The notes below the pieces were generated by a model. That model made no database searches. It saw only the letters and a program-made list of their open reading frames with translations, and had not been told where the DNA came from. A stretch of 64,000 nucleotides of DNA from a virus, in IMG/VR virus record IMGVR_UViG_3300034022_000278, positions 24,043 to 88,042 of that record. One strand, written 5' to 3'. The translations under genes and the position numbers were made by a program. The first letter of the stretch is position 1; every line of letters starts with the position of its first letter. Shown here one piece after another: positions 1 through 64,000 of this stretch.

Positions 1-54
1 CTAACTCTTAAAGAGTTGATATGCCATATCCTTTAATAAGGGTATGGCTTAATT

Positions 55-137
55 TAATTAATTGTAGTAGAATAGTAAGTCCATTAAGTTGGTGATACAC
101 CAGCAACATTATGTTGTGTAACTACTACAATTAATTA
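55..137 (+). ncRNA. Long stem-enclosed structured element
   Basis: Perfect 16-bp inverted repeat TAATTAATTGTAGTAG (55-70) / CTACTACAATTAATTA (122-137) in non-coding DNA. Confidence 0.35.
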
Positions 138-232
138 CTCTCATCCAAGCAGGAGAAGTTCTTCCACTTAGAGAAGAATATGACAAGCACTTTGAAATAG
201 TAAGTGCCAAGGGTTGCAACCTTGTGAGAGTA
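136..232 (+). ncRNA. Cloverleaf-like structured RNA of unknown class
   Basis: Closing stem TACTCTCA/TGAGAGTA, internal hairpins TTCTTC/GAAGAA and GCACTT/AAGTGC, and a 5-bp stem CAAGG/CCTTG with 7-nt loop GTTGCAA stacked directly on the closing stem. Confidence 0.45.
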
Positions 233-259
233 CTATTTATTAACATTTAAATTAAAGAA

Positions 260-469
260 ATGTATTCACAGAAAAATATTACGAATCAAAGGTTCACTGT
301 AAGATTTTGTGCTGTTGCAAATTATTTAGGATTTAAAAAGATTGGATCTTTTGAAAAACTCCTTAATCAAATGCAGCCAAACAATAAAATTACATTTGGA
401 CCTAGTCATGTCCGAGTATGTAGATTACTCGCAGAAATAAATGACTTTAAAAAATATGAAGCTGAATAA
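260..469 (+). CDS. Hypothetical protein
   Basis: 69-aa ORF with A-rich upstream region typical of this genome. Confidence 0.55.
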   Translation: MYSQKNITNQRFTVRFCAVANYLGFKKIGSFEKLLNQMQPNNKITFGPSHVRVCRLLAEINDFKKYEAE

Positions 470-481
470 TAGTAAGCTTCA

Positions 482-620
482 TATTTGTAATGCACCATTC
501 TCACTTCCCAAAGAATGAGCAGTTGTAATCTAAGTAAGACAGATAGCCTAGGAGTGATGCCTAGTGAAACCCTGATAGTTCAAACGTAGAGAGATTACAA
601 CTGAGTGCAGAGGGGTAATA
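482..620 (+). ncRNA. Twister-like self-cleaving ribozyme (type P1, large P5 insertion, possibly degenerate)
   Basis: UAA-UGCAC ... UUCCCAA ... GUGCA-GA-GGGG order matches twister L1/P2/T1; P4 CTCA/TGAG; 12-bp P5 CAGTTGTAATCT/AGATTACAACTG; T2 only partly pairs. Confidence 0.5.
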
Positions 621-624
621 CATT

Positions 625-761
625 ACAGTTGTAGTAAACTATGGGTTGAAATGTCCTGGGTAGGTAAGTAGTACATGGCACATTATAGCTGTGTTGCATA
701 TATCCTTTTTATAAGGCTCAGTCCCAAAATGTGCTATATAATACTAGTTTACTGCAACTGT
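625..761 (+). ncRNA. Long stem-enclosed structured RNA candidate
   Basis: 17-bp stem ACAGTTGTAGTAAACTA (625-641) / TAGTTTACTGCAACTGT (745-761) whose only non-Watson-Crick pair is U-G on the + strand; inner GGCACAT/ATGTGCT stem. Confidence 0.4.
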
Positions 762-798
762 TTTGTATTTATTTAACTTATACTTAAAAATTTAATTT

Positions 799-945
799 AT
801 GATGTTTGAAGATGCACAAGATATGTTTATGTTATACAGCATATCACCTGAATTAACGTGTACTTGTGATGAAGTTCATGAATGTCAACAATGTTGGGAA
901 GAAAGAAAAGCTGACAGAGATGTAGCTGCTATTGAACCAATTTAA
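799..945 (+). CDS. Small Cys-rich (CxC...CxxC) protein
   Basis: 48-aa ORF MMFEDAQ...TCTCDEVHECQQCWEE..., read by hand (below track cutoff). Confidence 0.6.
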   Translation: MMFEDAQDMFMLYSISPELTCTCDEVHECQQCWEERKADRDVAAIEPI

Positions 946-1172
946 GAAATATATGTCAGTGTGGGTGATTCCTGTAACAGCTGGCTAAATACATGCATCT
1001 GAAATAATGATGTATTGTCGCTATCTACTAGCTATAAAAAAGACTAATCATCTTAGTAGAAAAGCATCGCCTTAAACTTAGTAATAAGAGAGGAAAGACT
1101 ACCAACACAGTAAGATGCACGCATAAGCTTTTAATAGTTTGCTTATGTATTTTTAAACTTAAACTTAAACTT

Positions 1173-1325
1173 ATGAAAAGAAAGAATTTAGCGCATATAT
1201 TTACAGGAATGTTTACTATATGTTTGTTATTAGGAGCAATCCTGATGATTGGTGGTAATCACCTAGGAGATTTAATAGTAATATCTTCAGCTATAGGAGC
1301 AACAGCTACCTTTGCAATATCTTAA
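1173..1325 (+). CDS. Small two-TM membrane protein
   Basis: 50-aa ORF MKRKNLAHIFTGMFTICLLLGAILMIGG..., two hydrophobic stretches. Confidence 0.6.
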   Translation: MKRKNLAHIFTGMFTICLLLGAILMIGGNHLGDLIVISSAIGATATFAIS

Positions 1326-1367
1326 TTAAAATTGAGCAGCAGATAATCTTATACTGTAATGCTCAAT

Positions 1368-1381
1368 AGACTTTATAAGTC
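1368..1381. repeat. 14-bp hairpin repeat copy 1 (AGACTTTATAAGTC)
   Basis: Identical to 2299-2312; GACTT/AAGTC stem with 3-nt loop. Confidence 0.55.
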
Positions 1382-1616
1382 AGTAGAATCCTCTTGTTAT
1401 AGCTTAATCAAGAGGATTCTTTAAAGATATCACAATGAAACATCTAATAAATCAAAGTTATGAAACAAATATTAGTAGGCAATTATTGGATAAATGTAAA
1501 TGATTTAACATATAGTTATTCAAAATATCCAAAAAGAATCTTAGTAAAATATTAAATAAAAGATTAATTTAGTAAATAGAACTTGTAGTTCTGGGTAATA
1601 ATTTAAAAAGCACATT

Positions 1617-1871
1617 ATGGACTTTGAAAACGATTACATATATAGACTTGAGCTTGTCTTCGATGAAGATGATGTATTAGTCTATAATATTATCTCACCT
1701 GATGATGATGAGGTAATTAAAAACATTGAGGATGATCTATATTCTAAGTATTTACACAAAGAATCAGATAGATCTAAGTATAAATTTACCAAGCTTTGGA
1801 CTTTTGAAGCTGGTATAAAGATAGCGGTAATAGCTAATACAGCTATTAACCGAAAGTATGCATTAAACTAA
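1617..1871 (+). CDS. Hypothetical protein
   Basis: 84-aa acidic ORF. Confidence 0.65.
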   Translation: MDFENDYIYRLELVFDEDDVLVYNIISPDDDEVIKNIEDDLYSKYLHKESDRSKYKFTKLWTFEAGIKIAVIANTAINRKYALN

Positions 1872-1935
1872 GGATGCCACAGGACTAAACATTGATAAGC
1901 CTGTTTAAAAATTGGATGTACGTAGAAATACGTAA

Positions 1936-2018
1936 TATATTGTTGCCTTGAGAAAGCAAGACTAAAAACATGTAGAGACATAAACAGTCCTACACAATAT
2001 AAATGAGTTCTCAGCAAA
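1936..2018 (+). ncRNA. Kissing-loop RNA motif, copy 1
   Basis: ATATTGT/ACAATAT stem; hairpin with CTTGAGAAA loop; 3' GAGTTCTCAG complementary to that loop; paralog at 3765-3888. Confidence 0.55.
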
Positions 2019-2298
2019 TAGTTAATGTGTCACAGTCTATATATAATGTATAGAATACCTCTTACTATATGACCCTATTCTTGTATAATACAAGTCAAAG
2101 GGTGCTAAAAGTAATTAGTAATTCATAGGTAAGTTCTTGGTGGAAGAAGCGTGTTCCACTATCTTTTTTTAATTAAATAGAGTGAAATCTATTTATTTAC
2201 TGCGATAAACAGTTCTTTATTTTACCAGTAATGGTTGTTAGCACCGTCAAGAAAATACAACCAAATTACATTTTATGTACATGCTCGTGTATGTGAAA

Positions 2299-2312
2299 AG
2301 ACTTTATAAGTC
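2299..2312. repeat. 14-bp hairpin repeat copy 2 (AGACTTTATAAGTC)
   Basis: Identical to 1368-1381. Confidence 0.55.
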
Positions 2313-2365
2313 TGTGTTTTAGAGCAAAATCTATAAATTATTTATCTTTAAAAAACAAAATTATT

Positions 2366-2878
2366 ATGAAAAAAGTAACATTAGTATCAGCAAAAGGAGT
2401 AAAAGGAAACAAAGTGCAATTAACGTTTTCTCAAATTGTAGAAACGGGTAAAGCACCAACAGGTCTATTAGGCATCTTGAATGCAAGTGATGAAAGATTT
2501 AATCAGTCTAAGCCTCGTTTGGCTTGGTTGACTGCACAGCCTGCAGATGTAAAGCTTCAATTTGGTCTAGATGTTTCTGGATTAGCTGAAGGAGAAGAGT
2601 TAGAAATTGATATGGTTGATCCTAAAATTACGGGAGATGATCGTTCTTTGAATCTTCAAATTACAGAAACTACAAAAGGTAGTGACTATGATGTTGCAAA
2701 CTTTGAAACTCGTGCTAAAAGAGCAGGTAAAGATGGTGAATTCATTATGAGCAATGGTATGTATATCTATGTCAACACTACTGTTGTTGTAGGTGAGCCA
2801 AAGCACACTTTGATTGCAGACACAACTCGTCAAGCTGTTACAGGTAGTTCAGCAATTGCTGACGCATTAGGTATTTAA
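2366..2878 (+). CDS. Hypothetical protein, probably highly expressed
   Basis: 170-aa ORF with its own terminator and biased codon use. Confidence 0.85.
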   Translation: MKKVTLVSAKGVKGNKVQLTFSQIVETGKAPTGLLGILNASDERFNQSKPRLAWLTAQPADVKLQFGLDVSGLAEGEELEIDMVDPKITGDDRSLNLQITETTKGSDYDVANFETRAKRAGKDGEFIMSNGMYIYVNTTVVVGEPKHTLIADTTRQAVTGSSAIADALGI

Positions 2879-2888
2879 TATCTGAAGC

Positions 2889-2924
2889 AAAGGGGGAATA
2901 GTAAATCTATTCTCCCTTTTATTT
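2889..2924 (+). terminator. Rho-independent terminator
   Basis: AAAGGGGGAATAG/CTATTCTCCCTTT stem followed by T-rich tract. Confidence 0.8.
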
Positions 2925-2946
2925 TAATTACCTAAATAATCCCATC

Positions 2947-3210
2947 ATGCAAGAAACAAAACCAAGAGTAATTATTACTGAATTGGGAGTATACTTACGA
3001 GCAATAGAGCTTGAGTATAAGCCTAAAAATAATGAGCATAGAGCTCAATTAATAACTGATAACTTTCCTGTGCTGTGTCTTGAAGAAGACATTGAAGAAT
3101 ATGAGGAAATGTGCTATTATAGTAGCTTAGCAGAGAGCCAAGACTACGATTTAATAGGTAAAAGAGACAATTATTGTAGACAATTAGGAAGATCAAATCC
3201 TTTTTATTAA
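2947..3210 (+). CDS. Hypothetical protein
   Basis: 87-aa ORF. Confidence 0.7.
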   Translation: MQETKPRVIITELGVYLRAIELEYKPKNNEHRAQLITDNFPVLCLEEDIEEYEEMCYYSSLAESQDYDLIGKRDNYCRQLGRSNPFY

Positions 3211-3229
3211 ACATTTAAATATTAGGAAT

Positions 3230-3487
3230 ATGACAACACATTTAAGAGTATCAACTTACTATAATGATGAACATCCTCAAAGGATGATGAAAAGATTAGG
3301 TATTACCTATCAGCATTCAACACCACAAAGTATGGGTGACCAATGGTGGTTCTGGAATTGTGAAAATGTACCTGACCCTTTACCTGAGCATACTAGCATT
3401 TTGGAATGCAACGACCCTATGGAAATGATTGGTTGGGGACTATCAAAAGAGGACGCTGAAAAAATACGTGATTACACTTTGTTATAA
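3230..3487 (+). CDS. Hypothetical protein
   Basis: 85-aa ORF. Confidence 0.7.
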   Translation: MTTHLRVSTYYNDEHPQRMMKRLGITYQHSTPQSMGDQWWFWNCENVPDPLPEHTSILECNDPMEMIGWGLSKEDAEKIRDYTLL

Positions 3488-3764
3488 TTAAAATTAATGA
3501 ACTGTGAGTACCGATAATCCGCCAAATACATAATTATTTTATAGTTTTGGCACAGTATAAAATTACCCCGCTAGAAGTAAACAAATAATAAATGCCGCAC
3601 CTCTTGCGAGTGCTTAATGGATGACTTAACATCTACGGTAAATTGTTAGAATCCATATCAAGGTGGAGTTGTTTGTGGAAGGATATAAATAGAAATAATC
3701 CCGTCCTAGACGGTGTAAATACTAAACTACTATATTCAGCAACTTGGGCTGACAGGGTATGTTA

Positions 3765-3888
3765 TTGTGTTGTTCCCTTGAGAAAGGAGCACGAGCTATA
3801 ATTCATCAGCTATTGAAGAAGGTACATCGGAATAATGGTGTAGAGATTATATGCTGGTTTGTAACAACACAGAGGAGTTCTTAACCTC
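3765..3888 (+). ncRNA. Kissing-loop RNA motif, copy 2
   Basis: TGTGTTG/CAACACA stem; TTCC-CTTGAGAA-AGGAG hairpin; GAGG-AGTTCTTAA-CCTC hairpin whose loop pairs with TTGAGAA. Confidence 0.55.
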
Positions 3889-3893
3889 AACAT

Positions 3894-3969
3894 AGTGAGG
3901 TGGCGTAATGAGGCGAGGTTGCCGAGTCCTATATGGTTGCTTTACGGTTCGAGTCCGCCCTCACTGCCA
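3894..3969 (+). tRNA. tRNA-like RNA with encoded CCA, anticodon undetermined
   Basis: Acceptor AGTGAGG/CCTCACT + G + CCA; T-loop CGG-TTCGAGT-CCG; D and anticodon arms poorly formed. Confidence 0.55.
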
Positions 3970-4132
3970 TTAGCCCTCTGCCTAGCGCTGGGTATGGATC
4001 GAAGATAGGGATAGCCTCTTGAACGTTAGTTAGAATGTTTCGGCATTCTTTAATCAATGCGCACTACGCCTTCCGAATCGTGTGTCGGCACAGTTTGTAC
4101 GTTCTGGGGATAATACAAAGACGTACATTTTT

Positions 4133-4203
4133 AGTCAGGTGGTGTATTTGGTAAACACAACTAGTTTTTAGGAGGATAGCAGGTTCGATTCCTGTCCTGG
4201 CTA
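4133..4203 (+). tRNA. tRNA-like RNA with shortened anticodon arm
   Basis: Acceptor AGTCAGG/CCTGGCT, D arm GTGT/ACAC, T arm GCAGG-TTCGATT-CCTGT; anticodon arm only CTA/TAG. Confidence 0.65.
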
Positions 4204-4218
4204 CTAAAATTAAATGTT

Positions 4219-4320
4219 ATGAAAAATGAAAACTGGTGGAATGGTTTCCTAGTGGGAATTATTATCGGAGGTGTGATTGGAATAATTATACTTGATTTAG
4301 TTCAACGAGGAATACTGTAA
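4219..4320 (+). CDS. Small single-TM protein
   Basis: 33-aa ORF MKNENWWNGFLVGIIIGGVIGIIIL... Confidence 0.55.
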   Translation: MKNENWWNGFLVGIIIGGVIGIIILDLVQRGIL

Positions 4321-4327
4321 AGAAAAT

Positions 4328-4481
4328 AGTCAGGTGGCGGAAATATGAGAGACGCAAGAGGTAGAGTTTGGTCTGTAACAGGGATAACTGGTGAGGACAC
4401 ATCTAACAATTTCACGGAGGGTCTAAAAAAGTGAAAGCGGAAAACCTAAGTTACGTGCAGGGGCAGTTCCTGTCCTGACTA
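4328..4481 (+). ncRNA. tRNA-like RNA with ~100-nt multibranch domain replacing the anticodon arm
   Basis: Acceptor AGTCAGG/CCTGACT, D stem GCG/CGC, T stem GCAGG/CCTGT with atypical loop GGCAGTT; same ends as 4133-4203. Confidence 0.6.
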
Positions 4482-4591
4482 CTAATTAAATTAAATAACA
4501 ATGGAATATCTTATAATTGCAATTGTAGTATTTGCAGCATTTATTTTAAGTGAAGTAAATCACTAATTATTAACCATCTAAAACAAAAGTT

Positions 4592-5140
4592 ATGAATTAT
4601 AAATTTAATGAAGAGAAACTATCCTTTGAGGTATATACAAAGAATTATTTAAATGTAATTCTAATTGTATTATTTACTGCATTAGTATCAGTTAGTGCTA
4701 CATTATTAGTACAAACAAAAAAGTTAGATAGAATTAAATATGTAACTGAAGAAACAAGAATGTTGGTAATTCAACAAGAAAATGCGTTTAGTGAAGAAAA
4801 ATTGAGAGAATATATTATTGGACTTAATGTAAAGTTTCCTCACATAGTATTTGCTCAAGCTAAGTTAGAATCAGGTTATTTTAAGTCAACTATTTTTAGA
4901 GAAAATAATAACTTATTCGGTATGAAGATAGCAACTAGAAGACCTACTACTAACAAAGGTGAAAACAGAGGGCATGCTGCATTTGATTCATGGAAAGAGT
5001 CTGTTGTAGATTATGCATTCTATCAAGCTAGATACTTAGGGGATATTAGGACAGAGGCAGAGTATATACAATATCTTAAAGCTAACTATGCTGAAGATCC
5101 AAAGTATATAGAAAAAGTAATTAAATTAAGTAGAAAATGA
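4592..5140 (+). CDS. Membrane-anchored glucosaminidase/FlgJ-like (GH73) peptidoglycan hydrolase
   Basis: N-terminal TM; motifs AQAKLESG, NNLFGMK, YAEDPKY. Confidence 0.85.
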   Translation: MNYKFNEEKLSFEVYTKNYLNVILIVLFTALVSVSATLLVQTKKLDRIKYVTEETRMLVIQQENAFSEEKLREYIIGLNVKFPHIVFAQAKLESGYFKSTIFRENNNLFGMKIATRRPTTNKGENRGHAAFDSWKESVVDYAFYQARYLGDIRTEAEYIQYLKANYAEDPKYIEKVIKLSRK

Positions 5141-5421
5141 GCCATACAAGAGTAAAAACAACTTATAGTATAGAAGGATCATGGGGCAGTACTGAGACTA
5201 AAACTTTGTATTGCCACCATAACCATAGCTGTGATGTAACTACATTTTATGATGAAGATGGTGACGTAACATCTATGTCATTTGCGGACTGGGAGTCAGG
5301 TCATGACTTATGGGACGCTATGCAGAAGTTATGGTTTCCATTTAAGGATGAATGGGGAGAAGAATTAAAAGATGGTGTAGAGCATTACTTTATACCACCT
5401 TGGGAAAATAAAACTAAATAA
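5137..5421 (+). CDS. Hypothetical protein
   Basis: 94-aa ORF, ATGA overlap with previous gene. Confidence 0.75.
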   Translation: MSHTRVKTTYSIEGSWGSTETKTLYCHHNHSCDVTTFYDEDGDVTSMSFADWESGHDLWDAMQKLWFPFKDEWGEELKDGVEHYFIPPWENKTK

Positions 5422-5423
5422 TT

Positions 5424-5702
5424 ATGACAAATAAAAACATTGATAAAGCAATAATGCATTGTTATAGGGAGTTGTTTGCAAATGCAACTCCCGCAGCATC
5501 ATTTGATGAGCTATTAAAGAACTCTACAGTAAATGAAAGAGGGCAAAGAGAAATACCTTTTATGGACTATGAAATAGAAGAGTCTGTCTTTGATGAAATA
5601 GTAGAAGATACTACTAAGCTTTATAAAATCAAACACAAGATTTTTAAGCAATCATTTAAAAATACAATATTATTTGGATGTAGTCCTAAATTTAAAAAAT
5701 AA
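5424..5702 (+). CDS. Hypothetical protein
   Basis: 92-aa ORF in tightly packed array. Confidence 0.75.
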   Translation: MTNKNIDKAIMHCYRELFANATPAASFDELLKNSTVNERGQREIPFMDYEIEESVFDEIVEDTTKLYKIKHKIFKQSFKNTILFGCSPKFKK

Positions 5703-5706
5703 AAAG

Positions 5707-5904
5707 ATGGAAGGAACATTAGTTAAAAAAGGTAAAAAATGGATTGTTAAGTATACTGAAGATGGTAACTTATTAGAAATGGAAGTTGATTCTTATCAAG
5801 CTGATGCTCTTAATGCATCTAAAAACAACCATAAAGTCGTATTTGAACAAATATGGATTAAAGAAAAGAAATGGATAGCATTAATATCATTTAAAACTAT
5901 TTAA
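5707..5904 (+). CDS. Hypothetical protein (likely start MEGTL)
   Basis: Track ORF 5674-5904; ATG at 5707 follows previous stop with A-rich leader. Confidence 0.7.
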   Translation: MEGTLVKKGKKWIVKYTEDGNLLEMEVDSYQADALNASKNNHKVVFEQIWIKEKKWIALISFKTI

Positions 5905-5905
5905 C

Positions 5906-6124
5906 ATGAACAGCAAGACAATTACAATAGAGTTAGAAAACGTTCAACTAAATGTTGGATATTACTTTACTGCAGCGTATGAATCTGATGAACAAGAGTT
6001 AGAAAATATGCATTTAGAATTAATTCACACTGTATCTGGAGATGATATAACTGAATTATTACATCATTATGATGAGAAGATTAGAGAAATAATCTATGAG
6101 CAATTAAATCATTTAAATAATTAA
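5906..6124 (+). CDS. Hypothetical protein
   Basis: 72-aa ORF. Confidence 0.7.
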   Translation: MNSKTITIELENVQLNVGYYFTAAYESDEQELENMHLELIHTVSGDDITELLHHYDEKIREIIYEQLNHLNN

Positions 6125-6127
6125 AAG

Positions 6128-6604
6128 ATGGAAGCAAAATTAATTAAAACAAAAGTTGGATATCATCTTTGGTTAAATCCTGAAACAAAAGAACAACAAC
6201 ATATTGCCTCAGACTGTGAAATAGTAAGTGATAATGGGGCAGATTTAAGAAAGTATAAACTATCCCTCAAAAACTGTCAAGTAATTGAACGTGGTTATGA
6301 TTTGGATGAGTTGGTTAAAGAACAATATCCTATTGATGAACCATCATTTAAAAGAGGGTTTAAATTATCACTTGAGGTAAATTCTGATAAAAGATTTACT
6401 TTAGAAGATATGATTAAATGTTTTAACGCTTCTATAGATGAAGGGTGGGTACGAGCAGATTTTTACATTCAATCACTACAACAAACTGAATGGGATGTTG
6501 AGATAGTTATGGAAGATTCAATTGGAATTGGAGATAAGTACACTCCAAATACTAAACCAAAGTTAGATGCAGATGGTTGCATTATATTAAAACGTAAGAT
6601 ATGA
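6128..6604 (+). CDS. Hypothetical protein
   Basis: 158-aa ORF. Confidence 0.8.
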   Translation: MEAKLIKTKVGYHLWLNPETKEQQHIASDCEIVSDNGADLRKYKLSLKNCQVIERGYDLDELVKEQYPIDEPSFKRGFKLSLEVNSDKRFTLEDMIKCFNASIDEGWVRADFYIQSLQQTEWDVEIVMEDSIGIGDKYTPNTKPKLDADGCIILKRKI

Positions 6605-6726
6605 AACAAAGAATAGCAGACTGGTTATTTAACTTTTGGTATAACAATCATACTCATCATTGGGTTGCATTTGACCCAAATAGTTTAAGAGAAAAATGTA
6701 GATATTGTAAAGTAATTAAAACATAA
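6601..6726 (+). CDS. Small protein with HxH...CxxC motif
   Basis: 41-aa ORF MKQRIADW...HTHHW...KCRYCK; ATGA overlap. Confidence 0.55.
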   Translation: MKQRIADWLFNFWYNNHTHHWVAFDPNSLREKCRYCKVIKT

Positions 6727-6729
6727 GAT

Positions 6730-7038
6730 ATGGAACAAGAACTAAACTTAAATTGTTTTGATTGTAATAAATCATTACAAGATTGTGCTTGTATGGAAGA
6801 TACAATTGATATGAAACAAGAAACACTAGAAGAAGTTGCATTAAGATTATACCCTGAAGAATGGAATTGGAGAGAAAAACGAATATTCAAAGAAGGCGCT
6901 AAATGGCAAGCAGAAAGAATGTATAGTGAGGAAGATATAAAAAATGCATTCCTTGAAGGTTGGGAGTTAAGAGATGGAGAATTAACTTTCCGTAAAGCTA
7001 AGAATAAATGGTTTAAACAATTTAAAAAAAATAGCTAA
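6730..7038 (+). CDS. Hypothetical protein (CxxC...CxC N-terminus, KQETLEE module)
   Basis: 102-aa ORF. Confidence 0.75.
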   Translation: MEQELNLNCFDCNKSLQDCACMEDTIDMKQETLEEVALRLYPEEWNWREKRIFKEGAKWQAERMYSEEDIKNAFLEGWELRDGELTFRKAKNKWFKQFKKNS

Positions 7039-7102
7039 GATATTAACCAAAACCATCATAAATAGTAATAAATAGCTATTATAATGGCTAAAACAAACAA
7101 TT

Positions 7103-7480
7103 ATGATTACAATTTTTAGAAATGGATATGTACTTTTATTAAGTTACAGTCCTTGCGAAGTCTTTACTTATTTTAATGTAAAAGAAATGCATGGCTTATC
7201 TTACATAGAATGTGATGCTTATGCAAATACAAAAGATAGTGCTTATATAGCAGGGTGGAGTAACTTTGTGCCTAAAGAATTTGGTGAATATACAAATGAT
7301 AATCCAAGATATGTATTTATAAACTTGTCGAGGTGTGGTACAGACATTGAAACATTTGGATTGATTATGCATGAGTTAATGCATCAGTCTTTTCACATGC
7401 ATAAAGATGAAGAGGACATAATCACATGGGCTGAGTTAGAGTCCTATGAAGTATTTAAACTTGTAAAAGAAAACTTATGA
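7103..7480 (+). CDS. Putative zincin-like metalloprotein
   Basis: HELMH (HExxH) followed by EE. Confidence 0.6.
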   Translation: MITIFRNGYVLLLSYSPCEVFTYFNVKEMHGLSYIECDAYANTKDSAYIAGWSNFVPKEFGEYTNDNPRYVFINLSRCGTDIETFGLIMHELMHQSFHMHKDEEDIITWAELESYEVFKLVKENL

Positions 7481-7644
7481 CAGCAGTAGAATGGTTAGTT
7501 GAGCAAATTAAACAGAATGTACATAATTCATTTGAAGAATTTGAATTGTTAATTGAACAAGCAAAACAAATGGAAAAGCAGCAGATAAAAGAAGCATACC
7601 TAAGAGGCATTAAGAATTATGACCCAACCTTTAAATCAGAATAA
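7477..7644 (+). CDS. MTAVE-family small protein, paralog 1
   Basis: 55-aa ORF MTAVEWL...EKQQIKEAY...TFKSE read by hand. Confidence 0.75.
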   Translation: MTAVEWLVEQIKQNVHNSFEEFELLIEQAKQMEKQQIKEAYLRGIKNYDPTFKSE

Positions 7645-7645
7645 G

Positions 7646-7834
7646 ATGACAGCAGTAGAAACACTATTAGACTGGCTTGGTAAGAATCATTACTATATTG
7701 GAAATGACTTATTAGAAAAAGTTGAAGAACTTAAGGAAGTGGAGAAGCAACAGATAATAGATGCGTATGAAACGAGCCATATATCAATGATGACAAGTGA
7801 GCAATATTATAATGAAACTTTTAAATCAGAATAA
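7646..7834 (+). CDS. MTAVE-family small protein, paralog 2
   Basis: MTAVETL...EKQQIIDAY...TFKSE; start moved to 7646 by similarity with paralog 1. Confidence 0.75.
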   Translation: MTAVETLLDWLGKNHYYIGNDLLEKVEELKEVEKQQIIDAYETSHISMMTSEQYYNETFKSE

Positions 7835-7835
7835 T

Positions 7836-7976
7836 ATGGAGTTTGTATTAGGATTTGCAATAGGTGGGTTAAGCATGTTGATTTGGTTTAAGCTAACCTT
7901 AATTCAATGGAGAAAAGAACTTGAAGAGTTGAAAGACTTTGACACTTGGAAAGAATGGAAAAATAAAACAGAATAA
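7836..7976 (+). CDS. Small N-terminal TM protein
   Basis: 46-aa ORF MEFVLGFAIGG...WKEWKNKTE. Confidence 0.65.
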   Translation: MEFVLGFAIGGLSMLIWFKLTLIQWRKELEELKDFDTWKEWKNKTE

Positions 7977-7978
7977 CT

Positions 7979-8218
7979 ATGAAAAAATCAGATGAAAAAA
8001 GATTGCAGGCAGCTATTGAAGATATACTTTGGATGGCAGCAAGGTACGCACATGGAAGACACACTTACGCACCATCTATGGTCCGATATTCAGTAGGAGT
8101 ATTTAAAGATGTATTTCCAAACTTTAATATAAAACAAGACCATGTTATTGAGCCGTCAACGGATATGTATTTTAGAAGTGATTATTTAGACGATATTTTT
8201 AATCATAAAATAGAATAA
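7979..8218 (+). CDS. Hypothetical protein
   Basis: 79-aa ORF with ARYAHGRHTYAP motif. Confidence 0.75.
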   Translation: MKKSDEKRLQAAIEDILWMAARYAHGRHTYAPSMVRYSVGVFKDVFPNFNIKQDHVIEPSTDMYFRSDYLDDIFNHKIE

Positions 8219-8219
8219 T

Positions 8220-8492
8220 ATGGAACAAGAAAATATTCCCTTAACTGAAGAATTACTCTTGAGTTTTGGATTTGAAAAAATAGTATACAATTCAGATGAA
8301 ACTGGTTTTGGGGTAGACTATAAGTTAAAACATAAGGACTTCTTATTGGTATATTGCGATGACTTCTCAATATGTATTATGGGACATGAAGATGATGTAG
8401 GTATAGCACCTGACATAGAATTATTTAGATATGTACATCAGTTACAGAATCTGTATTTTATACTATCAGGAGAACAATTAAAAACAAAATAA
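8220..8492 (+). CDS. Hypothetical protein (IPLTEE...YVHQLQNLYF family)
   Basis: 90-aa ORF; terminal motifs recognisable from Bacteroidota phage proteins. Confidence 0.75.
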   Translation: MEQENIPLTEELLLSFGFEKIVYNSDETGFGVDYKLKHKDFLLVYCDDFSICIMGHEDDVGIAPDIELFRYVHQLQNLYFILSGEQLKTK

Positions 8493-8522
8493 CACAAAGT
8501 GTGTTACACAAAATGTAGAATT

Positions 8523-8984
8523 ATGAAGAAAACAGAAAAAGTAATGTACATAGGTAACGGCTTTGGATCGTTACTATGGGGAACATGGTATAATCTTATC
8601 AAAGAGTATGACAATGATTATTTAGTATTTGATGAGTATGGCAATGAGGCTGCAATCCCAAAGAAAGACTTTGCGGATAGAGATATTGAATCTAATGTAA
8701 TAGCAGAGCAAGAATTAATAGCAAAACAAAGAGCAAGGAGTTATATGATGTTGAAAGATGGATATAGACTTAAAGAAGAAGCTCAAGATGTTGTTCAAAA
8801 AGATGTTCATTATGATAATAGTAACGGTAGCTTATACTTATTTGCTCAACAACATGAACTTAATGCTTGGGAATTTGATATCATAAAAAGAGTGGTTAGA
8901 TGTAGAGAAAAAGGATACTTTCATGAGGATTTAGCTAAGACCATAAGAGTTATTGAACTTTATTTAAAAGAACATAAATTATGA
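8523..8984 (+). CDS. DUF3310-like domain protein
   Basis: C-terminal HYD...AWEFDIIKRVVRCREKG...EDLAK; ATG at 8523 preferred over GTG 8499. Confidence 0.65.
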   Translation: MKKTEKVMYIGNGFGSLLWGTWYNLIKEYDNDYLVFDEYGNEAAIPKKDFADRDIESNVIAEQELIAKQRARSYMMLKDGYRLKEEAQDVVQKDVHYDNSNGSLYLFAQQHELNAWEFDIIKRVVRCREKGYFHEDLAKTIRVIELYLKEHKL

Positions 8985-9163
8985 CACCAAAAGAAAAAGC
9001 ATTTGAGTTAGTAGAAAAGTATACAAATGTAAGATGGGATATTGACCCTGATACTGCAAAACAATGCGCCCGAATTGCAATAGATGAAATATTAGGCTAT
9101 ATGGGTGCGGATAGAGGTACTGAGTTTTGGCAGGAAGTTAAATCCGAAATCGAAAAGTTATGA
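8981..9163 (+). CDS. MTPKEKA-family small protein
   Basis: 60-aa ORF, AKQCARIAIDEIL...FWQEVKSEI. Confidence 0.75.
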   Translation: MTPKEKAFELVEKYTNVRWDIDPDTAKQCARIAIDEILGYMGADRGTEFWQEVKSEIEKL

Positions 9164-9375
9164 AAGGAATAAAAGAACAGACTATAGCTTTAATAGATGA
9201 GTTTGAAGGTTTACGTAGTCCTAAGATGTCAGATTATTCAAACATAGAATATCCAACAGCAGAATTATGCGCACTTGTTGTAGTTAAGTATATACTAAAA
9301 GCACTAGATCCAGAAGATTATATTGCAAGAGATTATTGGTTAGAAATTGAAAATGAATTAAAAGAAGAAGAATGA
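9160..9375 (+). CDS. Paralog of 8981-9163
   Basis: AELCALVVVKYIL...YWLEIENEL aligns with the preceding ORF. Confidence 0.7.
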   Translation: MKGIKEQTIALIDEFEGLRSPKMSDYSNIEYPTAELCALVVVKYILKALDPEDYIARDYWLEIENELKEEE

Positions 9376-9596
9376 AAAAGTTATTATTATTAGTAGTATT
9401 AGCATTAGTAATGCTATCCTGCAAGAAAGAAGTGTGTAACTGCGGTGTTATACAAAGTGATAGTGTCTATGACTATTCAGTAGTTATAAGAAACAGTTGT
9501 TCTAAGAACAACAAAACATTCTACCTTAGTGAAGGAGATTGGATGAATGCTCATCCTGGAGATAATTATTGTATTACTAATGTAGATTCTTGGTAA
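9372..9596 (+). CDS. Small Cys-rich lipoprotein
   Basis: Signal peptide with lipobox MLSC and additional cysteines. Confidence 0.75.
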   Translation: MKKLLLLVVLALVMLSCKKEVCNCGVIQSDSVYDYSVVIRNSCSKNNKTFYLSEGDWMNAHPGDNYCITNVDSW

Positions 9597-9598
9597 TT

Positions 9599-9964
9599 AT
9601 GAAAAAGTTATTATTAATAGTGGTTTTACTGTTTAGTATAAACAGTTTTTCTCAAAGTATTATAAAGGCATCTGCTGCACAAATAGGATACTGGAATACA
9701 AATACAGATAAATATGACTGGAAAGCTACTGTAAAAACTACTATCACATTTACAATACAAAATGGATATATGTTTAGTACAGATAAAAACAATTCTGTAT
9801 ATGAGATAGTTTCATTAGAAAGTACTAATGGTACAGAAGGAGTGTGGAATGCAACAGATGATGTTGGAGATGACTGTAGTATTATATTAAAATATAATGC
9901 TGATGAACCAAATATACTTGCAATAGTTTATGATAACTTTTGTGTTAGATATTATTTTGAATAG
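9599..9964 (+). CDS. Secreted/periplasmic beta-rich protein
   Basis: MKKLLL...SFSQ signal peptide (Bacteroidota-type Gln after cleavage site). Confidence 0.75.
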   Translation: MKKLLLIVVLLFSINSFSQSIIKASAAQIGYWNTNTDKYDWKATVKTTITFTIQNGYMFSTDKNNSVYEIVSLESTNGTEGVWNATDDVGDDCSIILKYNADEPNILAIVYDNFCVRYYFE

Positions 9965-9986
9965 TATAAATTTATTAAAATAAAGT

Positions 9987-10202
9987 ATGAAATTATATGA
10001 TGTACCTAGATATTCTAGAGTAAAGGTTGAAGGTTTAGAAGTATTTGCTAAACCTGTAGGTGAATTTAACTTTTTATATGTAGATGGAATGTATTCTACA
10101 TGTAAAGATGATAATGGAGAATTATTTCATCTAATGGCTGATACAGAAGTAGAGTTAGTGTGTTCCATGAAGGAACATGATTTAAAATCTTTAAATAGTT
10201 AA
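9987..10202 (+). CDS. Hypothetical protein
   Basis: 71-aa ORF (MKLYDVP...DGMYS). Confidence 0.75.
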   Translation: MKLYDVPRYSRVKVEGLEVFAKPVGEFNFLYVDGMYSTCKDDNGELFHLMADTEVELVCSMKEHDLKSLNS

Positions 10203-10204
10203 AC

Positions 10205-10309
10205 ATGGCATTAATAGTAATCAGTATACTCTGCATTTTAATTTGTGGAGTTATTTTAATTGGCTTTGCAAAAAGCATCTATGACGATTTAGATAAAAAT
10301 GAATCTTAA
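10205..10309 (+). CDS. Small single-TM protein
   Basis: 34-aa hydrophobic ORF. Confidence 0.5.
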   Translation: MALIVISILCILICGVILIGFAKSIYDDLDKNES

Positions 10310-10318
10310 TTAAAAATT

Positions 10319-10519
10319 ATGAAAGCAGAAATAATAAAAAATGGAACTCTTCAGATTGTTTTAACACCTGAAGACGATTTAGACAGAGCAGCATTAGCTA
10401 TGATGTCTAAAAGCGGAGGTATAGAATCTACTATTATAGATTCACAAACTCAAGTATTAAATAAAATAATCCACGAGGGATTAATTATAAGCACAAAGAG
10501 TGTAGTAAATAATCAGTAA
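10319..10519 (+). CDS. Hypothetical protein
   Basis: 66-aa ORF. Confidence 0.7.
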   Translation: MKAEIIKNGTLQIVLTPEDDLDRAALAMMSKSGGIESTIIDSQTQVLNKIIHEGLIISTKSVVNNQ

Positions 10520-10534
10520 ACAAAAATCAAAAAC

Positions 10535-10723
10535 ATGAACAAATTATTTAAAATTGTAGAAGTAAACGGTAAATTTATCGTGATGGTTAGTACTAAAAAT
10601 CCTATTTGGAAATTTTGGGCTAAACAAACTTATGAAATAGCTATTCAAAAGAATGGCAGTCGTTGTGTGTATGATCGTTTGCGTTTTGCAAAGACATATA
10701 TTACTTTACAGGGCAAAATTTAA
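10535..10723 (+). CDS. Hypothetical protein
   Basis: 62-aa ORF. Confidence 0.65.
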   Translation: MNKLFKIVEVNGKFIVMVSTKNPIWKFWAKQTYEIAIQKNGSRCVYDRLRFAKTYITLQGKI

Positions 10724-10732
10724 TATTCTTTA

Positions 10733-12742
10733 ATGATTTATTTAGTAACTAATCAGCAGTCGTTATTTACGGCTGCTGGTTATTCTATGGCTACTGTTGA
10801 AGAATCCCTAAAGTATCTAGAGACACTAGATGTAATAGGTTTTGATACAGAAACTAGAGGAATGGACCCATTCACAAAAGATTTACTAAGTATGCAATTA
10901 GGCGATGAACAACGTCAATATGTAGTAGATTGTTTAACTGTTAGCCCAGTGCTGTATAAAGACTTGTTAGAACGTAAAGTTTTAATAATGCATAATGCTA
11001 AGTTTGACCTTAGATTCTTGCTGTATTATGGTATTGTATCTACTAAGATATTTGATACTTTCTTAGTAGAAAGAATTCTAACAACAGGTTTAGATACAGT
11101 AAGAAGATCTCTAGATGCAGTAGTATATAGATATTGTAAAATAGAATTAGATAAGACTATACGAGGTAATATTCATAGAGAAGGTTTATCTACAAGAGTT
11201 ATTAAATATGCTGCTGATGATGTTAAGTATTTACATCAAGTTAAAAGAAAGCAAGAAGTAGCTCTTGAGAATAATTTCCTAACAAGAACTGCTTCTTTAG
11301 ATAATGAATTCGTAGTATGCTTGGCATATATCGAGTTTTGTGGTATGTATATGAATCCTACAGATTGGAGAAGTAAATGCGATGATGATTTAAAAGATTT
11401 ATTAGCGGTACAAGAAACTTTGGATAATTTTATTCTAGATAATTCTGCTACTTATTCTAAATTTATTGATAATCAATTATCTCTATTTGCTTCTGGTATT
11501 AAATGTAAACTTAATTGGGCATCGTCTAAGCAAGTTATTCCGTTTATGCAATCTTTGGGTGTAGACACATTGACTAAGGACAAAGAAACAGGCTTGATGA
11601 AAGATTCTATAGACAAGAAAGTTTTAGGCCCGCAAAAGAAAAAGCATCCTATTATTTCTACATATATAGAGTATACTGAATCGCAGAAAGAAGTTAGTAC
11701 TTACGGTGAAAACTGGTTTAATTATATTAATAGTGCAACTGGAAGAGTGCATACTAATTATAATCAAATTATGAACACTGGCAGACTATCTAGTGGTCAA
11801 AAGGGCATGCCTAAGAAAGGAATAGCTCAAATGCCTAACATGCAGAATATACCAAGTGATAATAGAACTAGAGGCTGCTTTCAAGCAGAGAAAGGTAATA
11901 TGTTAGTAGTAAGTGATTATGCAGGTCAAGAGCAAATAGTATTAGCCAACAAGTCCTTAGATAAGGATTTACTTGAGTTTTATGCTAAAGGTCTTGGGGA
12001 CATGCATAGTTTTATAGCATCGAAGATATTTCCAGAATTAGGAGATTTAAGTCTAGATGAAATAAAAGATAATCATAAAGGTAAAAGACAGATTGCTAAG
12101 GGTGCAGGTTTTGCTATTAATTATGGCGGAACAGGAATGACTATTGCGCAGAATCTAAATATATCTATGACTGAAGGTGAGGAAGTTTATAAAGCTTACT
12201 TTAAAGCATTTCCTGGATTAGCTAATTATTTCAAAGTAGAAAAGAAAAGAGCATTAGAATTAGGTTATATTCAATTTAATAATATAAGCGGTAGAAAATG
12301 TTTTATTCCTTTCTTTGAGGAGTTTAAGAAACTTCACGGTGAGATATACGAAACAGATGGATTTTGGGATGATTATAAGTTAGAAAAGAGTAAAAACTCT
12401 CATACTTTCCTTAATTATTTTAAACCTAAAGTACGAGAATACTTTATGAAAAAGGGAGATATCGAAAGAATGTCTTTAAATTATCCTGTGCAAGGTAGTA
12501 GCGCAGACATTACTAAATTAGCTGGTATCTATTTCTTTAGATATTTGGTAGAGAAAGATTTAGTATTTAAAGTAAAACTACCTAATGTAGTTCACGATGA
12601 ATGGTTAGTAGAGTGTCCAGAAGAGATGGCACAAGATATGGCGGATGTCCTACAAGATTGTATGGAAAAAGCAGGTGAAGTATTCTGTAAGACAGTAAAG
12701 TTGAAAGCAGAACCGATGATAACTAAAACTTGGAAACATTAA
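10733..12742 (+). CDS. polA: Family A DNA polymerase with 3'-5' exonuclease domain
   Basis: Exo motifs FDTET, HNAKFD, YAADD; TGRLSS, PNMQNIP; motif A DYAGQE, motif B RQIAKGAGFAINYG, motif C VHDE. Confidence 0.96.
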   Translation: MIYLVTNQQSLFTAAGYSMATVEESLKYLETLDVIGFDTETRGMDPFTKDLLSMQLGDEQRQYVVDCLTVSPVLYKDLLERKVLIMHNAKFDLRFLLYYGIVSTKIFDTFLVERILTTGLDTVRRSLDAVVYRYCKIELDKTIRGNIHREGLSTRVIKYAADDVKYLHQVKRKQEVALENNFLTRTASLDNEFVVCLAYIEFCGMYMNPTDWRSKCDDDLKDLLAVQETLDNFILDNSATYSKFIDNQLSLFASGIKCKLNWASSKQVIPFMQSLGVDTLTKDKETGLMKDSIDKKVLGPQKKKHPIISTYIEYTESQKEVSTYGENWFNYINSATGRVHTNYNQIMNTGRLSSGQKGMPKKGIAQMPNMQNIPSDNRTRGCFQAEKGNMLVVSDYAGQEQIVLANKSLDKDLLEFYAKGLGDMHSFIASKIFPELGDLSLDEIKDNHKGKRQIAKGAGFAINYGGTGMTIAQNLNISMTEGEEVYKAYFKAFPGLANYFKVEKKRALELGYIQFNNISGRKCFIPFFEEFKKLHGEIYETDGFWDDYKLEKSKNSHTFLNYFKPKVREYFMKKGDIERMSLNYPVQGSSADITKLAGIYFFRYLVEKDLVFKVKLPNVVHDEWLVECPEEMAQDMADVLQDCMEKAGEVFCKTVKLKAEPMITKTWKH

Positions 12743-12743
12743 G

Positions 12744-13217
12744 ATGAAAAAAGGTAGAATTGCTAAAGTACAAAAAATTTCTTTTGAAGATAGATTATTA
12801 AAATTAAAAGAAGAATTAATTCTATTAGATAGTATTGCGCATTTACATAATTATTTTAAACATTGCAAATTGCATAAGAATAGTTATATAGTAGAATTGC
12901 GTAGAATAGTGGCATTAGAATTAATAGTTAAAGGAATTTCTTATTCAGAAATTGGTAGAATATTATCTAGAGATCATAGTAGCATACTTAGTTTACTACA
13001 TTTAGATAGTCATACTAGTGTGCATTTAGAAGTTAAGGCTAATTATCTTGAATGGATAGAAAAAGGTTTATATCCTATTACTTATACAAAGAGAGTACCT
13101 TCTGCAGATCATAAGGACGGTTGGAAGAGTATAGTTATGTATGAATTAAAAGAATTAAAAGATGACGAAAAGGGAAAAAATACAAAAAGAAGCTACTTTA
13201 GAGGCAGTAAAGAATAA
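12744..13217 (+). CDS. DnaA C-terminal-like HTH DNA-binding protein
   Basis: SYSEIGRILSRDHSSIL resembles the DnaA domain IV signature (IG..F.RDHTTV). Confidence 0.7.
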   Translation: MKKGRIAKVQKISFEDRLLKLKEELILLDSIAHLHNYFKHCKLHKNSYIVELRRIVALELIVKGISYSEIGRILSRDHSSILSLLHLDSHTSVHLEVKANYLEWIEKGLYPITYTKRVPSADHKDGWKSIVMYELKELKDDEKGKNTKRSYFRGSKE

Positions 13218-14250
13218 ATTCAATGGTATTCTTTTTGTTAGTCCCAGGGTAGGTAAATGCAAAATAACGATTGATGCTTTAAATACTGTGGATAAGGCAA
13301 TTAAGGTGTTAATTGTGGCACCTCAATTGTCTATTTTAGAGGATTGGAAGGTAGAAATTGTTAAATGGAATCTTGTAGATAACATTGATGTAGAATATGT
13401 TTGGAGCAATAGTTTGAAGAAAATAAATGCTGGTGCTTATCATCTAATTATTGCTGATGAGTGTCATAGTTATAATCTAAAGGTACTTGCACAATTGCGT
13501 CTACATCAAATAAAAGGTAGTAGAATTTTAGGATTAACTGGAACTTTAACACAACAAGATGAGTTTAATTTAAATAATATTCTTACCTTAGCTCCCTTCT
13601 TCACATATACTTTCGAGCAAGCTATCAAGGACAAAATTATTGCAGATTATGAAATAATTTGTGTCGCTGTAGATTTGGATAATACTGAAAAATATGTATT
13701 AGGAGGGTCAGAGGCCGCGCCTTTTTATCAAACAGAGAAAGATGCTTATAATTATTGGGATACTGCTTATAAAACGGCTGTACACAAGGGTAGGTACAAA
13801 AATCTAAGATTCTTAATGTCTAAAAGAACAGGAATTATTTATAATTCTAAAGCTAAATTAGATGCTACTGTAGGAATAGTAGGTTCGATAAAAGGTAGGT
13901 GCTTGATATTTACAGGTAGGCAAGAAATTGCCAATCAAATAGGCGATGGATGCTTTCACAGTAAAGCTGATAAGTCTTCTTTAGAAGATTTTAAAACTGG
14001 CAAGATTAATAAATTATCTGTTATTTCTATGATTTCTATGGGCATTACTATTCCTAATTTAAAGATAGCAGTGTTCAATCAATTGAAAAGTGTAGAGAGT
14101 CTTTGTATTCAGCAAACAATGCGTGCTATGAATCTTCAAGGTAAATCTAAAGCCAAGATATATATACTATATCTTAAAGGCACTCAAGACGAAGTATGGA
14201 TGAATTCTGCATTACAAGGATTTGAAAAAACTAAAATTAAATGGATATGA
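13162..14250 (+). CDS. Superfamily 2 (DExH) helicase
   Basis: Walker A PRVGK, DECH, GLTGT, QTMRAMN. Confidence 0.85.
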   Translation: MTKREKIQKEATLEAVKNKFNGILFVSPRVGKCKITIDALNTVDKAIKVLIVAPQLSILEDWKVEIVKWNLVDNIDVEYVWSNSLKKINAGAYHLIIADECHSYNLKVLAQLRLHQIKGSRILGLTGTLTQQDEFNLNNILTLAPFFTYTFEQAIKDKIIADYEIICVAVDLDNTEKYVLGGSEAAPFYQTEKDAYNYWDTAYKTAVHKGRYKNLRFLMSKRTGIIYNSKAKLDATVGIVGSIKGRCLIFTGRQEIANQIGDGCFHSKADKSSLEDFKTGKINKLSVISMISMGITIPNLKIAVFNQLKSVESLCIQQTMRAMNLQGKSKAKIYILYLKGTQDEVWMNSALQGFEKTKIKWI

Positions 14251-14561
14251 AATTTGATAGTATTAACGAATGGTCTAGGTCTATAAAAGATAGATTAGAC
14301 ATTGCAGTAGAAGACGATAAACTGTTACAATTAACAGAAATGGTACTTAATAAAAAAATAAAGTATGATTTTATGGGATTTGTAACTTTTGATGAGCCTA
14401 GATTTGATCTTATAACTGCTTTAGAAATAGATATAATAGCAGATGAAATAGAATTAGCAGTATTGCGAGAAGAAATATTTCTATCTAAATTTAATTGCTA
14501 TGATGTTGAAGAATTGTTAGATAAATTAATATATGGGTATGAAGATAGAGCTTACAATTGA
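14241..14561 (+). CDS. Hypothetical protein
   Basis: 106-aa ORF. Confidence 0.7.
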   Translation: MDMKFDSINEWSRSIKDRLDIAVEDDKLLQLTEMVLNKKIKYDFMGFVTFDEPRFDLITALEIDIIADEIELAVLREEIFLSKFNCYDVEELLDKLIYGYEDRAYN

Positions 14562-15111
14562 GAAAATGGTTGAAAAGCAATTATTACCTAATCAGGTAAT
14601 ATTATTGTTGTTAATGTATAACCAAAAGTTTAATGAGATTAAGAGTTTATTCGGTATAAAGGAAGCAATTATTATTAGAGATAGTTTAGTAGGTACTCCG
14701 TACATATTAAATACTACAGGTAGCAATATAAAATTCATGGAAACTCTTATTAGCAGAGAAAATGTTGCAGATTTATTGGGAATTAAAACGGATGCTAATA
14801 TTAATTTCTGGGAATTTTATAATTGTTATCCTGTAAAAGTTGGCTCTAGAGTATTGCGCGCATCGGGCCCTACTTCACAGTTAGCATTAAAGCATGAGAA
14901 GAAATATCTAATGCGTGTTAAAACTAATGAGAGCCATCTTAAGGCTATAGCAAGTATTAGTGCTTATGTGGCTAAACAGAAGTCTAGTGGTAAGTTAGAA
15001 TTTTTGCAGAATATGGAAACTGTATTAAACAACAGTTCTTGGGAACAATGGGAAGTATTTATTCAAGAAAGCGGAAAGGAGGAAGAGGAGTGGAATAGCA
15101 CAACTATTTAA
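14533..15111 (+). CDS. Putative replication initiator/helicase loader
   Basis: FWEFYNCYPVK motif; immediately upstream of DnaB. Confidence 0.55.
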   Translation: MGMKIELTIEKMVEKQLLPNQVILLLLMYNQKFNEIKSLFGIKEAIIIRDSLVGTPYILNTTGSNIKFMETLISRENVADLLGIKTDANINFWEFYNCYPVKVGSRVLRASGPTSQLALKHEKKYLMRVKTNESHLKAIASISAYVAKQKSSGKLEFLQNMETVLNNSSWEQWEVFIQESGKEEEEWNSTTI

Positions 15112-15130
15112 ATTTAAACAAATAAAAATT

Positions 15131-16204
15131 ATGGCAAAAATAAAATATTGGGATAAACTCAAGGAAGAGATTGCCAGGGGTAAGTTAGGATTAAACACGG
15201 GTATTCCCTTTAGTGGATTTACTACTCTTAGTAAGCATATTAAGAATATTCAACAAGGTAGATATGATCTAATCTTTGCAGGTACTTCTATCGGTAAAAC
15301 TGCATTTGTAAATAGTACCTATGTTTATGGTGCTATAGAATATCTTCAGAATAATCCTGGGTATGTGCACGATTTAGAGATTATCTACTATTCTTTAGAG
15401 ATTCCTCCGCAAGATCAGATTGCTAAGCATATTGCTTCTTTAATCTGGAAGAACCATGGGATACTAACTTCTATTGATGAAATTAAATCTAAGGGTGACA
15501 TGGAAATATCACCTCAAGTAGAGTTGTTAATAGGGGAATATGAGGTAAAAATGAATGAGATTCAGGATAAGTATCTATTTTATAGAAGTAATTTAAATCC
15601 TGATTTCTTATATAAAGACCTAATGGGGTATGCTGAAAAAAGAGGTACAGTAATACGTGATGACAATGATTTTATCATTGATTATGTTCCTAATAATCCT
15701 TCTTTAATTACCTTAATAATTATTGATCATATTGGTTTAGTAGATCTTGGTAAATACTCTAGTTTAAAAGAAGCTATTGACAAAATCTCTAAGACCTTAG
15801 TGTTCTTTAGGAATAAATTTAACTTTAGTCCAGTAGTAATATCTCAAATAAATAGGGGCTCTGAACAAATGGACAGAAGAGATGGAGATAGTTGGATGCC
15901 AATGCTCAGCGATATTAAAAATACAGGCAATGTAGCAGAGGATTCAAATACTATTATAGGTCTAGCAAGTCCTTTTTATTTAGGAGTAGAGAAATGCCTT
16001 GGATATGACATCGGTAAATTTAGGGATAGATATAGGTTAGCTAAGATTCTGAAAAATCGGGATGGACAAGCACAACTAAATATTAGCTTCCTGTTTATTG
16101 GCGAGTATGGGGGATATTATCAATTACCCAAAGCGGACGAATTAAACGGAAAGCCTGAAGAGCTTAAAAAGATTGATGAATATTATAAAAACAAGAACTT
16201 ATGA
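15131..16204 (+). CDS. dnaB: DnaB-like replicative helicase
   Basis: GTSIGKT Walker A, YSLE, IIIDHIGL Walker B, ISQINR, KNRDG. Confidence 0.9.
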   Translation: MAKIKYWDKLKEEIARGKLGLNTGIPFSGFTTLSKHIKNIQQGRYDLIFAGTSIGKTAFVNSTYVYGAIEYLQNNPGYVHDLEIIYYSLEIPPQDQIAKHIASLIWKNHGILTSIDEIKSKGDMEISPQVELLIGEYEVKMNEIQDKYLFYRSNLNPDFLYKDLMGYAEKRGTVIRDDNDFIIDYVPNNPSLITLIIIDHIGLVDLGKYSSLKEAIDKISKTLVFFRNKFNFSPVVISQINRGSEQMDRRDGDSWMPMLSDIKNTGNVAEDSNTIIGLASPFYLGVEKCLGYDIGKFRDRYRLAKILKNRDGQAQLNISFLFIGEYGGYYQLPKADELNGKPEELKKIDEYYKNKNL

Positions 16205-16497
16205 TAAAAGACAAGTATATTTGGGTAAAAGCTAAGTTAACTGCTCATCCAGCTTTACGAGATTCTAATGAGAGGTTGTATTATAACTATCTACAAGAGA
16301 TAGGGTACGATATTAATAAGCCAACTAAAGAGTTTCTAAAAGATATGGAGAAAAGAGTTATACCTTATATGGATTCTTTTGGGAGAGCTTCTCGTAAAGT
16401 ACAAGAGGAACATCCTCATCTAAGAGGCGCTACTTGGCAGAAAAGAAAGACAGTAAAAGAGGCAGAAATACGCCAAGAAATTAGGGATTTAACTTAA
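16201..16497 (+). CDS. Hypothetical protein
   Basis: 98-aa ORF (LRDSNERL...RASRKVQEEHPHLRG). Confidence 0.75.
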   Translation: MIKDKYIWVKAKLTAHPALRDSNERLYYNYLQEIGYDINKPTKEFLKDMEKRVIPYMDSFGRASRKVQEEHPHLRGATWQKRKTVKEAEIRQEIRDLT

Positions 16498-16543
16498 AAA
16501 TCCTTATCTTTAATAAAGTAAACAATCTAAAAATCAACAATTT

Positions 16544-17218
16544 ATGGGTCAACTCGTGTTTGTCGTTGGAAAAAGCGGCACAGGAAAATCTACCTCATTA
16601 CGGAACCTAAATCCAGAGGAAACAATTATCATTAATACGGATCAAAAAGCGCTTCCGTTTAAACAATTTAACTTAAAGTACAATGAAGAGAATGACAATT
16701 ATGTCAAGACTTCTGATGTGCAAGTAGTAATTGGTACCTTAAAGCGGGCACATGGTAATAAAAAAATCAAAACTGTTATCATCGACACATGGAGTCGTAT
16801 AATGACAGATGCAGTAATGAATCCTTCTTTTCGAGCAGAAAAAGGTTTTGATAAGTATGGCAAATTTGCCGCTAATCAATATGACTTAATTAATATCATT
16901 AATGATAAATTAAGAGAAGATATCATTGTATATTTATTTGCTCATCCAGAAACTCACTATGATGATGGTGGTTTCTCTACAGAAAGAATCGGTGTACAAG
17001 GTAAAATGCTAGAAAGATTCGTTCCTGAAAGCTTTAGTTCTATTGTGTTTTATGCAGAAATTGTAAAGACACCTGGGGCACCAAATCGTCACGTATTTAG
17101 AACCTTAAATTCTGGTACAGATACGTGCAAAACTCCTATTGAAATGTTTGAAGAAGCTCTAGTAGATAATGATCTAGTAGAGGTAAACGCAGTCATAAGA
17201 GAATATTATTCAATTTAA
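16544..17218 (+). CDS. AAA_24/Sak4-like P-loop ATPase
   Basis: GKSGTGKS Walker A, VIIDT Walker B, C-terminal KTP..MF. Confidence 0.85.
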   Translation: MGQLVFVVGKSGTGKSTSLRNLNPEETIIINTDQKALPFKQFNLKYNEENDNYVKTSDVQVVIGTLKRAHGNKKIKTVIIDTWSRIMTDAVMNPSFRAEKGFDKYGKFAANQYDLINIINDKLREDIIVYLFAHPETHYDDGGFSTERIGVQGKMLERFVPESFSSIVFYAEIVKTPGAPNRHVFRTLNSGTDTCKTPIEMFEEALVDNDLVEVNAVIREYYSI

Positions 17219-17243
17219 TAAATAACCAATAAAAAGTAAAACA

Positions 17244-17867
17244 ATGCAAGATTTAATTTGGGACGCAGTTCCGACACAGAGAAAGAAGAAAGAAGAGTCT
17301 TTCTCATTACCAACAATGACAATGTCTGCAATCGCTAAAGTAGGAGCAGGTAGAAAGTTTAGTTTTAATAAAGCAGCGCAAGGTTCTTTAGGAATCGAAG
17401 GGGGAGAAAGAGTTTCTTTCGGTTTTACAGCTGATGGTGCACAAATCTTTATTCGTAAAGTATTTGGAGAAATCGAAGGATTCGGTTTAACTCAATCATG
17501 TACTATTAGTGATAAGAAAACTTACGAGTTTATTGCTAAAAGATTAGGATTAAATACTGAAGTAGAGAATCATTTTGATGTTCTTCCTTTAGCAGGATAT
17601 TCTGAATTAGTTCTTAGAACAGCAGTTGCTGAAGAAGTGATGGAGTTTAATACTGTAGATTTAGGTGAAGTATCTGACGAAGAAGACATGGATGCTGATC
17701 TATCTACTATTCCTGGAACACCTGAAGGAGGAGCTCTTTACGAAATGGCAGACCACACTATGGAAGTAGAAGATGCTTTAGTAGAAGAGACTATCGAAGA
17801 TGAAGTCGATGAAATGCTTGAACTTGAAGAAGACGAAGAAGAGAACGACGAAGAAGGAGTTTGGTAA
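17244..17867 (+). CDS. Hypothetical protein with very acidic C-terminal tail
   Basis: 207 aa; last ~45 aa dominated by D/E, ends in W. Confidence 0.8.
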   Translation: MQDLIWDAVPTQRKKKEESFSLPTMTMSAIAKVGAGRKFSFNKAAQGSLGIEGGERVSFGFTADGAQIFIRKVFGEIEGFGLTQSCTISDKKTYEFIAKRLGLNTEVENHFDVLPLAGYSELVLRTAVAEEVMEFNTVDLGEVSDEEDMDADLSTIPGTPEGGALYEMADHTMEVEDALVEETIEDEVDEMLELEEDEEENDEEGVW

Positions 17868-17915
17868 GAAGTAATTAAGTAAGTAAATAATTAACAATTT
17901 TAAATAATAAACAAT

Positions 17916-18512
17916 ATGATCAATTTAAATGACGCATCATTTGATGCAGCAGAAGGTAAAGCAATTTTCAATGGCGGAAATGCAGGTGTAGCAGAAAATG
18001 TTATGATGACAGTAGAGAAGAAAAAGGCTGATGATAAGCCTAATTCTCCTGATTACAAGTTATCATTTACCGATGCAAATGGTGGAACTTGTAACACAAG
18101 TTTTTGGTATGTAGAAAAAGCTACAGATTACTCTACAGTTGCTGAGCTAATCCAAAAGCAAGGTAAAGTTCTTAAGCATGTTATCCATGCAATTTATGGA
18201 GATGCTTACCAATTTCCTACAGGATTTAACAGCGCTAAAGAATTGTTAGACGGTTGTATGCAACTTATCCGTACTGGATTAGGTACAGGTCTTAAATTCC
18301 GAGTATTTGCTAATTACGGTTCTACTCAAGGAATTAAGGATTATATTCAGCCAAGAAGTTGGGTGCCTTTCTTGGAGCCAATGTCTGTTGCTATCGCTGA
18401 TACTCGCCTAAAAGCAGGTAATATCGATGCAATGGCACGTATTCAAAAAGATTCATTTGTTGCTAGCGGAACTGCTAATGCAAATGATATTGTCGCTGGA
18501 GACGAGTGGTGA
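17916..18512 (+). CDS. Putative single-stranded DNA-binding protein
   Basis: Beta-rich N-terminus, acidic-aromatic C-terminus GDEW; lies between Sak4-like ATPase and primase. Confidence 0.5.
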   Translation: MINLNDASFDAAEGKAIFNGGNAGVAENVMMTVEKKKADDKPNSPDYKLSFTDANGGTCNTSFWYVEKATDYSTVAELIQKQGKVLKHVIHAIYGDAYQFPTGFNSAKELLDGCMQLIRTGLGTGLKFRVFANYGSTQGIKDYIQPRSWVPFLEPMSVAIADTRLKAGNIDAMARIQKDSFVASGTANANDIVAGDEW

Positions 18513-18532
18513 GAAAAAAATAATTAATTTTA

Positions 18533-18566
18533 CTGAGGGGGACACTAATGTCCTCCTCATTTTTTT
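18533..18566 (+). terminator. Rho-independent terminator/attenuator before primase
   Basis: TGAGGGGGACA/TGTCCTCCTCA stem + T7 run directly before the primase ATG. Confidence 0.75.
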
Positions 18567-19571
18567 ATGAAAGAAATCAATCTAAATTCAATAGTATTTA
18601 ATAGTCAGATTACGAGAGAGGACATTCTTAAGCATGTTACGCAAGAAGAAATCTATTCGTTCTATTTGGGAGAAGATATTACACATTTAGGAATATTTCA
18701 CAGTCCTTTACGGGAAGATAATATTCCATCGTTTGCTTTGTATTTTCACAAGGTAAATAGAAACATTCTAATGTTTTATGACTTTGCCACAAAAGATTGT
18801 GGTGACTTTGTAGTATTAGTTATGAGAATGTTTAATGTTGATTATCCTGAAGCTTTAAAGAAAATTACTTTTGATTTAGGACTATCCAATTTTAGTGTAG
18901 ATCTTACTAAGCAAGTGATATCTTATACAAGAATTATTCATAAGGATAAAATTAAATTGGGAATTAAAACAAGACCCTGGAATTATAGAGATAAAGAATT
19001 TTGGAATTCTTTTGGTATTTGTAAAGCTACATTATTAAAATTTAATGTACATCCTATTAGTTATGTGTTTTATAACGACACTGCCGTTAAGGCCCACGAA
19101 CAAGCCTATGCTTATGTGGAAATAAAAGATAATAGAGTAAGTTATAAAATCTATCAACCAACAGAGATTAAAATTAAAAAATGGATTAATAATGCAGATT
19201 ATTCTGTACACCAAGGTTATACACAATTGCCTAAATCTGGTGATATGTTAATTATTACTAAGTCTTTAAAAGATGTTATGAGTATTCACGATTGTTTAGA
19301 TATACCTGCTATAGGCCTACAATCTGAGAGTGTAATGATGAAAGATTCAGTAATGGATGAATATAAATCTAGATTTAAAAAAGTAATTTGTCTATTTGAC
19401 AATGATGAAGCAGGTAAGAAATTATCTAAGAGCTTCACAGAAAAGTATGATATTCCATATTTCTTTGTGCCTGAAATGCCTAAAGTTACAGACTTCAGTG
19501 ATTTAGTTAGAGTAGTAGGTAAGCAAGGAGCTGTGGATATTGTAAAATTAAAAATTAAGAAGTATGAATAG
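18567..19571 (+). CDS. DNA primase (Toprim)
   Basis: SPLREDNIPSF N-terminal region, TKSLKDVM, FDNDEAG, C-terminal DFSD. Confidence 0.88.
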   Translation: MKEINLNSIVFNSQITREDILKHVTQEEIYSFYLGEDITHLGIFHSPLREDNIPSFALYFHKVNRNILMFYDFATKDCGDFVVLVMRMFNVDYPEALKKITFDLGLSNFSVDLTKQVISYTRIIHKDKIKLGIKTRPWNYRDKEFWNSFGICKATLLKFNVHPISYVFYNDTAVKAHEQAYAYVEIKDNRVSYKIYQPTEIKIKKWINNADYSVHQGYTQLPKSGDMLIITKSLKDVMSIHDCLDIPAIGLQSESVMMKDSVMDEYKSRFKKVICLFDNDEAGKKLSKSFTEKYDIPYFFVPEMPKVTDFSDLVRVVGKQGAVDIVKLKIKKYE

Positions 19572-19617
19572 AGCGGACACATTAAGTAAAACTAGTAAAG
19601 ATTTAATGATGAAAGAG
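19564..19617 (+). pseudogene. Orphaned original 5' end of the metallopeptidase-VWA gene
   Basis: Translates MNRADTLSKTSKDLMMKE, aligning with KADSLAQTSKHLMLSE at 20450; similarity ends at the endonuclease insertion. Confidence 0.8.
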
Positions 19618-20427
19618 CAACGATTTAAATTTGTCGTACTTTCTATCTAAATAATAATTAGCATCATTGTAAAGGTAATCAGATATTTTAATTAAATTTT
19701 GTTTACCTTGATATGTTAAAACATGTAATTGAGTAATCTTACAATTTTTAGGATTATATAATTTAGTTTTATTAAGGTAAAGTTCTTTTATTAAAATACT
19801 TTGCACTTTACTTAAAAAATCAAAAGGACCTAACATACTAAAAAGATAATCTTTGTTTATATTATTAGTATAAATACAACCGTCTCCATCAAAATACCCT
19901 CTTATAAAATGATGGTATAAATTTTCGGAAATAGTTGTAGGAAAAGTTAGCGTAGTGCCTTTATTGGGGTAAAGTCCATGAGGCAAAAGATCTTGTATAA
20001 GGTTAGGAGCAGTAATAGAAAGTTTCCACTGTTGCTGTCGATTTCCTAATTTTTTAACAGAAAGAATAGGTCCTGTATAATTTAACACATCTTTAAATTT
20101 TACAAGAATTGGTTTATCTTTTTCTTGTAAACTTATAGATAATACTTTTTTAGTTACATTACCATCTGCATATAACAGCCCTAAAAAATAAGCTTTTTCC
20201 TCAGTATTAATTATACTAAAAAAATCTTGATTGTGGGAATACTTAGTAGAAGATTGGGATAATGTTCTTATTTGAGTATTAGATTTTTTAATAATTGAAT
20301 AAATAGTTTGAGGAGTACAATTACATAATTTTGCTATTACATAACAAGATTTGCCCGAAATATAGGAATCTATAATTTCTAATTTTGTCATAGGTAATTT
20401 GTACCCTTTATTCTGTTTTATAACCAT
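19603..20427 (-). mobile_element. Free-standing LAGLIDADG homing endonuclease with N-terminal HTH
   Basis: AYFLGLLYADGN and FIRGYFDGDG motifs; antisense to all neighbours; no intron core recognisable. Confidence 0.9.
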
Positions 20428-20431
20428 AGTA

Positions 20432-20439
20432 CAAATATA
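20432..20439 (-). promoter_or_regulatory. Bacteroidota sigma-A type -7 element (TATATTTG) for the endonuclease
   Basis: TAnnTTTG 4 nt upstream of the ATG at 20427, implying an essentially leaderless mRNA. Confidence 0.6.
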
Positions 20440-20449
20440 ATATTATAAT

Positions 20450-22750
20450 ATGAATATACAAACCAAAGCTGATAGTTTAGCACAAACTTCCAAGCATCTT
20501 ATGCTTTCCGAGCCCTATTACGGGTTCTTTCTCATTTTATTAAATAAATTATGGTACACAAAAGTACCCACGGCTGGCGTTGGTAAACAAGGAATAAATT
20601 ATCAGCTAGTCATTAATCCTACTTTTTGGGAAGAGTTATCGGAAGACCATAGATTAGGCCTTCTAAAACATGAGCTCAATTAGGGCTCCTTATACAGTAA
20701 TGTATATGTAAAATGTCTTAAATTGACGGGGACCCCCTAAAGTTTTATCTACTAAGCATGCACCGTGAGGTAGTATGTGGCTGACTTAATTACTCAGGTA
20801 TAGTAAAAAAGATAAAAATGTCCGAATGGGAAATCCGCAGCCAAATTTCTTGGTTATATGATTTATTTTTGGTATATTGCAGTATAAATACTTACATATA
20901 TGAAAACAGAAATAGAACAAAAAGTAATTGATTATTATATTACTGATAAGTTATCAGGTAAAAAGATTGCGAGTTTATTACAAATAAATGTAAAAACAGT
21001 TTTTGCAATTTTAAAAAGAAATAATGTAAAATCAAGGACTTTGTCTGAATCAACAATGAAATACACTTGTCAAGATGATTTTTTTAATGTTATAAACACA
21101 GAAAAGAAAGCATATTGGCTAGGAGTACTATTTGCTGATGGTAATATTACAAAAAAAGCAAGTAAATCGGGACAAATTATTTTTTCATCAAAAGATAAAG
21201 AATGGGTAGAACTATTTTTATTAGATGTTGGCTCAAATAATTCCCCCAATTGTGAATATCATAAATTATTTAAAAAATATATATGGAAAGCTCAGATAAC
21301 TTCTGCGCAAATGTATGATGATTTAAATAACTTAGGATGTACACCAGCTAAAACTAAAACAATTAGAGTGCCTATATTAAATGATGCATTAATGCACCAC
21401 TTTATTAGAGGATATTTTGATGGTGATGGTACAGTTGGTGTTTATAAAAATCTAAAAAATAATGATTGGAAAATTATAAAGTCAGGTTTTTGTTCGGGCT
21501 CACAAGAATTTATTATTGACGTATTAAGTATATTACCAGTAAAAAATAAAACTATTAAACATAGTAAAGAATGTTATATTACACAACATTCCTTGCAAGA
21601 CACTTTTAATCTATTTGGTTACATGTATAAAGATTGTACTACATGTTTAGAAAGAAAGAGACAAGTTTTTATTAATTACTTAGACACATATAAACCAAGA
21701 AAGAGGTTCAACGACTACAATAGACCATCCTAATAAGGATGAAGGTATAGTCTGATCTCATGTGAAAGCATGAGTTAACAAAAATGTTTGCATATTGCTT
21801 TTGGTCACTTAAGTGCTGTATTTAAATTTAGTGATAGAAAATTAGCTAATATAGCTATGGATATGGAGATTAATCAATATATTATTCCTGAATGGTTACC
21901 TAAAGGAGGCATTGATATTGACAAATATCCAGAATTAAATTTAGACAGAAAAGCAGGTTGTAGATATTACTATGACAAGCTTAAGCAAGCTAAGGATAAA
22001 AAAGATCAAACTGGTACTAGTGGCAGCGATGCATTTGATAGACTGTGCGATCAAATGGACGGTGACGGTGAAGGCCTACCTGACCATAGCACATGGGACG
22101 AGTTCGAAGATTTATCTGAGGCAGAACAAAAGCTAATAGAAAAGCAAACGCAAAGACTCTTAGGCACTGCTAAAGAACAGACTTTAAAGAAGCAAGGTAA
22201 TGTTCCTAATGAGATGAATGATCTAATTCAATTAGATGTAATATTACCCCCAAAATTTGATTGGAAGGGATATATTAGAAGGTTTACTGGAATTAGCACA
22301 AAGGTGTTTACTAAGAAGATACGCAGAAAAGAGAATAAAAGATACGAAGGTAATCCTGGTCTTAAAATTAAAATGAGACAAAAGATGCTATTAGCTATCG
22401 ATACCTCTGGATCTGTTAGTACTCAAGAGCTTGGAGAATTTATGAATGAAATATATCATATTTACAAAGCAGGTGTAGAAATTACTATTGTTCAATGTGA
22501 TACTGAAATTCACAGTATTGAAGATTACAAAGGCAAGTTTGAATTAAAAATATCTGGTAGAGGTGGGACAGAATTTGACCCCGTATTAGATTATTTTGAA
22601 AAAAATACACAATTTACTAGTTTAATATATTTCACTGATGGTGAATGTTATACTAATAAAAAGCCTTCAAAGAAAGTATTATGGGTATTGTCTGAACAAT
22701 CAACTATGAATGAAGCCCTTCCTGGGAAAGTAATAAAATTAGAACTTTAA
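20450..22750 (+). CDS. Metallopeptidase (DUF2201-like)-VWA protein, spliced: join(20450..20676,21787..22750), 396 aa
   Basis: Splicing restores KHELLHIAFGH (HExxH); MIDAS DTSGS, GRGGT, FTDG. Confidence 0.9.
20677..21786 (+). mobile_element. Group I self-splicing intron
   Basis: P1 GAGCT/GGCTC with U-G at the 5' splice site, omega-G at 21786; core motifs AAATTGACGGGG, AATCCGCAGC, TCAACGACTA, GGTATAGTCT; removal restores frame. Confidence 0.92.
20900..21733 (+). CDS. Intron-encoded LAGLIDADG homing endonuclease
   Basis: AYWLGVLFADGN and FIRGYFDGDG; 3' end runs into the intron core. Confidence 0.92.
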   Translation: MKTEIEQKVIDYYITDKLSGKKIASLLQINVKTVFAILKRNNVKSRTLSESTMKYTCQDDFFNVINTEKKAYWLGVLFADGNITKKASKSGQIIFSSKDKEWVELFLLDVGSNNSPNCEYHKLFKKYIWKAQITSAQMYDDLNNLGCTPAKTKTIRVPILNDALMHHFIRGYFDGDGTVGVYKNLKNNDWKIIKSGFCSGSQEFIIDVLSILPVKNKTIKHSKECYITQHSLQDTFNLFGYMYKDCTTCLERKRQVFINYLDTYKPRKRFNDYNRPS

Positions 22751-22760
22751 AAAATTAAAT

Positions 22761-23930
22761 ATGAGTCAAGTAAAATTAAATGTAGATGAGTTAAAATCAT
22801 TTATCAAGCATATTGTGCATAATAATCAGGTTATCCAAACTCAAGGTAAAGTGCCTGTTACTATTAACGTAGTGGGTGATGCTGGTCTAGGAAAAACTTC
22901 TGCAATATTGCAGTCGGGTTCTGAATTAGGCCTAGAAGTAGTTAAATTAAATCTATCACAATTAGAAGAATTAGGTGATTTAATTGGTTTTCCAGTTAAA
23001 GAATATAAAGTTAAGAATGCAGAAGGTAAAACTTTATGGATTACTGAGCAAGAGATTGCTACTGCAGGTGAGAAAGGCTATAGAGTTGTAGATAAAAGAA
23101 TGACACATGCCGCACCAGAATGGATTCAGGGTAAAGGTGAGGGTGGATTCTTATTATTAGATGATTTCTCAAGAGCTGACCATAGATTTCAGCAAGCTGT
23201 AATGGAAATATGTGACCGTCAAGAGTATATTTCTTGGAAATTGCCTAAGAACTGGCACGTTATCCTTTCTTCTAATCCTGACAATGGTGATTACAATGTA
23301 ACTTCATTGGATGTTGCGCAGCAAACTAGATTTATTTCTGTTGAGCTAAAGTATGATGTTAATGTATGGGCTAAATGGGCAGAAAATGTAGGAATAGATG
23401 GTAGATGTATCAACTTTATGTTGATGAATCCTGAATTAGTAACTCAAAGAGTTAATCCAAGATCTGTAACTACATTCTTTAACTCTATTAGTTCTATCCA
23501 AAAGTTTGATGATGAGTTACCAATGATTCAAATGATTGGTGAAGGTTCCGTTGGAACAGACTTTAGTTCTATGTTTACTATGTTTATCAATAATAAGTTA
23601 GATAAAATTATAAGCCCTGAAGATATCTTAACAAAAGATGCAGGTTATGTATTTGGCTCTTTAAAAGATATGATTGGTGAAGGTGATGAGTTTAGAGCAG
23701 ATATCTCAAGTGTAGTAGCTACTAGAATTATTAATTATTCTATAACTAAAGCTGCAACCAGCAGCATTGCCGACCCTATAATTCAAAGATTAGTGGCTAT
23801 AACTACCGATTGTGAGTCTTTCACAGACGATTTGAAGTATTATATCATTAAGGAGCTGTTAAACGGTAATAAGCCTAAATTTAGTAAAATAATGTTAAAC
23901 GCAAAGGTCGCTAATATGGCCATAAAATAA
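22761..23930 (+). CDS. MoxR-like AAA+ ATPase
   Basis: GDAGLGKT, LLLDDFSR, SSNP, QTRF; adjacent to VWA gene. Confidence 0.88.
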   Translation: MSQVKLNVDELKSFIKHIVHNNQVIQTQGKVPVTINVVGDAGLGKTSAILQSGSELGLEVVKLNLSQLEELGDLIGFPVKEYKVKNAEGKTLWITEQEIATAGEKGYRVVDKRMTHAAPEWIQGKGEGGFLLLDDFSRADHRFQQAVMEICDRQEYISWKLPKNWHVILSSNPDNGDYNVTSLDVAQQTRFISVELKYDVNVWAKWAENVGIDGRCINFMLMNPELVTQRVNPRSVTTFFNSISSIQKFDDELPMIQMIGEGSVGTDFSSMFTMFINNKLDKIISPEDILTKDAGYVFGSLKDMIGEGDEFRADISSVVATRIINYSITKAATSSIADPIIQRLVAITTDCESFTDDLKYYIIKELLNGNKPKFSKIMLNAKVANMAIK

Positions 23931-23935
23931 AGATT

Positions 23936-25108
23936 ATGAAAAATATTTTAGTATTTAGTACAGAAGGTTCAGAAATAAATCCTGACAACAGCATTAAAAG
24001 ATTGTATTTAGATGTAGAGACAATTATTGTTGTAGATAACGAGGAGCAAGAAAACTTTGGAAATCATTCTGGTGCAGATTATACTCCTAAAATAGGCGAT
24101 AAATTATATTTTATGCCTAATGTAAATATTCCTAGAGTTAAGTTAAAAAATCTTATTTTAGATTATAATATCAAAGTAGTTAAGAATATAGAAGATGCTA
24201 CAGCAATATTTGCTAATAGACATTCTTTAAGTAAGATGGTAAATTCTAGAGGATTTTACACTTTACCTGTTGAAAACTTTAAAAATTGTTATGAGATTCT
24301 TAAAGTTGCTTTAGATTTGAGAGAAAAAACTGCAATCGAAACAGCTTTAGAATTTTATACTGAAGATATTGTATTTTTAAATTGGGAGTCTTTAAGTATA
24401 ATTACTAATGGAGATTTGCAAATTTATAAAAATAGTATAATTAACGAAGGCACTTTAGCGTATTCAAAGAGAAGTTCTGTTCATATACAAACTATTTCTC
24501 CTGGTGATGCTAGGATTCTTAAGGATATAGAAGGCAAATCTATTTACAGCGATGGTAGTTTAGTTTCTAACTTAAATGGAGACGACGCTGTGTTGATAGA
24601 TGCAGTAGTTTATGAGCAGTTAGCACAAATGTTTAAAAGTAGCGATTTAGATAACACCGTAATTGCAATGGAGATTATGGCAAATAGTAAGTATAAGGAA
24701 AGTTTACTTTATATTCACTTGCTATTTAAAGAACATTATAATGCAATTGCAGAAAGTCATACTAAAAATCACGTTAATTTCAAAGCATTATTGTCTTATT
24801 TAGGCAAAGATAATTACTCATTAGAAAGTAAATTAGATACTATTGTAGATAGTTTAATTCTTAAAGGAGTATTAACTGAAGATATGTTAAATATTCTAAT
24901 GACTAAGTATTCTCAACAAATAGTAAATCACGGAAGTTCTAGATATTTCAGAGTTAAAAGTGTTACTGCAATTGATCAAGTTTTACAGATTGTCAATAGC
25001 AATTACAATTACACTACAATGCCTGATTTTATTCCAATAGTAATAGCGGAAGAAACAGTAATAGAGGATATTCCTGCTATTAGCGAATCGGACCTTCAAT
25101 GGTTATAA
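23936..25108 (+). CDS. Hypothetical protein linked to the VWA/MoxR pair
   Basis: 390-aa ORF. Confidence 0.8.
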   Translation: MKNILVFSTEGSEINPDNSIKRLYLDVETIIVVDNEEQENFGNHSGADYTPKIGDKLYFMPNVNIPRVKLKNLILDYNIKVVKNIEDATAIFANRHSLSKMVNSRGFYTLPVENFKNCYEILKVALDLREKTAIETALEFYTEDIVFLNWESLSIITNGDLQIYKNSIINEGTLAYSKRSSVHIQTISPGDARILKDIEGKSIYSDGSLVSNLNGDDAVLIDAVVYEQLAQMFKSSDLDNTVIAMEIMANSKYKESLLYIHLLFKEHYNAIAESHTKNHVNFKALLSYLGKDNYSLESKLDTIVDSLILKGVLTEDMLNILMTKYSQQIVNHGSSRYFRVKSVTAIDQVLQIVNSNYNYTTMPDFIPIVIAEETVIEDIPAISESDLQWL

Positions 25109-25118
25109 AAACACAAAT

Positions 25119-25649
25119 ATGGTTAGTGAACTTAAATTAGAGTTCCCAGAATTTATTACGCATATACCACAAAATAAGAAAGTATGGGTTAAAATTGGTT
25201 ATAATAAAATCCATGCATCCGTGCATTTTTCAACAAGAGCCGCCTTAGTTGCGGCTATGCACGGTTATATAGAAAAACATATTCCAGAAAATTTAACAAT
25301 ACAAGGCCCAGTAGAAACTCGTCTTACGGTGTATGCTCCAATAAATTTTGGGGGAATGAAAATGATCATCGACAAGGTCACGGGAAAAAGAAAAGTAAGT
25401 TGGAAACCTGCTGCAGCGGACTATGAACCAAATTGGGATATAGGAAACTTAGCATTAATTTGGCTTAAGTGCTTAGATGATGTATTAATCAAGAAAGGAA
25501 TTATTCCTGAAGATAATATTAAACATTTAAGAAAAACTAGTTACGAATTCATCCCTGTATTAAATTTTAAAGATAGAAAGTTAGTGTATGAAATTAAGAC
25601 ACTAGAATTAACTCTTGAAGATTTAGTACGAGGATTAATAAAAAAATAA
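25119..25649 (+). CDS. RusA-like Holliday junction resolvase
   Basis: DIGN...KCLDDVL...IIPEDN acidic pattern. Confidence 0.65.
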   Translation: MVSELKLEFPEFITHIPQNKKVWVKIGYNKIHASVHFSTRAALVAAMHGYIEKHIPENLTIQGPVETRLTVYAPINFGGMKMIIDKVTGKRKVSWKPAAADYEPNWDIGNLALIWLKCLDDVLIKKGIIPEDNIKHLRKTSYEFIPVLNFKDRKLVYEIKTLELTLEDLVRGLIKK

Positions 25650-25651
25650 AT

Positions 25652-26665
25652 ATGGAGTATAGAGATATTAAAAAGTTGAATCAAAGTATCCTTAAAAAGA
25701 TACTTACAAGTCCTAAAGAATATCTAAAAGCAAAAGAAAAACAAGAAAATGGGGAGCAGTCTATCGCTCCTCATTTTGTGTTTGGCAGTGTTGTAGATAT
25801 AATGTTGGTAGGATCTAAGGATGAGTTTGAGGAGAAGTTTGTTAAAATACCTGATGAATCTAAGTGCAGTGAAGCGGTAAAGGCTATCGTAGATGGAGTT
25901 TTTGCAGAGATGGCAGCATTAGGAGGAACTGTAAGTGTAGATAGAAATGTAATTCTTAAACATTGCAACAATGTAGGTTATTATAATAATTGGAAAGATG
26001 ATACTAGAATAGATAAAATTCTAGTAGACGGTAAAGATTATTTTGAGCTGTTAAAGACTACTCAAGGCAAGACTACTATTACAGAAACTGAGTATGCTAA
26101 AGCGCTTAGTTGCGTAATGGCTCTTAAATCTGATGAATTTACTAGACCTTACGTAGACAAAAAACACGACAAAAATGTAGAATTCTGGGATAAATTTATT
26201 ATAGAATTTAGCTACAAAGGTTTTGAACTAAAGGGTGAATTAGATAGAGTTTGTATAAATCACACTAAAAAAACTATAACTCCAATTGACTTTAAAACTA
26301 CAGGAAAACCTATTACAGGATTTGAATATGAGTTTTTTAATTATCGTTACGATTTCCAAGCTGCAGTATATTATTGGGGATTAACACAAGATTCTAAAAT
26401 TAAAGAATTAATGGAACAAGGTTATACTGTAACAGATTTCTTATATATTGTTGTTGAGACTAATCTGACAAACGATCCGATGATATTTAGTGTTGATACA
26501 GATGCACTAGGAATAGGATTCTACGGAGGAACTTTAAGTAGCGGTAAAAAAATGGAAGGATTTAAAGATGCTTTGGAAAGACTACAGTATTGTTTAGATA
26601 ACAATGCTTGGAAGTTCCCAATGGAGTATTATAAAAATGGAGGCAAACTAAATATTAAGATATGA
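25652..26665 (+). CDS. PD-(D/E)XK exonuclease (RecE/DUF3799-like)
   Basis: FGSVVD, KGELDR, IDFKTT, YDFQAAVY. Confidence 0.85.
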   Translation: MEYRDIKKLNQSILKKILTSPKEYLKAKEKQENGEQSIAPHFVFGSVVDIMLVGSKDEFEEKFVKIPDESKCSEAVKAIVDGVFAEMAALGGTVSVDRNVILKHCNNVGYYNNWKDDTRIDKILVDGKDYFELLKTTQGKTTITETEYAKALSCVMALKSDEFTRPYVDKKHDKNVEFWDKFIIEFSYKGFELKGELDRVCINHTKKTITPIDFKTTGKPITGFEYEFFNYRYDFQAAVYYWGLTQDSKIKELMEQGYTVTDFLYIVVETNLTNDPMIFSVDTDALGIGFYGGTLSSGKKMEGFKDALERLQYCLDNNAWKFPMEYYKNGGKLNIKI

Positions 26666-27279
26666 GTTTAGTTAAATATACTAAGACTTCTACCTTTTTG
26701 TTTCCATTATTAGAAATTCCTAAAGCACTATTTACTTGCAATGTTAAAACTATTTTAGGTAAACAAATGTTTACTCTAAGATTTATAAACTCTTATTTAT
26801 TTGATGAGAACGTTGCTTTGTATAGAGAAAATTGTATATTTTTATTGATTAAGAATTACCGAGATGTAGATTTTGAAACATTTTACACCACAATGCGAGC
26901 ATTTCCTAATTATAGGGATTCCTATGAGAAGAATAATTATCTTATTATGGTGTATGCAGTGTCCGAAGAGATGTTACCTGATTATACTTTAATATTAAAT
27001 GGCAAATATTCAGAGATAAGTGCTGCTGCTAAGAAATTAATTCTTAGTAATCACTTCTTTTCTGGTAAAGCATTTACGCTACCGTTGATATTAAATAAAT
27101 CTGAGTCTCTAAAAGATAGTTGGGAAGATAGATTATCTTCTCCTACAGCTCCTGCGTATTTATATGACCAAGAAGTTTGGCCAATTATAGATAGAGATGT
27201 GGAAAAATTAGACAATAATATGCTTAAAGAATTTGCTTATACTGATAGCAAACTAGAGCCAAGTGGGGAATTTAATTAA
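26662..27279 (+). CDS. Hypothetical protein
   Basis: 205-aa ORF (TFLFPLL...GKYSEIS). Confidence 0.8.
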   Translation: MSLVKYTKTSTFLFPLLEIPKALFTCNVKTILGKQMFTLRFINSYLFDENVALYRENCIFLLIKNYRDVDFETFYTTMRAFPNYRDSYEKNNYLIMVYAVSEEMLPDYTLILNGKYSEISAAAKKLILSNHFFSGKAFTLPLILNKSESLKDSWEDRLSSPTAPAYLYDQEVWPIIDRDVEKLDNNMLKEFAYTDSKLEPSGEFN

Positions 27280-27315
27280 GAGTTCCCCTCTTGATTAATC
27301 ACTAAAACAATTAAC

Positions 27316-27999
27316 ATGTTAGGCAAACAATATTGGATAGAACAATTGGGAGAAAAATGGGCACTAAATCTTAAGGGTGTACTAAATACTCCTTATATGG
27401 AAAAGTTAATAAATTATATCAACATTGAGTATGCCCTAAAAACAATATACCCTTCCAACCTTACTACTATTTTTAATACTTTTAAGGAGTGTTCTTGGGA
27501 TGATGTAAAAGTAGTAATCATAGGAAAGGAGCCTGGTTTTAATGTAGGTATTTTCCCTGAGTTACATTCGGATAGTTATATAGATAGTATCCACAATGGG
27601 TCTCTGTATAATATAGCAAGATGTGTAGAGCGAGAATATTATAATGGGTTAAATCTAGATTTTGATCTTTCTTTGTCCTCATGGAATAAGCAAGGTGTGC
27701 TGTTTTTAAACAAGGCCTTGACAGTGCGGAGTGGTGAATCAGGGTCCCATTTAGCGCCTTGGAAAAAGTTTCACGATGCAGTAATAGCATCTATAGTAGA
27801 ATATAAACCAGGAACTATTTTCTTTTTATGGGGAGAAGAGGCACAAGAGCATGCAGATAAATTAAACAATCAACATGTCTTTAGTTGGGAATGCCCACAC
27901 GTTGCTTCTATAGAAAGGAGAGATTGGAAATGTCCTAATTTTAAACAAGCAGATAAATTAATGATAAGCTTATATGGAGAAAATCAAATTCAATGGTAG
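27316..27999 (+). CDS. ung: Uracil-DNA glycosylase family 1-like protein with divergent active site
   Basis: VKVVIIGKEP, WNKQGVLFLNKALTV, SH, FFLWG, terminal IQW. Confidence 0.8.
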   Translation: MLGKQYWIEQLGEKWALNLKGVLNTPYMEKLINYINIEYALKTIYPSNLTTIFNTFKECSWDDVKVVIIGKEPGFNVGIFPELHSDSYIDSIHNGSLYNIARCVEREYYNGLNLDFDLSLSSWNKQGVLFLNKALTVRSGESGSHLAPWKKFHDAVIASIVEYKPGTIFFLWGEEAQEHADKLNNQHVFSWECPHVASIERRDWKCPNFKQADKLMISLYGENQIQW

Positions 28000-28348
28000 C
28001 TATGCTAGGCACTATGCGGGCAAAGTTAAATTAGAATTTACAATAGACCAATTGTTTAAAATAGTTAATGCTGCTATTAACGGCACTACTATTATGCAAT
28101 TATCTCTGCAATATAAAACTTCTCGTAGAGTAATATTAGACATTCAGCGATTGTACTACAGCACTAGGGGCACTTTTAAGAGTGTATCTTATAAGATACA
28201 TCGATTAGGTAACAAAGACGTAGAGTATTACTCAGAAGAAGAATTAATAGCAGGAATTCCTAATTATAAATGGGAAGATTTAGGGGTAGAAGAACAACAA
28301 TTTTATTTAGAATACGGTAGGAAAGAAAAGAAAAATAAAAAAAACTAA
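27974..28348 (+). CDS. Hypothetical protein (possible HTH)
   Basis: 124-aa ORF. Confidence 0.6.
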   Translation: MEKIKFNGSYARHYAGKVKLEFTIDQLFKIVNAAINGTTIMQLSLQYKTSRRVILDIQRLYYSTRGTFKSVSYKIHRLGNKDVEYYSEEELIAGIPNYKWEDLGVEEQQFYLEYGRKEKKNKKN

Positions 28349-28354
28349 TCAAAA

Positions 28355-28687
28355 ATGTTTGAAGTAGGTACAAAAGTAGTATGTATAGATGATTCTATTA
28401 AGCCTGGACAAGAAAGTTTTGTAGCAAAAGCTTACAAGAATTGGGTCAAAGTTGATACTGTTTATACAATTAGAGGAATCTTTAATAATAAAGATATTGT
28501 TACAGGAATTTTATTAAAAGAAGTAGTTAACGGGCCCATTTACATACATCTTATTGATGACTGGTCCGAGCCTATGTTTGCTACTACTCGTTTTCGAGAA
28601 CTAGGTTATGATGAGTTAGAAGAAACGGAAGAAGATGCAGAAACAATATTAGAAAGTATCGATATTGGAGAGTTAATGTTAAACTAG
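28355..28687 (+). CDS. Hypothetical protein (GTKVVCIDD family)
   Basis: 110-aa ORF. Confidence 0.75.
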   Translation: MFEVGTKVVCIDDSIKPGQESFVAKAYKNWVKVDTVYTIRGIFNNKDIVTGILLKEVVNGPIYIHLIDDWSEPMFATTRFRELGYDELEETEEDAETILESIDIGELMLN

Positions 28688-28701
28688 ATTAAATTAAAAA
28701 C

Positions 28702-29043
28702 ATGATGGAAGGAATGACTGACGAAGTCAAAACTTATGTAATAATGCTTTCAGCATTTCAAGTAGTACTAGATTGCCAATTGGAGCTAAAAGGTACTATT
28801 TATGAGCAAGACAAGAAAATTACTCAAAAAGTCAGAGAAGCAGTAAATGTATTAAATCTTAGCAATGCCAAGAATAGAAATAGAATTTGGGCCGCAGATG
28901 AAATACAAGCTATGACAATGACTAGGTCTATTTCTAGAATAGCTGAATTAATAGCTAAATCTGATGGAGTAGGGTTATCCGTGATAGATAATTTACTACA
29001 AGAGGGTATGGATTTTTCTAAGTATAAATTAGTAGAATTATAA
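28702..29043 (+). CDS. Hypothetical protein
   Basis: 113-aa ORF. Confidence 0.75.
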   Translation: MMEGMTDEVKTYVIMLSAFQVVLDCQLELKGTIYEQDKKITQKVREAVNVLNLSNAKNRNRIWAADEIQAMTMTRSISRIAELIAKSDGVGLSVIDNLLQEGMDFSKYKLVEL

Positions 29044-29078
29044 AAAAAAGCAGTGATTTAATTATCACTGCTTTTCTA
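29042..29078. terminator. Bidirectional terminator at convergence of the two genome arms
   Basis: AAAAGCAGTGAT/ATCACTGCTTTT stem flanked by A and T runs, between convergent stops. Confidence 0.88.
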
Positions 29079-32000
29079 TTATTCTATAGTTCTTTGTCCT
29101 GTTCGATATAATCTTATTGCTTGAGCTCCTATAGGAAGCGCTTCGCCTAAGTGTACTAAGAACTTACTGTTACCTTTAAAAGGACCTCCTTCAAAGATAT
29201 CATCGTCATCTTTATCATTTAAATAACCTCCTACATCACCTACTAAACTGTTAACATCTTCTACTAATGCCGCCATTGGCACAGCAGTTTTAGTTAACTT
29301 TTCAAACTCCAAAGGATTAGTATAAAAGCCAATATCTGTACGGAGTCTTATAGTTTGATTAAGTAGGAAATTAGTTATAATTTGATCTTCTTCATCGTCA
29401 TCGCCTGCCATTGCTTTAAGAAACAATGCTATACCCATAAGAGTCATCATTATGTATAACTCAGTCATATTTTTACGAATATTAGCTGCATCCGTATCAT
29501 CAAATCTTTCACCAAATTGGGTTTTCTTAAACATTAACTTTCTTGCTAATTGTTTAAGAGTAAATAAAGTATCAGACACTGCGTTCTCGTTAGTCTGCAT
29601 ACCAAAAAATTTACCCCCCAGATAGCCAATACCTGCGCCTAAAGCAGTACCTACTCCTGGCAAAAACATAGTACCAACTGCAGCACCTGTAGTTAATAGT
29701 TGTCCTTTAGTATAACTTTTATATCGACCTTTACGTATATAAGGTTCATCTAATCCATAAGATAATGCGTAATCTACTTTTTCTGATTCAAATCTATTAG
29801 CAAATCCTTCAAACATCCAAGTTCTAAATTGAGAAAGAGCTCTACCGCCTATAGTAGATTTTACTTGAAGGGCATTATTGTAATCCCCATGGTTCATCTC
29901 GATTACTCTTTTGATTTTCTGAACCATTTTGGTCTCATCGATATCTGTAGTAAAACCAGGTTTTAATGTTCCACTTTCAATATCATAAGCATCCCACATA
30001 GTAACAACTTCACCGTCGGGACCTGTAGCAGGAAACTGTGGAGAATTATCAGGTTTCTTAGACATCATTACTGCAATCATTACTGGAGCATAATTTAAAT
30101 ACTCGGAACGTTCCTGCAAACTAAAAGGCCCAAATCTTTTTAACTTAGACATTGAAGATTTTTGAGACATGTCAAACATTTCTTTATTAGAAGTTTGAAG
30201 TAAATCCCATTTATCCATTAATGTTCTAATTTTAACACCATTACTATTTACACCTTCCCAAGCATTAAAAGATAAGTTCTTTCCTATTGAGTTAGTAGTA
30301 AGTAAATAAGCTTTTCTTAAATCTGTTGCTGAGTATTCTCTACCATCAGCTCCTTGTACCATATTAGAAATTACCCCAAAACCAATATTAGAACTGGCAG
30401 AGAAAAAGTTCCACCCTAAGCCTTTTAAAGTCATATACTTTAACACAGTATCACCTACTCCAGATAAAGTTCTAAAACCACCCAAAGAATCAATTTGACC
30501 TTGTAGGAAGTCTTTGGAATCTTGATCAGTTTCGGTTGCTAATAAAGCTTCTAATTCTTTTTTTCTAGTTTCTTCTGCTTTAGTATATAATTTAGTTTTA
30601 GAAACTCCTTCAACTTTTCTACCGCCTATTCCATAAAAAGTAGAATCCATGAAAAAATCCCACGCAGATTTTAAATTATCTAAACCCTCTTTAGTAAGAG
30701 GTTTACCATTTTCATCAAATTGAGATTGCCCTGCTTTATTTGTTACTAATTCTTTACGACTTTTAAAAGCTTGCTCAAGTAGTTTAATTTGGGGCTCTAT
30801 AATAGATTTATGCTTGTAAGCTAAAATATTAAGAGAATATGCCTTAAGTATTTTAGTTACATCCCAAGATTTTTCTTTAGATATAGCATCTTTAGCTTCT
30901 CTATTAAATCTTAGATTATCTTCATTTGTAGCAGCTTTACCAGTTTCCTGTTTATGCTGTATTTGCATCTGCTTTACTAACTCTCTAACTTTTACAGCAG
31001 TATCTTCAATAAATTGTATTTGAATATTTTTTTCTATATTACCTGTTAAAGGATCTACATCGGAATATACAGTAGTAGCTAAATCGGTAGTAGTTTGCAG
31101 TTGCTTCATTTTATCCCAAAAAGGAATAATACCCATCATTATACCTTTCTCCTGGAAAGTATCCATTAAACTTTTTTGAATAGTAGGCAATACACCTACG
31201 CCCATTAAAGCTTTCTTTTGTTCAGGGAGAGTATATCTTAAAGTATTTAAAGTTTCCATCATATAATTATGGTAATTATATAATGCATCGTCTGCTTCTA
31301 TTTTAGCATAGTTTTTATCGTACCATTTAGTAGGACCATTTACAGTTTCTTTACGAGGAACTTGTACAATATATTCCCTAATTCCTTTAGGAGAATAAAA
31401 AGAATCCGCTCCTTTTTTTCTAGAAACAGGGTTTTCAGCCATATCCATGCCCCAATAAGGTGAATATTCTTTTAACCAATTTTCAAATAAAGTATCTTTT
31501 TCATCTTGAGATAAATTAGGCTCCATTTGCATGCTTTCGTAAATAGCTTTTCTACGAATCTTAAACTGCTCTATTTTATTTTCTACTCTTTTAATATAAT
31601 ACTCGTAACCTTTTTCTCCTAATTGAGATTTTAATTCTGCGATATGTTTTTGTTTAGAACCTTCATTATAAGAAACTCTTTTATAGATAAATTCTGCGGG
31701 AGTACTTTCATCTTCTTGTAAACTATCCTCAAATAGAATACGAGGGTCAAAAGAAATAGTATTTTTATTAGTCCAATCAAAATATGCTTTAATGCCATTA
31801 GCATTTTTAGTTAATTTTTTTGTTTTAGGATCTCTTGACCAAAAAGCTTTTTTCATTAACTCATTACGTACTTCAAAAAATTCAGATGAAAATCTATTTA
31901 CAGTTCTACCTGTTTCTTTACCATCCTCTGTTAATTGTTTTAATATATCAAAATTACCGCCTGATTTTTTTAGAAATTCCTTAGTTAAATTGTCTAATTT

Positions 32001-33113
32001 TTTCCACATTTCTGAAGCCTCTTGCTGTGCTCGCATGTTTGCAGCTTCTACTGCAGAAAATCCTGCTTGTAATATTGCATCATCGTGGCGACTTAAGTTA
32101 AGAGTATTAGTCGCAATCTTATTTACATCTCTAATATTTTGAAAAATCTGTTCTTGCGTTAATTTACCGTCTGTATATTGACGTACAAATTCTGTAACAT
32201 GATTATTCTTAATAGTTGTTAAATCACTTTGCAAGTCTTGTGCTTGGGCTGCTAATGCTCTAAATTTAGAACGTATTTCTGGAGTATTAAATTCATCTGA
32301 ATCTAAAAAAATATGTTGATTAGCTTCCGTAGAAAAATCTCCAGCTCTTAACCAAAGATCAATAATACGTTGAGCATAATAAGTATCATCAGCGCTTACT
32401 GCTGGATTTCTTAATAATTCTTCTACTTCTTTTAATTCACTTTTACCAAAATTTTCTATATCTTCAAAAGCTTTAATATTATTAGCTAATAATACTCTTT
32501 CTTCTGATTGTTCTAAACTCTGAATTAGTTTCTCTAATTTTTGTAAAGTAGTTCTTAACTCTGCAGGATCTTTTATATTAGCAAGATTTTGACGCTGTTT
32601 AATAATTTCTGTATTAATCTTATCTTTTCTTAATCTTTCTACAGAAATAACTTGATTTTCTGCATTAGCAATTAATTCGTCTGTAGAGGATAATCCATTA
32701 CGTTCTGATGTAATAGTTCCTGGATACATATAATTAAATGCAGAGCTATCAAAATCATTAACAACAAATACAGGATCTCCTTTAGCAGCATTTCTTTGTC
32801 TTTGCTTTTCAACATTAACTGGAAGATAATTATACTTCATAGTTAATTCAAAAGTATTTCCCCATAAATTTTTATAAGTAAAATAGTGGGAAGTACCATT
32901 TTGTTGGTTGTACTTCCTAATTCTAGCAGCAACTCCTGCAAAATTTTCTACTTTAGATTCAAATTTAATTGCTTTTTTTATCTCAGTAATACTTTTTACA
33001 TCAGGCATTTTGTAACCATTTGCTGCAAATGCCATATTTGCTAATGTGTCTCCTGTTTGCTTAACAAGGTCTTTCCATTCTTTAGTATTCTTATTCGGAC
33101 ACGCTAACGCCAT
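29079..33113 (-). CDS. Large virion cargo/ejection protein
   Basis: 1344 aa, helical; GRALSQFRTW motif, Gly-zipper hydrophobic segment; follows RNAP genes as in crAss-like phages. Confidence 0.75.
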   Translation of the reverse strand: MALACPNKNTKEWKDLVKQTGDTLANMAFAANGYKMPDVKSITEIKKAIKFESKVENFAGVAARIRKYNQQNGTSHYFTYKNLWGNTFELTMKYNYLPVNVEKQRQRNAAKGDPVFVVNDFDSSAFNYMYPGTITSERNGLSSTDELIANAENQVISVERLRKDKINTEIIKQRQNLANIKDPAELRTTLQKLEKLIQSLEQSEERVLLANNIKAFEDIENFGKSELKEVEELLRNPAVSADDTYYAQRIIDLWLRAGDFSTEANQHIFLDSDEFNTPEIRSKFRALAAQAQDLQSDLTTIKNNHVTEFVRQYTDGKLTQEQIFQNIRDVNKIATNTLNLSRHDDAILQAGFSAVEAANMRAQQEASEMWKKLDNLTKEFLKKSGGNFDILKQLTEDGKETGRTVNRFSSEFFEVRNELMKKAFWSRDPKTKKLTKNANGIKAYFDWTNKNTISFDPRILFEDSLQEDESTPAEFIYKRVSYNEGSKQKHIAELKSQLGEKGYEYYIKRVENKIEQFKIRRKAIYESMQMEPNLSQDEKDTLFENWLKEYSPYWGMDMAENPVSRKKGADSFYSPKGIREYIVQVPRKETVNGPTKWYDKNYAKIEADDALYNYHNYMMETLNTLRYTLPEQKKALMGVGVLPTIQKSLMDTFQEKGIMMGIIPFWDKMKQLQTTTDLATTVYSDVDPLTGNIEKNIQIQFIEDTAVKVRELVKQMQIQHKQETGKAATNEDNLRFNREAKDAISKEKSWDVTKILKAYSLNILAYKHKSIIEPQIKLLEQAFKSRKELVTNKAGQSQFDENGKPLTKEGLDNLKSAWDFFMDSTFYGIGGRKVEGVSKTKLYTKAEETRKKELEALLATETDQDSKDFLQGQIDSLGGFRTLSGVGDTVLKYMTLKGLGWNFFSASSNIGFGVISNMVQGADGREYSATDLRKAYLLTTNSIGKNLSFNAWEGVNSNGVKIRTLMDKWDLLQTSNKEMFDMSQKSSMSKLKRFGPFSLQERSEYLNYAPVMIAVMMSKKPDNSPQFPATGPDGEVVTMWDAYDIESGTLKPGFTTDIDETKMVQKIKRVIEMNHGDYNNALQVKSTIGGRALSQFRTWMFEGFANRFESEKVDYALSYGLDEPYIRKGRYKSYTKGQLLTTGAAVGTMFLPGVGTALGAGIGYLGGKFFGMQTNENAVSDTLFTLKQLARKLMFKKTQFGERFDDTDAANIRKNMTELYIMMTLMGIALFLKAMAGDDDEEDQIITNFLLNQTIRLRTDIGFYTNPLEFEKLTKTAVPMAALVEDVNSLVGDVGGYLNDKDDDDIFEGGPFKGNSKFLVHLGEALPIGAQAIRLYRTGQRTIE

Positions 33114-33119
33114 AATGTT

Positions 33120-36100
33120 TTATTTACCACAAATTAACAAATAATTTTTGAATTCTTCACTGTCAAAAGTAAAGTCGCCAAGTAACTCATTTTCACCCAT
33201 CATTTTTTGATAAGCATCCCAGTCATCGTCACTTGGTCTATTTTCATTTCTATTGCCTTCATCCTCACCGTAAGAAGAAGTTGGTATAGTGCTGTAATCT
33301 ATTCCTAAATTTCCTAAGACAGATAAGTTAAGACCTGTAGGCGCTTCTACTTTTCCTGTGTTTTTATTAGAAACCATTACTAGTTTAGTAGTAGGTCTAG
33401 AAACTGCTACGTATAAAGATTGATTCTTAGCTTTATTACTTCCTGCATTAGAAGATCCCATAATATTATCCTCCATTACATATACATTAGTATAAGTAGA
33501 TCCTTGAGCTTTATGGGAAGTTAATGCATAGCCGTATTCTAAATTTCCAAATTTAGCTTGTAAAGCGTAAGCCAATTGTCTGTCAGTATTCCACAATTGT
33601 TTTAAAGTTGCAGCATATTCTTCTTTGCTAGATTCTGCTATTATAGGAATTTTAACAGGATTACCATTTTGAGAAACAATTTTTCCTGCATCATCCTTAA
33701 GAGTAAGCAAATCTACATCAAATTTATAATTTTTATTTCTAGTACCTTTTGCTCCAGAATAAACATTAACATTTACTAAGTACTCTGGACTAAATTCTGA
33801 AGATACTACTACCATATCTTCACTATTAAAGAATACTATATCTACCTCTTCTTTTCCTTGATTAGGATTGTAAGAATCATAAGCTGTTAATATTTCTCCT
33901 GGAATAAATTTCTCAGTAGTTGCTCTATCTCCAAATAATTTAGTTCTTACTTTTCTATTAAGATTTTTAACACTTTGGCCACTACTATGATTTTGATTGT
34001 TAAATGTTACTATTTTAGCAAAATTAACATCTCCTTTAGCTTGCTGTACATCTTCAACAAATTGAGTTAAAGCTGTATCTTCACTTTTTTCCCAAGTTAT
34101 AGAAGAACCACTTACTGCGTCGTACATATCTACTCTATCTACAGAAGTAATTGGATTAGCTACCCTAGAAGTATTGTTTTCAGCATTAGCTGCTATCTTA
34201 GTTCCTATACCAATAATAGGAGAAGTAGCTGCTTGACGCATTTTTTCTGTTAAAGTATAACTATTTTTTAATCCAAAAACATCACTATCTTTTTCTTGAC
34301 CAACTGGAGGCAATTGAGCTCTATCGCCCATAAAAATAACTTTAGCTCCTTGAGATACCCATTTCTTAATTTCACTTAGTAATTCATCGGATACCATAGA
34401 ACTTTCATCTATAACGATAATTTGTCCATTTTTAATAGGAACTCTTCCTTTATCTCTAGCAAAAGTATCTGGTTCAAATTTACCCGTACTTTCGTCAAGT
34501 TTAATAGCTAAAGCAGAAGCAAGAGTTCTGATATCAGCATTTATGCCTTTTAAAGATTTTGCTAATACTTTTTTAGCTTTATGAGAAGGAGCAATTGCTA
34601 AAATTCTTTTATCTCCTACTTGAGATAGTATCTGCTTAATAATAGTAGTCTTACCTGTTCCTCCTTTACCTTCTAATAAAAATGCTTTTTCATCCGAATT
34701 TAAGAATTCTTTAAGTTTATTAATAGCAATAGTTTGTCCTGCATTAGCAAATACTCCTGGGAATATTTCGTACTTAGTATTTACTGGAGCTTGTTGTTGA
34801 GTAGATAATTGAGTACTTCTTAATTGTTCTACTACTTCAGCTAATGCTGTAGGATGCATTCCTTGACCTCTAGCAGCAGACTTACCTGCATATAACAAAA
34901 TAGCACTGTCTAGTTTACCTTGGTTAATTTGATCAAGTATCCATTTACGTTGTTCTTGATTTCCTGCAAAATCTTCTGCTTCACCGCTTTCATCTAACCA
35001 AGTAGCGTATCCTGTAAGTAGCCAATCTTTATAAGCTTGTACAGCTGTTTGTATAGTAGGTACTTTTCTAGTATTGCCGTAACCAGCTTCACTAAAAGGA
35101 TTGCCAAAATGTTCATTCTTGTTAGCTACTTCTGTACGCATGGTATTAACTCCTTCTGGAGTATAGATAGGTCTAGTTTTTAAATCTCCTGACCATTCTC
35201 TTGATGTATCTATTGTAGGTTTAACACTAGTTGGTTTTGTAGCTACAAATTCTTTAAATCCTTTTATATCTTTAGCCGATCCTAATGCAAGAGTTTGTTC
35301 TGCACTTCTAACTAGTATTTGATCTTCTATTCCTCCTAATGGATCTGTAATATTAGTACCTATAATACCGTCACCTTCTTTATTAGTTTCTGTTTCAGTA
35401 TAATTAACTCCATCTAAAACTGTAGGATTTTCTAAGTTAACTATAGCAGCTATACTTTGTAATTTAGTTGCAGCACCTGGTTCATATTGTTCTCTATTAA
35501 ATTGATCCCAACTTGCATATCTAGATGCAGTAGTTAAATCACTAAAATAAATTCTATCATTTTGTGGAGTCAATTGCTCGATAACATTAGGAGCAGCTGT
35601 ACCGTGATATAGAATATTTTTTACTTTACTGTTAGGAAATACTCCATCAAGATATTGAGAATATTCTTCCTGAGTTCCTATTTTAGCTAGTTCAGGATTA
35701 GCTTTAAATAATTCTGCTACTCCTTCTTTAATATTAATAGATGGTTGAGTAGTATTTTTAAATATATTACTATACATATCAGCTTCTGATATTCCGTCTT
35801 TAGCTAGTTTTCCTGATATTACTGCATATAATAAATTAGGTATTTGTTCTTTAAAAGTTGTTCCTACAAAAACATCTTTTCCTCTTAATCCTTCTTTTAT
35901 AAGAGTCTTAGCTTCTTCCCCAAAAGAAATCCTATCTTTTATACTACTTTCTTCCTGTACTAATAATTGAATAGTTTTAAACTCACTTACTAATTGTAAT
36001 TCATTATTTTTATCGTTAATCCAATTAGGTATAACAGAGTTTACAAAGTTTTTAATATTTTCTGATAAAGTATTTATAGTAGATGGTTGTATAGTAGGCA

Positions 36101-39100
36101 CTCCTTGTGTATTAGGTTTATTTTTTAATGCATCATATTTCTTTTGACCAGTTTTAGCATTCATTGCTTTTAAAATACCATTTCCTTGAGCATATTCTGC
36201 TTTAAGTACTTTGCCATTACCGTCTACTTGGAACTTATAACTATTGCCGAATTCAAAGAATTCTTTAGTGTCTATATTGTTTTCCTTAAGAGTTTCTTGA
36301 TTAGCTTGAATTAAATCCATTGTACTTTTAACAGTACTAGCTAATGCAGAACCTGGTTTAATATCTAGCCCTAAAGCATTAAGTAAATCTGCTAATAATT
36401 CTTTTAATTGTTCCCAAATAGATATTCCTGCTTCATCAGTAATACTATTTAAATGTTCTTGAAAACCTATATCTGTAAGAGCCATTGTGACAAACTCTTC
36501 TAATTTAATAGCACCGTAGTATTTACTTAGATACTCAGGTAGATTTTTTGTATCAGGACTAAATACTGTAGATCTGCCTTCTTTAAAATTTGTATATAAT
36601 CGTTGAAATTCTTTTAATCCTTCATCACCTTCTTTAGCTATTAATTGATTAATATATAATTTTTGAAGAGACTCTAATTTTTGTATAGCATCAATTGTTT
36701 TAGCAGAAAGCCCATCAATATTACCCGATTGGTATGCTTTAATACTAGCAGCAGTGAAAGTATGAATTAACTCATGCGCAGCTACTACAGCTAAACCATT
36801 AGCATCTTGATTTCTTGGATGATTTAAGTTTATATTTAAAGTTCCTGTAGATGCGCTGTAAGATCCTCTACTAGTAGTTTTATTATAAGTAACATTAAAG
36901 TTTTCAGGTAATTGCAATCCTCTAATTATTTGTAATAATTGACGATTAAGAGTAGATACTCCTTCAGCTGTTTCTATATTATTTAATAAATCATCAAGAG
37001 CTTCTGCAGTACCTGCTAAGTTTCTAGATATTCCTAAATCTGCAATAGTATCCTTTTTAGCAGTATTATTTACTACGTTAATTTTAAATTCTTTTGACGG
37101 AGTAACTGGTACACCAGATATTGTATAACCAGGAGCTCCTTGTTGAGGTAGTGGAGAAGTGACTACATTTTTAATTTCAGCAGGCATTGCATTTCTAGCC
37201 TGAGAATTATAACCTACAAATCCGTAACTACCCGATAAAACAGGAATTCTACGATAAACTCTATCTACACTATCAAATTCGTATAAAGCATATTTAGAAG
37301 GTAACTTAGTATCATAAATGCTTAAGAAATGCGTTTGTGTTAATGTAGGCTCTCCTGTATTAGGGTCAGTAACTTCTACAAAGTTATCTTTTAATGCTTC
37401 TTCATTTAACGTAAAGCTTCCTTCAGGAGATGCTACTATATTTCCTTTTAAATTACTTAAACTAACTGTTTTAGTTTTATCAGGATTATTTTGTAAATAT
37501 TGTCTAGTAAATGCAGAAGGTTGTGAATAAATAGGACCATCCTCTGCTACGTTTCCGTAGAAAGTATTTACAAAGTCAAACGGTACTCCTTGTAAGTATT
37601 CACCAAATCCTAATGATTTTAAATATGCAGTAGGAACAAATTTCAAATATTGCTTAGAACCTTGTTTACCTCCTTCAAGGAAAGCTGCTGCTACAAGTTC
37701 TTGTGCCAACATACGACTAGTATAGTCAATGCCGTTAAACCTTCCTACAGAGAAGTTTTTGCTTAGTAAGTAATTAAATCCATCGTAGATATTTCTTTCG
37801 TCGAAATTCTCTCCTGCAGCTGCTTCAAAGTTAATTCTAGAAATAGTACCGTTTTTGTTAATATCAAAAGAAAGTTTGTTAAGGAATCCATTCTTTTGAA
37901 ACCAAGGGTTGGTAGATAACCCATTTAAAATAGTAGCCAAACTATCATTTTTAGGCTTAGTAGCAGTTTTCTTAGAATCAATAAATAATCTTCTTCTTTC
38001 TACGTCTGGGTTTTCTCCAAATAGATTAGTATTAGTATTGGCATATAAATAAGAACGCATTTCATTAAATACTTCTCCTTGAGTTTCTACTAATTTAGAC
38101 ATACTCATAGAAGCCCCTTTAGGCAAATGTGTTCTTACTTCAGATATAATTGTTTTAAATCCTACATTTTTATATGGAAAATACTCATTAAAAATTTGAT
38201 CGGCAAACATCGTACCGTAGTAAGAAGCATATCCGTTAATAGTAGTAGGATCAGCAAGTTTACCTTCTGAATATTCCCCCAGTAATTTTTGCGCATTAAA
38301 TATTTGTAAATAAGGTAATCTTTGTATTTGTTCTACTTTACTTTCAGTCTCTAGTAAAGATTTAGGAATACCACTAGACTCAGTATTAATAGTAGACTGT
38401 AGTACCTTAATATTTTTACCAATTTCTGTTAAATTTTGGAATTTCTCTAATAATGCTAATTGCTCTAAATTAAAATCAGGCGTATTATCCTTCGGATCAA
38501 TAGTTAAACTCTTATTTTTAATATTATTTATTAAATCCTCACCAGATTTAGAAGACATTTGTTCTAATATACTAGGATTTAATTCTTGATAAGTTCCTTT
38601 AGGGTCGTATTTTGCAGCTAATGCTGTAAAAATATCTTTCTCTGCATTTGGATTATAAGAAGTTAGAGAAGATCGTGCATCTCTTAATTTATCCACATAT
38701 TCCCAGATAATCTCTTGAGTTATTAATCCTACTATTTCTTTTTCTTCAAACCCTAATAATGTTAGGGCCCGAATTACATCAAAAGTTTCATCATTAATAT
38801 TTAATTTATCTAATATCTGTGCTTTTTCGTTATCCACAGCTGTAGATTGTAGAGCTCTAATAATAGTAGACTTAAATTTCAAAGATTCTTTCTCTTTATC
38901 CGTTAATTCTCTTTTCTCTGCTTTAGCTTTATTTATAAGATTCTGAGATTTTAATGTGTATTTACCTGATATATCTCCTTTAGATTCTACTTCACCAAAT
39001 GTAGCTAATGGTAAATTATTTTCTAGTAACTCTGCAGTTGTAGGAACTCTAGGGTCTAAGAATGTTCCAAATAAAGCTTCTCTAGTTTCTTCTGTTAGAT

Positions 39101-40556
39101 TTTCAAGAGTAATTTCCTTACCCTGTGCGGTAGCATTAAAAGTAGAATCTAGTGAAAAAGACCCTACTCCATTTTTACCAGCAGTAGCATTGATAAATTT
39201 AGTACGTTGGTAGCTATCGGATAGGATAATAGGTAAGGCTTTATCAGCATTTCTACTGTTATTAATTTCTGAGGCCAAACCTTCAAATTCTCCAAAGGAG
39301 TCTAATGCCATTATAGAATTGATAATTTCAGGATTAGAACTTTTCATTATTCTAAGGTGAATATCTATAATATTATTTTGTCTAGAAGCTTTGTATGATC
39401 TTTTAAGTATTGAAATAGTTTCAAAAGTATTATTTAAAGCATCAGCAAGATCTTTGTTAGATTCTTTAGATAATATCTCTGCAATAACTTCTGAAGCTTT
39501 TTTAGCATTCTCACTAACTATTTCTTCACCTGCTTCATTAAGATTAATTTTTTCCTCAATATAAGCATCTATTGCTTTTCTATCTTCTTTGTTTAAATTT
39601 AATTGCTCTTTTAGGTCTTCTAAATGCTGCGTTTGAATTTTTAAAGATGCAGCAATTTTCTTTTTATCCGACATAAAACCTGTTTGGATTTTACCGTCTT
39701 TATAAAAATGGTTGTACATATAGGTGTACAATTTATCGACATCAAAATCCGATCCCATCTGCTTAGTGAAATCCCTCGGTGCTAGCATTAAATCTCCCGA
39801 AGCTTCTGGTAAGAAGCCTACTATTTCTACAGCTGCCATAGAGTTACGCTCCTGTGTAGGAATACGGAAACCAAATAATTGTAATAGTTTTTCTGGAAGT
39901 TTAGTTGTATCTAGCAACATTCTTCCATCTTCTCCTTTTATAGTAAATTCTTTTAATGATAAAATAGCACCATTTTCATCTCTAAATTTAAATGGTATCA
40001 TTATTTGTGCAGGAAGTATTTTTTTATTCTCAAAATCCCAACGCATTGGTTGTAATCCTTTAATTGGATCAAAAGAACTAGTAAACACTACATTAGATTT
40101 TTTTAATTCTCCTGCAGTATCGTCACCTTCTTTAACTTGAAAACCTTCTTGTGACCCAAGTACATAGGAGTTACCAGGGAATTTTTGCTTTACTACTTTA
40201 TTACTAACGAGAGACGTAAGTAAACTCTCAAATTTATCTTTATAAGGAGATGCCCATAAAGGAATTTTAAAATCTGTACCGTCGGCATTAAGCTCTAAGG
40301 AAGACAGCATATTTTGCGGATATCCTTGACGTGTTTTTACTTCATTAGCTAGTATTTTAGCTAATTTAGAAGCAGGTATGGCTTCATGTTTTTTAGTAAA
40401 AGTTTCTGTTTTTATTACTTTAGCAGAATCTAACTTAAACCCTTTTATATCAATTGTTCCATCAGAGATTAAAGTATCTAACAGTCCTGCATTTAAAAGT
40501 TCTTTTAATTGATTTTCTGTTACCCAATCTCCGTTAACAAAATATTCACAAGCCAT
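33120..40556 (-). CDS. Virion RNA polymerase catalytic (beta'-like) half fused to zincin, ART-like, DUF4326-like and Dda/RecD-like helicase domains
   Basis: RIPTQ and MGSDFDVDKL (39735-39749); AHELIH; LYHGT; HFGNPF; GKGGTGKT, IDESSM, GDRAQLPPV, HKAQGST, YVAVSR. Confidence 0.9.
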   Translation of the reverse strand: MACEYFVNGDWVTENQLKELLNAGLLDTLISDGTIDIKGFKLDSAKVIKTETFTKKHEAIPASKLAKILANEVKTRQGYPQNMLSSLELNADGTDFKIPLWASPYKDKFESLLTSLVSNKVVKQKFPGNSYVLGSQEGFQVKEGDDTAGELKKSNVVFTSSFDPIKGLQPMRWDFENKKILPAQIMIPFKFRDENGAILSLKEFTIKGEDGRMLLDTTKLPEKLLQLFGFRIPTQERNSMAAVEIVGFLPEASGDLMLAPRDFTKQMGSDFDVDKLYTYMYNHFYKDGKIQTGFMSDKKKIAASLKIQTQHLEDLKEQLNLNKEDRKAIDAYIEEKINLNEAGEEIVSENAKKASEVIAEILSKESNKDLADALNNTFETISILKRSYKASRQNNIIDIHLRIMKSSNPEIINSIMALDSFGEFEGLASEINNSRNADKALPIILSDSYQRTKFINATAGKNGVGSFSLDSTFNATAQGKEITLENLTEETREALFGTFLDPRVPTTAELLENNLPLATFGEVESKGDISGKYTLKSQNLINKAKAEKRELTDKEKESLKFKSTIIRALQSTAVDNEKAQILDKLNINDETFDVIRALTLLGFEEKEIVGLITQEIIWEYVDKLRDARSSLTSYNPNAEKDIFTALAAKYDPKGTYQELNPSILEQMSSKSGEDLINNIKNKSLTIDPKDNTPDFNLEQLALLEKFQNLTEIGKNIKVLQSTINTESSGIPKSLLETESKVEQIQRLPYLQIFNAQKLLGEYSEGKLADPTTINGYASYYGTMFADQIFNEYFPYKNVGFKTIISEVRTHLPKGASMSMSKLVETQGEVFNEMRSYLYANTNTNLFGENPDVERRRLFIDSKKTATKPKNDSLATILNGLSTNPWFQKNGFLNKLSFDINKNGTISRINFEAAAGENFDERNIYDGFNYLLSKNFSVGRFNGIDYTSRMLAQELVAAAFLEGGKQGSKQYLKFVPTAYLKSLGFGEYLQGVPFDFVNTFYGNVAEDGPIYSQPSAFTRQYLQNNPDKTKTVSLSNLKGNIVASPEGSFTLNEEALKDNFVEVTDPNTGEPTLTQTHFLSIYDTKLPSKYALYEFDSVDRVYRRIPVLSGSYGFVGYNSQARNAMPAEIKNVVTSPLPQQGAPGYTISGVPVTPSKEFKINVVNNTAKKDTIADLGISRNLAGTAEALDDLLNNIETAEGVSTLNRQLLQIIRGLQLPENFNVTYNKTTSRGSYSASTGTLNINLNHPRNQDANGLAVVAAHELIHTFTAASIKAYQSGNIDGLSAKTIDAIQKLESLQKLYINQLIAKEGDEGLKEFQRLYTNFKEGRSTVFSPDTKNLPEYLSKYYGAIKLEEFVTMALTDIGFQEHLNSITDEAGISIWEQLKELLADLLNALGLDIKPGSALASTVKSTMDLIQANQETLKENNIDTKEFFEFGNSYKFQVDGNGKVLKAEYAQGNGILKAMNAKTGQKKYDALKNKPNTQGVPTIQPSTINTLSENIKNFVNSVIPNWINDKNNELQLVSEFKTIQLLVQEESSIKDRISFGEEAKTLIKEGLRGKDVFVGTTFKEQIPNLLYAVISGKLAKDGISEADMYSNIFKNTTQPSINIKEGVAELFKANPELAKIGTQEEYSQYLDGVFPNSKVKNILYHGTAAPNVIEQLTPQNDRIYFSDLTTASRYASWDQFNREQYEPGAATKLQSIAAIVNLENPTVLDGVNYTETETNKEGDGIIGTNITDPLGGIEDQILVRSAEQTLALGSAKDIKGFKEFVATKPTSVKPTIDTSREWSGDLKTRPIYTPEGVNTMRTEVANKNEHFGNPFSEAGYGNTRKVPTIQTAVQAYKDWLLTGYATWLDESGEAEDFAGNQEQRKWILDQINQGKLDSAILLYAGKSAARGQGMHPTALAEVVEQLRSTQLSTQQQAPVNTKYEIFPGVFANAGQTIAINKLKEFLNSDEKAFLLEGKGGTGKTTIIKQILSQVGDKRILAIAPSHKAKKVLAKSLKGINADIRTLASALAIKLDESTGKFEPDTFARDKGRVPIKNGQIIVIDESSMVSDELLSEIKKWVSQGAKVIFMGDRAQLPPVGQEKDSDVFGLKNSYTLTEKMRQAATSPIIGIGTKIAANAENNTSRVANPITSVDRVDMYDAVSGSSITWEKSEDTALTQFVEDVQQAKGDVNFAKIVTFNNQNHSSGQSVKNLNRKVRTKLFGDRATTEKFIPGEILTAYDSYNPNQGKEEVDIVFFNSEDMVVVSSEFSPEYLVNVNVYSGAKGTRNKNYKFDVDLLTLKDDAGKIVSQNGNPVKIPIIAESSKEEYAATLKQLWNTDRQLAYALQAKFGNLEYGYALTSHKAQGSTYTNVYVMEDNIMGSSNAGSNKAKNQSLYVAVSRPTTKLVMVSNKNTGKVEAPTGLNLSVLGNLGIDYSTIPTSSYGEDEGNRNENRPSDDDWDAYQKMMGENELLGDFTFDSEEFKNYLLICGK

Positions 40557-40567
40557 ACTAATATTTA

Positions 40568-41041
40568 TTAATTGCCTAATTCTTGATCAAATAGTAACAT
40601 GTTATCTGTGAGAGCTAATCTTGCTAATAAATCTAAATATTCCCCAACAGCCCCTACTTGGTGCGTAGTAAAATCTTGTAATAAAAGCGCTACTTTTAAA
40701 GATAAGTCAGATTTTACTGCGGCACTTTCGTAAGCAAATAGTAAATCTCTTTCCATTTCAAAGGCATGCTCTAGTGCACCTTTAATATCAGATATACTAC
40801 TGGTAACAGCTTCTAAGGCCCCTACAGAAAGCTCACTATTTAAATCATTAGCAAATTTTTCTATCTTTTGATAGTGTTCTCTTTCACTGTTAGACTCAGA
40901 AAGAAAAAACTTTTCTGCTCCAAAATATCCTAAAGTCTTCATTCTATTACTTAGATGTAAGTAATTTTGAGACGCTGTTAATTCTAAAGTACCAAACTTG
41001 TTTAATTCTTTTTGTTCTATTTCACTAAGTAATTTTTCCAT
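40568..41041 (-). CDS. Ferritin-like protein
   Basis: ELTASQNY...GAEKFF..ESNSEREH...EME...HQ ferroxidase-like pattern; start probably MEKLL at 41041 (track gives 41050). Confidence 0.85.
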   Translation of the reverse strand: MEKLLSEIEQKELNKFGTLELTASQNYLHLSNRMKTLGYFGAEKFFLSESNSEREHYQKIEKFANDLNSELSVGALEAVTSSISDIKGALEHAFEMERDLLFAYESAAVKSDLSLKVALLLQDFTTHQVGAVGEYLDLLARLALTDNMLLFDQELGN

Positions 41042-41043
41042 TA

Positions 41044-44000
41044 TTAACATTTTTTAAATTCTTTATTCTCGTCAAAGAAGACATTCATATTAGCCGCAAC
41101 TAGAGATTCAATAATACTATTGAAATTTTTGTTTATAAAGTTAACTCTTTCTAATGTATTATCGCCTATTTCTTCTGCAAAATCTTGTTGTAATTGCACT
41201 TTAGTCACTGGACTAGCGCCTTTTAGTTTTTCTACTAATACCTCATTTTGATCAAATATAGTAGAATTTGGCACAGTTAATAAAGAAGTTATGTCTGCTT
41301 TAGAACTCACTTCTTCTACTAATCCTAATTTATTAGACAATTCTTCGTAAGCATATTCGTATAATTCTAAATAATTTTTATTATACAATGCCATTAAATC
41401 GTCACCTTTAACACCTGGTTCAATTTCTAAGTCTAAAGTATTTACAAATAATAGCTTACGTTCTTGAGTACCAATATTTACAGAATCTTTTTCTCTTTTA
41501 TAAGGAACATCTTGCTGTATTCTAAAGTTTTGTCTAGACAATAGTAAAGCATTATCTTCAGATATTACTAAATTATCTACTACATTACCGTCTTTATTGA
41601 ATACTTTAACAGCATTTTTAATTGCTCCTACTTTATTGGCAGTTCCAAAAGAAGCTCTTACAAAAGCAGGTGTTCCATCGGCAGTTACTTTGCTTCCTAT
41701 TTCAGTTTCAAAAGTTTCTAATCCTTTACGAATTTTATCTATTTGCATCCCTACCGTAAGTTCAGGTAATAAGGGAAAACTAGAAGACTTAATATAAATA
41801 CGTTTATCAGCATTATCCTCAGCAGAAGCAGTATTACCTACATATACAGGTTTCATTGGCTGCATAATAATACCCATGTCCTCGTAAGAAAGCTTATTAG
41901 ACTCTCTAAAATCTCCTCTAGATTGTGCTTCTAATTTCTTGTAGAAATCTTTATACTGTACAGAAGTCAATCTACCTAATTGCTTCATTACGTATAAATG
42001 CTCTTTCCAAGTAGTATATTCCTGAGCATCGGAGCCTTCTATTCCTGAGTAATTATTTGCAAAGTCTTTAATAATTTTAGAGAAAAATTCTTTTTGTGCA
42101 GAATCTTTAACATTATTACTTTCCATTTTCTCATCCTCAAAGAATACTTGGTAATATTTATTATTAGCACTATTAGCTAACTCCATTCCTGGAGCAATAT
42201 CTCCTGCAAGACGTTTACCAATGTTTATAAAAGTTTCTGATAGATTCTCTGTTAAACTTTTCTTAGAATTAAACTTAGCATATAAAGCAGGATCTCCTGC
42301 AAATAATTTATGTGCTTCAGCATTAGCAATTAAATAGTTAAATATATAATCAGCTGCTGCATACTTTGTTTTAGAAGCGCCTGTACCTTTTGCTACTCGA
42401 GTCATATATTCTTTATCTAAGAAAGAATAGTTGTCTGTAACTCGGCCTTTATCATCAGTAATAACTTTACCTATACCTAACTTGTCCCAGTCTGCTAACT
42501 TATTTGTTAATAAATTATCAAATATTCCTTTAATTTCAGCTAATACAGCTGCTTTAACTTCTGTAGAATATACGGTATCATCTTTATCTTTTACGATATC
42601 TAAGAATGCTCTATCTTTTCCCCCTGCATCACTGCTTATTTTTAAAGTATTTAAACTGTGTAGGAAATAGAAGTAATTAGGCTCGTATCCTTTAATATTA
42701 GTAGATTGCTTATCTCGGATTCTATTTATTTCTGGTACTACTAACGCATTATAAAGCAATTCAAGATTTTCTAGAGAAATTTCTCCATCCTCTAACTTTA
42801 ATTCTCTAGCCAAACTAGTTACAGTTAGCATAGTAGTTTTATCGGACATTGTAGGATAAAAGAAATCTACTATTCTACGATCTTCTCCGTTAATATTATC
42901 TCCAGATACATTTTGGAAAAAGGCAATTTTAGCTACTTCGTGTTCTGCTGTAGTTAAGTTATTTAATTTTCTATTATCTTGTGATTTTGTAAATGCTTTT
43001 TTAAGCGCTTCAAGAGACAAATAATTTAATTTAAAATTATTTCTCATTGCTATTCCTGCATCCTCTTTATTAATTAAGTCTGCTAGCCAAGAGCTATTTT
43101 TAGTAAAAGAAATATTTTGTAAATTTTTAATTAAGTCTGGATTTACAAATGTACCATCCTCAGAATTATAAGCGGTTAAATCTCTCATTCTATTAATAAG
43201 GAAATTATTATTTCCATAAGAATAAATAGTTTTACCACCTGCTTGAAAAGAATTACTAAAAGTATTTAGGTTATTAGTTGCTTCTAATTTAGCTAATGCT
43301 TTTACTACGGAGTCATTAAGTAATTCTGAATCTTCAAAATTAACTTTCCCTTTTACTTTTTTATCTAAAGCAGTTGATAGTGCTTTTACTAAACCTGCTC
43401 CATTAGTAAATAAGGCATTCCAAGGTTTTCTTCCGTTATTATTAAACTTACCTTTTCTTAAATCTTCATAAGTCTTATCTGTGAGCACTATTCCAAAATT
43501 ACCTAACCATATAGCTAACTCGTCGTTAGTTACTTCAGCAGGGTTCTTAGCCCACTCAGCAGCTTGATCTTTTAATCCCTTTGCTACTACTTCATTGAAG
43601 ACATATTCGTCGTCTTCATTTACAGTTATTAAATTACTTTGAGTAGCTACCCCTTTTAAATTAGAATTCCAAATAGTTTTTAATCTTTGTTCAATAGAAG
43701 ATGAATTACTAGACCATTTTTGTAGAGAATAATTTCCTTTGTAATCTTTACTCCACATAATAAATTGCATATTAATGTGGTGCTTAGTCATTGCGGAAAC
43801 AAATTCATTTTGAATTTTTTCTGGAGCAGCTTCTAATTGCGCTATTGCAGATTTAATCCAAGGGAATTTCTCTTGGTGTAATTCTAAAATGTCTAACATC
43901 GTAGAATAATCTGCAGGAATATTTGTTAATAATTCTTGTAAAGTATTAAACACAACATCGTAAGAAAGTATCTCAGGTAATCCTAATAGATTCACCATAG

Positions 44001-47000
44001 GCCCTTCTTCGTCTTGTGCTTGCACAATACTAAAGAACTTCTTAAGGTCTGCAGATGATGTAGACTTTGCACTAACAGTAAATGCCCAGTCATCTGTGTA
44101 AGCAGTACGAACTAAACCTGAAACTCCTTCATTGTCATCTAATTCTACATCTTCGGAAACATCCCCAGTAGAGAATTTACTCATATTTTGATTAACTAAT
44201 CTACGTACTTTATCAAATTGAGCAATTACTGAATCCAATCTTGCAGCTTTATTAGGTAATCCTTGTTCTTTATAAAACTTAGATAATTGTTTAAAAGATT
44301 CTAAATGTTTATCTAAAATAGGTTTTACTTGTACTTGTTTTTTACCTGCAACTTCTTTAGCTTTTAAACCTTCATTTACAATGTCAGAAGACAAATAAGC
44401 AATTAAAGATGATTGAGTAGCAGTATCTAAACCTCTAACAATCATTTCGTCAATTTCTTCTCGTTGAGCATTTAATTGCTCAGGAGTCATTTCTGAAACT
44501 AGTTCGTCTGTTTCATCTTCTTCTAAAGGATTGCTGTCTACATCATTTTTGTTTGCTTTAATTACTAAACCATTTGGTAAAGTAATAGTTTCAGTTTTTT
44601 TAGAGTTAGCAATAAATATTTCTTTAGCTTTTGCATAAGAAGCTTGAGCCTGTTCTAGTGAAGTAAAGTTTGCTTGCAGTACAAGTTCTTCCGATATTGC
44701 GCCTAAATCAAAGCTTTCTAAAATACCGTTTAATTCTGTTAGATTAGTGCCATTAGCAATAATACTCTTAGCACAACTTTCTATTAGAGCTTCTTCAGTT
44801 AACGTTTCTACTTCTTCTTCAGCTGTTACTTCTTCTTGTTGTTTTAAAGCAGCAAGTTCTGCATCATATTCTTCAAAAGTTTTACTTGTAAGTTCTTTAT
44901 ATCCTCTATTGATTAAATCATATAATTGTCCATCAAATTTATCTTTGAAATATAGTAAATGTTCTGGTTGAACTTTTTCACCGTACATTTCATAATTGAC
45001 TTGTTCTAAAAATTCTTTTCCTGTTTGTTTTGTATTTACAAATAGTTTTCCTCCTGCATAGGCTTGTCCTATTTTTTTTATTTTAATTACAAAATTATTA
45101 TTTTCTATATCAGCTGTAGTAGTTTGTTCTAAAGCATTTAGTTCTGCATCATATTTAGCATTGATTTTATCTCTTTTTTCTTGAACTATTTTATTAAATT
45201 CATCAATTTCTTTTTGTTTTTTTAATAATGCTTCTGTTGGGTTTTGTCCAAGATTTACATTTGCAAACAATTTGTTTTCAGTAAGAAATAATTCTTTTTG
45301 TCTTCTTGCTTCTATATCAGCTTCCGCAGCTGCTTGATTTGTAGGGGCAACGGTTGGGACTGTTTTTTTTGCAGTTACAGGCGCAGTTGTTACTCCTTTA
45401 GCTATTGCTGTTTTAGCTTTAGGCCTAGCAGCACGTTTTTGTTTTCCTTTACCTAATTTTGCAAAAGCAGTATCAAATAAAATAGTAGGCTGAATAGTAT
45501 AAGCCCATACAGGGTTTTCTGCAGAACCTACATTTACAGACAGTATATTAGTTTTATGAGAGTCTTTTACTACTTGTGAATATTTAACAGTTTTAGTAGC
45601 ACCTGCATTATCCAATAAAATTATTGAATCTTTATTAGCCGCTAAATCTTTTCTGCTAGCATTAGAAAGTGGTGTAAATTGTTCTAAAGTAGCTCTAAGT
45701 TTTGATAGTCCCGCTTTATTAGTTGCTTCACCGACTTTAGATTTAAAGTTTTGAGATAGTACTATAGAAGCTTTAACGACTTTTACCCCATTCTTAGAAT
45801 GAGACCCCATATTAACTCCAGGACGACCAAATTCTATACCCGTAGCAGTAACACTAATTAAAGGCATGTTAGACTTTAATTCTGTTTCTGATCCACCTCT
45901 AATTAAATAACTTTCTAAAGAAGCAGCTTTATCTGTAGGGAATAAATAAATAAATTGATTTAAATATTTTGATAACCCTGGGAGAGTAGTAATGTCTAAG
46001 CCAAGGGAGGATTCTGCTATGGCCTTAACTACAGCGTTTTCAGTATCCCCTGTTAAATGCGCTTCAATCGCGAACATTACAGTGTCAATTATTTCTTGAG
46101 AAATAGGTTGTCTTTCTAGTGGAATAGGTAAATATTCTTTAGGACCAACTTTAACGATAGCATAAACTCTACCATCAGTTGCTGTACTTTTTAATATAGT
46201 ACCACCTTTTAGTACAATACTTGCATCTCCAGGTAATTGGAAAGTACCGTTACGTCCTACTGCAAAAATAAGATTAGGATCAGGCATTGCCTCTGACACT
46301 GCTATAGCTTTACCATCAAAACTTTTAAACAGTTTACCAAAACTTTTATAAGATACCTTAGTCTTTACTGGTACTCCTTTTGAAACTATTGCTTTTCTAA
46401 TTTTAAAATTCTTTTCTCTATCCTCAGCAATTTCTTCTGCAGTAGCACTTAGATTTTCTTCTTTATACCAAGAATTATCGTGTACATAAAAAACAGTATC
46501 TCCTTCATCAGTAGTTACTTTAATAGGAACTTCTTCAATGTATTCATCTAACTCTGTTAGGGGAATACCTTTAGATTCTGCTAACTTTTGTAATTCTATT
46601 TTTCTTAATACCCAAGGAGTTTTTTGTCTAGTATCGGAATTAGGATCGTATTTGTCTCCAGCATATTCTGTATCTACAGCCATGTTAAGAGCAGTGCCCT
46701 CTGTTAAGAAATCTGGATTTAATAATTCTATATTATCCAAACTATTTCCTAACTCTTCCCTGTCTACTTTCCCTGTGGCTTCAGTCTGATTAAATTCTCT
46801 TGATAAATAAGCAGCTCTATTATGGCCCTCAGCACTTCTCGCATAGCCATAAATTAAATTACCTTGTTCATCTTGGCCAATAATCATAGTCTTATCCTCA
46901 GAAGCAAGTTTTTGAGCAGCATTAGCTACTTCATCTTCTACTGTTTCTTTTTCAGAATTTGGATTAGGAAAATCTTTAGGAATATTAGTACCAAAGCTTT

Positions 47001-49461
47001 TATTTTCAGCTTCTACTTCAGCCTCTAACTCTTCAGGAGTTTTTGAATTAAAATTAGCAAGAGGGTCTTCCTCTTCTTCTTCTACGTCTTCTTCTACTAC
47101 AGGTTCTCCATTTAGTTTACCTATTTGAGCATTTAATGCATTATTTAAGTTAGTCTTATGATCTTGAGATATCTCTGCCTTAGATATTTCATCGGAAATT
47201 TCCTCTATATTTTCTAAAGTAGCATTCTTTATTTTATTATTTAATTTATCTACTACTACAGTAGTCTGTTTATTCTTAGCAGCAATATTATTATCTTCTA
47301 CTAAGGAAGCAATCTTTTTATTAGCAGCTTCTTTAAAATCTTTATCGTCAATAGAATCTCTTAGCTTTTCTATTTCAGAAATATTATTAATTTTAGGTAA
47401 AGCAGCATGTGCTTCTTTTACTCTTACAGCATTCTCTTTACGCTGTTCAGCTTTTTTCTGATATTCTGGACTAGTAATTTCTTCAAATTCTTTAGAATTA
47501 TTTAGAACTTCATTTTCTAATTTATCTAAATTTTCTTCAATATTAGTAGCAGCTTTAAAAGATGGCAATGCTTTTACTTCTGCTAAGAATTTATTATAAA
47601 TAGCTTGCTCTTCTTCTGTACGACCTTGATTATTTTCTAAATCAGATGCAGAATAACTTAAAGGTACTTTATCTACTACTTTTTCTGTGCCTGTAACTTT
47701 ACCATCTTTTTTTAGAAGAATTTCTCTTTCTCTATCGTAAGTATATTTAGCAGCAATAGTATGTAAATCTTTACTTAATTGGAAGTCTGCTTGTTTTTTT
47801 AAATTTTCTGTATTTTTAGCAATAGCATCTAGTCTAATTTTATTAGACCTATTAAAGAATATCTCATCAACATTTGCATAATCCTCAAAATTGTTGTATA
47901 CAGCTTCTAATTCTTTTAGTTTTACTATAGCATTTTTAGCATTATCTATATACTCTTGTCCAACTTCTTCAGGATTTTTTGCAGCCTCTGCTTTATATAA
48001 TTCTTCTAAAGTTTCTGTAGTCCCACTTTCAAAAGATCTTATAGCTTGGTTTTCAAATATCTGTTCTTTTAGTTTCTCTACTTCTTCGGTATTGCCTGCT
48101 TCCGATGCTGCAGTAAATTTTGCTTGTAATACTAAATTATCTCTAAAGTTTTTTAATATGTCTGTACTATTGACACCTTTTTCCTTTAAATCATTTAAAA
48201 TCTCTTGTTGCTTAGCATATTGCTCTCTTTCATAAGTAGCCTTACTAATCTTATTTCCATTAGCATCTAAAGTATTTCCTGGGCCATACTTAGAGTACTC
48301 TAATGCTTTAGTTCCTCCTGTTTGTGCTATACCTCCAATAGCTCCTAAGAAAGCTGCTTCAAAGCCTTCCATAGTACCCATATCTTCTATTGCATTCTGA
48401 AAAGTATAATCTTTACCTTTTCCTTTTGCTGTACCTGCTTTTTCTGCTACAAGATTTATAAGTTCTTCTGTTCCTTCTTGAACGCCTTCTGCGACTAGTT
48501 TACCCGCAACAGCAGTCTTTGATGCTTGCTTTAATAACTGTCTAGTACTTTTTAGTGGAGTAATAAACGCAGAAGCTGATGATAAATTTAATAAAATATT
48601 AATTCTATTTAAATTCATAGTAGTAGAAGCAGCTTGAGCAGCCATTGCTTTTGCTTTATCTATACTATAACCTTTAGTTAAATTATCTTGGTAGGTATCA
48701 TTAAATACTTGTGTAGCAGAAATAACTGCTTCAGATTGATTAAGTGCTACAGCATTTGCTAATCCTGTTGTTCCTTGTAATAATTGTTTAGATTTTTGGG
48801 CACCCATTATCATTCGGGCTAAATCTTTACCTTTTGATAAAGATGCTACACCTTTTAATCCCACAGAAAGTACTTTACCCATTCCCGCACCTTGTGCAAG
48901 AAAACTACCCACTGATTCTACTAATCCTGAACCTCTTGACATCCACCAAGCAGGATCGCTAATATTCATAGACTGAGGAGATTCCTCATAGATAGGGAAC
49001 CAATCTTCATCTACTTCTTTCTTTAAATCTTGTGCCCAATTTACTATGCTATTTTGTGCAGCATGCTCACTATCCCAGTATCCAGGAAGATCGACCATTG
49101 AACTAAATCCACTTACAATTTGCGGTACTACGTTTACAGCAACTCTTGCTACAGCATTACCTGCTTGATCCCAATTAGATTGGTTAGTAGCTCTAATTTT
49201 ATTTAATTCTTCTACAGAAAATTGACCCCCACGTAGAGTATTTCTATTAATATGATTTTCGTAAGGGTCAAAAAAGTGTTCATCTTTTTGACCGTAAGTA
49301 GCTTGCAAACCTGTAAATTCTGCTTCAGGTCCCGCCCCTATCCTATCTACTACTTCTTTATCGTATCCTAAAGTTTTATCTGCCTTACTTGCAAGAATCT
49401 TACCTTGTTCTCTTGGAGAAAGAACAGTTTTGCTCTTGTCTGAACTATTTTTTTTATCCAT
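41044..49461 (-). CDS. Giant virion protein containing the N-terminal (beta-like) half of the virion RNA polymerase
   Basis: 2805 aa; C-terminal PTMSDK, GDPALY, KRLAGDIAPG, DAQEYTT, QPMKPVY, YIKSSSFPL, RIQQDVPYK, GTQERKL as recalled for crAss-like RNAPs. Confidence 0.8.
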   Translation of the reverse strand: MDKKNSSDKSKTVLSPREQGKILASKADKTLGYDKEVVDRIGAGPEAEFTGLQATYGQKDEHFFDPYENHINRNTLRGGQFSVEELNKIRATNQSNWDQAGNAVARVAVNVVPQIVSGFSSMVDLPGYWDSEHAAQNSIVNWAQDLKKEVDEDWFPIYEESPQSMNISDPAWWMSRGSGLVESVGSFLAQGAGMGKVLSVGLKGVASLSKGKDLARMIMGAQKSKQLLQGTTGLANAVALNQSEAVISATQVFNDTYQDNLTKGYSIDKAKAMAAQAASTTMNLNRINILLNLSSASAFITPLKSTRQLLKQASKTAVAGKLVAEGVQEGTEELINLVAEKAGTAKGKGKDYTFQNAIEDMGTMEGFEAAFLGAIGGIAQTGGTKALEYSKYGPGNTLDANGNKISKATYEREQYAKQQEILNDLKEKGVNSTDILKNFRDNLVLQAKFTAASEAGNTEEVEKLKEQIFENQAIRSFESGTTETLEELYKAEAAKNPEEVGQEYIDNAKNAIVKLKELEAVYNNFEDYANVDEIFFNRSNKIRLDAIAKNTENLKKQADFQLSKDLHTIAAKYTYDREREILLKKDGKVTGTEKVVDKVPLSYSASDLENNQGRTEEEQAIYNKFLAEVKALPSFKAATNIEENLDKLENEVLNNSKEFEEITSPEYQKKAEQRKENAVRVKEAHAALPKINNISEIEKLRDSIDDKDFKEAANKKIASLVEDNNIAAKNKQTTVVVDKLNNKIKNATLENIEEISDEISKAEISQDHKTNLNNALNAQIGKLNGEPVVEEDVEEEEEDPLANFNSKTPEELEAEVEAENKSFGTNIPKDFPNPNSEKETVEDEVANAAQKLASEDKTMIIGQDEQGNLIYGYARSAEGHNRAAYLSREFNQTEATGKVDREELGNSLDNIELLNPDFLTEGTALNMAVDTEYAGDKYDPNSDTRQKTPWVLRKIELQKLAESKGIPLTELDEYIEEVPIKVTTDEGDTVFYVHDNSWYKEENLSATAEEIAEDREKNFKIRKAIVSKGVPVKTKVSYKSFGKLFKSFDGKAIAVSEAMPDPNLIFAVGRNGTFQLPGDASIVLKGGTILKSTATDGRVYAIVKVGPKEYLPIPLERQPISQEIIDTVMFAIEAHLTGDTENAVVKAIAESSLGLDITTLPGLSKYLNQFIYLFPTDKAASLESYLIRGGSETELKSNMPLISVTATGIEFGRPGVNMGSHSKNGVKVVKASIVLSQNFKSKVGEATNKAGLSKLRATLEQFTPLSNASRKDLAANKDSIILLDNAGATKTVKYSQVVKDSHKTNILSVNVGSAENPVWAYTIQPTILFDTAFAKLGKGKQKRAARPKAKTAIAKGVTTAPVTAKKTVPTVAPTNQAAAEADIEARRQKELFLTENKLFANVNLGQNPTEALLKKQKEIDEFNKIVQEKRDKINAKYDAELNALEQTTTADIENNNFVIKIKKIGQAYAGGKLFVNTKQTGKEFLEQVNYEMYGEKVQPEHLLYFKDKFDGQLYDLINRGYKELTSKTFEEYDAELAALKQQEEVTAEEEVETLTEEALIESCAKSIIANGTNLTELNGILESFDLGAISEELVLQANFTSLEQAQASYAKAKEIFIANSKKTETITLPNGLVIKANKNDVDSNPLEEDETDELVSEMTPEQLNAQREEIDEMIVRGLDTATQSSLIAYLSSDIVNEGLKAKEVAGKKQVQVKPILDKHLESFKQLSKFYKEQGLPNKAARLDSVIAQFDKVRRLVNQNMSKFSTGDVSEDVELDDNEGVSGLVRTAYTDDWAFTVSAKSTSSADLKKFFSIVQAQDEEGPMVNLLGLPEILSYDVVFNTLQELLTNIPADYSTMLDILELHQEKFPWIKSAIAQLEAAPEKIQNEFVSAMTKHHINMQFIMWSKDYKGNYSLQKWSSNSSSIEQRLKTIWNSNLKGVATQSNLITVNEDDEYVFNEVVAKGLKDQAAEWAKNPAEVTNDELAIWLGNFGIVLTDKTYEDLRKGKFNNNGRKPWNALFTNGAGLVKALSTALDKKVKGKVNFEDSELLNDSVVKALAKLEATNNLNTFSNSFQAGGKTIYSYGNNNFLINRMRDLTAYNSEDGTFVNPDLIKNLQNISFTKNSSWLADLINKEDAGIAMRNNFKLNYLSLEALKKAFTKSQDNRKLNNLTTAEHEVAKIAFFQNVSGDNINGEDRRIVDFFYPTMSDKTTMLTVTSLARELKLEDGEISLENLELLYNALVVPEINRIRDKQSTNIKGYEPNYFYFLHSLNTLKISSDAGGKDRAFLDIVKDKDDTVYSTEVKAAVLAEIKGIFDNLLTNKLADWDKLGIGKVITDDKGRVTDNYSFLDKEYMTRVAKGTGASKTKYAAADYIFNYLIANAEAHKLFAGDPALYAKFNSKKSLTENLSETFINIGKRLAGDIAPGMELANSANNKYYQVFFEDEKMESNNVKDSAQKEFFSKIIKDFANNYSGIEGSDAQEYTTWKEHLYVMKQLGRLTSVQYKDFYKKLEAQSRGDFRESNKLSYEDMGIIMQPMKPVYVGNTASAEDNADKRIYIKSSSFPLLPELTVGMQIDKIRKGLETFETEIGSKVTADGTPAFVRASFGTANKVGAIKNAVKVFNKDGNVVDNLVISEDNALLLSRQNFRIQQDVPYKREKDSVNIGTQERKLLFVNTLDLEIEPGVKGDDLMALYNKNYLELYEYAYEELSNKLGLVEEVSSKADITSLLTVPNSTIFDQNEVLVEKLKGASPVTKVQLQQDFAEEIGDNTLERVNFINKNFNSIIESLVAANMNVFFDENKEFKKC

Positions 49462-49478
49462 AATAAATATTATTGTAA

Positions 49479-49486
49479 CAAAAATA
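49479..49486 (-). promoter_or_regulatory. Bacteroidota-type -7 promoter element TATTTTTG
   Basis: TAnnTTTG in the short intergenic gap, 17 nt upstream of the 2805-aa gene. Confidence 0.55.
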
Positions 49487-49497
49487 CGTAATTTGCG

Positions 49498-52143
49498 TTA
49501 ATCTTCTAGGATTTCCATCATAAATCCTTTAGCAGCGTCTGATGCTCCGTTGCTTTCTGCATTTTTATACCAATCTTTTCCTGTATTTGGATCTGTTACA
49601 AACCCTGTTATTTTACCAGTATTTTTATCTACAATAGCTACTTTTAATATAGGATCAGTACCAGATTCATTTTGTATTTTTCGTACTTCTATCACACTAT
49701 TATTATCATAAGGAACTTTATATAAAGAAACTGAAGTCTTTTCTTTAGGACTAACACTTTTAACTAATTGTGTAGAAAGATTATTATCTTTAAATTTATT
49801 ATTAAATAATGCTACTTTAAGCATAGAATTAACTTGCTTATCATGCGGATCTTCAGTACGTGTAGCTATTTCTAAAGGTTTTAATAATTTAGTATTAAAT
49901 ACACTCATACCTGCTTTAGGCTCAACAGTTACTGTAGAAGTTCCGCCTCCTTTAGTTATTATAGGAATTTCAAATAATAATCTATTTCCATGCATAGCTA
50001 ATTTAGGACTTTTATTAGGATTAAGTTTAGTGCCTTCAGCTAAATTACCTTCTTCGTCAAATCCAGGTTGGTCATTCCAATTTTCAGCATAAGCAGGATT
50101 AAAGTTTAATAAATCTGTGGCGGCTAAAAAAGTTCCGCCTAATACTTTATCTACTTCTTTACTACCTGTTATTCTATAAGCCATTTCTTGCTTAGTTAGT
50201 CCTTTTTGGTATACATCATTAATAGTATTTTTTATAATATTATCAACTTTAACGCCACTTGAACCTAAAAATCCTTCTTTAGTAGTAGCTCCTTTAAAAT
50301 TAAATCCTTTTTTACTTGCATCTTCAAAGTTTTTATAACCGTGCAATTTAGCTACTTGATTAAAAGTAAGATCTTGGTTTAATCCTGAAGGAGTTATTCC
50401 TGCTTTTTTAAGACGTTCTTTAGAATAACTTAAACCACTAAATAATTTTGCTCTTTCCTGATAAGTTTTATAATCTTCTCCTGGTTGCAGTTTAATATTA
50501 AGTTTTTCTGATTGCCCTACGTCATTCATTACTTTTTTATATTCATCAGTTTCTTCAGCACTTTTCTTTATATTTTCTAATAAATTTTCCGCATTATTAT
50601 ATTTTACAAAAGCACCGTCAGATTTTTGTATTAAATCTTCAAATGTTGTTATACTTAGATTACCTTGTTTAGTCAAATTTGTCCACAAAGTTTTAGCTTC
50701 ATTATCAGACATTTTAATTCCCCTAGAATTGGCTTCATTTTTAAAGTTTTGCCAATTTCCATTACTATTTTTAGTAGTAGTAATAGCTCCTAATAGTTGT
50801 TTTTGTTTTGCTACAATTTGACCAGGATTTTTAATTAATTTTTTATAATCACTACTATTTTTATCGCCCATAATAACAGACCTAACAACACCTCCACTAA
50901 GATTATTTATACTTTTAGCCGCTGTATATAAATCTTTACTAGTTGATGTTTTTTCTTTACTTATAGAATTTATACTATATTTTTCTTCTGTAGTTGGAGT
51001 AATAACAACTCCAGCATTTGCTTCTGCAGCTTTCTGAGCAGCTTCCCACTCATAATTTTTACGTACACTTCCTGTTACTTTAGTATTTTTATAAGCTAAT
51101 ATATTTGCAATATCTTCAGAACCGTATAATTTATCTAAATGTTGTTGAGTATATAAAGACTGAATCATATTAGAATCATATTCCCCTGTTTCACTCATTT
51201 TAGTTAAATCCTCTTTTATATCCATTAAAGATTTATAATCTTCAGTTTTTTTAAAATCTTTTTTATTCTTAATGCCTGAAGCAACACCTGCAGCAATTTC
51301 TGCATCAATAGATGCTAAAGTAGATTTTACTATTGGCTCTCCAACATCTTTTAAGTTTTCACCGTATTGACTTTTTTCTCCAAAATTATATTTAGCTACT
51401 TCAGTTCCCCAAGCTTTAAACTTAGGTATTTGACGTAGATACTTTTCAGTTTCTCGTGCAATTTCTCCCGCATCCTTAGAATCAACAGTAGTCTGAAAAG
51501 ATACTTTTTCTTCAGGACTCATTGAAACACCATTTTGAGTAAAGTAACTAATAGATTTTTCAGGATTCATTTTTGCAATTTCTATTTGCAAATCTCTAAA
51601 TTCTTTATCTAAATCGGCTAATCTACCTGTGGAACCTGTAATTATATTATAAGTACCTTTTTTGTCAGCAGCAGTTGCTTCAAACTTAGCCCCTTCTCCT
51701 TTTTTGTACCTATTAATTTCATCATTTTTCCATTGAATATATTGGTCCCTTGTTATTCCTCCAGGCTTATCAATACGTTCTCTTTCTTCTTTATCTCTTT
51801 GTGCCCACAGTTTAGCATTAGATTGTAATGCATTTAATTCTGGATCTTTTTGCCAAAGAGTATTTAGTTCTCTTAATTTGCTAGTAGCTTGCTTATAGTT
51901 TTTAGTTTCAGATAAATTTTTAGCAAGTTCATCTTTTTTATCTTTAACAATTTTTACTAATTCTTTTGCTCTTTCTGGATCTGTTCCGTAAGGAAGATTT
52001 TCTATAGCAAAATCTGTAGCGTCTACTAGTTCTGTTGCAATATCAAACTTCTGCTGCATCTCACTAAGAGGCGCAGCAAAAGCGGATAAATTTAGAGGCT
52101 TATATTCGTATTGTATCGGAGTACTATAAGGACTAATTGGCAT
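49498..52143 (-). CDS. Virion cargo protein
   Basis: 881 aa; N-terminal Y/P-rich segment then coiled coil; position in crAss-like structural block. Confidence 0.7.
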   Translation of the reverse strand: MPISPYSTPIQYEYKPLNLSAFAAPLSEMQQKFDIATELVDATDFAIENLPYGTDPERAKELVKIVKDKKDELAKNLSETKNYKQATSKLRELNTLWQKDPELNALQSNAKLWAQRDKEERERIDKPGGITRDQYIQWKNDEINRYKKGEGAKFEATAADKKGTYNIITGSTGRLADLDKEFRDLQIEIAKMNPEKSISYFTQNGVSMSPEEKVSFQTTVDSKDAGEIARETEKYLRQIPKFKAWGTEVAKYNFGEKSQYGENLKDVGEPIVKSTLASIDAEIAAGVASGIKNKKDFKKTEDYKSLMDIKEDLTKMSETGEYDSNMIQSLYTQQHLDKLYGSEDIANILAYKNTKVTGSVRKNYEWEAAQKAAEANAGVVITPTTEEKYSINSISKEKTSTSKDLYTAAKSINNLSGGVVRSVIMGDKNSSDYKKLIKNPGQIVAKQKQLLGAITTTKNSNGNWQNFKNEANSRGIKMSDNEAKTLWTNLTKQGNLSITTFEDLIQKSDGAFVKYNNAENLLENIKKSAEETDEYKKVMNDVGQSEKLNIKLQPGEDYKTYQERAKLFSGLSYSKERLKKAGITPSGLNQDLTFNQVAKLHGYKNFEDASKKGFNFKGATTKEGFLGSSGVKVDNIIKNTINDVYQKGLTKQEMAYRITGSKEVDKVLGGTFLAATDLLNFNPAYAENWNDQPGFDEEGNLAEGTKLNPNKSPKLAMHGNRLLFEIPIITKGGGTSTVTVEPKAGMSVFNTKLLKPLEIATRTEDPHDKQVNSMLKVALFNNKFKDNNLSTQLVKSVSPKEKTSVSLYKVPYDNNSVIEVRKIQNESGTDPILKVAIVDKNTGKITGFVTDPNTGKDWYKNAESNGASDAAKGFMMEILED

Positions 52144-52145
52144 AA

Positions 52146-55004
52146 TTAAACAATTTTATTATTAGCATTTGTTTTAGCTTCTTTTCTTTTAGCTGCTAAT
52201 TGATCAAAGATAGTGTTATAATTAAAAGTTCCTGCATAGTCAGGTGCTAATAATTTCATGTATGCTGCTTGTGCATCCATCTCTGAAGCTCCTTTAGCTA
52301 TGTCTGCACCTTGTTTCAATCCTGCAGCTAACATTTGACGTTTAGCCTCTTTAGCCTTAATGTTGTAATCAGTTACATTTGATAACACACCTTTATTAGC
52401 CGCTTCAATAGCTTTATTTCTAACTTTAGCATCTAATGCATTAGCTGCATCTATATTTTGCTTTTCAGCATATAATTTAGCGTAAGCATCATTTCTCATT
52501 AAACCTGCTTGTTGCATGTTAGATAAATAAGCTCCTGCACCTGGAGCAGCATTTCTAGCTGCAGCTTGGGCTTGTGCAAAAGTTATATTAGCTTGAGCTT
52601 TTTGTGGATCAATATTATACTCATAAGGAGTAAAGTCTGCTTTTTGATAGTAATCTTCAGGATTTAATTTACCTACTTTACCAAATAAGCCTTGGCTTAT
52701 ATTGTAAGCAGCAGGTAAAGCTAAACCAGCAGCTTGTCCTAAAGTTTGATTCATATTTAAGTCAGGATTCTTATCTTTTAAAGTTTCATCTGCAGCTTGT
52801 AAATCCGATAAATACTTTGCTAATTCTTCTTTAGTCATTGTATTCTCACCAAATTTAGCATCTTTAGGAATTAATCCTTCTGCTCTTCTTGCATCTATTG
52901 CTTCTTTGTTAAAAGGATTTGCTAGTTCAGAATTATATTGAGTATAGTCAATATTAGAAGGTCTAATACTTCCAAACATATCTCTATCTTGTACATTAAA
53001 AGTTCCTCCTCCTTCAAATGAACGAGTTGCCATATCACTTTCTTCTTGCTCTAATCTAGCAATCATATCATCTTCTGTAGGAGAATCTAAATCTCCTCCA
53101 TATTGATTACCGCCTTCTTCGTACAAGTTAGTTAATGGTTGTCCCATTGGGCCAGCATTGTTCATATAAGTTGGATAATTAGTAGGGTATAAATGTCCGC
53201 CATTAGCAAAACCTGGTCCGCCTCCTGCATTAAGATTGCTTTGTCCGTTAGGCATCATAAAATTAGGGTCCCGCATTCTTTGCAATTGCATTTCTGGAGT
53301 TTGTTGTTTAGCAGCATTAGAAGCTTCTTGTTCATTTAATTGTTCTGCTTTATCTTGCTTATGTCCTTTTAAAAATCCAGAAACACCTCCTACAACACCT
53401 CCAATAGCTGCTCCAAGAGGAGCTCCAATAAATGCTAAAGGCCCTGTAGCAGCTCCTAACATTGCCCCAGTACCAGCCCCTGATAGAGCACCAGTACCAG
53501 CACTAGCTAAACCTGCAGAATTGTCATCTACAAATCCACCAAAGTTGTACATATTACCACCACACTTATAAGACATTGGTCCTCCGTAAGCCATTTGTCC
53601 TTCTTGTTGCGCCATCATTTGTTGCATCATTGCAGGGTCCATTTGTTCTTGTGGTTGACCTTGTGCCATCATCATCTCTTCTTCAGATGGTTGCCCTTGA
53701 GGCATTTCTTCCATACCTTGAGGAGCACCTTCTTGTTGAGGCATTCCCTGTGGTTGGTAAGATTGTGCTACTTGTGCTAATGCATTAGGGTCAAGAGATT
53801 GAATTTCTTCTATTTTCTTTTGAACTTCTTTTGCTTTAAATGCTTCTTGAGCATTCATTAAATTATCTAAATCTCTTTTAATAGCTACTTGTTCTATAGT
53901 ATCATTCTCTCTTCGAGAATTTGGTCTATTTGCTTTTTTAGAAACTTCAGCAAATGTTTTTCCTACATCAGTTTTAGGAATAGCAAATGTTGCCATAGTA
54001 TCTCTATCTATTTTCAAAGTATCTGAGAAGACATAATTTTCTGAATTTAATTTAGTTTCTCCTTCTTCAACTAAGTTTACTTTACCGTCAGGTGCAGTAC
54101 CTTGAGGAATTCCTCCTAAAGGACTTTCTTCATGAGTTCCTCCTTCATTAAACTCGGTTAACTGGCCCATAGAACCACCATCAGCAAATGAATTAGACTT
54201 AATCTTATTCTGCACATTAGTAGGCAGTGATCTAAAACCTTTGTTGTTAAAAGAACCTCCGTTAGCGTACATGTTACCTCCCATTGCGTGATTCCAACTT
54301 GCAGCATTTTTAGCAAAATTAGCTTGTTGTCTTGTGCTAGGGTCGTATTGACCTTCAGGTGCACTTAATACTTTAGAAGCAAATTCTTGTACTCCCATAC
54401 CTGCAGAGTTAGCTTTAGCTGTAAAATCCCCTTTGTGTGCAGGATTAATGTGGATTGATCCACCTGGCTTATAATTCATCATATTATTTGTATTATAGTA
54501 TTGTTGTGTAGAATTATCTACTATTTGTTTATTTAGATTACCGCCATTATTATAAGCATAAGAATCTTCAGGATAAGTTAAATCTTTTCCTTCTCCTGAC
54601 ATTTCTGGAGTATTAGACATTGACAATATACTACCACCATTACGAGTAATATGGTCAAGAGGCATGTACATTTGTTGTCTAGTAGCTAAATTGTTTTTTA
54701 AAGTGCCACCAAAGTTATATATTCCTGGGTATTGTTGTGGAGAAGATGCATAAATACTATCATGTAGATTCTTACCACCTTGTCTAAAACTATCTTCAGG
54801 TAGAGAATATTTACCTTGAAATTGTCCTCCGTCTTTATAATAATTACCTAATGCAGAAGCATAAACACTATTTAATATCTTACCGTGATTAGTTTTGTCA
54901 TTTAGAGGACCTCCGTCTGCAAAAGGCAAAGCAGTAGTGTCTCTAAAGATAGGCGTACCTGGAAACTTATAAGGGCTTGGTATATTTTTAGGTTTCTTTT
55001 TCAT
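52146..55004 (-). CDS. Virion cargo protein with repeated [FY]xxGG motifs
   Basis: 952 aa; GGTHEESPLGGI...VEEGET domain, Gly-zipper TM, M/Q/P-rich low complexity. Confidence 0.75.
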   Translation of the reverse strand: MKKKPKNIPSPYKFPGTPIFRDTTALPFADGGPLNDKTNHGKILNSVYASALGNYYKDGGQFQGKYSLPEDSFRQGGKNLHDSIYASSPQQYPGIYNFGGTLKNNLATRQQMYMPLDHITRNGGSILSMSNTPEMSGEGKDLTYPEDSYAYNNGGNLNKQIVDNSTQQYYNTNNMMNYKPGGSIHINPAHKGDFTAKANSAGMGVQEFASKVLSAPEGQYDPSTRQQANFAKNAASWNHAMGGNMYANGGSFNNKGFRSLPTNVQNKIKSNSFADGGSMGQLTEFNEGGTHEESPLGGIPQGTAPDGKVNLVEEGETKLNSENYVFSDTLKIDRDTMATFAIPKTDVGKTFAEVSKKANRPNSRRENDTIEQVAIKRDLDNLMNAQEAFKAKEVQKKIEEIQSLDPNALAQVAQSYQPQGMPQQEGAPQGMEEMPQGQPSEEEMMMAQGQPQEQMDPAMMQQMMAQQEGQMAYGGPMSYKCGGNMYNFGGFVDDNSAGLASAGTGALSGAGTGAMLGAATGPLAFIGAPLGAAIGGVVGGVSGFLKGHKQDKAEQLNEQEASNAAKQQTPEMQLQRMRDPNFMMPNGQSNLNAGGGPGFANGGHLYPTNYPTYMNNAGPMGQPLTNLYEEGGNQYGGDLDSPTEDDMIARLEQEESDMATRSFEGGGTFNVQDRDMFGSIRPSNIDYTQYNSELANPFNKEAIDARRAEGLIPKDAKFGENTMTKEELAKYLSDLQAADETLKDKNPDLNMNQTLGQAAGLALPAAYNISQGLFGKVGKLNPEDYYQKADFTPYEYNIDPQKAQANITFAQAQAAARNAAPGAGAYLSNMQQAGLMRNDAYAKLYAEKQNIDAANALDAKVRNKAIEAANKGVLSNVTDYNIKAKEAKRQMLAAGLKQGADIAKGASEMDAQAAYMKLLAPDYAGTFNYNTIFDQLAAKRKEAKTNANNKIV

Positions 55005-58000
55005 TAGAATATTTGGTAATCAAAGTAAGACAATAGACGATTCATTATAAGTTGCTTATTAACAGTATTATCAAAGTATAAAGTTACAATAAAATGTGTA
55101 CTTCTCAAACGTCCATGTTGATTAGTTGTATTTATATCTCTAGGAATTTTAACTCTCCACTTATCAAACTTACGTTTAATTCTATTTGCAGAGAATAATA
55201 CCTTGCCTGTATCCTGTGTTTGTGTCTTTATTCTAAATGCTGTAATAGTAACATCTCTATCTATTACTTTAGCATCATCTCTAACAATAGAATTAAATTC
55301 TAATGTTCTTAATATCTTGTTGATATCTGCTTGAGGATTAATTACTAATGTAATAGAAGCTTCTTCTACATTACCATAAAATTCTCCGTAGTTTCCTATA
55401 TTGTGAGTATACACAACATTGTTAGCATCTGGACTAGGACTTAATAAAATATCACTATTATCTATCCATATTTTAGGTGTAGCAGAGTACATAGAAGAAA
55501 ACTTCTGTGCTATCTCATCATACACTATAGATACATTCTTAGGAGTATATGTAACAGAGTTTGCTAAAGCAATTCCTATATTTGTAAGCTTATTAGAACC
55601 TGTAGTAAATTGAGTAGTTACTTGTACGTATCCATAAGCTATTCCTAAATAAACAATATCTCCTATATAATAAGTAGTATTAGTTAATAGGGATAAATAA
55701 AGTCCGCTCTCTAAAAAAGTAAATATAACTTCATCATTGATAGGGTCTTTTCCGATAGTAATCCCTTTGCCTAATATAGGATTATCTCCTTCGTCTTCTT
55801 TACGTAAAAATATTGTATCAGGCAATTGTTGAAATAGGGAGTGTAAACCTGTTGCTTCGGATAACATTGTTAATTGTCCACCACCAACACCTACTAATAG
55901 TTTTCTTCGGATAGCATCAAATATGTAAATACCTAAATTAGTAGTTTTAATTCCCCATTGGTGGATAGAACCATTTTCTTTAGAAAAATATTGATGTTTA
56001 CCAAAACCTAATCCTGTACCCAATTGAGTAGGTACTCCATCATTTGTAGTAGTTATAGCAGCCCTATTAATAGCGTAGATTCCTATTCCTCTATCTTGTA
56101 TAAAGTGTACGGTATCTTTCCAGTTAATTATTTTATTAATAGGACCATAGTCATCTATGTCATAATAATTATTAGCACCAAACTTTGTCCAAGAATCTAC
56201 TACTTCTCCATTTATTTTAACATTAGATAAATAAGCTCTAACATCATTTACTTTTACGTTGCAGTTATTTCCTCCAATAGGTTCCACAAAGAAAGTTACA
56301 TCATAATTGTCTCTAGAATATACTCCATTATAAGCATACATAAATAAATTAGTTTTGCCGTAAGTAGTATAACTGTTATTAGTTTCTTGTCTAAAATAAG
56401 TTTCTTGTAAACCTGCTTGAGTATATTTAACTTCTGTTCTTAAAGTGGATCCTGCGGCTAATTCTAAATTTAATTGAGTCTCTACTGGATATGCTTCTGT
56501 GTGAGTATTATTTTGATGATATTTACTGTCCTTATAAAAATTAGTATTAAATTCCATTGTTTTTATTTGCACTGTGAACATACTTACAAAAATATCTCCA
56601 CCAAAAACTTTTGGATTAAGATTTGTTTTAGCTATTACAGGAGAAGCGCCTATAAAGATATTAGTTTCTAATGCTGTTTGACTAAATCCTCCGTATACTT
56701 CACTTTTAGGTAAAAGATAATCTACTATAGGTTTAAATGTTGCTGAACTTCCTATTAAAGAAGAACTTGTTATAAGGTCTTTAACATATAAATAATTTAT
56801 ATATGGAGATTTAAAATAATCGTAAGCAGATGAAGTAACTAGGGGAGTACCCCCTAAAGGATCTTGAGTTATTTTAGCAATTCTGCCTATAATACTTGTA
56901 CCTGCCCTATTAAATTCAGGTGTGTCTGTATTAGTAGCTCCTTGTGGTTTATTTAAATTAGTAGACGGTTTGTCATACTCATCGATTGCGTAGTAATTAC
57001 GCATGGCATATCCTCCGTATGCAGAAGTAACTCTGTCCTCATAACTGGAAGTATCAGGCATTTGCATATAAGTTAAATCTGCAAATCTTTTAATATTTTC
57101 TATGCTATTATAACTAACAGGATACGATCCTTTATGAGTAGTTCTTTTATCGTAACATATTTGTCCTAAATTTTGAGCACTAAAATCTTTTGGTGAATTT
57201 GTAGCTTGTGAAGTATTACCAAAAGCGTATGCCCCAGTAATTAACATACAAGGAGAATTACTTAAACTTGCCATTGCAATACTAGCATTCCCAGTTTTAA
57301 AAGATAATTCGGGGGAATAAAATCCTAAATGTTGTCCTTTAATTAAATAATCATCAAATTTTGGTATGTATGGAGATGGATCGTTTTCTTGATCCTCTAA
57401 TGTAGCAAAAGTCGCATTATCTACAATAGTAGCAGGTCCTGCAGGTGTTGGGTAGTAAGGATATAAATGCAAAGCATTACTGCTGCCATTTATTTGTAGA
57501 TTAAAATCTACAGCATCACTTCCTAAAACATTAGCAAAGTAAAATCCTTTTACTAAACCTTGAGAATATCTGCGTTTGTCTGCATCCTCTCTTTGTACTC
57601 TTACTATTTGATAACTTTCAATTTGAGATTCTAATAGAGGACAACTAGAAAAATCTATATTAAATTCTATTCCTAAAGAATATCCTATAGTTGTTATAGG
57701 GACAGTAATATTTGCTATAGTACAAGTAGGCCAATACTTAATACCTGTTCCAGGAATAGTTTCTGTACCATTTTCTTCTGAAATATCTGGAAACTTGATA
57801 TCGCCAATGAAATTTACAAAAGTAGCTTCACCTTTTTTAGTATATAATACTAAACCAAAACGATATGTTTCTCCTCGTTTATATCCACGCATTAATCCTG
57901 ATAAAAACGGAGAGGCAAAATTAGAATAAGTAGTATTCTCGTAAGTGCCGTAACCATCATTAAAATTATGAGTTAGGACATAGTCAGGATTATTAGAAAC

Positions 58001-59392
58001 AGTAGGTATTCCATCACTTACTCCTGAATCTAAAGTAAAAGGTTCTAAATGAAAGTTATAGGAAATATTTGGGCCTACTCCACCTAGAGTAGTTCCATCT
58101 GCTTGATATTTAAATTGTTTAGCAGTTTGCCATTCTGTATCCCAATGTGCATCCGAGTTAAATCCTATTAAAGGTTTAGTGCTATATGCAGGAGCAACCG
58201 TAGTATTAAAAGCATTTTTAGTTTTAGCTTCATCTATTTGTGCGGGACTTCCTGTTAATGGATGCGGCAAAGTTACTCCATTACTTAAAAATCTATTAGT
58301 TCTAGAATCAAAGCTTTCATTTGGGCCTAATAAACTTGCTATAGATATAGTTGAGCTCTTAATGTTTGCAATTACTAAAGAACTATCTTTAGGAGTAATT
58401 GTTTTAGGAGTTTTAAATGGATTATTCTTTGCTGTAAATGTTAATAATTCTATAGGCACAATAGTACCCTCGTTGCCTGTGTATACAAATGTAATAGAAG
58501 ACTGGCCATTAATACTTATTTTTTCTACACTATTTACTACAGGAGTAGATACACTTGAAGAATGGTATACAACAATAAATTCTATTTCATTAAATTGAGA
58601 ATAATTACTTGTATCAACATTAAAAGATAATGCTTTTCCTGTGTCTATACTGCCAGATAAATCTCCATTATACTCTGCAGATTGTGTAGTCTCAGAATCT
58701 GAAACAACGTGCACTAAATTACTTGGAGGAGAAACTAAAGTCTCTTTGCCGTCTACGGTAATTAATCTATAAGCAACTTGATATTCTCCTGCATAAACTC
58801 CTATGCCTCCACCTGCAATTACTTTTAGTAACGGTTGTGTATAAGTAATATCTGGAAATATATCTAATTGGCTCGCTGAAAAAGTATTTAGTGACGGTTC
58901 CTCTATATTAATACTTCTAAAATAATTATTGTAATCTGTCCAATATACTTTTTGAATACATTGAGATTCGTATAAACCCAATGCTTCAATAGGCCATTTC
59001 TTACTAAAATTTAAAATAGGACTATAATATTTTAATAGGGGAAATCCAGGAAGCATTTCTCTAGTTGCGGTATTATAATCTACAACATAAATCCATCCGT
59101 TGGCTTCACTATCATCTGCTACAAATATTACTATTCTATTTCTTATAATAGTATATCCAATTATTTCTGGGATACCTATAGCTACCCAAGGGCCAAAAGG
59201 TTGTCCCGCTGTATACGCAGAAGGAATAGTAAAAGATTCTACATTCCCTTTGATATTCGTAAATGCTCCCATTGATTCACCATTAGTAGTAGTGATTCTA
59301 ATATCTTGCGCATCTATATATAAAGTTGCATCTATGCTATCATAGGCAATATCTTTATTTAATCCTTGGTATGTATTTAAATGTCTTTCCAT
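55004..59392 (-). CDS. Tail stabilisation/muzzle protein (P22 gp10-like)
   Basis: 1462 aa; GLNKD, VYWTDYNN, GYKRGETYRFG, GGDIF, YGPI, C-terminal RLRS; beta-rich. Confidence 0.75.
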   Translation of the reverse strand: MERHLNTYQGLNKDIAYDSIDATLYIDAQDIRITTTNGESMGAFTNIKGNVESFTIPSAYTAGQPFGPWVAIGIPEIIGYTIIRNRIVIFVADDSEANGWIYVVDYNTATREMLPGFPLLKYYSPILNFSKKWPIEALGLYESQCIQKVYWTDYNNYFRSINIEEPSLNTFSASQLDIFPDITYTQPLLKVIAGGGIGVYAGEYQVAYRLITVDGKETLVSPPSNLVHVVSDSETTQSAEYNGDLSGSIDTGKALSFNVDTSNYSQFNEIEFIVVYHSSSVSTPVVNSVEKISINGQSSITFVYTGNEGTIVPIELLTFTAKNNPFKTPKTITPKDSSLVIANIKSSTISIASLLGPNESFDSRTNRFLSNGVTLPHPLTGSPAQIDEAKTKNAFNTTVAPAYSTKPLIGFNSDAHWDTEWQTAKQFKYQADGTTLGGVGPNISYNFHLEPFTLDSGVSDGIPTVSNNPDYVLTHNFNDGYGTYENTTYSNFASPFLSGLMRGYKRGETYRFGLVLYTKKGEATFVNFIGDIKFPDISEENGTETIPGTGIKYWPTCTIANITVPITTIGYSLGIEFNIDFSSCPLLESQIESYQIVRVQREDADKRRYSQGLVKGFYFANVLGSDAVDFNLQINGSSNALHLYPYYPTPAGPATIVDNATFATLEDQENDPSPYIPKFDDYLIKGQHLGFYSPELSFKTGNASIAMASLSNSPCMLITGAYAFGNTSQATNSPKDFSAQNLGQICYDKRTTHKGSYPVSYNSIENIKRFADLTYMQMPDTSSYEDRVTSAYGGYAMRNYYAIDEYDKPSTNLNKPQGATNTDTPEFNRAGTSIIGRIAKITQDPLGGTPLVTSSAYDYFKSPYINYLYVKDLITSSSLIGSSATFKPIVDYLLPKSEVYGGFSQTALETNIFIGASPVIAKTNLNPKVFGGDIFVSMFTVQIKTMEFNTNFYKDSKYHQNNTHTEAYPVETQLNLELAAGSTLRTEVKYTQAGLQETYFRQETNNSYTTYGKTNLFMYAYNGVYSRDNYDVTFFVEPIGGNNCNVKVNDVRAYLSNVKINGEVVDSWTKFGANNYYDIDDYGPINKIINWKDTVHFIQDRGIGIYAINRAAITTTNDGVPTQLGTGLGFGKHQYFSKENGSIHQWGIKTTNLGIYIFDAIRRKLLVGVGGGQLTMLSEATGLHSLFQQLPDTIFLRKEDEGDNPILGKGITIGKDPINDEVIFTFLESGLYLSLLTNTTYYIGDIVYLGIAYGYVQVTTQFTTGSNKLTNIGIALANSVTYTPKNVSIVYDEIAQKFSSMYSATPKIWIDNSDILLSPSPDANNVVYTHNIGNYGEFYGNVEEASITLVINPQADINKILRTLEFNSIVRDDAKVIDRDVTITAFRIKTQTQDTGKVLFSANRIKRKFDKWRVKIPRDINTTNQHGRLRSTHFIVTLYFDNTVNKQLIMNRLLSYFDYQIF

Positions 59393-60216
59393 TATGTAGT
59401 AGCAGGATTAGATCCTTGTGCATTTTGGGTTAATACATTAATAGTTGATACTAAACCTGTACCAGCTTTCGGTCTGAATTTTCTTTGTTCTGGCAATTGC
59501 ATATTAGCAAAGAAAGAAGCATGTGCCTGTAAATCAGGTATAGTTCTGATTACACTGTTCTTAACGCTTTCTGCCTCATCTACACCGTTCCATTGTTTAG
59601 CATGATTTACTGCTTGGGCAAAATACCATTCTTTATCTCGCTCGATAATCTGAAACTTATCTCCAGATAATTCGTTGCGTAACCAAAGTTTTCTTGCTAT
59701 TTTATGAGCAATATAATGTGCTCCTGCTTCCATCCATTGTTGTTCTGCAGGAATAGTAGGATAGCCGCAATCGTCTGTAGGTATAGCCGAATAGCTCATC
59801 GCCATAATACCTTTATCAAAAGATGGGAAAATGTATCCTTGACCTACAGTGTAAGTTTCTCTACCTTCGGTAGTATAATCTCTGGTATCTTTGTGATATC
59901 TTTTGTGGAAGTAATCTGTTTTCCAACGCATTGGGTACATTCTACCGTGCCCGCATTCAGCTTCTTCTATTGTTGTTATTCCTTCCATGTGAGCTACTTG
60001 GCCTATTTTATATAAGTCAAATGGCAAGTCTGCTCTACCATCACAAGATTCAACATAAGCAATCTTTTCCTCCATAGTCACGCCCACGTTAGTGTGTGCC
60101 ATAAATTCTGCTAACCATTCTACTCCTTCTTCTTCGTGGATATCATAGTTAAAGCCGAAATCCCTGATGCATTTATCAAGGATTGCTTTATAAGAAACTG
60201 TTTTTCCTGCGTACAT
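59392..60216 (-). CDS. Tail ring/tubular protein
   Basis: 274 aa; ADLPFD, SYSAIPTDDCGYPTIP; directly upstream of muzzle gene. Confidence 0.65.
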   Translation of the reverse strand: MYAGKTVSYKAILDKCIRDFGFNYDIHEEEGVEWLAEFMAHTNVGVTMEEKIAYVESCDGRADLPFDLYKIGQVAHMEGITTIEEAECGHGRMYPMRWKTDYFHKRYHKDTRDYTTEGRETYTVGQGYIFPSFDKGIMAMSYSAIPTDDCGYPTIPAEQQWMEAGAHYIAHKIARKLWLRNELSGDKFQIIERDKEWYFAQAVNHAKQWNGVDEAESVKNSVIRTIPDLQAHASFFANMQLPEQRKFRPKAGTGLVSTINVLTQNAQGSNPATT

Positions 60217-60491
60217 TATACTATACCTTTAAGTATGCTTTCTAGTCTACTTGCGATTCCTTCAGATGAAGTATCTTTAGTAGGATCTTCTACGCTTACT
60301 GATTTTTCATCTTTATATTCCCACTCTCCGTTTACTTTTTTACGAGTACAAACGGTTGTAATAAATCCACCTTCAACTTCTTCAACGCGTGTTTCTTCGT
60401 AACTTCCGTCTTCAAATTCTTTTCTAGTAGTCTTTACTACAGTCTCCACACTTTTAGAGGAGCCTTCGTTTTCCATTGTTTCGTTATCCAT
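60216..60491 (-). CDS. Hypothetical acidic protein
   Basis: 91-aa ORF, stop/start overlaps on both sides. Confidence 0.7.
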   Translation of the reverse strand: MDNETMENEGSSKSVETVVKTTRKEFEDGSYEETRVEEVEGGFITTVCTRKKVNGEWEYKDEKSVSVEDPTKDTSSEGIASRLESILKGIV

Positions 60492-61026
60492 AATAAAATA
60501 CTTTACGATTTGGTTCTTTAACTATTTTAGCAATTAATCTAGAATATTGTCTTGATGCTTTAAATACATAAAAACTTTTATACTTTAAATTAATTGTTGC
60601 TTTATCCCAGTAATGCTCATAAAACTCTTGGTTAGAATGCTCATTCTCGTGATAAATAACTTTCTTATCTTTTATTTCTACAATTTCGTCTCTTGTTAAT
60701 CCTGGGTATTTACTTTGCCAGAATTCCCAAGTAGCTTTCCAATTAGGTTTTAGGCTTTTGGATTTCTCCCCATTAGCTTTAAAAAAATTCAAATGACTAC
60801 TCTTTATTCTTAACTTTCCTACTTTAGTAATCTTTAACTCTAGATTGTTATCAACTATAGCTGTACTAAAGGTATTTAGTAAATCCTTAATAAACGCATT
60901 ATATTTATCTTTAGGCAATAGGGATTCTCTAGCATTGCTTTTATAATAAGAAAAGAAATCATCCTTCTTAATATTGCCAGCAATTTTCCCTTTGCCTCTT
61001 TTTAAATATATGTTGGCCATTTCCAT
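60484..61026 (-). CDS. IHF/HU-like DNA-binding protein
   Basis: ELKITKVGKLRIK and FKASR pattern; PNWKAT insert typical of crAss-like IHF homologues. Confidence 0.65.
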   Translation of the reverse strand: MEMANIYLKRGKGKIAGNIKKDDFFSYYKSNARESLLPKDKYNAFIKDLLNTFSTAIVDNNLELKITKVGKLRIKSSHLNFFKANGEKSKSLKPNWKATWEFWQSKYPGLTRDEIVEIKDKKVIYHENEHSNQEFYEHYWDKATINLKYKSFYVFKASRQYSRLIAKIVKEPNRKVFYYG

Positions 61027-61733
61027 TACTTAGCAGGTTGAGGAGAAACATCTATTCTTGCATCTTGCGCATTGTTAGCATCATCGTATGGTGCTGCACC
61101 CTTCTGTAATAATTGTTGTAATATCTGTGGCTTAATATATGCCCACATCCACTGATTAATTGGATAAGGGTCTGCTGGAGTCCAGCAAGTTTGCTTAGTA
61201 GAGCAATTGATAAATTCTCCTAAAGAAGTAGGGTCTTCAAATATTCCTCTAATGGTAATATATTTCATCATTAGATGGCTACTACTCTTAGACGTAATGT
61301 ACATGTACCCTCCGTATAAGAAAGCATAAACAGCATTTTGATTAGTTCTACCGCTGCCTACGTAAGGCACTCTAGAATAATCTACTAATAAAGCTCTCGG
61401 CTTCATTATGTCGGGAGAACCTACAGAAACAATTCCTTTAGTAAAGAAAAACTCTATTGTATTTGGAATCTTTAATTTAGTTCTTAAAACTTTGCAACCT
61501 GTAGGCACTGCAACGCAGCATTGTATAGGGTCTACTAATTCTAGTTCGATGCAATTTAGATCCTGTATTACATATGGATCAATGCTTCTGTTTTTATTGT
61601 ACTCATTGCGTAACCACAATGACCTTTGCTCATTAATTAAATCTGTATAAAATTCATACGAAAAGGATGACTCTACGGAGTTAATCGCAAGTGATTCATC
61701 TATCTGAGCCTGTAAATCTTGTAATGATAACAT
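61026..61733 (-). CDS. Tail ring protein
   Basis: 235 aa; QDLNCIEL...IRGIFEDP...YPI; position in structural block. Confidence 0.6.
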   Translation of the reverse strand: MLSLQDLQAQIDESLAINSVESSFSYEFYTDLINEQRSLWLRNEYNKNRSIDPYVIQDLNCIELELVDPIQCCVAVPTGCKVLRTKLKIPNTIEFFFTKGIVSVGSPDIMKPRALLVDYSRVPYVGSGRTNQNAVYAFLYGGYMYITSKSSSHLMMKYITIRGIFEDPTSLGEFINCSTKQTCWTPADPYPINQWMWAYIKPQILQQLLQKGAAPYDDANNAQDARIDVSPQPAK

Positions 61734-61738
61734 AATAG

Positions 61739-61746
61739 CAAATATA
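61739..61746 (-). promoter_or_regulatory. Bacteroidota-type -7 promoter element TATATTTG
   Basis: TAnnTTTG 5 nt upstream of the ATG at 61733. Confidence 0.6.
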
Positions 61747-61762
61747 CGATTAATTTTTTAAA

Positions 61763-61903
61763 TTATCTTCCTTGGCCTACGTTAGCTTTTTTGTAGTTAC
61801 GTGAGCTCTTTAATTTAGAACTTTTAGATTTAGCATGTACACCTGGTCTGTAAACTTTAGTAGTAGTTTCTCTACCTGTAGCACTGTCTTTAATCTTAGC
61901 CAT
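61763..61903 (-). CDS. Small basic protein
   Basis: 46-aa ORF MAKIKDS...RPGVHAKSKSSKLKSSRNYKKANVGQGR read by hand. Confidence 0.7.
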   Translation of the reverse strand: MAKIKDSATGRETTTKVYRPGVHAKSKSSKLKSSRNYKKANVGQGR

Positions 61904-61905
61904 AA

Positions 61906-62064
61906 TTATCTATTTTTAATAGTTATGTTTAATATTGTCAACATATAGAATTCTCTTGAGACATCTATCTCTACAGTAAATATATCAAAATATCCTATTC
62001 GTAATCTTAAAGACAATTTGTCCCATTGTCTTCTGCTGCTTTTCCAATTGTTTCTAATCTTCAT
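61906..62064 (-). CDS. Small hypothetical protein
   Basis: 52-aa ORF MKIRNNWK...ITIKNR; ATGA overlap with endolysin stop. Confidence 0.65.
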   Translation of the reverse strand: MKIRNNWKSSRRQWDKLSLRLRIGYFDIFTVEIDVSREFYMLTILNITIKNR

Positions 62065-62630
62065 GGTCTAAATGTTTTTCTATAGTCCTCTAATCTATTC
62101 AACCATCCTTTAAGAAATTTAGAATTCTTAGTTCCAGGTCTTCCTATATATTTAAAGAATCTCTCTCTCTCTGCAAGTAATGCATCGAATAATACTTGTG
62201 CATTTATAAGATTAGCTGCTGCTATAGTTTTGTTTCCTAACGCTCCGTCTTTATCAATATCAACTCCACAGTTAATAATCGCTTGTTGTAAGGATGTTAC
62301 AGCTTGTTTCTTGCCTGATCCCCATGCCATTCCTGTCGTAAATATAGCAACATTTTGCGACAAAAATTCATCTGCTCTTACTGAGTTCCAGTATAAAGTT
62401 TTGAATACATTGAACCAATCTTCGTTAGACATGTTAAAGAATCTAGCATCTTTATCTTTACCGTAGAATTCTTTCCAGACAGCATAAGTTATTCCAATGT
62501 TAGTATGGTATCCGCTAATGCCTTTGAAAGGCGTAGGACAAGGAAACTTAGACGCTGAGTCAGCTTTATCTCTAGAGAGTCCACCTTCCCATTTCTTAGT
62601 AAACGTAATATACTTATCTATCAATTCCAT
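62061..62630 (-). CDS. Endolysin, glycoside hydrolase family 108 with PG-binding C-terminus
   Basis: KWEGG, TNIGIT, DGALGNKT, KFLKGWLNR. Confidence 0.9.
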   Translation of the reverse strand: MELIDKYITFTKKWEGGLSRDKADSASKFPCPTPFKGISGYHTNIGITYAVWKEFYGKDKDARFFNMSNEDWFNVFKTLYWNSVRADEFLSQNVAIFTTGMAWGSGKKQAVTSLQQAIINCGVDIDKDGALGNKTIAAANLINAQVLFDALLAERERFFKYIGRPGTKNSKFLKGWLNRLEDYRKTFRP

Positions 62631-62633
62631 GTC

Positions 62634-63131
62634 TTAGTTTTTAATGTTTTTCCAAGTATCGGATACTTTAGTTATTGTTGTTCTAATCTTTCTAACAATA
62701 CTAAATGTACTTTTTAAAATGTTATTACCACTAATATCGAACCAATTTTCATTGATACTAGACAATTCCATTAAAGCAAATATACACAATAACATATTAG
62801 TAAACAAAGCTGGTGTAGGTATTACAAAAGAATAACCCAATGCGCTTAGTAGACTAGAACTAAATGGAGTTAATGCATAGAAGTCTAATGGAAATAAAGC
62901 TCCTGCAAGGATGTAGTATCCTGCTGCTTTAAATATATATCCTCGTCTAAGCATTTTAGATTTAAATACATCCCTGAATTTTTTATCTTCTACACACGCT
63001 ATCTTTTTTAAAGCTACTAACTTTACTATTGTATCTAGGAATATAATACTCATTAAAATAATTGTACAAAGCTCTATCGGAGCAAAAAATGAGAAGATTG
63101 ACAAGATTACTAAAGTTAAATTCGTTTTCAT
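62634..63131 (-). CDS. Holin
   Basis: Three hydrophobic segments, ELSSINEN motif, basic C-terminus; adjacent to endolysin. Confidence 0.75.
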   Translation of the reverse strand: MKTNLTLVILSIFSFFAPIELCTIILMSIIFLDTIVKLVALKKIACVEDKKFRDVFKSKMLRRGYIFKAAGYYILAGALFPLDFYALTPFSSSLLSALGYSFVIPTPALFTNMLLCIFALMELSSINENWFDISGNNILKSTFSIVRKIRTTITKVSDTWKNIKN

Positions 63132-63646
63132 TATATAAAAGATTTTGTCTTGATATATTTAATCAAGATTTTAGTTAGGATAATTATAATAAATATAACT
63201 CCCATTACTGATAAAAATGTTATCCACCACGGCAGTTGTTTATTTTCTTGCTTTGATATTACTTCTTCTTCTTTAGAATCTATTTTGTTATTCTTTATAG
63301 CAGCTTTTAGGGAATCAGAATACATCCTTGAGACTATCTTTAAAGAATCTTTGAATCTTCTATTATCAAACCTTGTCATCCATCTTGTTTCTACAGTAGC
63401 TTTAGGACAATTACAAGGTACATTTTTGACAACATATATAAGGGAGTCTTTTCCGTCAACTCCCTTAGTATGTATAGTGTCTATTTTTGGTACATAGATT
63501 GTATCACACGTAATAACTCCACCTTTAGTATAGAACTTATCTAAATGATATTTGGCATCGTAACAGCCAGATAACATGTATAGCATTACTATGCTAATTA
63601 AAGTAGCAAAGAATAAAGTTATTATATGTCTTACATCTATGTTCAT
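63131..63646 (-). CDS. Putative unimolecular spanin
   Basis: N-terminal lipobox LSGC plus C-terminal TM (WWITFLSVMGVIFIIIIL) and basic tail; in lysis cassette. Confidence 0.65.
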   Translation of the reverse strand: MNIDVRHIITLFFATLISIVMLYMLSGCYDAKYHLDKFYTKGGVITCDTIYVPKIDTIHTKGVDGKDSLIYVVKNVPCNCPKATVETRWMTRFDNRRFKDSLKIVSRMYSDSLKAAIKNNKIDSKEEEVISKQENKQLPWWITFLSVMGVIFIIIILTKILIKYIKTKSFI

Positions 63647-63903
63647 TAGTTAAAAGGCATTGGGTTCACAACTGGAACAAATAAGATCATCTCTAAGTCC
63701 TGCAACCAATTAAACTCTGGATAAATATTTTGCTCTATCTCCTCAATTGAGATGATCCAGTTCTGCGGCTCGTTACCATCCAAGATAGGATTAAAATAAC
63801 TATCCTCGTCAAACAATTGACCTACCAATAAGTCTTTTTGTTCTACTGTTAAAAGACCTACATAGATAGCCTTTTCTTCTTGTGTTAAATCTGCTATTTT
63901 CAT
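63646..63903 (-). CDS. Hypothetical protein (likely tail-associated)
   Basis: 85 aa, GLLTVEQKD...YFNPI...WIISIEE. Confidence 0.7.
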   Translation of the reverse strand: MKIADLTQEEKAIYVGLLTVEQKDLLVGQLFDEDSYFNPILDGNEPQNWIISIEEIEQNIYPEFNWLQDLEMILFVPVVNPMPFN

Positions 63904-63905
63904 AA

Positions 63906-64000
63906 TTATACGTTTCTTGAAAGTGTTGTTTGGAAAGTTTGTACTGCGGTGTAATAGTTAGCTGCTTCTGTGTCTGTAAGTCCGTCTCCAATAGATGAGA
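63906..64000 (-). CDS. 3' end of a gene entering the window (probable tail-fibre-like protein)
   Basis: Frame reads ...SSIGDGLTDTEAANYYTAVQTFQTTLSRNV*, stop 2 nt before next ATG. Confidence 0.7.
   Translation of the reverse strand, partial: SSIGDGLTDTEAANYYTAVQTFQTTLSRNV

What the first reader, a model, noticed from the sequence alone, without database searches (positions are those of the whole stretch)
1936..3888. Two diverged copies of a kissing-loop RNA (CTTGAGAAA loop / GAGTTCTYAR loop)
Seen: copies at 1936-2018 and 3765-3888 share the layout outer stem - hairpin with CTTGAGAA loop - variable insert - outer stem close - second hairpin with AGTTCT(C/T)A(G/A) loop. Stems differ in sequence but still pair (ATATTGT/ACAATAT vs TGTGTTG/CAACACA; TTGC/GCAA vs TTCC/GGAG). 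The 7-bp loop-loop helix is kept with a G-U at a different position in each copy, i.e. covariation inside one genome. Copy 2 ends 5 nt before a tRNA-like RNA. I cannot assign it to a named family; it could be a ribozyme, an exonuclease-blocking RNA or a protein sponge.
Basis: seen in the sequence. Interest (0 to 1): 0.7.

Follow-up and report, generated by a model that had tools for sequence, protein, structure and literature searches.

The report
Knotted RNA family of phages
The two flagged stretches are genuine copies, of two different subtypes, of a widespread but uncatalogued folded RNA that lake and marine phages carry among their tRNA-type genes; its shape is now well supported but its job is still unknown.

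Summary
Both copies are real. A covariance model built only from relatives of copy 2 finds copy 1 at 47.6 bits; the next best window hit scores 16.4.

They belong to one phage RNA family that is absent from Rfam 15. I collected 186 hits, 152 of them distinct, in 162 loci. The shared core is a closing helix, a first hairpin, a variable insert, and a strand just 3' of the closing helix that pairs with the first hairpin's loop. Relatives keep this loop pairing through changes on both sides at 5 of 7 pairs.

- **Copy 2 (class A):** a ~125-nt unit that ends 5 nt before a tRNA-like gene.
- **Copy 1 (class B):** the core of a ~230-nt RNA gene with its own terminator.

The cultured Cellulophaga phage phi14:2 has a class B copy. 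It lies in a long intergenic region of the kind reported as abundantly transcribed early, with function undetermined.

Function is inferred only. My best guess is a stable trans-acting decoy or scaffold. This scan has already reported this family on other DNA.

The parts
1880..2108 (+). Whole class B RNA (copy 1 is its core): H1, H2, P1-P2-Pvar junction, pairing strand, P4, P5, closing GGGTGCTAA
   Evidence: The same order of elements is found in 27 distinct full-length relatives, including phi14:2.
1880..1903 (+). H1 hairpin CAGG/CCTG with a loop containing AAACATTGA
   Evidence: The loop is shared with L133, L193, L207, L110, L118 and L111, which have different stems (GTGG/CCAC, CTCG/CGAG).
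1919..1934 (+). H2 hairpin TACGT/ACGTA, loop AGAAAT
   Evidence: Relatives keep a 5-bp stem of other letters (CTATC/GGTAG, CACAT/ATGTG, TTTAC/GTAAA) around an AGTAAT or AGAAAT loop.
1937..2000 (+). Copy 1 core: P1 ATATTG/CAATAT enclosing the P2 hairpin (1943-1959, loop 1947-1955) and the variable insert (1960-1994)
   Evidence: R1 alignment at 47.6 bits. Relative to the family consensus, P1 has two pairs changed on both sides and P2 has one.
2008..2014 (+). Copy 1 pairing strand TTCTCAG, complementary to loop positions 1948-1954
   Evidence: Read directly from the sequence. Two-sided covariation of this helix is seen in relatives.
2016..2070 (+). P4 long-range stem (ATAGT 2018-2022 / ACTAT 2064-2068) around a variable insert
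   Evidence: The consensus is AAGTAGTTA...TAACTACGT. L119, L133, L115, L173 and the window carry other letters that still pair.
2071..2108 (+). GACCCTA, P5 hairpin (CCCT 2073-2076 / AGGG 2099-2102; CTTGTA/TACAAG) and GGGTGCTAA
   Evidence: 27 of 27 full-length class B rows carry a GACCC[TA]A ... AGGGTGCTA frame (26 GACCCTA, L186 GACCCAA), which was required by the search expression; the inner stem varies.
2138..2170 (+). Terminator-like hairpin plus T run, the probable 3' end of the class B gene
   Evidence: Terminator scan. A similar element in L003 matches at 80% over 55 nt.
3764..3892 (+). Whole class A unit (copy 2)
   Evidence: R1 scores it at 71.6 bits; note that it is in the training set.
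3766..3871 (+). Copy 2 P1 (TGTGTTG/CAACACA) enclosing the P2 hairpin (3773-3789, loop 3777-3785) and a 75-nt variable insert (3790-3864)
3872..3888 (+). P3 hairpin GAGG/CCTC. Loop positions 3878-3884 (TTCTTAA) pair with loop positions 3778-3784
3894..3969 (+). tRNA-like RNA ending in CCA, 5 nt after the unit. Its 5' end probably sets the 3' end of the class A RNA
   Evidence: It is 96% identical over 74 nt in L008. ARAGORN finds nothing here. In 48 of 103 distinct class A units a tRNA or an AGTCAGG-type tRNA-like gene follows.

Best explanation
Both stretches are genes, or gene parts, of one uncatalogued phage RNA family.

**Shown: the shared core.** A 6-7 bp closing helix (P1) runs directly into a 4-bp hairpin (P2). 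A variable insert follows, then the return strand of P1, then 5-7 nt, then a strand that pairs over 5-7 bp with the P2 loop. This locks the fold as a pseudoknot or kissing complex.

**Shown: copy 2 is class A.** The pairing strand sits in a small hairpin. The ~125-nt unit lies in a row of non-coding RNAs and tRNA-like genes and ends 5 nt before the next tRNA-like RNA.

**Shown: copy 1 is class B.** The same core is embedded in a ~230-nt RNA that has two 5' hairpins, two further 3' helices and a terminator-like end. It is the counterpart of an RNA in Cellulophaga phage phi14:2.

**Inferred.**
- Class A units are cut out of a long early transcript by the tRNA-processing enzymes: RNase P at the following tRNA-like 5' end, and 3' trimming of a preceding tRNA.
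- The knotted fold makes the RNAs long-lived.
- They act in trans as a decoy or scaffold for a conserved host or phage partner. I give this functional part about 0.35.

The confidence figure below is for family identity and fold.
For: **Family membership**
- R1 scores copy 1 at 47.6 bits without copy 1 being in the model; the background maximum is 16.4 bits.
- There are 74 hits in 80 sources and 112 hits in 100 sources. Together that is 186 hits, 152 distinct, in 162 loci: 103 class A, 43 class B and 6 unclassified.

**Fold**
- On 96 distinct rows fetched with a pattern that leaves both loops free, 95.6% of cells pair, against 39-54% when the partner is slid by 1-3 columns.
- 5 of the 7 loop-helix pairs show changes on both sides (UA, GC, AU, UA, CG types).
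- 0 of 500 shuffles reach the observed covariation score.
- Examples: L134 has CTTTGGAAA with TTCCAAG, L187 has CTTGAGCAA with GTGCTCAG, and L109 has CTTGATAAA with GATTATCAT.
- P1 and P2 vary compatibly in copy 1, in phi14:2 (TCAC/GTGG), in L017, L034 and L051 (TTCA/TGAA) and in L059 (CTCC/GGAG).

**Context**
- 48 of 103 class A units are followed by a tRNA (24, within 12 nt) or an AGTCAGG-type tRNA-like gene (24, within 8 nt).
- 77 of 103 class A units have an ARAGORN tRNA within 2.5 kb.

**Not coding**
- Unit lengths fall 50/53/49 over the three residues modulo 3.

**phi14:2**
- blastn gives E 2e-9 and R1 gives 46 bits.
- The full class B frame is visible at L210 2511-2740.
- The bioRxiv preprint 10.1101/2020.03.07.982082 (passages read) reports two long intergenic regions transcribed rightward. 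They are present at the earliest sampled time, stay abundant, run above most coding genes, and have function 'to be determined'.

**RNA libraries**
- Metatranscriptome contigs from two freshwater runs and one marine run hold class A and class B relatives, plus pieces identical to window 3579-3715, 3892-3965 and 3993-4142.
Against: - No experiment bears on function.
- The loci were fetched with patterns that fix parts of the motif: P1 3' plus P3, and P1 plus P2 stems. The near-invariance of those helices is therefore partly by construction.
- Related contigs are counted as separate rows, so cell counts overstate the number of independent events.
- L176 carries an unchanged loop with a changed partner, giving 2 mismatches.
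- The outer loop pairs are often unpaired: 41 of 92 cells at pair 16-159 and 12 of 88 at pair 22-152.
- The third helix (variable insert) is only weakly supported: mean z -0.9, and 15% of 136 inserts below -2.
- I could not check the gene numbering of the phi14:2 paper (supplements are closed). Equating the RNA with the reported 'g004-g005 junction' transcript rests on there being just two long gaps in that part of the record.
- Logan contigs in RNA libraries show presence, not transcription, ends or strand.
- No conserved neighbouring protein points to a partner. The commonest protein cluster occurs in 24 of 162 loci.
Confidence: 0.75

Rival explanations
1. It is a cis-acting processing or stability module. 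The knotted domain serves only the long precursor: it spaces tRNA-type genes for RNase P and RNase Z, and blocks exonucleases from chewing into neighbouring RNAs.
For: - Class A units sit 3-6 nt before the next tRNA(-like) 5' end in 48 of 103 distinct units.
- Some directly follow a tRNA 3' end.
- The 3' hairpin locked by the loop contact is at the very 3' end of the unit.
- The topology (a hairpin loop pairing with the strand 3' of the closing helix) loosely recalls exonuclease-resistant viral RNAs. That comparison is recalled, not tested.
Against: - Class B uses the same core inside a free-standing RNA gene with its own terminator.
- Only 11 of 43 class B units have any tRNA within 2.5 kb.
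- In phi14:2 a class B copy lies in one of two long gaps that probably correspond to the intergenic regions the preprint reports as abundant throughout infection, which suggests a product rather than a spacer.
- 55 of 103 class A units are not followed by a recognisable tRNA-type gene.
Confidence: 0.25
2. The complementary loops pair between molecules, not within one. The units would then be self-assembling building blocks (dimers, rings or chains), as in phi29 prohead RNA or the ROOL and GOLLD cages.
For: - Covariation cannot tell intra- from intermolecular pairing. For ROOL, a kissing loop first read as tertiary proved to be quaternary (PMC12286853, passages read).
- If P3, P1 and P2 stack end to end, their loops point away from each other. 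This is inference.
- Both window copies use the same loop code, so they could also pair with each other.
Against: - In class B the partner strand is single-stranded and wedged between P1 and P4 (1 nt before P4).
- The spacing from P1 is the same 5-7 nt in both classes. That fits a compact intramolecular pseudoknot.
- There are no data on oligomeric state.
Confidence: 0.12
3. It is a self-cleaving ribozyme of a new class that helps to cut up the RNA operon.
For: - It is small, pseudoknotted and highly conserved.
- It lies in phage regions where self-cleaving RNAs are common.
Against: - No Rfam ribozyme family matches, even at E<=10.
- Conservation is not concentrated in junction nucleotides as it is in known small ribozymes (recalled).
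- tRNA-processing enzymes already explain the excision.
- Nothing here shows cleavage.
Confidence: 0.1
4. It is a DNA-level element or chance repeat. The conserved ends would be a homing or recombination site spread by the homing endonucleases of tRNA arrays, with no RNA function.
For: - HNH and GIY-YIG endonuclease genes are the commonest neighbours, in 24, 21 and 20 of 162 loci.
- Near-identical ends occur in very different phage contigs, 4 to 322 kb long.
Against: - Two-sided changes keep three helices and the loop helix paired.
- All hits run on the same strand as the neighbouring tRNAs.
- Relatives are present in RNA libraries, and phi14:2 carries a copy in what is probably its reported transcribed region.
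- Endonuclease genes show no fixed distance to the units, apart from one cluster at 183-335 nt in 15 of 20 members that are probably related contigs.
Confidence: 0.03

Closest known systems
Abundant early 'long non-coding RNAs' of Cellulophaga crAss-like phage phi14:2 (Drobysheva et al., bioRxiv 10.1101/2020.03.07.982082; passages read)
   Same: phi14:2 record positions ~3119-3360 carry the complete class B frame: P1, P2 (TCAC/GTGG), the CTTGAGAAA loop, the AAATGAGTTCTCAG strand, P4, GACCCTA and GGGTGCTAA. This lies in one of two long gaps of the early region, on the rightward strand, like copy 1 here.
   Different: The paper gives no sequence family, fold or function. I inferred its gene numbering (the supplement was not seen). 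Copy 1 differs in P1, P2 and P4 letters, and its H1 hairpin lies much closer to the core.
Phage T4 RNAC and RNAD (rnaC 139 nt, rnaD 119 nt) in the T4 tRNA cluster
   Same: They are small RNAs encoded next to phage tRNA genes on the same strand, with biological roles unknown (annotation; review PMC3014915, passage read). rnaD holds a hairpin TTCC-CTGAGTAA-GGAA that resembles P2.
   Different: R1 gives only 13 bits on rnaD (E 0.077 over 3 kb). No partner strand for the loop lies 3' of the closing helix, and the MFE fold uses that loop otherwise. This is an analogue by context and not a shown relative.
GOLLD (Rfam) and ROOL (Rfam) large phage RNAs
   Same: They are encoded in phages, often near tRNA islands, with function unknown, and are held together by kissing loops and pseudoknots (PMC12286853, passages read).
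   Different: They are 500-800+ nt RNAs with unrelated sequence and secondary structure. Neither Rfam model matches the window. Cage formation is not known for this family.
Exonuclease-resistant viral RNAs (xrRNA) and H-type pseudoknots
   Same: A hairpin loop pairs with a strand just 3' of the helix that closes a three-way junction. This comparison is recalled and not tested.
   Different: In flaviviral xrRNAs the pairing loop belongs to the hairpin next to the 3' strand of P1, and a second pseudoknot with the 5' end forms the ring (recalled). Here it is the first hairpin, and no 5'-end pseudoknot was seen.

Membership tests
Uncatalogued 'kissing-loop core' family (class A / class B; includes the phi14:2 RNA) | P1 closing helix running directly into the P2 hairpin, a variable insert, and the P1 return strand | tested here: met
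   R1 scores copy 2 at 71.6 bits and copy 1 at 47.6 bits. Copy 1 was not in the training set.
Uncatalogued 'kissing-loop core' family (class A / class B; includes the phi14:2 RNA) | P2 loop complementary to a strand 5-7 nt after P1 | tested here: met
   Both copies give 7 bp with one G-U. The helix covaries in relatives.
Class B full-length RNA | P4 long-range stem, GACCCTA, P5 and a closing AGGGTGCTA | tested here: met
   The window row at 1994-2108 is among the 27 distinct rows.
Class A unit | Pairing strand inside a 4-bp hairpin (GAGG/CCTC), followed within a few nt by a tRNA-type gene | tested here: met
   Copy 2 has the hairpin at 3872-3888 and the tRNA-like RNA from 3894. Copy 1 does not meet this feature (2 bp only).
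Any Rfam 15 family (including twister, pistol, hatchet, hammerhead, HDV-like, GOLLD, ROOL, tRNA, tmRNA) | Match to the family covariance model | tested here: not met
   There is no match overlapping either copy at the gathering score or at E<=10. There is also none at the units of 12 class B loci.
T4 RNAC/RNAD | Sequence and structure similarity | tested here: inconclusive
   R1 gives 13 bits on rnaD, E 0.077 over 3 kb.
T4 RNAC/RNAD | Small stable RNA processed from the tRNA-cluster transcript | not testable with these tools
   The position among tRNA-type genes is met for class A. Stability and processing need end-mapped RNA data.
tRNA | Cloverleaf recognised by ARAGORN or the Rfam tRNA model | tested here: not met
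   ARAGORN finds 0 genes in the window. The only Rfam tRNA match is at 4133-4203.
Self-assembling kissing-loop RNAs (pRNA, ROOL, GOLLD) | Intermolecular loop-loop pairing and a defined oligomer | not testable with these tools
   Covariation cannot separate intra- from intermolecular pairing.

The most novel reading that the evidence does not exclude
The conserved loop pairing is intermolecular. Class A and class B RNAs, which share one loop code in this genome, would assemble head-to-tail into RNA-only dimers, rings or chains. These could tether the attached tRNA-like RNAs. This would be a small-RNA counterpart of the ROOL and GOLLD cages and of phi29 prohead RNA, made early and in bulk by crAss-like and other aquatic phages.
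Probability: 0.12. Interest if true: 0.85.

Novelty: new variant of a known kind. Interest (0 to 1): 0.55.

Why it matters
**A large unstudied family.** Phage tRNA clusters have long been known to hold small RNAs whose roles are unknown. T4 RNAC and RNAD are the classic case, and GOLLD and ROOL are more recent ones. This family is widespread: at least 152 distinct units, in contigs from 4 to 322 kb, from lake and marine samples.

**A tractable model.** The family is absent from Rfam. It has a clear fold supported by covariation, and a member in a cultured, tractable crAss-like phage. That copy lies in what is probably the early, abundant and persistent intergenic transcript reported for that phage. 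Function can therefore be tested directly.

**What this window adds.**
- The tRNA-array unit (class A) and the long early RNA (class B) share one core.
- Both subtypes can coexist in one genome.

**Practical use.** A model of the family would stop annotation pipelines from calling spurious small ORFs over it, as happened in the GenBank record of phi14:2.

Tried and rejected
**Approaches that led nowhere**
- Single-sequence folding was not informative: z -1.94 and -1.33 on the + strand, with similar values on the - strand.
- Motif counts in the window were at chance level.
- A first spacing pattern on the own record found nothing because I had set the gap too long.
- blastn of 1500-4600 against GenBank phages found no match.
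- Orthologous gaps next to homologues of ORF 2366-2878 (15 loci) hold no copy 1. Only L003 holds a copy 2.
- Of the 23 stretches found with the 17-mer TGGGCTGACAGGGTATG, only L033 (the L003 contig), L017 and L034 were real relatives; the other 20 were chance.
- With GGAGTTGTTTNNGGAAGGA, L039, L041 and L042 were chance matches in coding DNA.
- A class A query against GenBank phages gave 41 records, all short and with E>=0.9.
- In one search the 154 Staphylococcus and 3 Sodalis records were rejected as chance. The listed ones cover 12% of the query at E 0.007-0.3.

**Bacterial and archaeal genomes**
- The loop-neutral pattern matched 74 stretches. My own estimate of chance for uniform composition is about 67.
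- Only 5 carry family loops (L219, L228, L256, L260, L268). All are MAG contigs and all are class B type.
- I therefore reject a cellular origin.

**Readings considered and rejected**
- **One large RNA spanning 3563-3888:** rejected. The upstream module occurs without the unit in L099 and L100, and the unit occurs directly after tRNAs.
- **Coding:** rejected on length classes.
- **A leader of homing-endonuclease genes:** rejected, because there is no fixed distance.
- **A conserved partner protein gene:** none found. The top clusters occur in 24, 22, 21 and 20 of 162 loci.

**Other limits**
- My regex classifier mis-parsed the units (16 instead of more than 100). I replaced it with the CM alignments.
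- In the RNA runs, parts of the stretch without cover (for example X14 at 2005-2105) prove nothing.
- Supplements of the phi14:2 preprint and of the 10,006-candidate list (PMC10690425, passages read) were closed. The family may be listed there unnamed.
- Searches for a published description were. None named this family.
Full report
**Setting.** The window is the last 64 kb of an 88-kb IMG/VR virus record. Its DNA polymerase is closest to those of crAss-like phages, at 39-40% identity over the full length. Very large minus-strand ORFs fill 29-59 kb. The same DNA occurs in lake-water metagenomes. The first 4.5 kb is gene-poor. Copy 1 lies in the gap 1872-2365. Copy 2 lies in the ORF-poor stretch 3488-4591.

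**The observation.** The exception is the 'second hairpin' of copy 1, which has only two possible pairs. On their own the motifs are no more frequent than chance, and single-sequence folding is unremarkable. Neither Rfam 15 (gathering score and E<=10) nor ARAGORN gives anything at either copy.

**Finding relatives.**
- Homologues of the neighbouring 170-aa ORF gave 15 loci. Only L003 has a copy 2 counterpart, and none has copy 1.
- Aligning the window with L003 showed long conserved blocks upstream of copy 2.
- The 3' part of copy 2, written as a pattern, then matched 60 stretches of viral contigs between 4 and 322 kb.
- Among the loci then held, this gave 65 matches. Each has the same 5' half (GTGTTG or a one-mismatch variant, then a P2-type hairpin, mostly TTCC-loop-GGAA) 50-160 nt upstream, apart from one cut by a contig end. 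They collapse to 44 distinct units.

**The model.**
- R1 was built from these 44 units with helices P1, P2 and P3.
- It finds copy 2 at 71.6 bits. Copy 1, which was not in the training set, scores 47.6 bits (E 2.4e-7). The next window hit scores 16.4 bits.
- The other 24 kb of the record has no further copy.
- Whole-record searches of four IMG/VR relatives and phi14:2 give 1-3 copies per record.

**Two subtypes.**
- I then used a pattern that fixes only the P1 and P2 stems and leaves both loops and the 3' module free.
- These fall into two kinds.
  - **Class A** continues after P1 with A, then a 4-bp hairpin whose loop ends in TTCTCA(A/T), then AAA. Copy 2 is of this kind.
  - **Class B** continues with AAATGAGTTCTCAG, then C, then a long-range stem. 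Copy 1 is of this kind.
- Over all loci searched with R1 there are 186 hits, 152 distinct, in 162 loci: 103 class A, 43 class B and 6 unclassified. L208 and L209 were not searched.

**The fold.**
- In the first set, whose P3 loop was fixed by the search pattern, the loop helix shows only one-sided changes (G-C to G-U, A-U to G-U).
- In the loop-neutral set (112 hits, 96 distinct rows), 95.6% of cells pair, against 39-54% with slid partners.
- In that set 5 of the 7 loop-helix pairs show changes on both sides, and no shuffle of 500 reaches the covariation score.
- Individual cases:
  - L134 has two adjacent pairs exchanged.
  - L187 and L197 change A-U to C-G.
  - L109 changes G-C to U-A.
  - L181 (second copy) has two exchanged pairs plus a C-G in P1.
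- Against the model: L176 has two mismatches, and the two outermost pairs are often open.
- P1 and P2 vary compatibly wherever the search pattern did not fix them: copy 1, phi14:2, L017, L034, L051, L059, L057 and L053.
- These counts are of sequences and not of independent events. The search patterns inflate the apparent invariance of the helices.
- The variable insert (20-113 nt, median 39, 136 distinct) folds only slightly better than shuffles.

**Class B is a larger RNA.**
- Twenty-seven distinct sequences, including the window and phi14:2, share the same order of elements:
  1. Hairpin H1, with a loop containing AAACATTGA.
  2. Hairpin H2, with loop AGTAAT or AGAAAT and freely varying stem letters.
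  3. The core.
  4. Stem P4 (AAGTAGTTA...TAACTACGT, with covarying variants).
  5. GACCCTA.
  6. Hairpin P5.
  7. AGGGTGCTA.
- In the window this spans 1880-2108. A terminator-like hairpin with a T run follows at 2138-2170.

**Class A is a free-standing unit.**
- It occurs directly after tRNA 3' ends, after another unit, or after several unrelated conserved modules.
- The module upstream of copy 2 (3563-3759) occurs without the unit in L099 and L100.
- 48 of 103 distinct class A units are followed by an ARAGORN tRNA (24) or an AGTCAGG-type tRNA-like gene (24).
- 77 of 103 have a tRNA within 2.5 kb, against 11 of 43 class B units.

**Cultured relative and expression.**
- Notes of this scan on other genomes pointed to Cellulophaga phage phi14:2, and I tested that lead.
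- blastn gives E 2e-9 and R1 gives 46 bits. The whole class B frame can be read in the record.
- It lies in a 685-nt gap that GenBank fills with three tiny minus-strand ORFs.
- The phi14:2 preprint (passages read) states that two long intergenic regions are transcribed rightward, above most coding genes, from the earliest time point and without later decline. It says their functions remain to be determined. I could not verify its gene numbering.
- For the window itself, contigs of two freshwater metatranscriptomes and one marine metatranscriptome contain class A and class B relatives with other variable inserts. They also contain pieces identical to 3579-3715, 3892-3965 and 3993-4142. This shows presence in RNA libraries, not transcription, ends or strand.

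**Distribution.**
- GenBank phages other than phi14:2 gave no credible match.
- Among one genome for each of 185,579 prokaryote species, the loop-neutral pattern matched at about the chance rate. Only 5 matches are real, all in MAG contigs. The family looks phage-borne.

**Function.**
- Nothing here tests it.
- The commonest neighbouring proteins are homing endonucleases and an unknown 174-aa protein. Each is found in at most 24 of 162 loci, and none lies at a fixed distance apart from one HNH/HTH cluster at 183-335 nt in 15 of its 20 members, probably related contigs.
- I favour a stable, trans-acting decoy or scaffold RNA (about 0.35). My reason is that the same core sits in a free-standing gene with its own terminator-like end, and that the phi14:2 copy lies in what is probably one of the abundant, persistent early transcripts reported for that phage.
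- A purely cis-acting processing or stability module (0.25), intermolecular assembly (0.12) and a ribozyme (0.10) remain open.

**Comparison with known RNAs.**
- The closest published object is the anonymous phi14:2 transcript.
- T4 RNAC and RNAD are analogues by context. Their roles are unknown (PMC3014915). R1 gives 13 bits on rnaD, which holds a P2-like hairpin.
- GOLLD and ROOL share the phage and tRNA-island context and the use of kissing loops (PMC12286853), but not sequence or size.

**Verdict.**
- The family is uncatalogued, but this scan has already met it on other DNA.
- This window adds two points: both subtypes in one genome, and a clean test of the loop pairing.

Noticed in passing
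window 3563-3759: This is a separate conserved ~195-nt RNA module. It runs from ATTACCC.GC..GAAG.AAACAAATA through TAGAATCCA and GGAGTTGTTT to CTTGG.(C/G)TGACAGGGTA. It is shared with L003, L017, L040, L054, L099, L100 and L102. In L099 and L100 it is not followed by a class A unit. An RNA-library contig identical to 3579-3715 has adapter-like loose ends.
   Followed up: partly
window 3540-3562: The block TATAGTTTTGGCACAGTATAAAA directly precedes the module above and is near-identical in L003 and L099. It contains TAGTTTTG, which fits the TAnnTTTG -7 box of Bacteroidota promoters (motif recalled). It may be the start of the RNA operon. In relatives' contigs, position 3562 is joined directly to 3892 or 3766, so the modules are gained and lost as blocks.
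   Followed up: no
The first is 96% identical in L008. The second reaches 39.9 bits on the Rfam tRNA model but has a 3-bp 'anticodon stem', and ARAGORN rejects it. The AGTCAGG-type relatives in L003, L017 and L034 share their ends and have quite different middles.
   Followed up: partly
window 3976-4132: Another conserved non-coding RNA lies between the two tRNA-like genes. It is near-identical in L034 545-715. RNA-library contigs cover 3993-4142 (no differences) and 3971-4132.
   Followed up: no
window 2126-2170; L003 5796-5850: A terminator-like element with a conserved sequence, not only a conserved shape (TAGGTAAG.TC...GTGG.AGA...CCACTATCTTTTTT), recurs in the window and twice in L003.
   Followed up: no
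L210 (phi14:2) 3850-3885; L152 after its class B RNA: The second long gap of phi14:2 ends with a T-arm plus acceptor-like sequence. In L152, class B is followed by a sequence that looks like a tmRNA 5' end (features recalled). A scan note also says the family often sits before phage tmRNA genes.
   Followed up: no
L176 3998-4221 (-): An Rfam group I intron (94.8 bits) lies about 500 nt downstream of a class B RNA in a stretch with no obvious host gene.
   Followed up: no
L285 (T4) 1554-1672 (-), rnaD: T4 rnaD contains TTCC-CTGAGTAA-GGAA flanked by TGATG...CATCA, resembling P2 and P1 of the family. The score is only 13 bits, so this may be coincidence.
   Followed up: partly
L210 2488-2813 (phi14:2 gp007-gp009): The GenBank record annotates three 34-39-aa minus-strand 'hypothetical proteins' over the class B RNA. 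The RefSeq copy has removed features there.
   Followed up: no
162 loci with family hits: HNH and GIY-YIG/NUMOD3 homing-endonuclease genes are the most frequent neighbours, at 24, 21 and 20 loci. An unknown 174-aa protein recurs in 22 loci.
   Followed up: partly

Follow-up and report, generated by a model that had tools for sequence, protein, structure and literature searches.

Homing endonucleases usually spare their hosts by residing in introns, in inteins, or in intergenic positions, and SegB is reportedly one of the free-standing Seg homing endonucleases of the T4-like phages. In a review on these phages, the Seg and Mob endonucleases are described as free-standing and as spreading by double-strand-break repair, with co-conversion of their flanks (PMC2988022). 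Another solution is that of the WHO elements described by Coughlan et al. in Torulaspora and Lachancea yeasts. Homing of these elements replaces the 3' end of a gene, cleavage was demonstrated experimentally, and the leftover fragment was termed an essential homology region (PMC7282813). Fungal mitochondrial mORFs also carry a foreign gene C terminus, as reported for atp6 of Allomyces macrogynus and for atp6, atp9, cox2, and nad3 of Glomus sp. (PMC3630166), and for an mORF of Tremella fuciformis (PMC7315562). The initial annotation of the locus studied here had rightly cited Allomyces atp6 as a precedent (PMC3630166); it did not mention the yeast WHO elements, which are a closer model. Exchanging a gene end directly in the DNA constitutes a fourth route, and the examples described so far concern 3' ends, in the mitochondria of fungi and the nuclei of yeasts. 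Our literature searches turned up neither a phage case nor a 5'-end case.

At the locus analyzed here, this route appears to be mirrored at the 5' end, in phages, with 17 carriers, at least six host positions, and recent transfers between lineages. The DNA comes from a lake-water crAss-like phage, and its sequence is metagenome derived. The whole stretch analyzed, 64,000 nucleotides, is referred to as the window, and the features of the locus are as follows.

18567..19571, + strand: DNA primase gene, upstream neighbor of the stump (ORF list; Pfam Toprim_2, 1e-5; 98.8% amino acid identity to L081)
19564..19617, + strand: stump, the displaced native 5' end of the DUF2201_N/vWA gene, 18 codons, MNRADTLSKTSKDLMMKE (54/54 nt identical to the gene start of L081)
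19618..20512, no strand: inserted cassette, 895 bp (blastn against L081; run X5 contig with 19614 joined to 20510)
19603..20427, - strand: LAGLIDADG homing endonuclease gene of the single-chain type, 274 aa, with an HTH at the N terminus (Pfam)
20428..20449, no strand: 22-nt spacer separating two divergent start codons (spacer alignment of 11 carriers)
20450..20512, + strand: substitute recoded 5' end, MNIQTKADSLAQTSKHLMLSE, with an in-frame junction to PYYGFF (nucleotide comparisons, codon classes)
20450..20676, + strand: exon 1 of the DUF2201_N/vWA (HExxH) gene (Pfam; from 20510 on, 163/164 identical to L081)
20677..21786, + strand: intron-like insert within the HExxH motif, outside the cassette but in the same gene (absent in L081)
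21787..22750, + strand: exon 2 of the DUF2201_N/vWA gene (Pfam DUF2201, 7.8e-18)

The primase, the stump, the antisense gene, and the restart had all been noted in the initial annotation, and we found each of them at the positions it gave. The ATG of the stump (19564) overlaps the primase stop, and reading on from the stump adds QRFKFVVLSI* up to 19650, giving a 28-aa mini-ORF that is included in the ORF list. The last four codons and the stop of the endonuclease (19603-19617) fall within the stump, which supplies them, and only 70 of the 895 nt of the cassette lie outside the endonuclease ORF. The borders have an ambiguity of 4 nt, GAGC being present at 19615-19618 and again at 20510-20513; by blastn, L081 positions 13-4404 correspond to 15230-19618 of the window and L081 positions 4401-4564 to 20510-20673. 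Within the spacer, TATATTTG is found on the minus strand (20432-20439). The proposal that the element has its own TAnnTTTG promoter did not hold up, as this pattern is not enriched in the window (90 matches versus 97.9 expected). The spacer is nearly invariant in the 11 carriers aligned, including L237 and L238, whose endonucleases are only 56-58% identical, and this near-invariance by itself hints that it may be regulatory.

An empty allele is provided by L081, a near-identical relative (ca. 99% nucleotide identity over 3.4 kb, from 16230 to 19618, and 163/164 past the insert). There, MNRADTLSKTSKDLMMKE-PYYG is contiguous and directly 3' of the primase, exactly the endonuclease-free allele that had been predicted, and the difference from the window is a clean insert of 895 bp. 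A contig from an independent lake-water run (X5) has the same 895-bp skip, a weak joint with only 27 letters on one side; the interior of the endonuclease is covered by other contigs of that run. When the empty allele of L073 is compared with L143 and L148, homology ends at subject base 5829 and restarts at 5830. Close relatives are therefore empty at exactly the same site (L081 and L073, plus the weak X5 joint). The initial annotation had named as its refuting case relatives with the long start but no endonuclease, together with a separate mini-ORF. Such a long start, of the MNTQNK type, was present once, in L002/L083, where the separate mini-ORF is absent. This long-headed allele may be a resistant empty allele, and it indicates that a long head can exist alone, either after endonuclease loss or as the ancestral source.

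Carriers of the cassette number 17 (the window, L142-L155, L237, and L238). The order upstream gene, stump, antisense endonuclease, spacer, and long start is found in 15 of them, i.e., the window and 14 of the 16 others, so that the endonuclease gene is flanked by a full-length hybrid target gene on one side and by a displaced head fragment on the other. L237 and L238 have the primase, the endonuclease, and the long start but no stump, and therefore the stump is either dispensable or gets deleted. The upstream neighbor varies by lineage, being the primase or a 133-aa gene. Stump sequences also vary by lineage and match the nearest empty-allele kin in the four lineages that have such kin: those of the window and L149 equal the starts of L081 and L058-L062, respectively, while those of L144/L145 resemble L072 and those of L152-L155 resemble L063/L065/L067. 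Four kinds of left junction were seen, located after GAG(C) in the window, GAGCC in L149, AAA in L142-L148, and SLSK in L150-L155 (in which the stump is only 9-10 codons long), so secondary deletions or separate events are needed. One identical junction, TTGAAA|CTTA, is common to five different stump sequences.

The substitute start of the window shares 33/63 aligned nt with its own stump and 40-50 of 63-64 nt with the substitute starts of other carriers (45-50 of 63-64 for the eight L142-L152 carriers compared, 40/63 for L238), and 56/63 nt with the start of L002. The homology between stump and restart that had been noticed from the sequence is not due to chance, with the stump identical to L081 at all 54 positions and the substitute start resembling those of other carriers. 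The start is long and recoded in all 17 carriers, and short and native in the 106 nonduplicate empty loci. At codon -7, Ser is encoded by AGY in 65/65 Ser cases among the empty loci and by TCN in 13/13 Ser cases among the filled ones. Codon -1 is K/R/Q in 106/106 empty loci and S/A/T/V/L in 16/17 filled loci, and codon -2 is CTT/CTC in 6/106 and 17/17, respectively. The Ser AGY-to-TCN recoding and the 3-codon difference in length are common to all carriers, and the head of L237 still has native-like residues at codons -5 (E) and -1 (R). The displaced fragment thus matches the resident lineage, while the working end is divergent and common to carriers, and the cassette accounts for two deep codon classes at the N terminus of this phage gene.

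Pfam detected LAGLIDADG_3 (9.2e-9, two stretches) and HTH_28 (1.4e-5) in the endonuclease and called no domain beyond these HTH and LAGLIDADG regions. Each chain has two LAGLIDADG motifs with an acidic residue in each; LGLLYADGN and FIRGYFDGDGC are invariant among 26 relatives, as are D88, D180, and D182. The AlphaFold model (pLDDT 88.5) has the pseudodimeric alpha-beta-beta-alpha-beta-beta-alpha fold, and its top Foldseek matches were I-AniI (3eh8, E value of 3.7e-8), I-Tsp061I (2dch), I-SceI (3oor), and I-OnuI entries, all with a probability of 1.00; a profile search against PDB sequences also retrieved 2dch (E value of 2.4e-6). The ORF is intact in 17/17 carriers. Within the group formed by the window and L142-L152, its dN/dS is 0.06-0.22 (0.16-0.20 for the window versus L142, L149, and L143); the two comparisons involving L237/L238 gave 0.33-0.44, and the gene is under purifying selection. 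Considering the intact ORFs, the invariant catalytic motifs, the modeled fold, and the dN/dS values, it is likely a working enzyme. The closest endonuclease to that of the window is only ca. 75% identical, so the donor of its cassette has not been sampled.

On the host-gene tree (132 rows, 14 carriers), carrier status requires at least six changes, and the phylogeny of the element conflicts with that of the host gene. The endonucleases of L143 and L144 are 99.6% identical in amino acids and their host proteins 81.9%; for L143 and L147, the values are 97.4% and 87.6%. With endonucleases 97-99.6% identical in hosts whose target proteins are 82-88% identical, the cassette moves horizontally. At the nucleotide level, identity between L143 and L144 is ca. 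70% in the left flank, rises to 96-100% at the left junction, stays there across the endonuclease, the spacer, and the initial ca. 36 nt of the substitute start, and then falls to 86-88%. Because near identity is lost partway through the substitute start, this exchange may have been a recombination between two filled alleles and not a fresh invasion.

A second invader of the same target gene is located 165 bp downstream of the cassette. This intron-like insert carries another LAGLIDADG gene (20900-21733, + strand, 277 aa), 39% identical to the cassette endonuclease, and divides the DUF2201_N domain, with exon 1 stopping at Pfam position 68 and exon 2 covering positions 69-236. L140/L003 and L102 carry it at the identical position, and it is missing in L081; run X5 has an intron-less joint from 20673 to 21788, with ATTA between. 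The intron-borne endonuclease is like the cassette in protein family, target gene, and presence/absence polymorphism with respect to L081. However, the frame is restored by RNA splicing in the intron-borne neighbor, while in the cassette it is restored at the DNA level, via a new gene head. The relative L145 has a GIY-YIG cassette duplicating the 3' end of this gene.

We consider it likely that the 895 bp inserted here constitute a mobile homing cassette of the end-replacing type, made up of an antisense endonuclease, a spacer, and a start codon with ca. 20 recoded target codons. The initial annotation had already interpreted it as an endonuclease with a foreign 5' gene piece inserted unspliced into coding sequence, and this is supported by 14 further contigs with the same layout, the consistent recoding between filled and empty loci, and the discordant endonuclease and host trees. 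The course of events that we infer supposes expression of the cassette, a particular cut site, a recoded head resistant to cleavage, and a stump that acts as a homology arm. During co-infection, the enzyme would cut an empty DUF2201_N/vWA allele at the K|E-PYYG junction (AAA|GAGCCC) or close to it. In the filled allele, the right end of the break would find its pairing partner in the gene body and the left end in the stump and upstream gene, and repair would copy the endonuclease gene plus the substitute start into the recipient. The recipient gene would stay full-length, with a new diverged head no longer matching the target, and its own head would be displaced upstream as a dead stump, which would provide the endonuclease with its stop codon and the next round of homing with a left homology arm. 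Since the predicted target is ca. 22 bp around AAA|GAGCCC, the locus is a ready test system, and LAGLIDADG enzymes with a known natural target and a resistant variant, both predicted here, would be a useful start for specificity studies.

The same locus could be read as an ordinary intergenic endonuclease of the free-standing T4 Seg/Mob type that dragged along an old long allele head by co-conversion, the stumps being accidents of illegitimate joining on crossing to lineages with another upstream gene and having no working part. The stumpless arrangement of L237 and L238, the long head without endonuclease in L002/L083, the four kinds of left junction, and the upstream neighbor that differs by lineage all agree with this. 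Indeed, a T4-type position, between intact genes and with no duplication of the target, fits L237 and L238, but the window has an 18-codon head duplicate. We regard this explanation as improbable, since the stump is kept in 15 of the 17 carriers, including the window, although there the upstream gene is the one that its empty kin also have. TTGAAA|CTTA would not recur in five stump sequences through independent illegitimate events, and the spacer and the first ca. 36 nt of the head moved with the endonuclease in the recent L143/L144 transfer.

Still less credible is a self-splicing intron with an antisense endonuclease gene, in which MNRADTLSKTSKDLMMKE would be spliced to PYYG and MNIQTK would be incidental. 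A real intron-like insert with a related endonuclease does exist nearby in this gene, and the lack of any Rfam match to the cassette at E values of ≤1 is weak evidence by itself, the neighboring insert having been missed too. Nevertheless, the 70 nt beyond the ORF are too few for the ribozyme core of a group I or II intron, and an in-frame ATG with ca. 20 homologous codons precedes the junction in 17/17 carriers. Nor would splicing restore the gene: the 9- to 10-codon stump of L150-L155 would give a product without the conserved residues, and in L237 and L238 an upstream "exon" is missing altogether. The least probable explanation is that no mobile element exists and that the structure is an assembly chimera or a tandem duplication in situ that has since diverged, as might be suspected from a metagenome-derived sequence in which the two gene-head copies are direct repeats. 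Yet all sampled words of the stretch are present in three runs, the identical endonuclease protein is found on four contigs, and the other 16 carriers are on separate contigs, the Ser recoding and the 3-codon length difference extending to every carrier. Recent divergence in situ would not yield a stump identical to L081 next to a working copy matching that stump at 33/63 positions.

Within the preferred reading, an end-replacing homing cassette, it is possible, although doubtful, that we are dealing with a distinct phage-borne head-replacing class in which every piece works. The stump would be the left arm and provide the stop codon, the spacer and the three extra head codons would hold divergent initiation or promoter signals for both genes, and the hypervariable codons -1 and -5 would reflect an arms race of endonuclease specificities against target alleles, as proposed for WHO elements. 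If so, and counting the intron-borne endonuclease and the GIY-YIG cassette of L145 as well, one phage gene would be a natural arena in which three invasion strategies that spare the gene can be compared. For annotators, short "orphan" ORFs adjoining endonuclease genes can be displaced gene heads.

Like the Seg/Mob elements, the cassette is a phage-borne, free-standing endonuclease gene, and promoters of neighboring genes can be embedded in or adjoin those elements (PMC2988022); L237 and L238 resemble their simple intergenic state. However, the T4 elements are either intergenic or break one gene up into two polypeptides, as with mobE/nrdA in Aeh1 and mobA/gene 60 (PMC2988022), and their enzymes are GIY-YIG and HNH instead of LAGLIDADG. 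The word stem "duplicat" has no match in the available text of the T4 endonuclease review, and gene-end duplication or replacement is not described in that text (PMC2988022). In the fungal mORFs, as in the cassette, an endonuclease ORF (LAGLIDADG or GIY-YIG) interrupts a protein gene and brings along a diverged copy of a gene end; the native end equals that of close relatives, and the inserted one is divergent in nucleotides and conserved in protein. They concern the 3' end, though, often as a same-strand in-frame fusion, while the phage cassette concerns the 5' end and lies on the opposite strand.

With the WHO elements, the cassette shares an endonuclease gene that travels with a resistant copy of one target-gene end, a homing that replaces the gene end with no need for splicing, and phylogenetic discordance between the replaced end and the gene remainder. 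The resident end is displaced in both, and the fragment so formed may decay and acts as a homology arm, a role that would apply to the phage stump; both also have sensitive and resistant allele classes, resistance being predicted here from sequence differences. WHO elements replace the 3' end and the phage cassette the 5' end, and therefore the latter must bring a start codon and initiation signals. In addition, the phage endonuclease is antisense and divergent to the gene, unlike in WHO; it is a plain HTH plus double-LAGLIDADG protein, in contrast to the intein-zinc finger fusions of WHO; the genome invaded is that of a phage and not a nuclear one; the tandem clusters of old elements known from WHO were not seen at this locus; and the cassette is known from sequence, whereas WHO cutting was shown by experiment. 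End-replacing families are defined by a replaced 3' end, and here it is the 5' end, with its start codon, that is exchanged. The phage cassette is hence a mirror-image variant of the WHO elements and mORFs and not a member of the described families.

Directly after the primase gene, the start of the target gene is present twice in the window, once as a displaced native 5' end (the stump, 19564 to 19617, plus strand) and once as a recoded head behind an antisense endonuclease gene. The target gene product joins a DUF2201_N putative metallopeptidase to a DUF2201 vWA-like protein (Pfam).

Features of the locus (window coordinates).
Primase gene: 3' end at 19571, its stop overlapped by the ATG at 19564.
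Stump mini-ORF: ATG at 19564, stop at 19650; opens with MNRADTLSKTSKDLMMKE, followed by out-of-context read-on.
Endonuclease gene: 19603-20427, minus strand; 274 aa, with an N-terminal helix-turn-helix and two LAGLIDADG motifs (Pfam).
Target gene restart: 20450, plus strand; MNIQTKADSLAQTSKHLMLSE-PYYGFF..., 22 bases beyond the endonuclease start codon.

The conserved part of the mini-ORF ends in bases that, read on the opposite strand, give the last four codons and the stop of the endonuclease gene. A primase search of IMG/VR retrieved a near-identical relative, L081 (primase identity 98.8%), in which the primase stop is overlapped by MNRADTLSKTSKDLMMKEPYYGFF...HELLHIAFGH, with neither endonuclease nor intron. 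This is exactly the endonuclease-free ("empty") allele predicted in the initial annotation, with the native head contiguous to PYYG after the primase. Nucleotide identity between the window and L081 is 97-100% in every 200-nt bin from 16230 to 19618, and the 54-nt stump is identical in both; homology ends at 19618 and restarts at 20510, 4 nt (GAGC) fitting either side, with one difference in 164 nt beyond. Given this break with intact flanks, the insert is a clean cassette of 895 bp. Farther upstream, a sharp mosaic breakpoint at ~16230 separates 65-75% identity (15230-16229) from the 97-100% downstream of it, again in 200-nt bins.

In the independent lake-water run X5, one contig follows the window from 18900 to 19614 without a difference and then skips to 20510, with only 27 letters beyond the joint (the rule being 31), which makes it weak alone; other contigs of the same run span the interior of the endonuclease gene. 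These contigs are consistent with both alleles coexisting in one population. The 895-bp joint was not seen in runs X1, X4, and X6, although X4 and X6 have uncovered bins and prove nothing, and 0.09 of the words were present in the RNA run X24. Contigs of other phages in X1 and X6, from the same or similar waters and taken as loose ends at window position 20510, carry native heads (...SKTGKDLMLK, ...SKTAKDLMLK) joined directly to the sequence from 20510 on; therefore, several empty-allele lineages co-occur with the carrier.

Searching IMG/VR with the endonuclease protein gave 14 contigs (L142-L155, 71-74% identity), and a metagenome scan added only two further carriers (L237 and L238, 57-58%). 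In a scan of IMG/VR with the endonuclease family alignment, identity falls from 71% straight to 41%. The protein database holds a graded series of endonucleases down to 48%, with an identical protein on 4 contigs, and includes distant relatives (P0009-P0026) that are 54-67% identical. Among deposited phage genomes, blastn of the locus found no close relative (1-4% of the query covered), and the 158 records matched by tblastn with the endonuclease were all below 60% identity.

All 14 IMG/VR carriers are ordered as in the window (upstream gene, stump, antisense endonuclease, spacer, substitute "long" head). The upstream gene codes for a 133-aa protein and not for a primase, the spacer is the same 22 nt, and the head has 21 codons, MN[IVM]xxKxxSL..LMLxE joined to P[YF]YG. 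The endonuclease stop lies inside the stump except in L149, which has its own. The stumps themselves differ, agreeing with empty-allele kin wherever such kin exist; when L143 and L148 are compared with the empty allele L073, homology ends at subject base 5829 and restarts at 5830. L237 and L238 have the primase, the endonuclease, and the long head, and the stump is absent. In the window, the 15 nt beside the left junction (GAGCAACGATTTAAA) were considered as an older, decayed stump, an unconvincing reading when compared by eye with the L142-type stump.

Stumps of the IMG/VR carriers.
L142: MDKVQSLSKASKDLMLK, with close variants in L143 and L146-L148.
L144, L145: MDKQQSLSKTGKELMLK.
L149: MKNREDSLAKTSKDLMLKEP.
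L150, L151: shortened to MDKVQSLSK.
L152-L155: shortened to MMD[KR]QQSLSK.

Among the loci fetched, target-gene relatives are represented by the best 80 of 578; codon counts left out six duplicate loci (L082, L083, L084, L095, L140, and L141), and L002 was counted apart. In the 106 nonduplicate empty loci the head is short and terminates in K[DE]L[ML][LM][KRQ]E, and the long head is found in 17/17 loci with the cassette ("filled"). The difference between the two classes goes beyond a few substitutions.

Head codons in empty and filled loci.
Codon -7 when Ser: empty, AGY 65/65; filled, TCN 13/13.
Codon -5: empty, D/E 102/106; filled, N/T/A/H 16/17.
Codon -2, CTT/CTC: empty, 6/106; filled, 17/17.
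Codon -1: empty, K/R/Q 106/106; filled, S/A/T/V/L 16/17.

Right of the junction, GAGCCCTATTA(C/T)GG is common to the two classes; conserved sites of this kind are what a homing enzyme would target. The window head agrees with its own stump at 33/63 nt and, in the comparison with eight carriers from L142-L152, with their heads at 45-50 of 63-64 nt. The sole exception among the empty loci is L002/L083 (IMGVR_UViG_3300032053_000417), which has a long head, MNTQNKADSLARTSKNLMLSE (gene start at L002 5772), identical to that of the window at 56/63 nt, and in which a small upstream gene directly precedes the target gene, without endonuclease, spacer, or stump. Judged by its sequence, L002/L083 is a candidate for a resistant empty allele, and would be either a lineage that kept the resistant head after losing the endonuclease or one related to the head's source.

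The cassette is mobile, and its distribution does not follow the host gene. In a FastTree tree of 132 rows, computed on the target protein minus residues 1-21 (the duplicate loci L082, L083, L084, L095, L140, and L141, each the second on its contig, and six rows with <60% protein coverage, including L081, L146, L153, and L237, were left out), the 14 carriers included fall in six places, each amid empty kin, so that at least 6 gains or losses of carrier status are needed. Endonucleases of L143 and L144 are 99.6% identical at the amino acid level vs 81.9% for the host proteins, and the corresponding values are 97.4% and 87.6% for L143 and L147 and 97.8% and 81.9% for L144 and L147. At the DNA level, identity between L143 and L144 is ~70% in the upstream gene and rises to 96-100% at the left junction; it stays at this level across the endonuclease gene and the spacer and for ~36 nt into the head, after which it drops to 86-88%. 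It follows from this profile that the stump is resident and that what travels is the endonuclease with the spacer and most, if not all, of the head. Since the near-identical tract ends within the head, the comparison suggests that this exchange took place between two filled alleles. The window endonuclease is only 70.5-75% identical to those of other carriers, hence its donor is unsampled; its perfect stump and 99% identical flanks indicate that the cassette arrived recently.

The enzyme looks alive from its sequence and predicted structure. The ORF is intact in 17/17 carriers, LGLLYADGN and FIRGYFDGDGC are invariant in 26 relatives, and the AlphaFold model (pLDDT 88.5) matches I-AniI, I-Tsp061I, I-SceI, and I-OnuI-type structures with probability 1.00. 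Within the set formed by the window and L142-L152, dN/dS is 0.06-0.22; the two comparisons that include L237/L238 give 0.33-0.44. In the wider family the C-terminus reads ...RKYDKF[FK]S[IL] followed by the stop; that of the window reads ...DKFKSL and then LFHH and the stop, taken from the stump. The L142-L148 enzymes are four codons shorter, likewise ending in the stump, and in L150-L155 a further 24 nt of the stump are missing. These varied C-termini imply that the left junction has been remodeled by small deletions.

Because the 5' end is replaced, the cassette must supply a start codon and an initiation context. The spacer is nearly invariant even between carriers with endonuclease identity as low as 56%, which would fit such a role. 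In empty alleles the target-gene ATG overlaps the upstream stop; in filled alleles this coupling now serves only the mini-ORF (28 aa). The initial annotation had credited the element with its own TAnnTTTG promoter, a claim not borne out, since the motif is not enriched (90 matches in the window vs 97.9 expected) and is no evidence alone. Within the element it occurs at 20326 (+), 20380 (+), and 20432 (-). The Bacteroides promoter consensus is -33 TTTG / -7 TAnnTTTG, and a minus-strand pair of this kind for the endonuclease gene is at most a hypothesis; by eye, its -33 TTTG part is not conserved in L143/L144.

The most likely explanation, consistent with all observations at the locus, would be homing along the lines of the WHO model (PMC7282813). 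The enzyme would cut the empty allele near AAA|GAGCCC; the right break end would invade the donor gene body and the left one the donor stump and upstream gene, and synthesis would then copy the endonuclease gene, the spacer, and the resistant head. The central four bases of the cut site may be marked by GAGC(C), a run of 4-5 nt that recurs at the two ends of the insert both in the window and in L149; overhangs left by LAGLIDADG enzymes are 3' and 4 nt long.

Given the number of independent contigs and runs, an artefact is excluded. That the insert is an intron is very unlikely, considering that only 70 nt lie outside the endonuclease ORF, that the stump is truncated or absent in some carriers, and that an in-frame substitute head is always present; Rfam gave no match in 19000-22500 (E<=1), which says little either way, given that the evident intron-like insert at 20677-21786 escaped the scan as well. 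The serious rival to homing with head replacement is a plain intergenic endonuclease with accidental stumps, with which L237/L238 and L002 agree. It leaves unexplained one identical junction common to five different stumps, as well as the stump in the window, which shares its upstream gene with its empty kin.

Other insertions affect the same gene. The intron-like insert (20677-21786) lies inside the HExxH motif of the target gene and contains a second LAGLIDADG gene (20900-21733, plus strand); exon 1 ends ...CATGAGCT and exon 2 opens TTTGCAT, restoring HELLH. It is missing from L081 and from a contig of run X5 (20673 joined to 21788, with ATTA between); L140/L003 and L102 have it at the identical position. 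Its adjoining exon codons are recoded (GAGCTT vs GAATTA in L081), and the initial ~165 nt of the insert find matches of 70-76% in DNA from Staphylococcus, Enterococcus, and Bacillus phages. In L144, L150, and L151, a sense-strand 275-aa LAGLIDADG gene splits the target gene at ...VAMD|MEINQY (about +310 to +1385 from the gene start, reverse complement), and in L142 another follows a truncated target-gene C-terminus (6005-6879, reverse complement). The L145 target gene ends ...LPGKVIKLEL and stop at 5278 (reverse complement), with a 46-nt gap after it; a 246-aa GIY-YIG-like ORF (5279-6065, reverse complement) ends ...KCKGKVIKLEL and stop, directly followed by the next gene, and the last 8 residues use different codons in the two. 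From its sequence, this ORF looks like a fungal-type 3'-end-replacing cassette at the opposite end of the same target gene. With these insertions in relatives, the target gene is a hotspot with at least 4 insertion sites.

Replacement of a 3' end by an endonuclease cassette has been described for Allomyces atp6 and Glomus atp6, atp9, cox2, and nad3 (PMC3630166), for Tremella (PMC7315562, where the "N-terminal duplication" is the start of a downstream exon and hence of the 3' type), and for yeast WHO elements at FBA1 (PMC7282813). The accessible portion of a T4 review (PMC2988022) covers split genes and embedded promoters and does not describe a duplication. Neither a phage case nor a 5'-end case was found in the full-text literature searched, most subscription journals lying outside it, which is no proof of absence. 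Natural filled, empty, and possibly resistant empty alleles make the window locus unusually well documented. Compared with the described 3'-end cassettes, this one is new in replacing a 5' end, in having its endonuclease gene antisense and divergent to the target gene, and in occurring in a phage.
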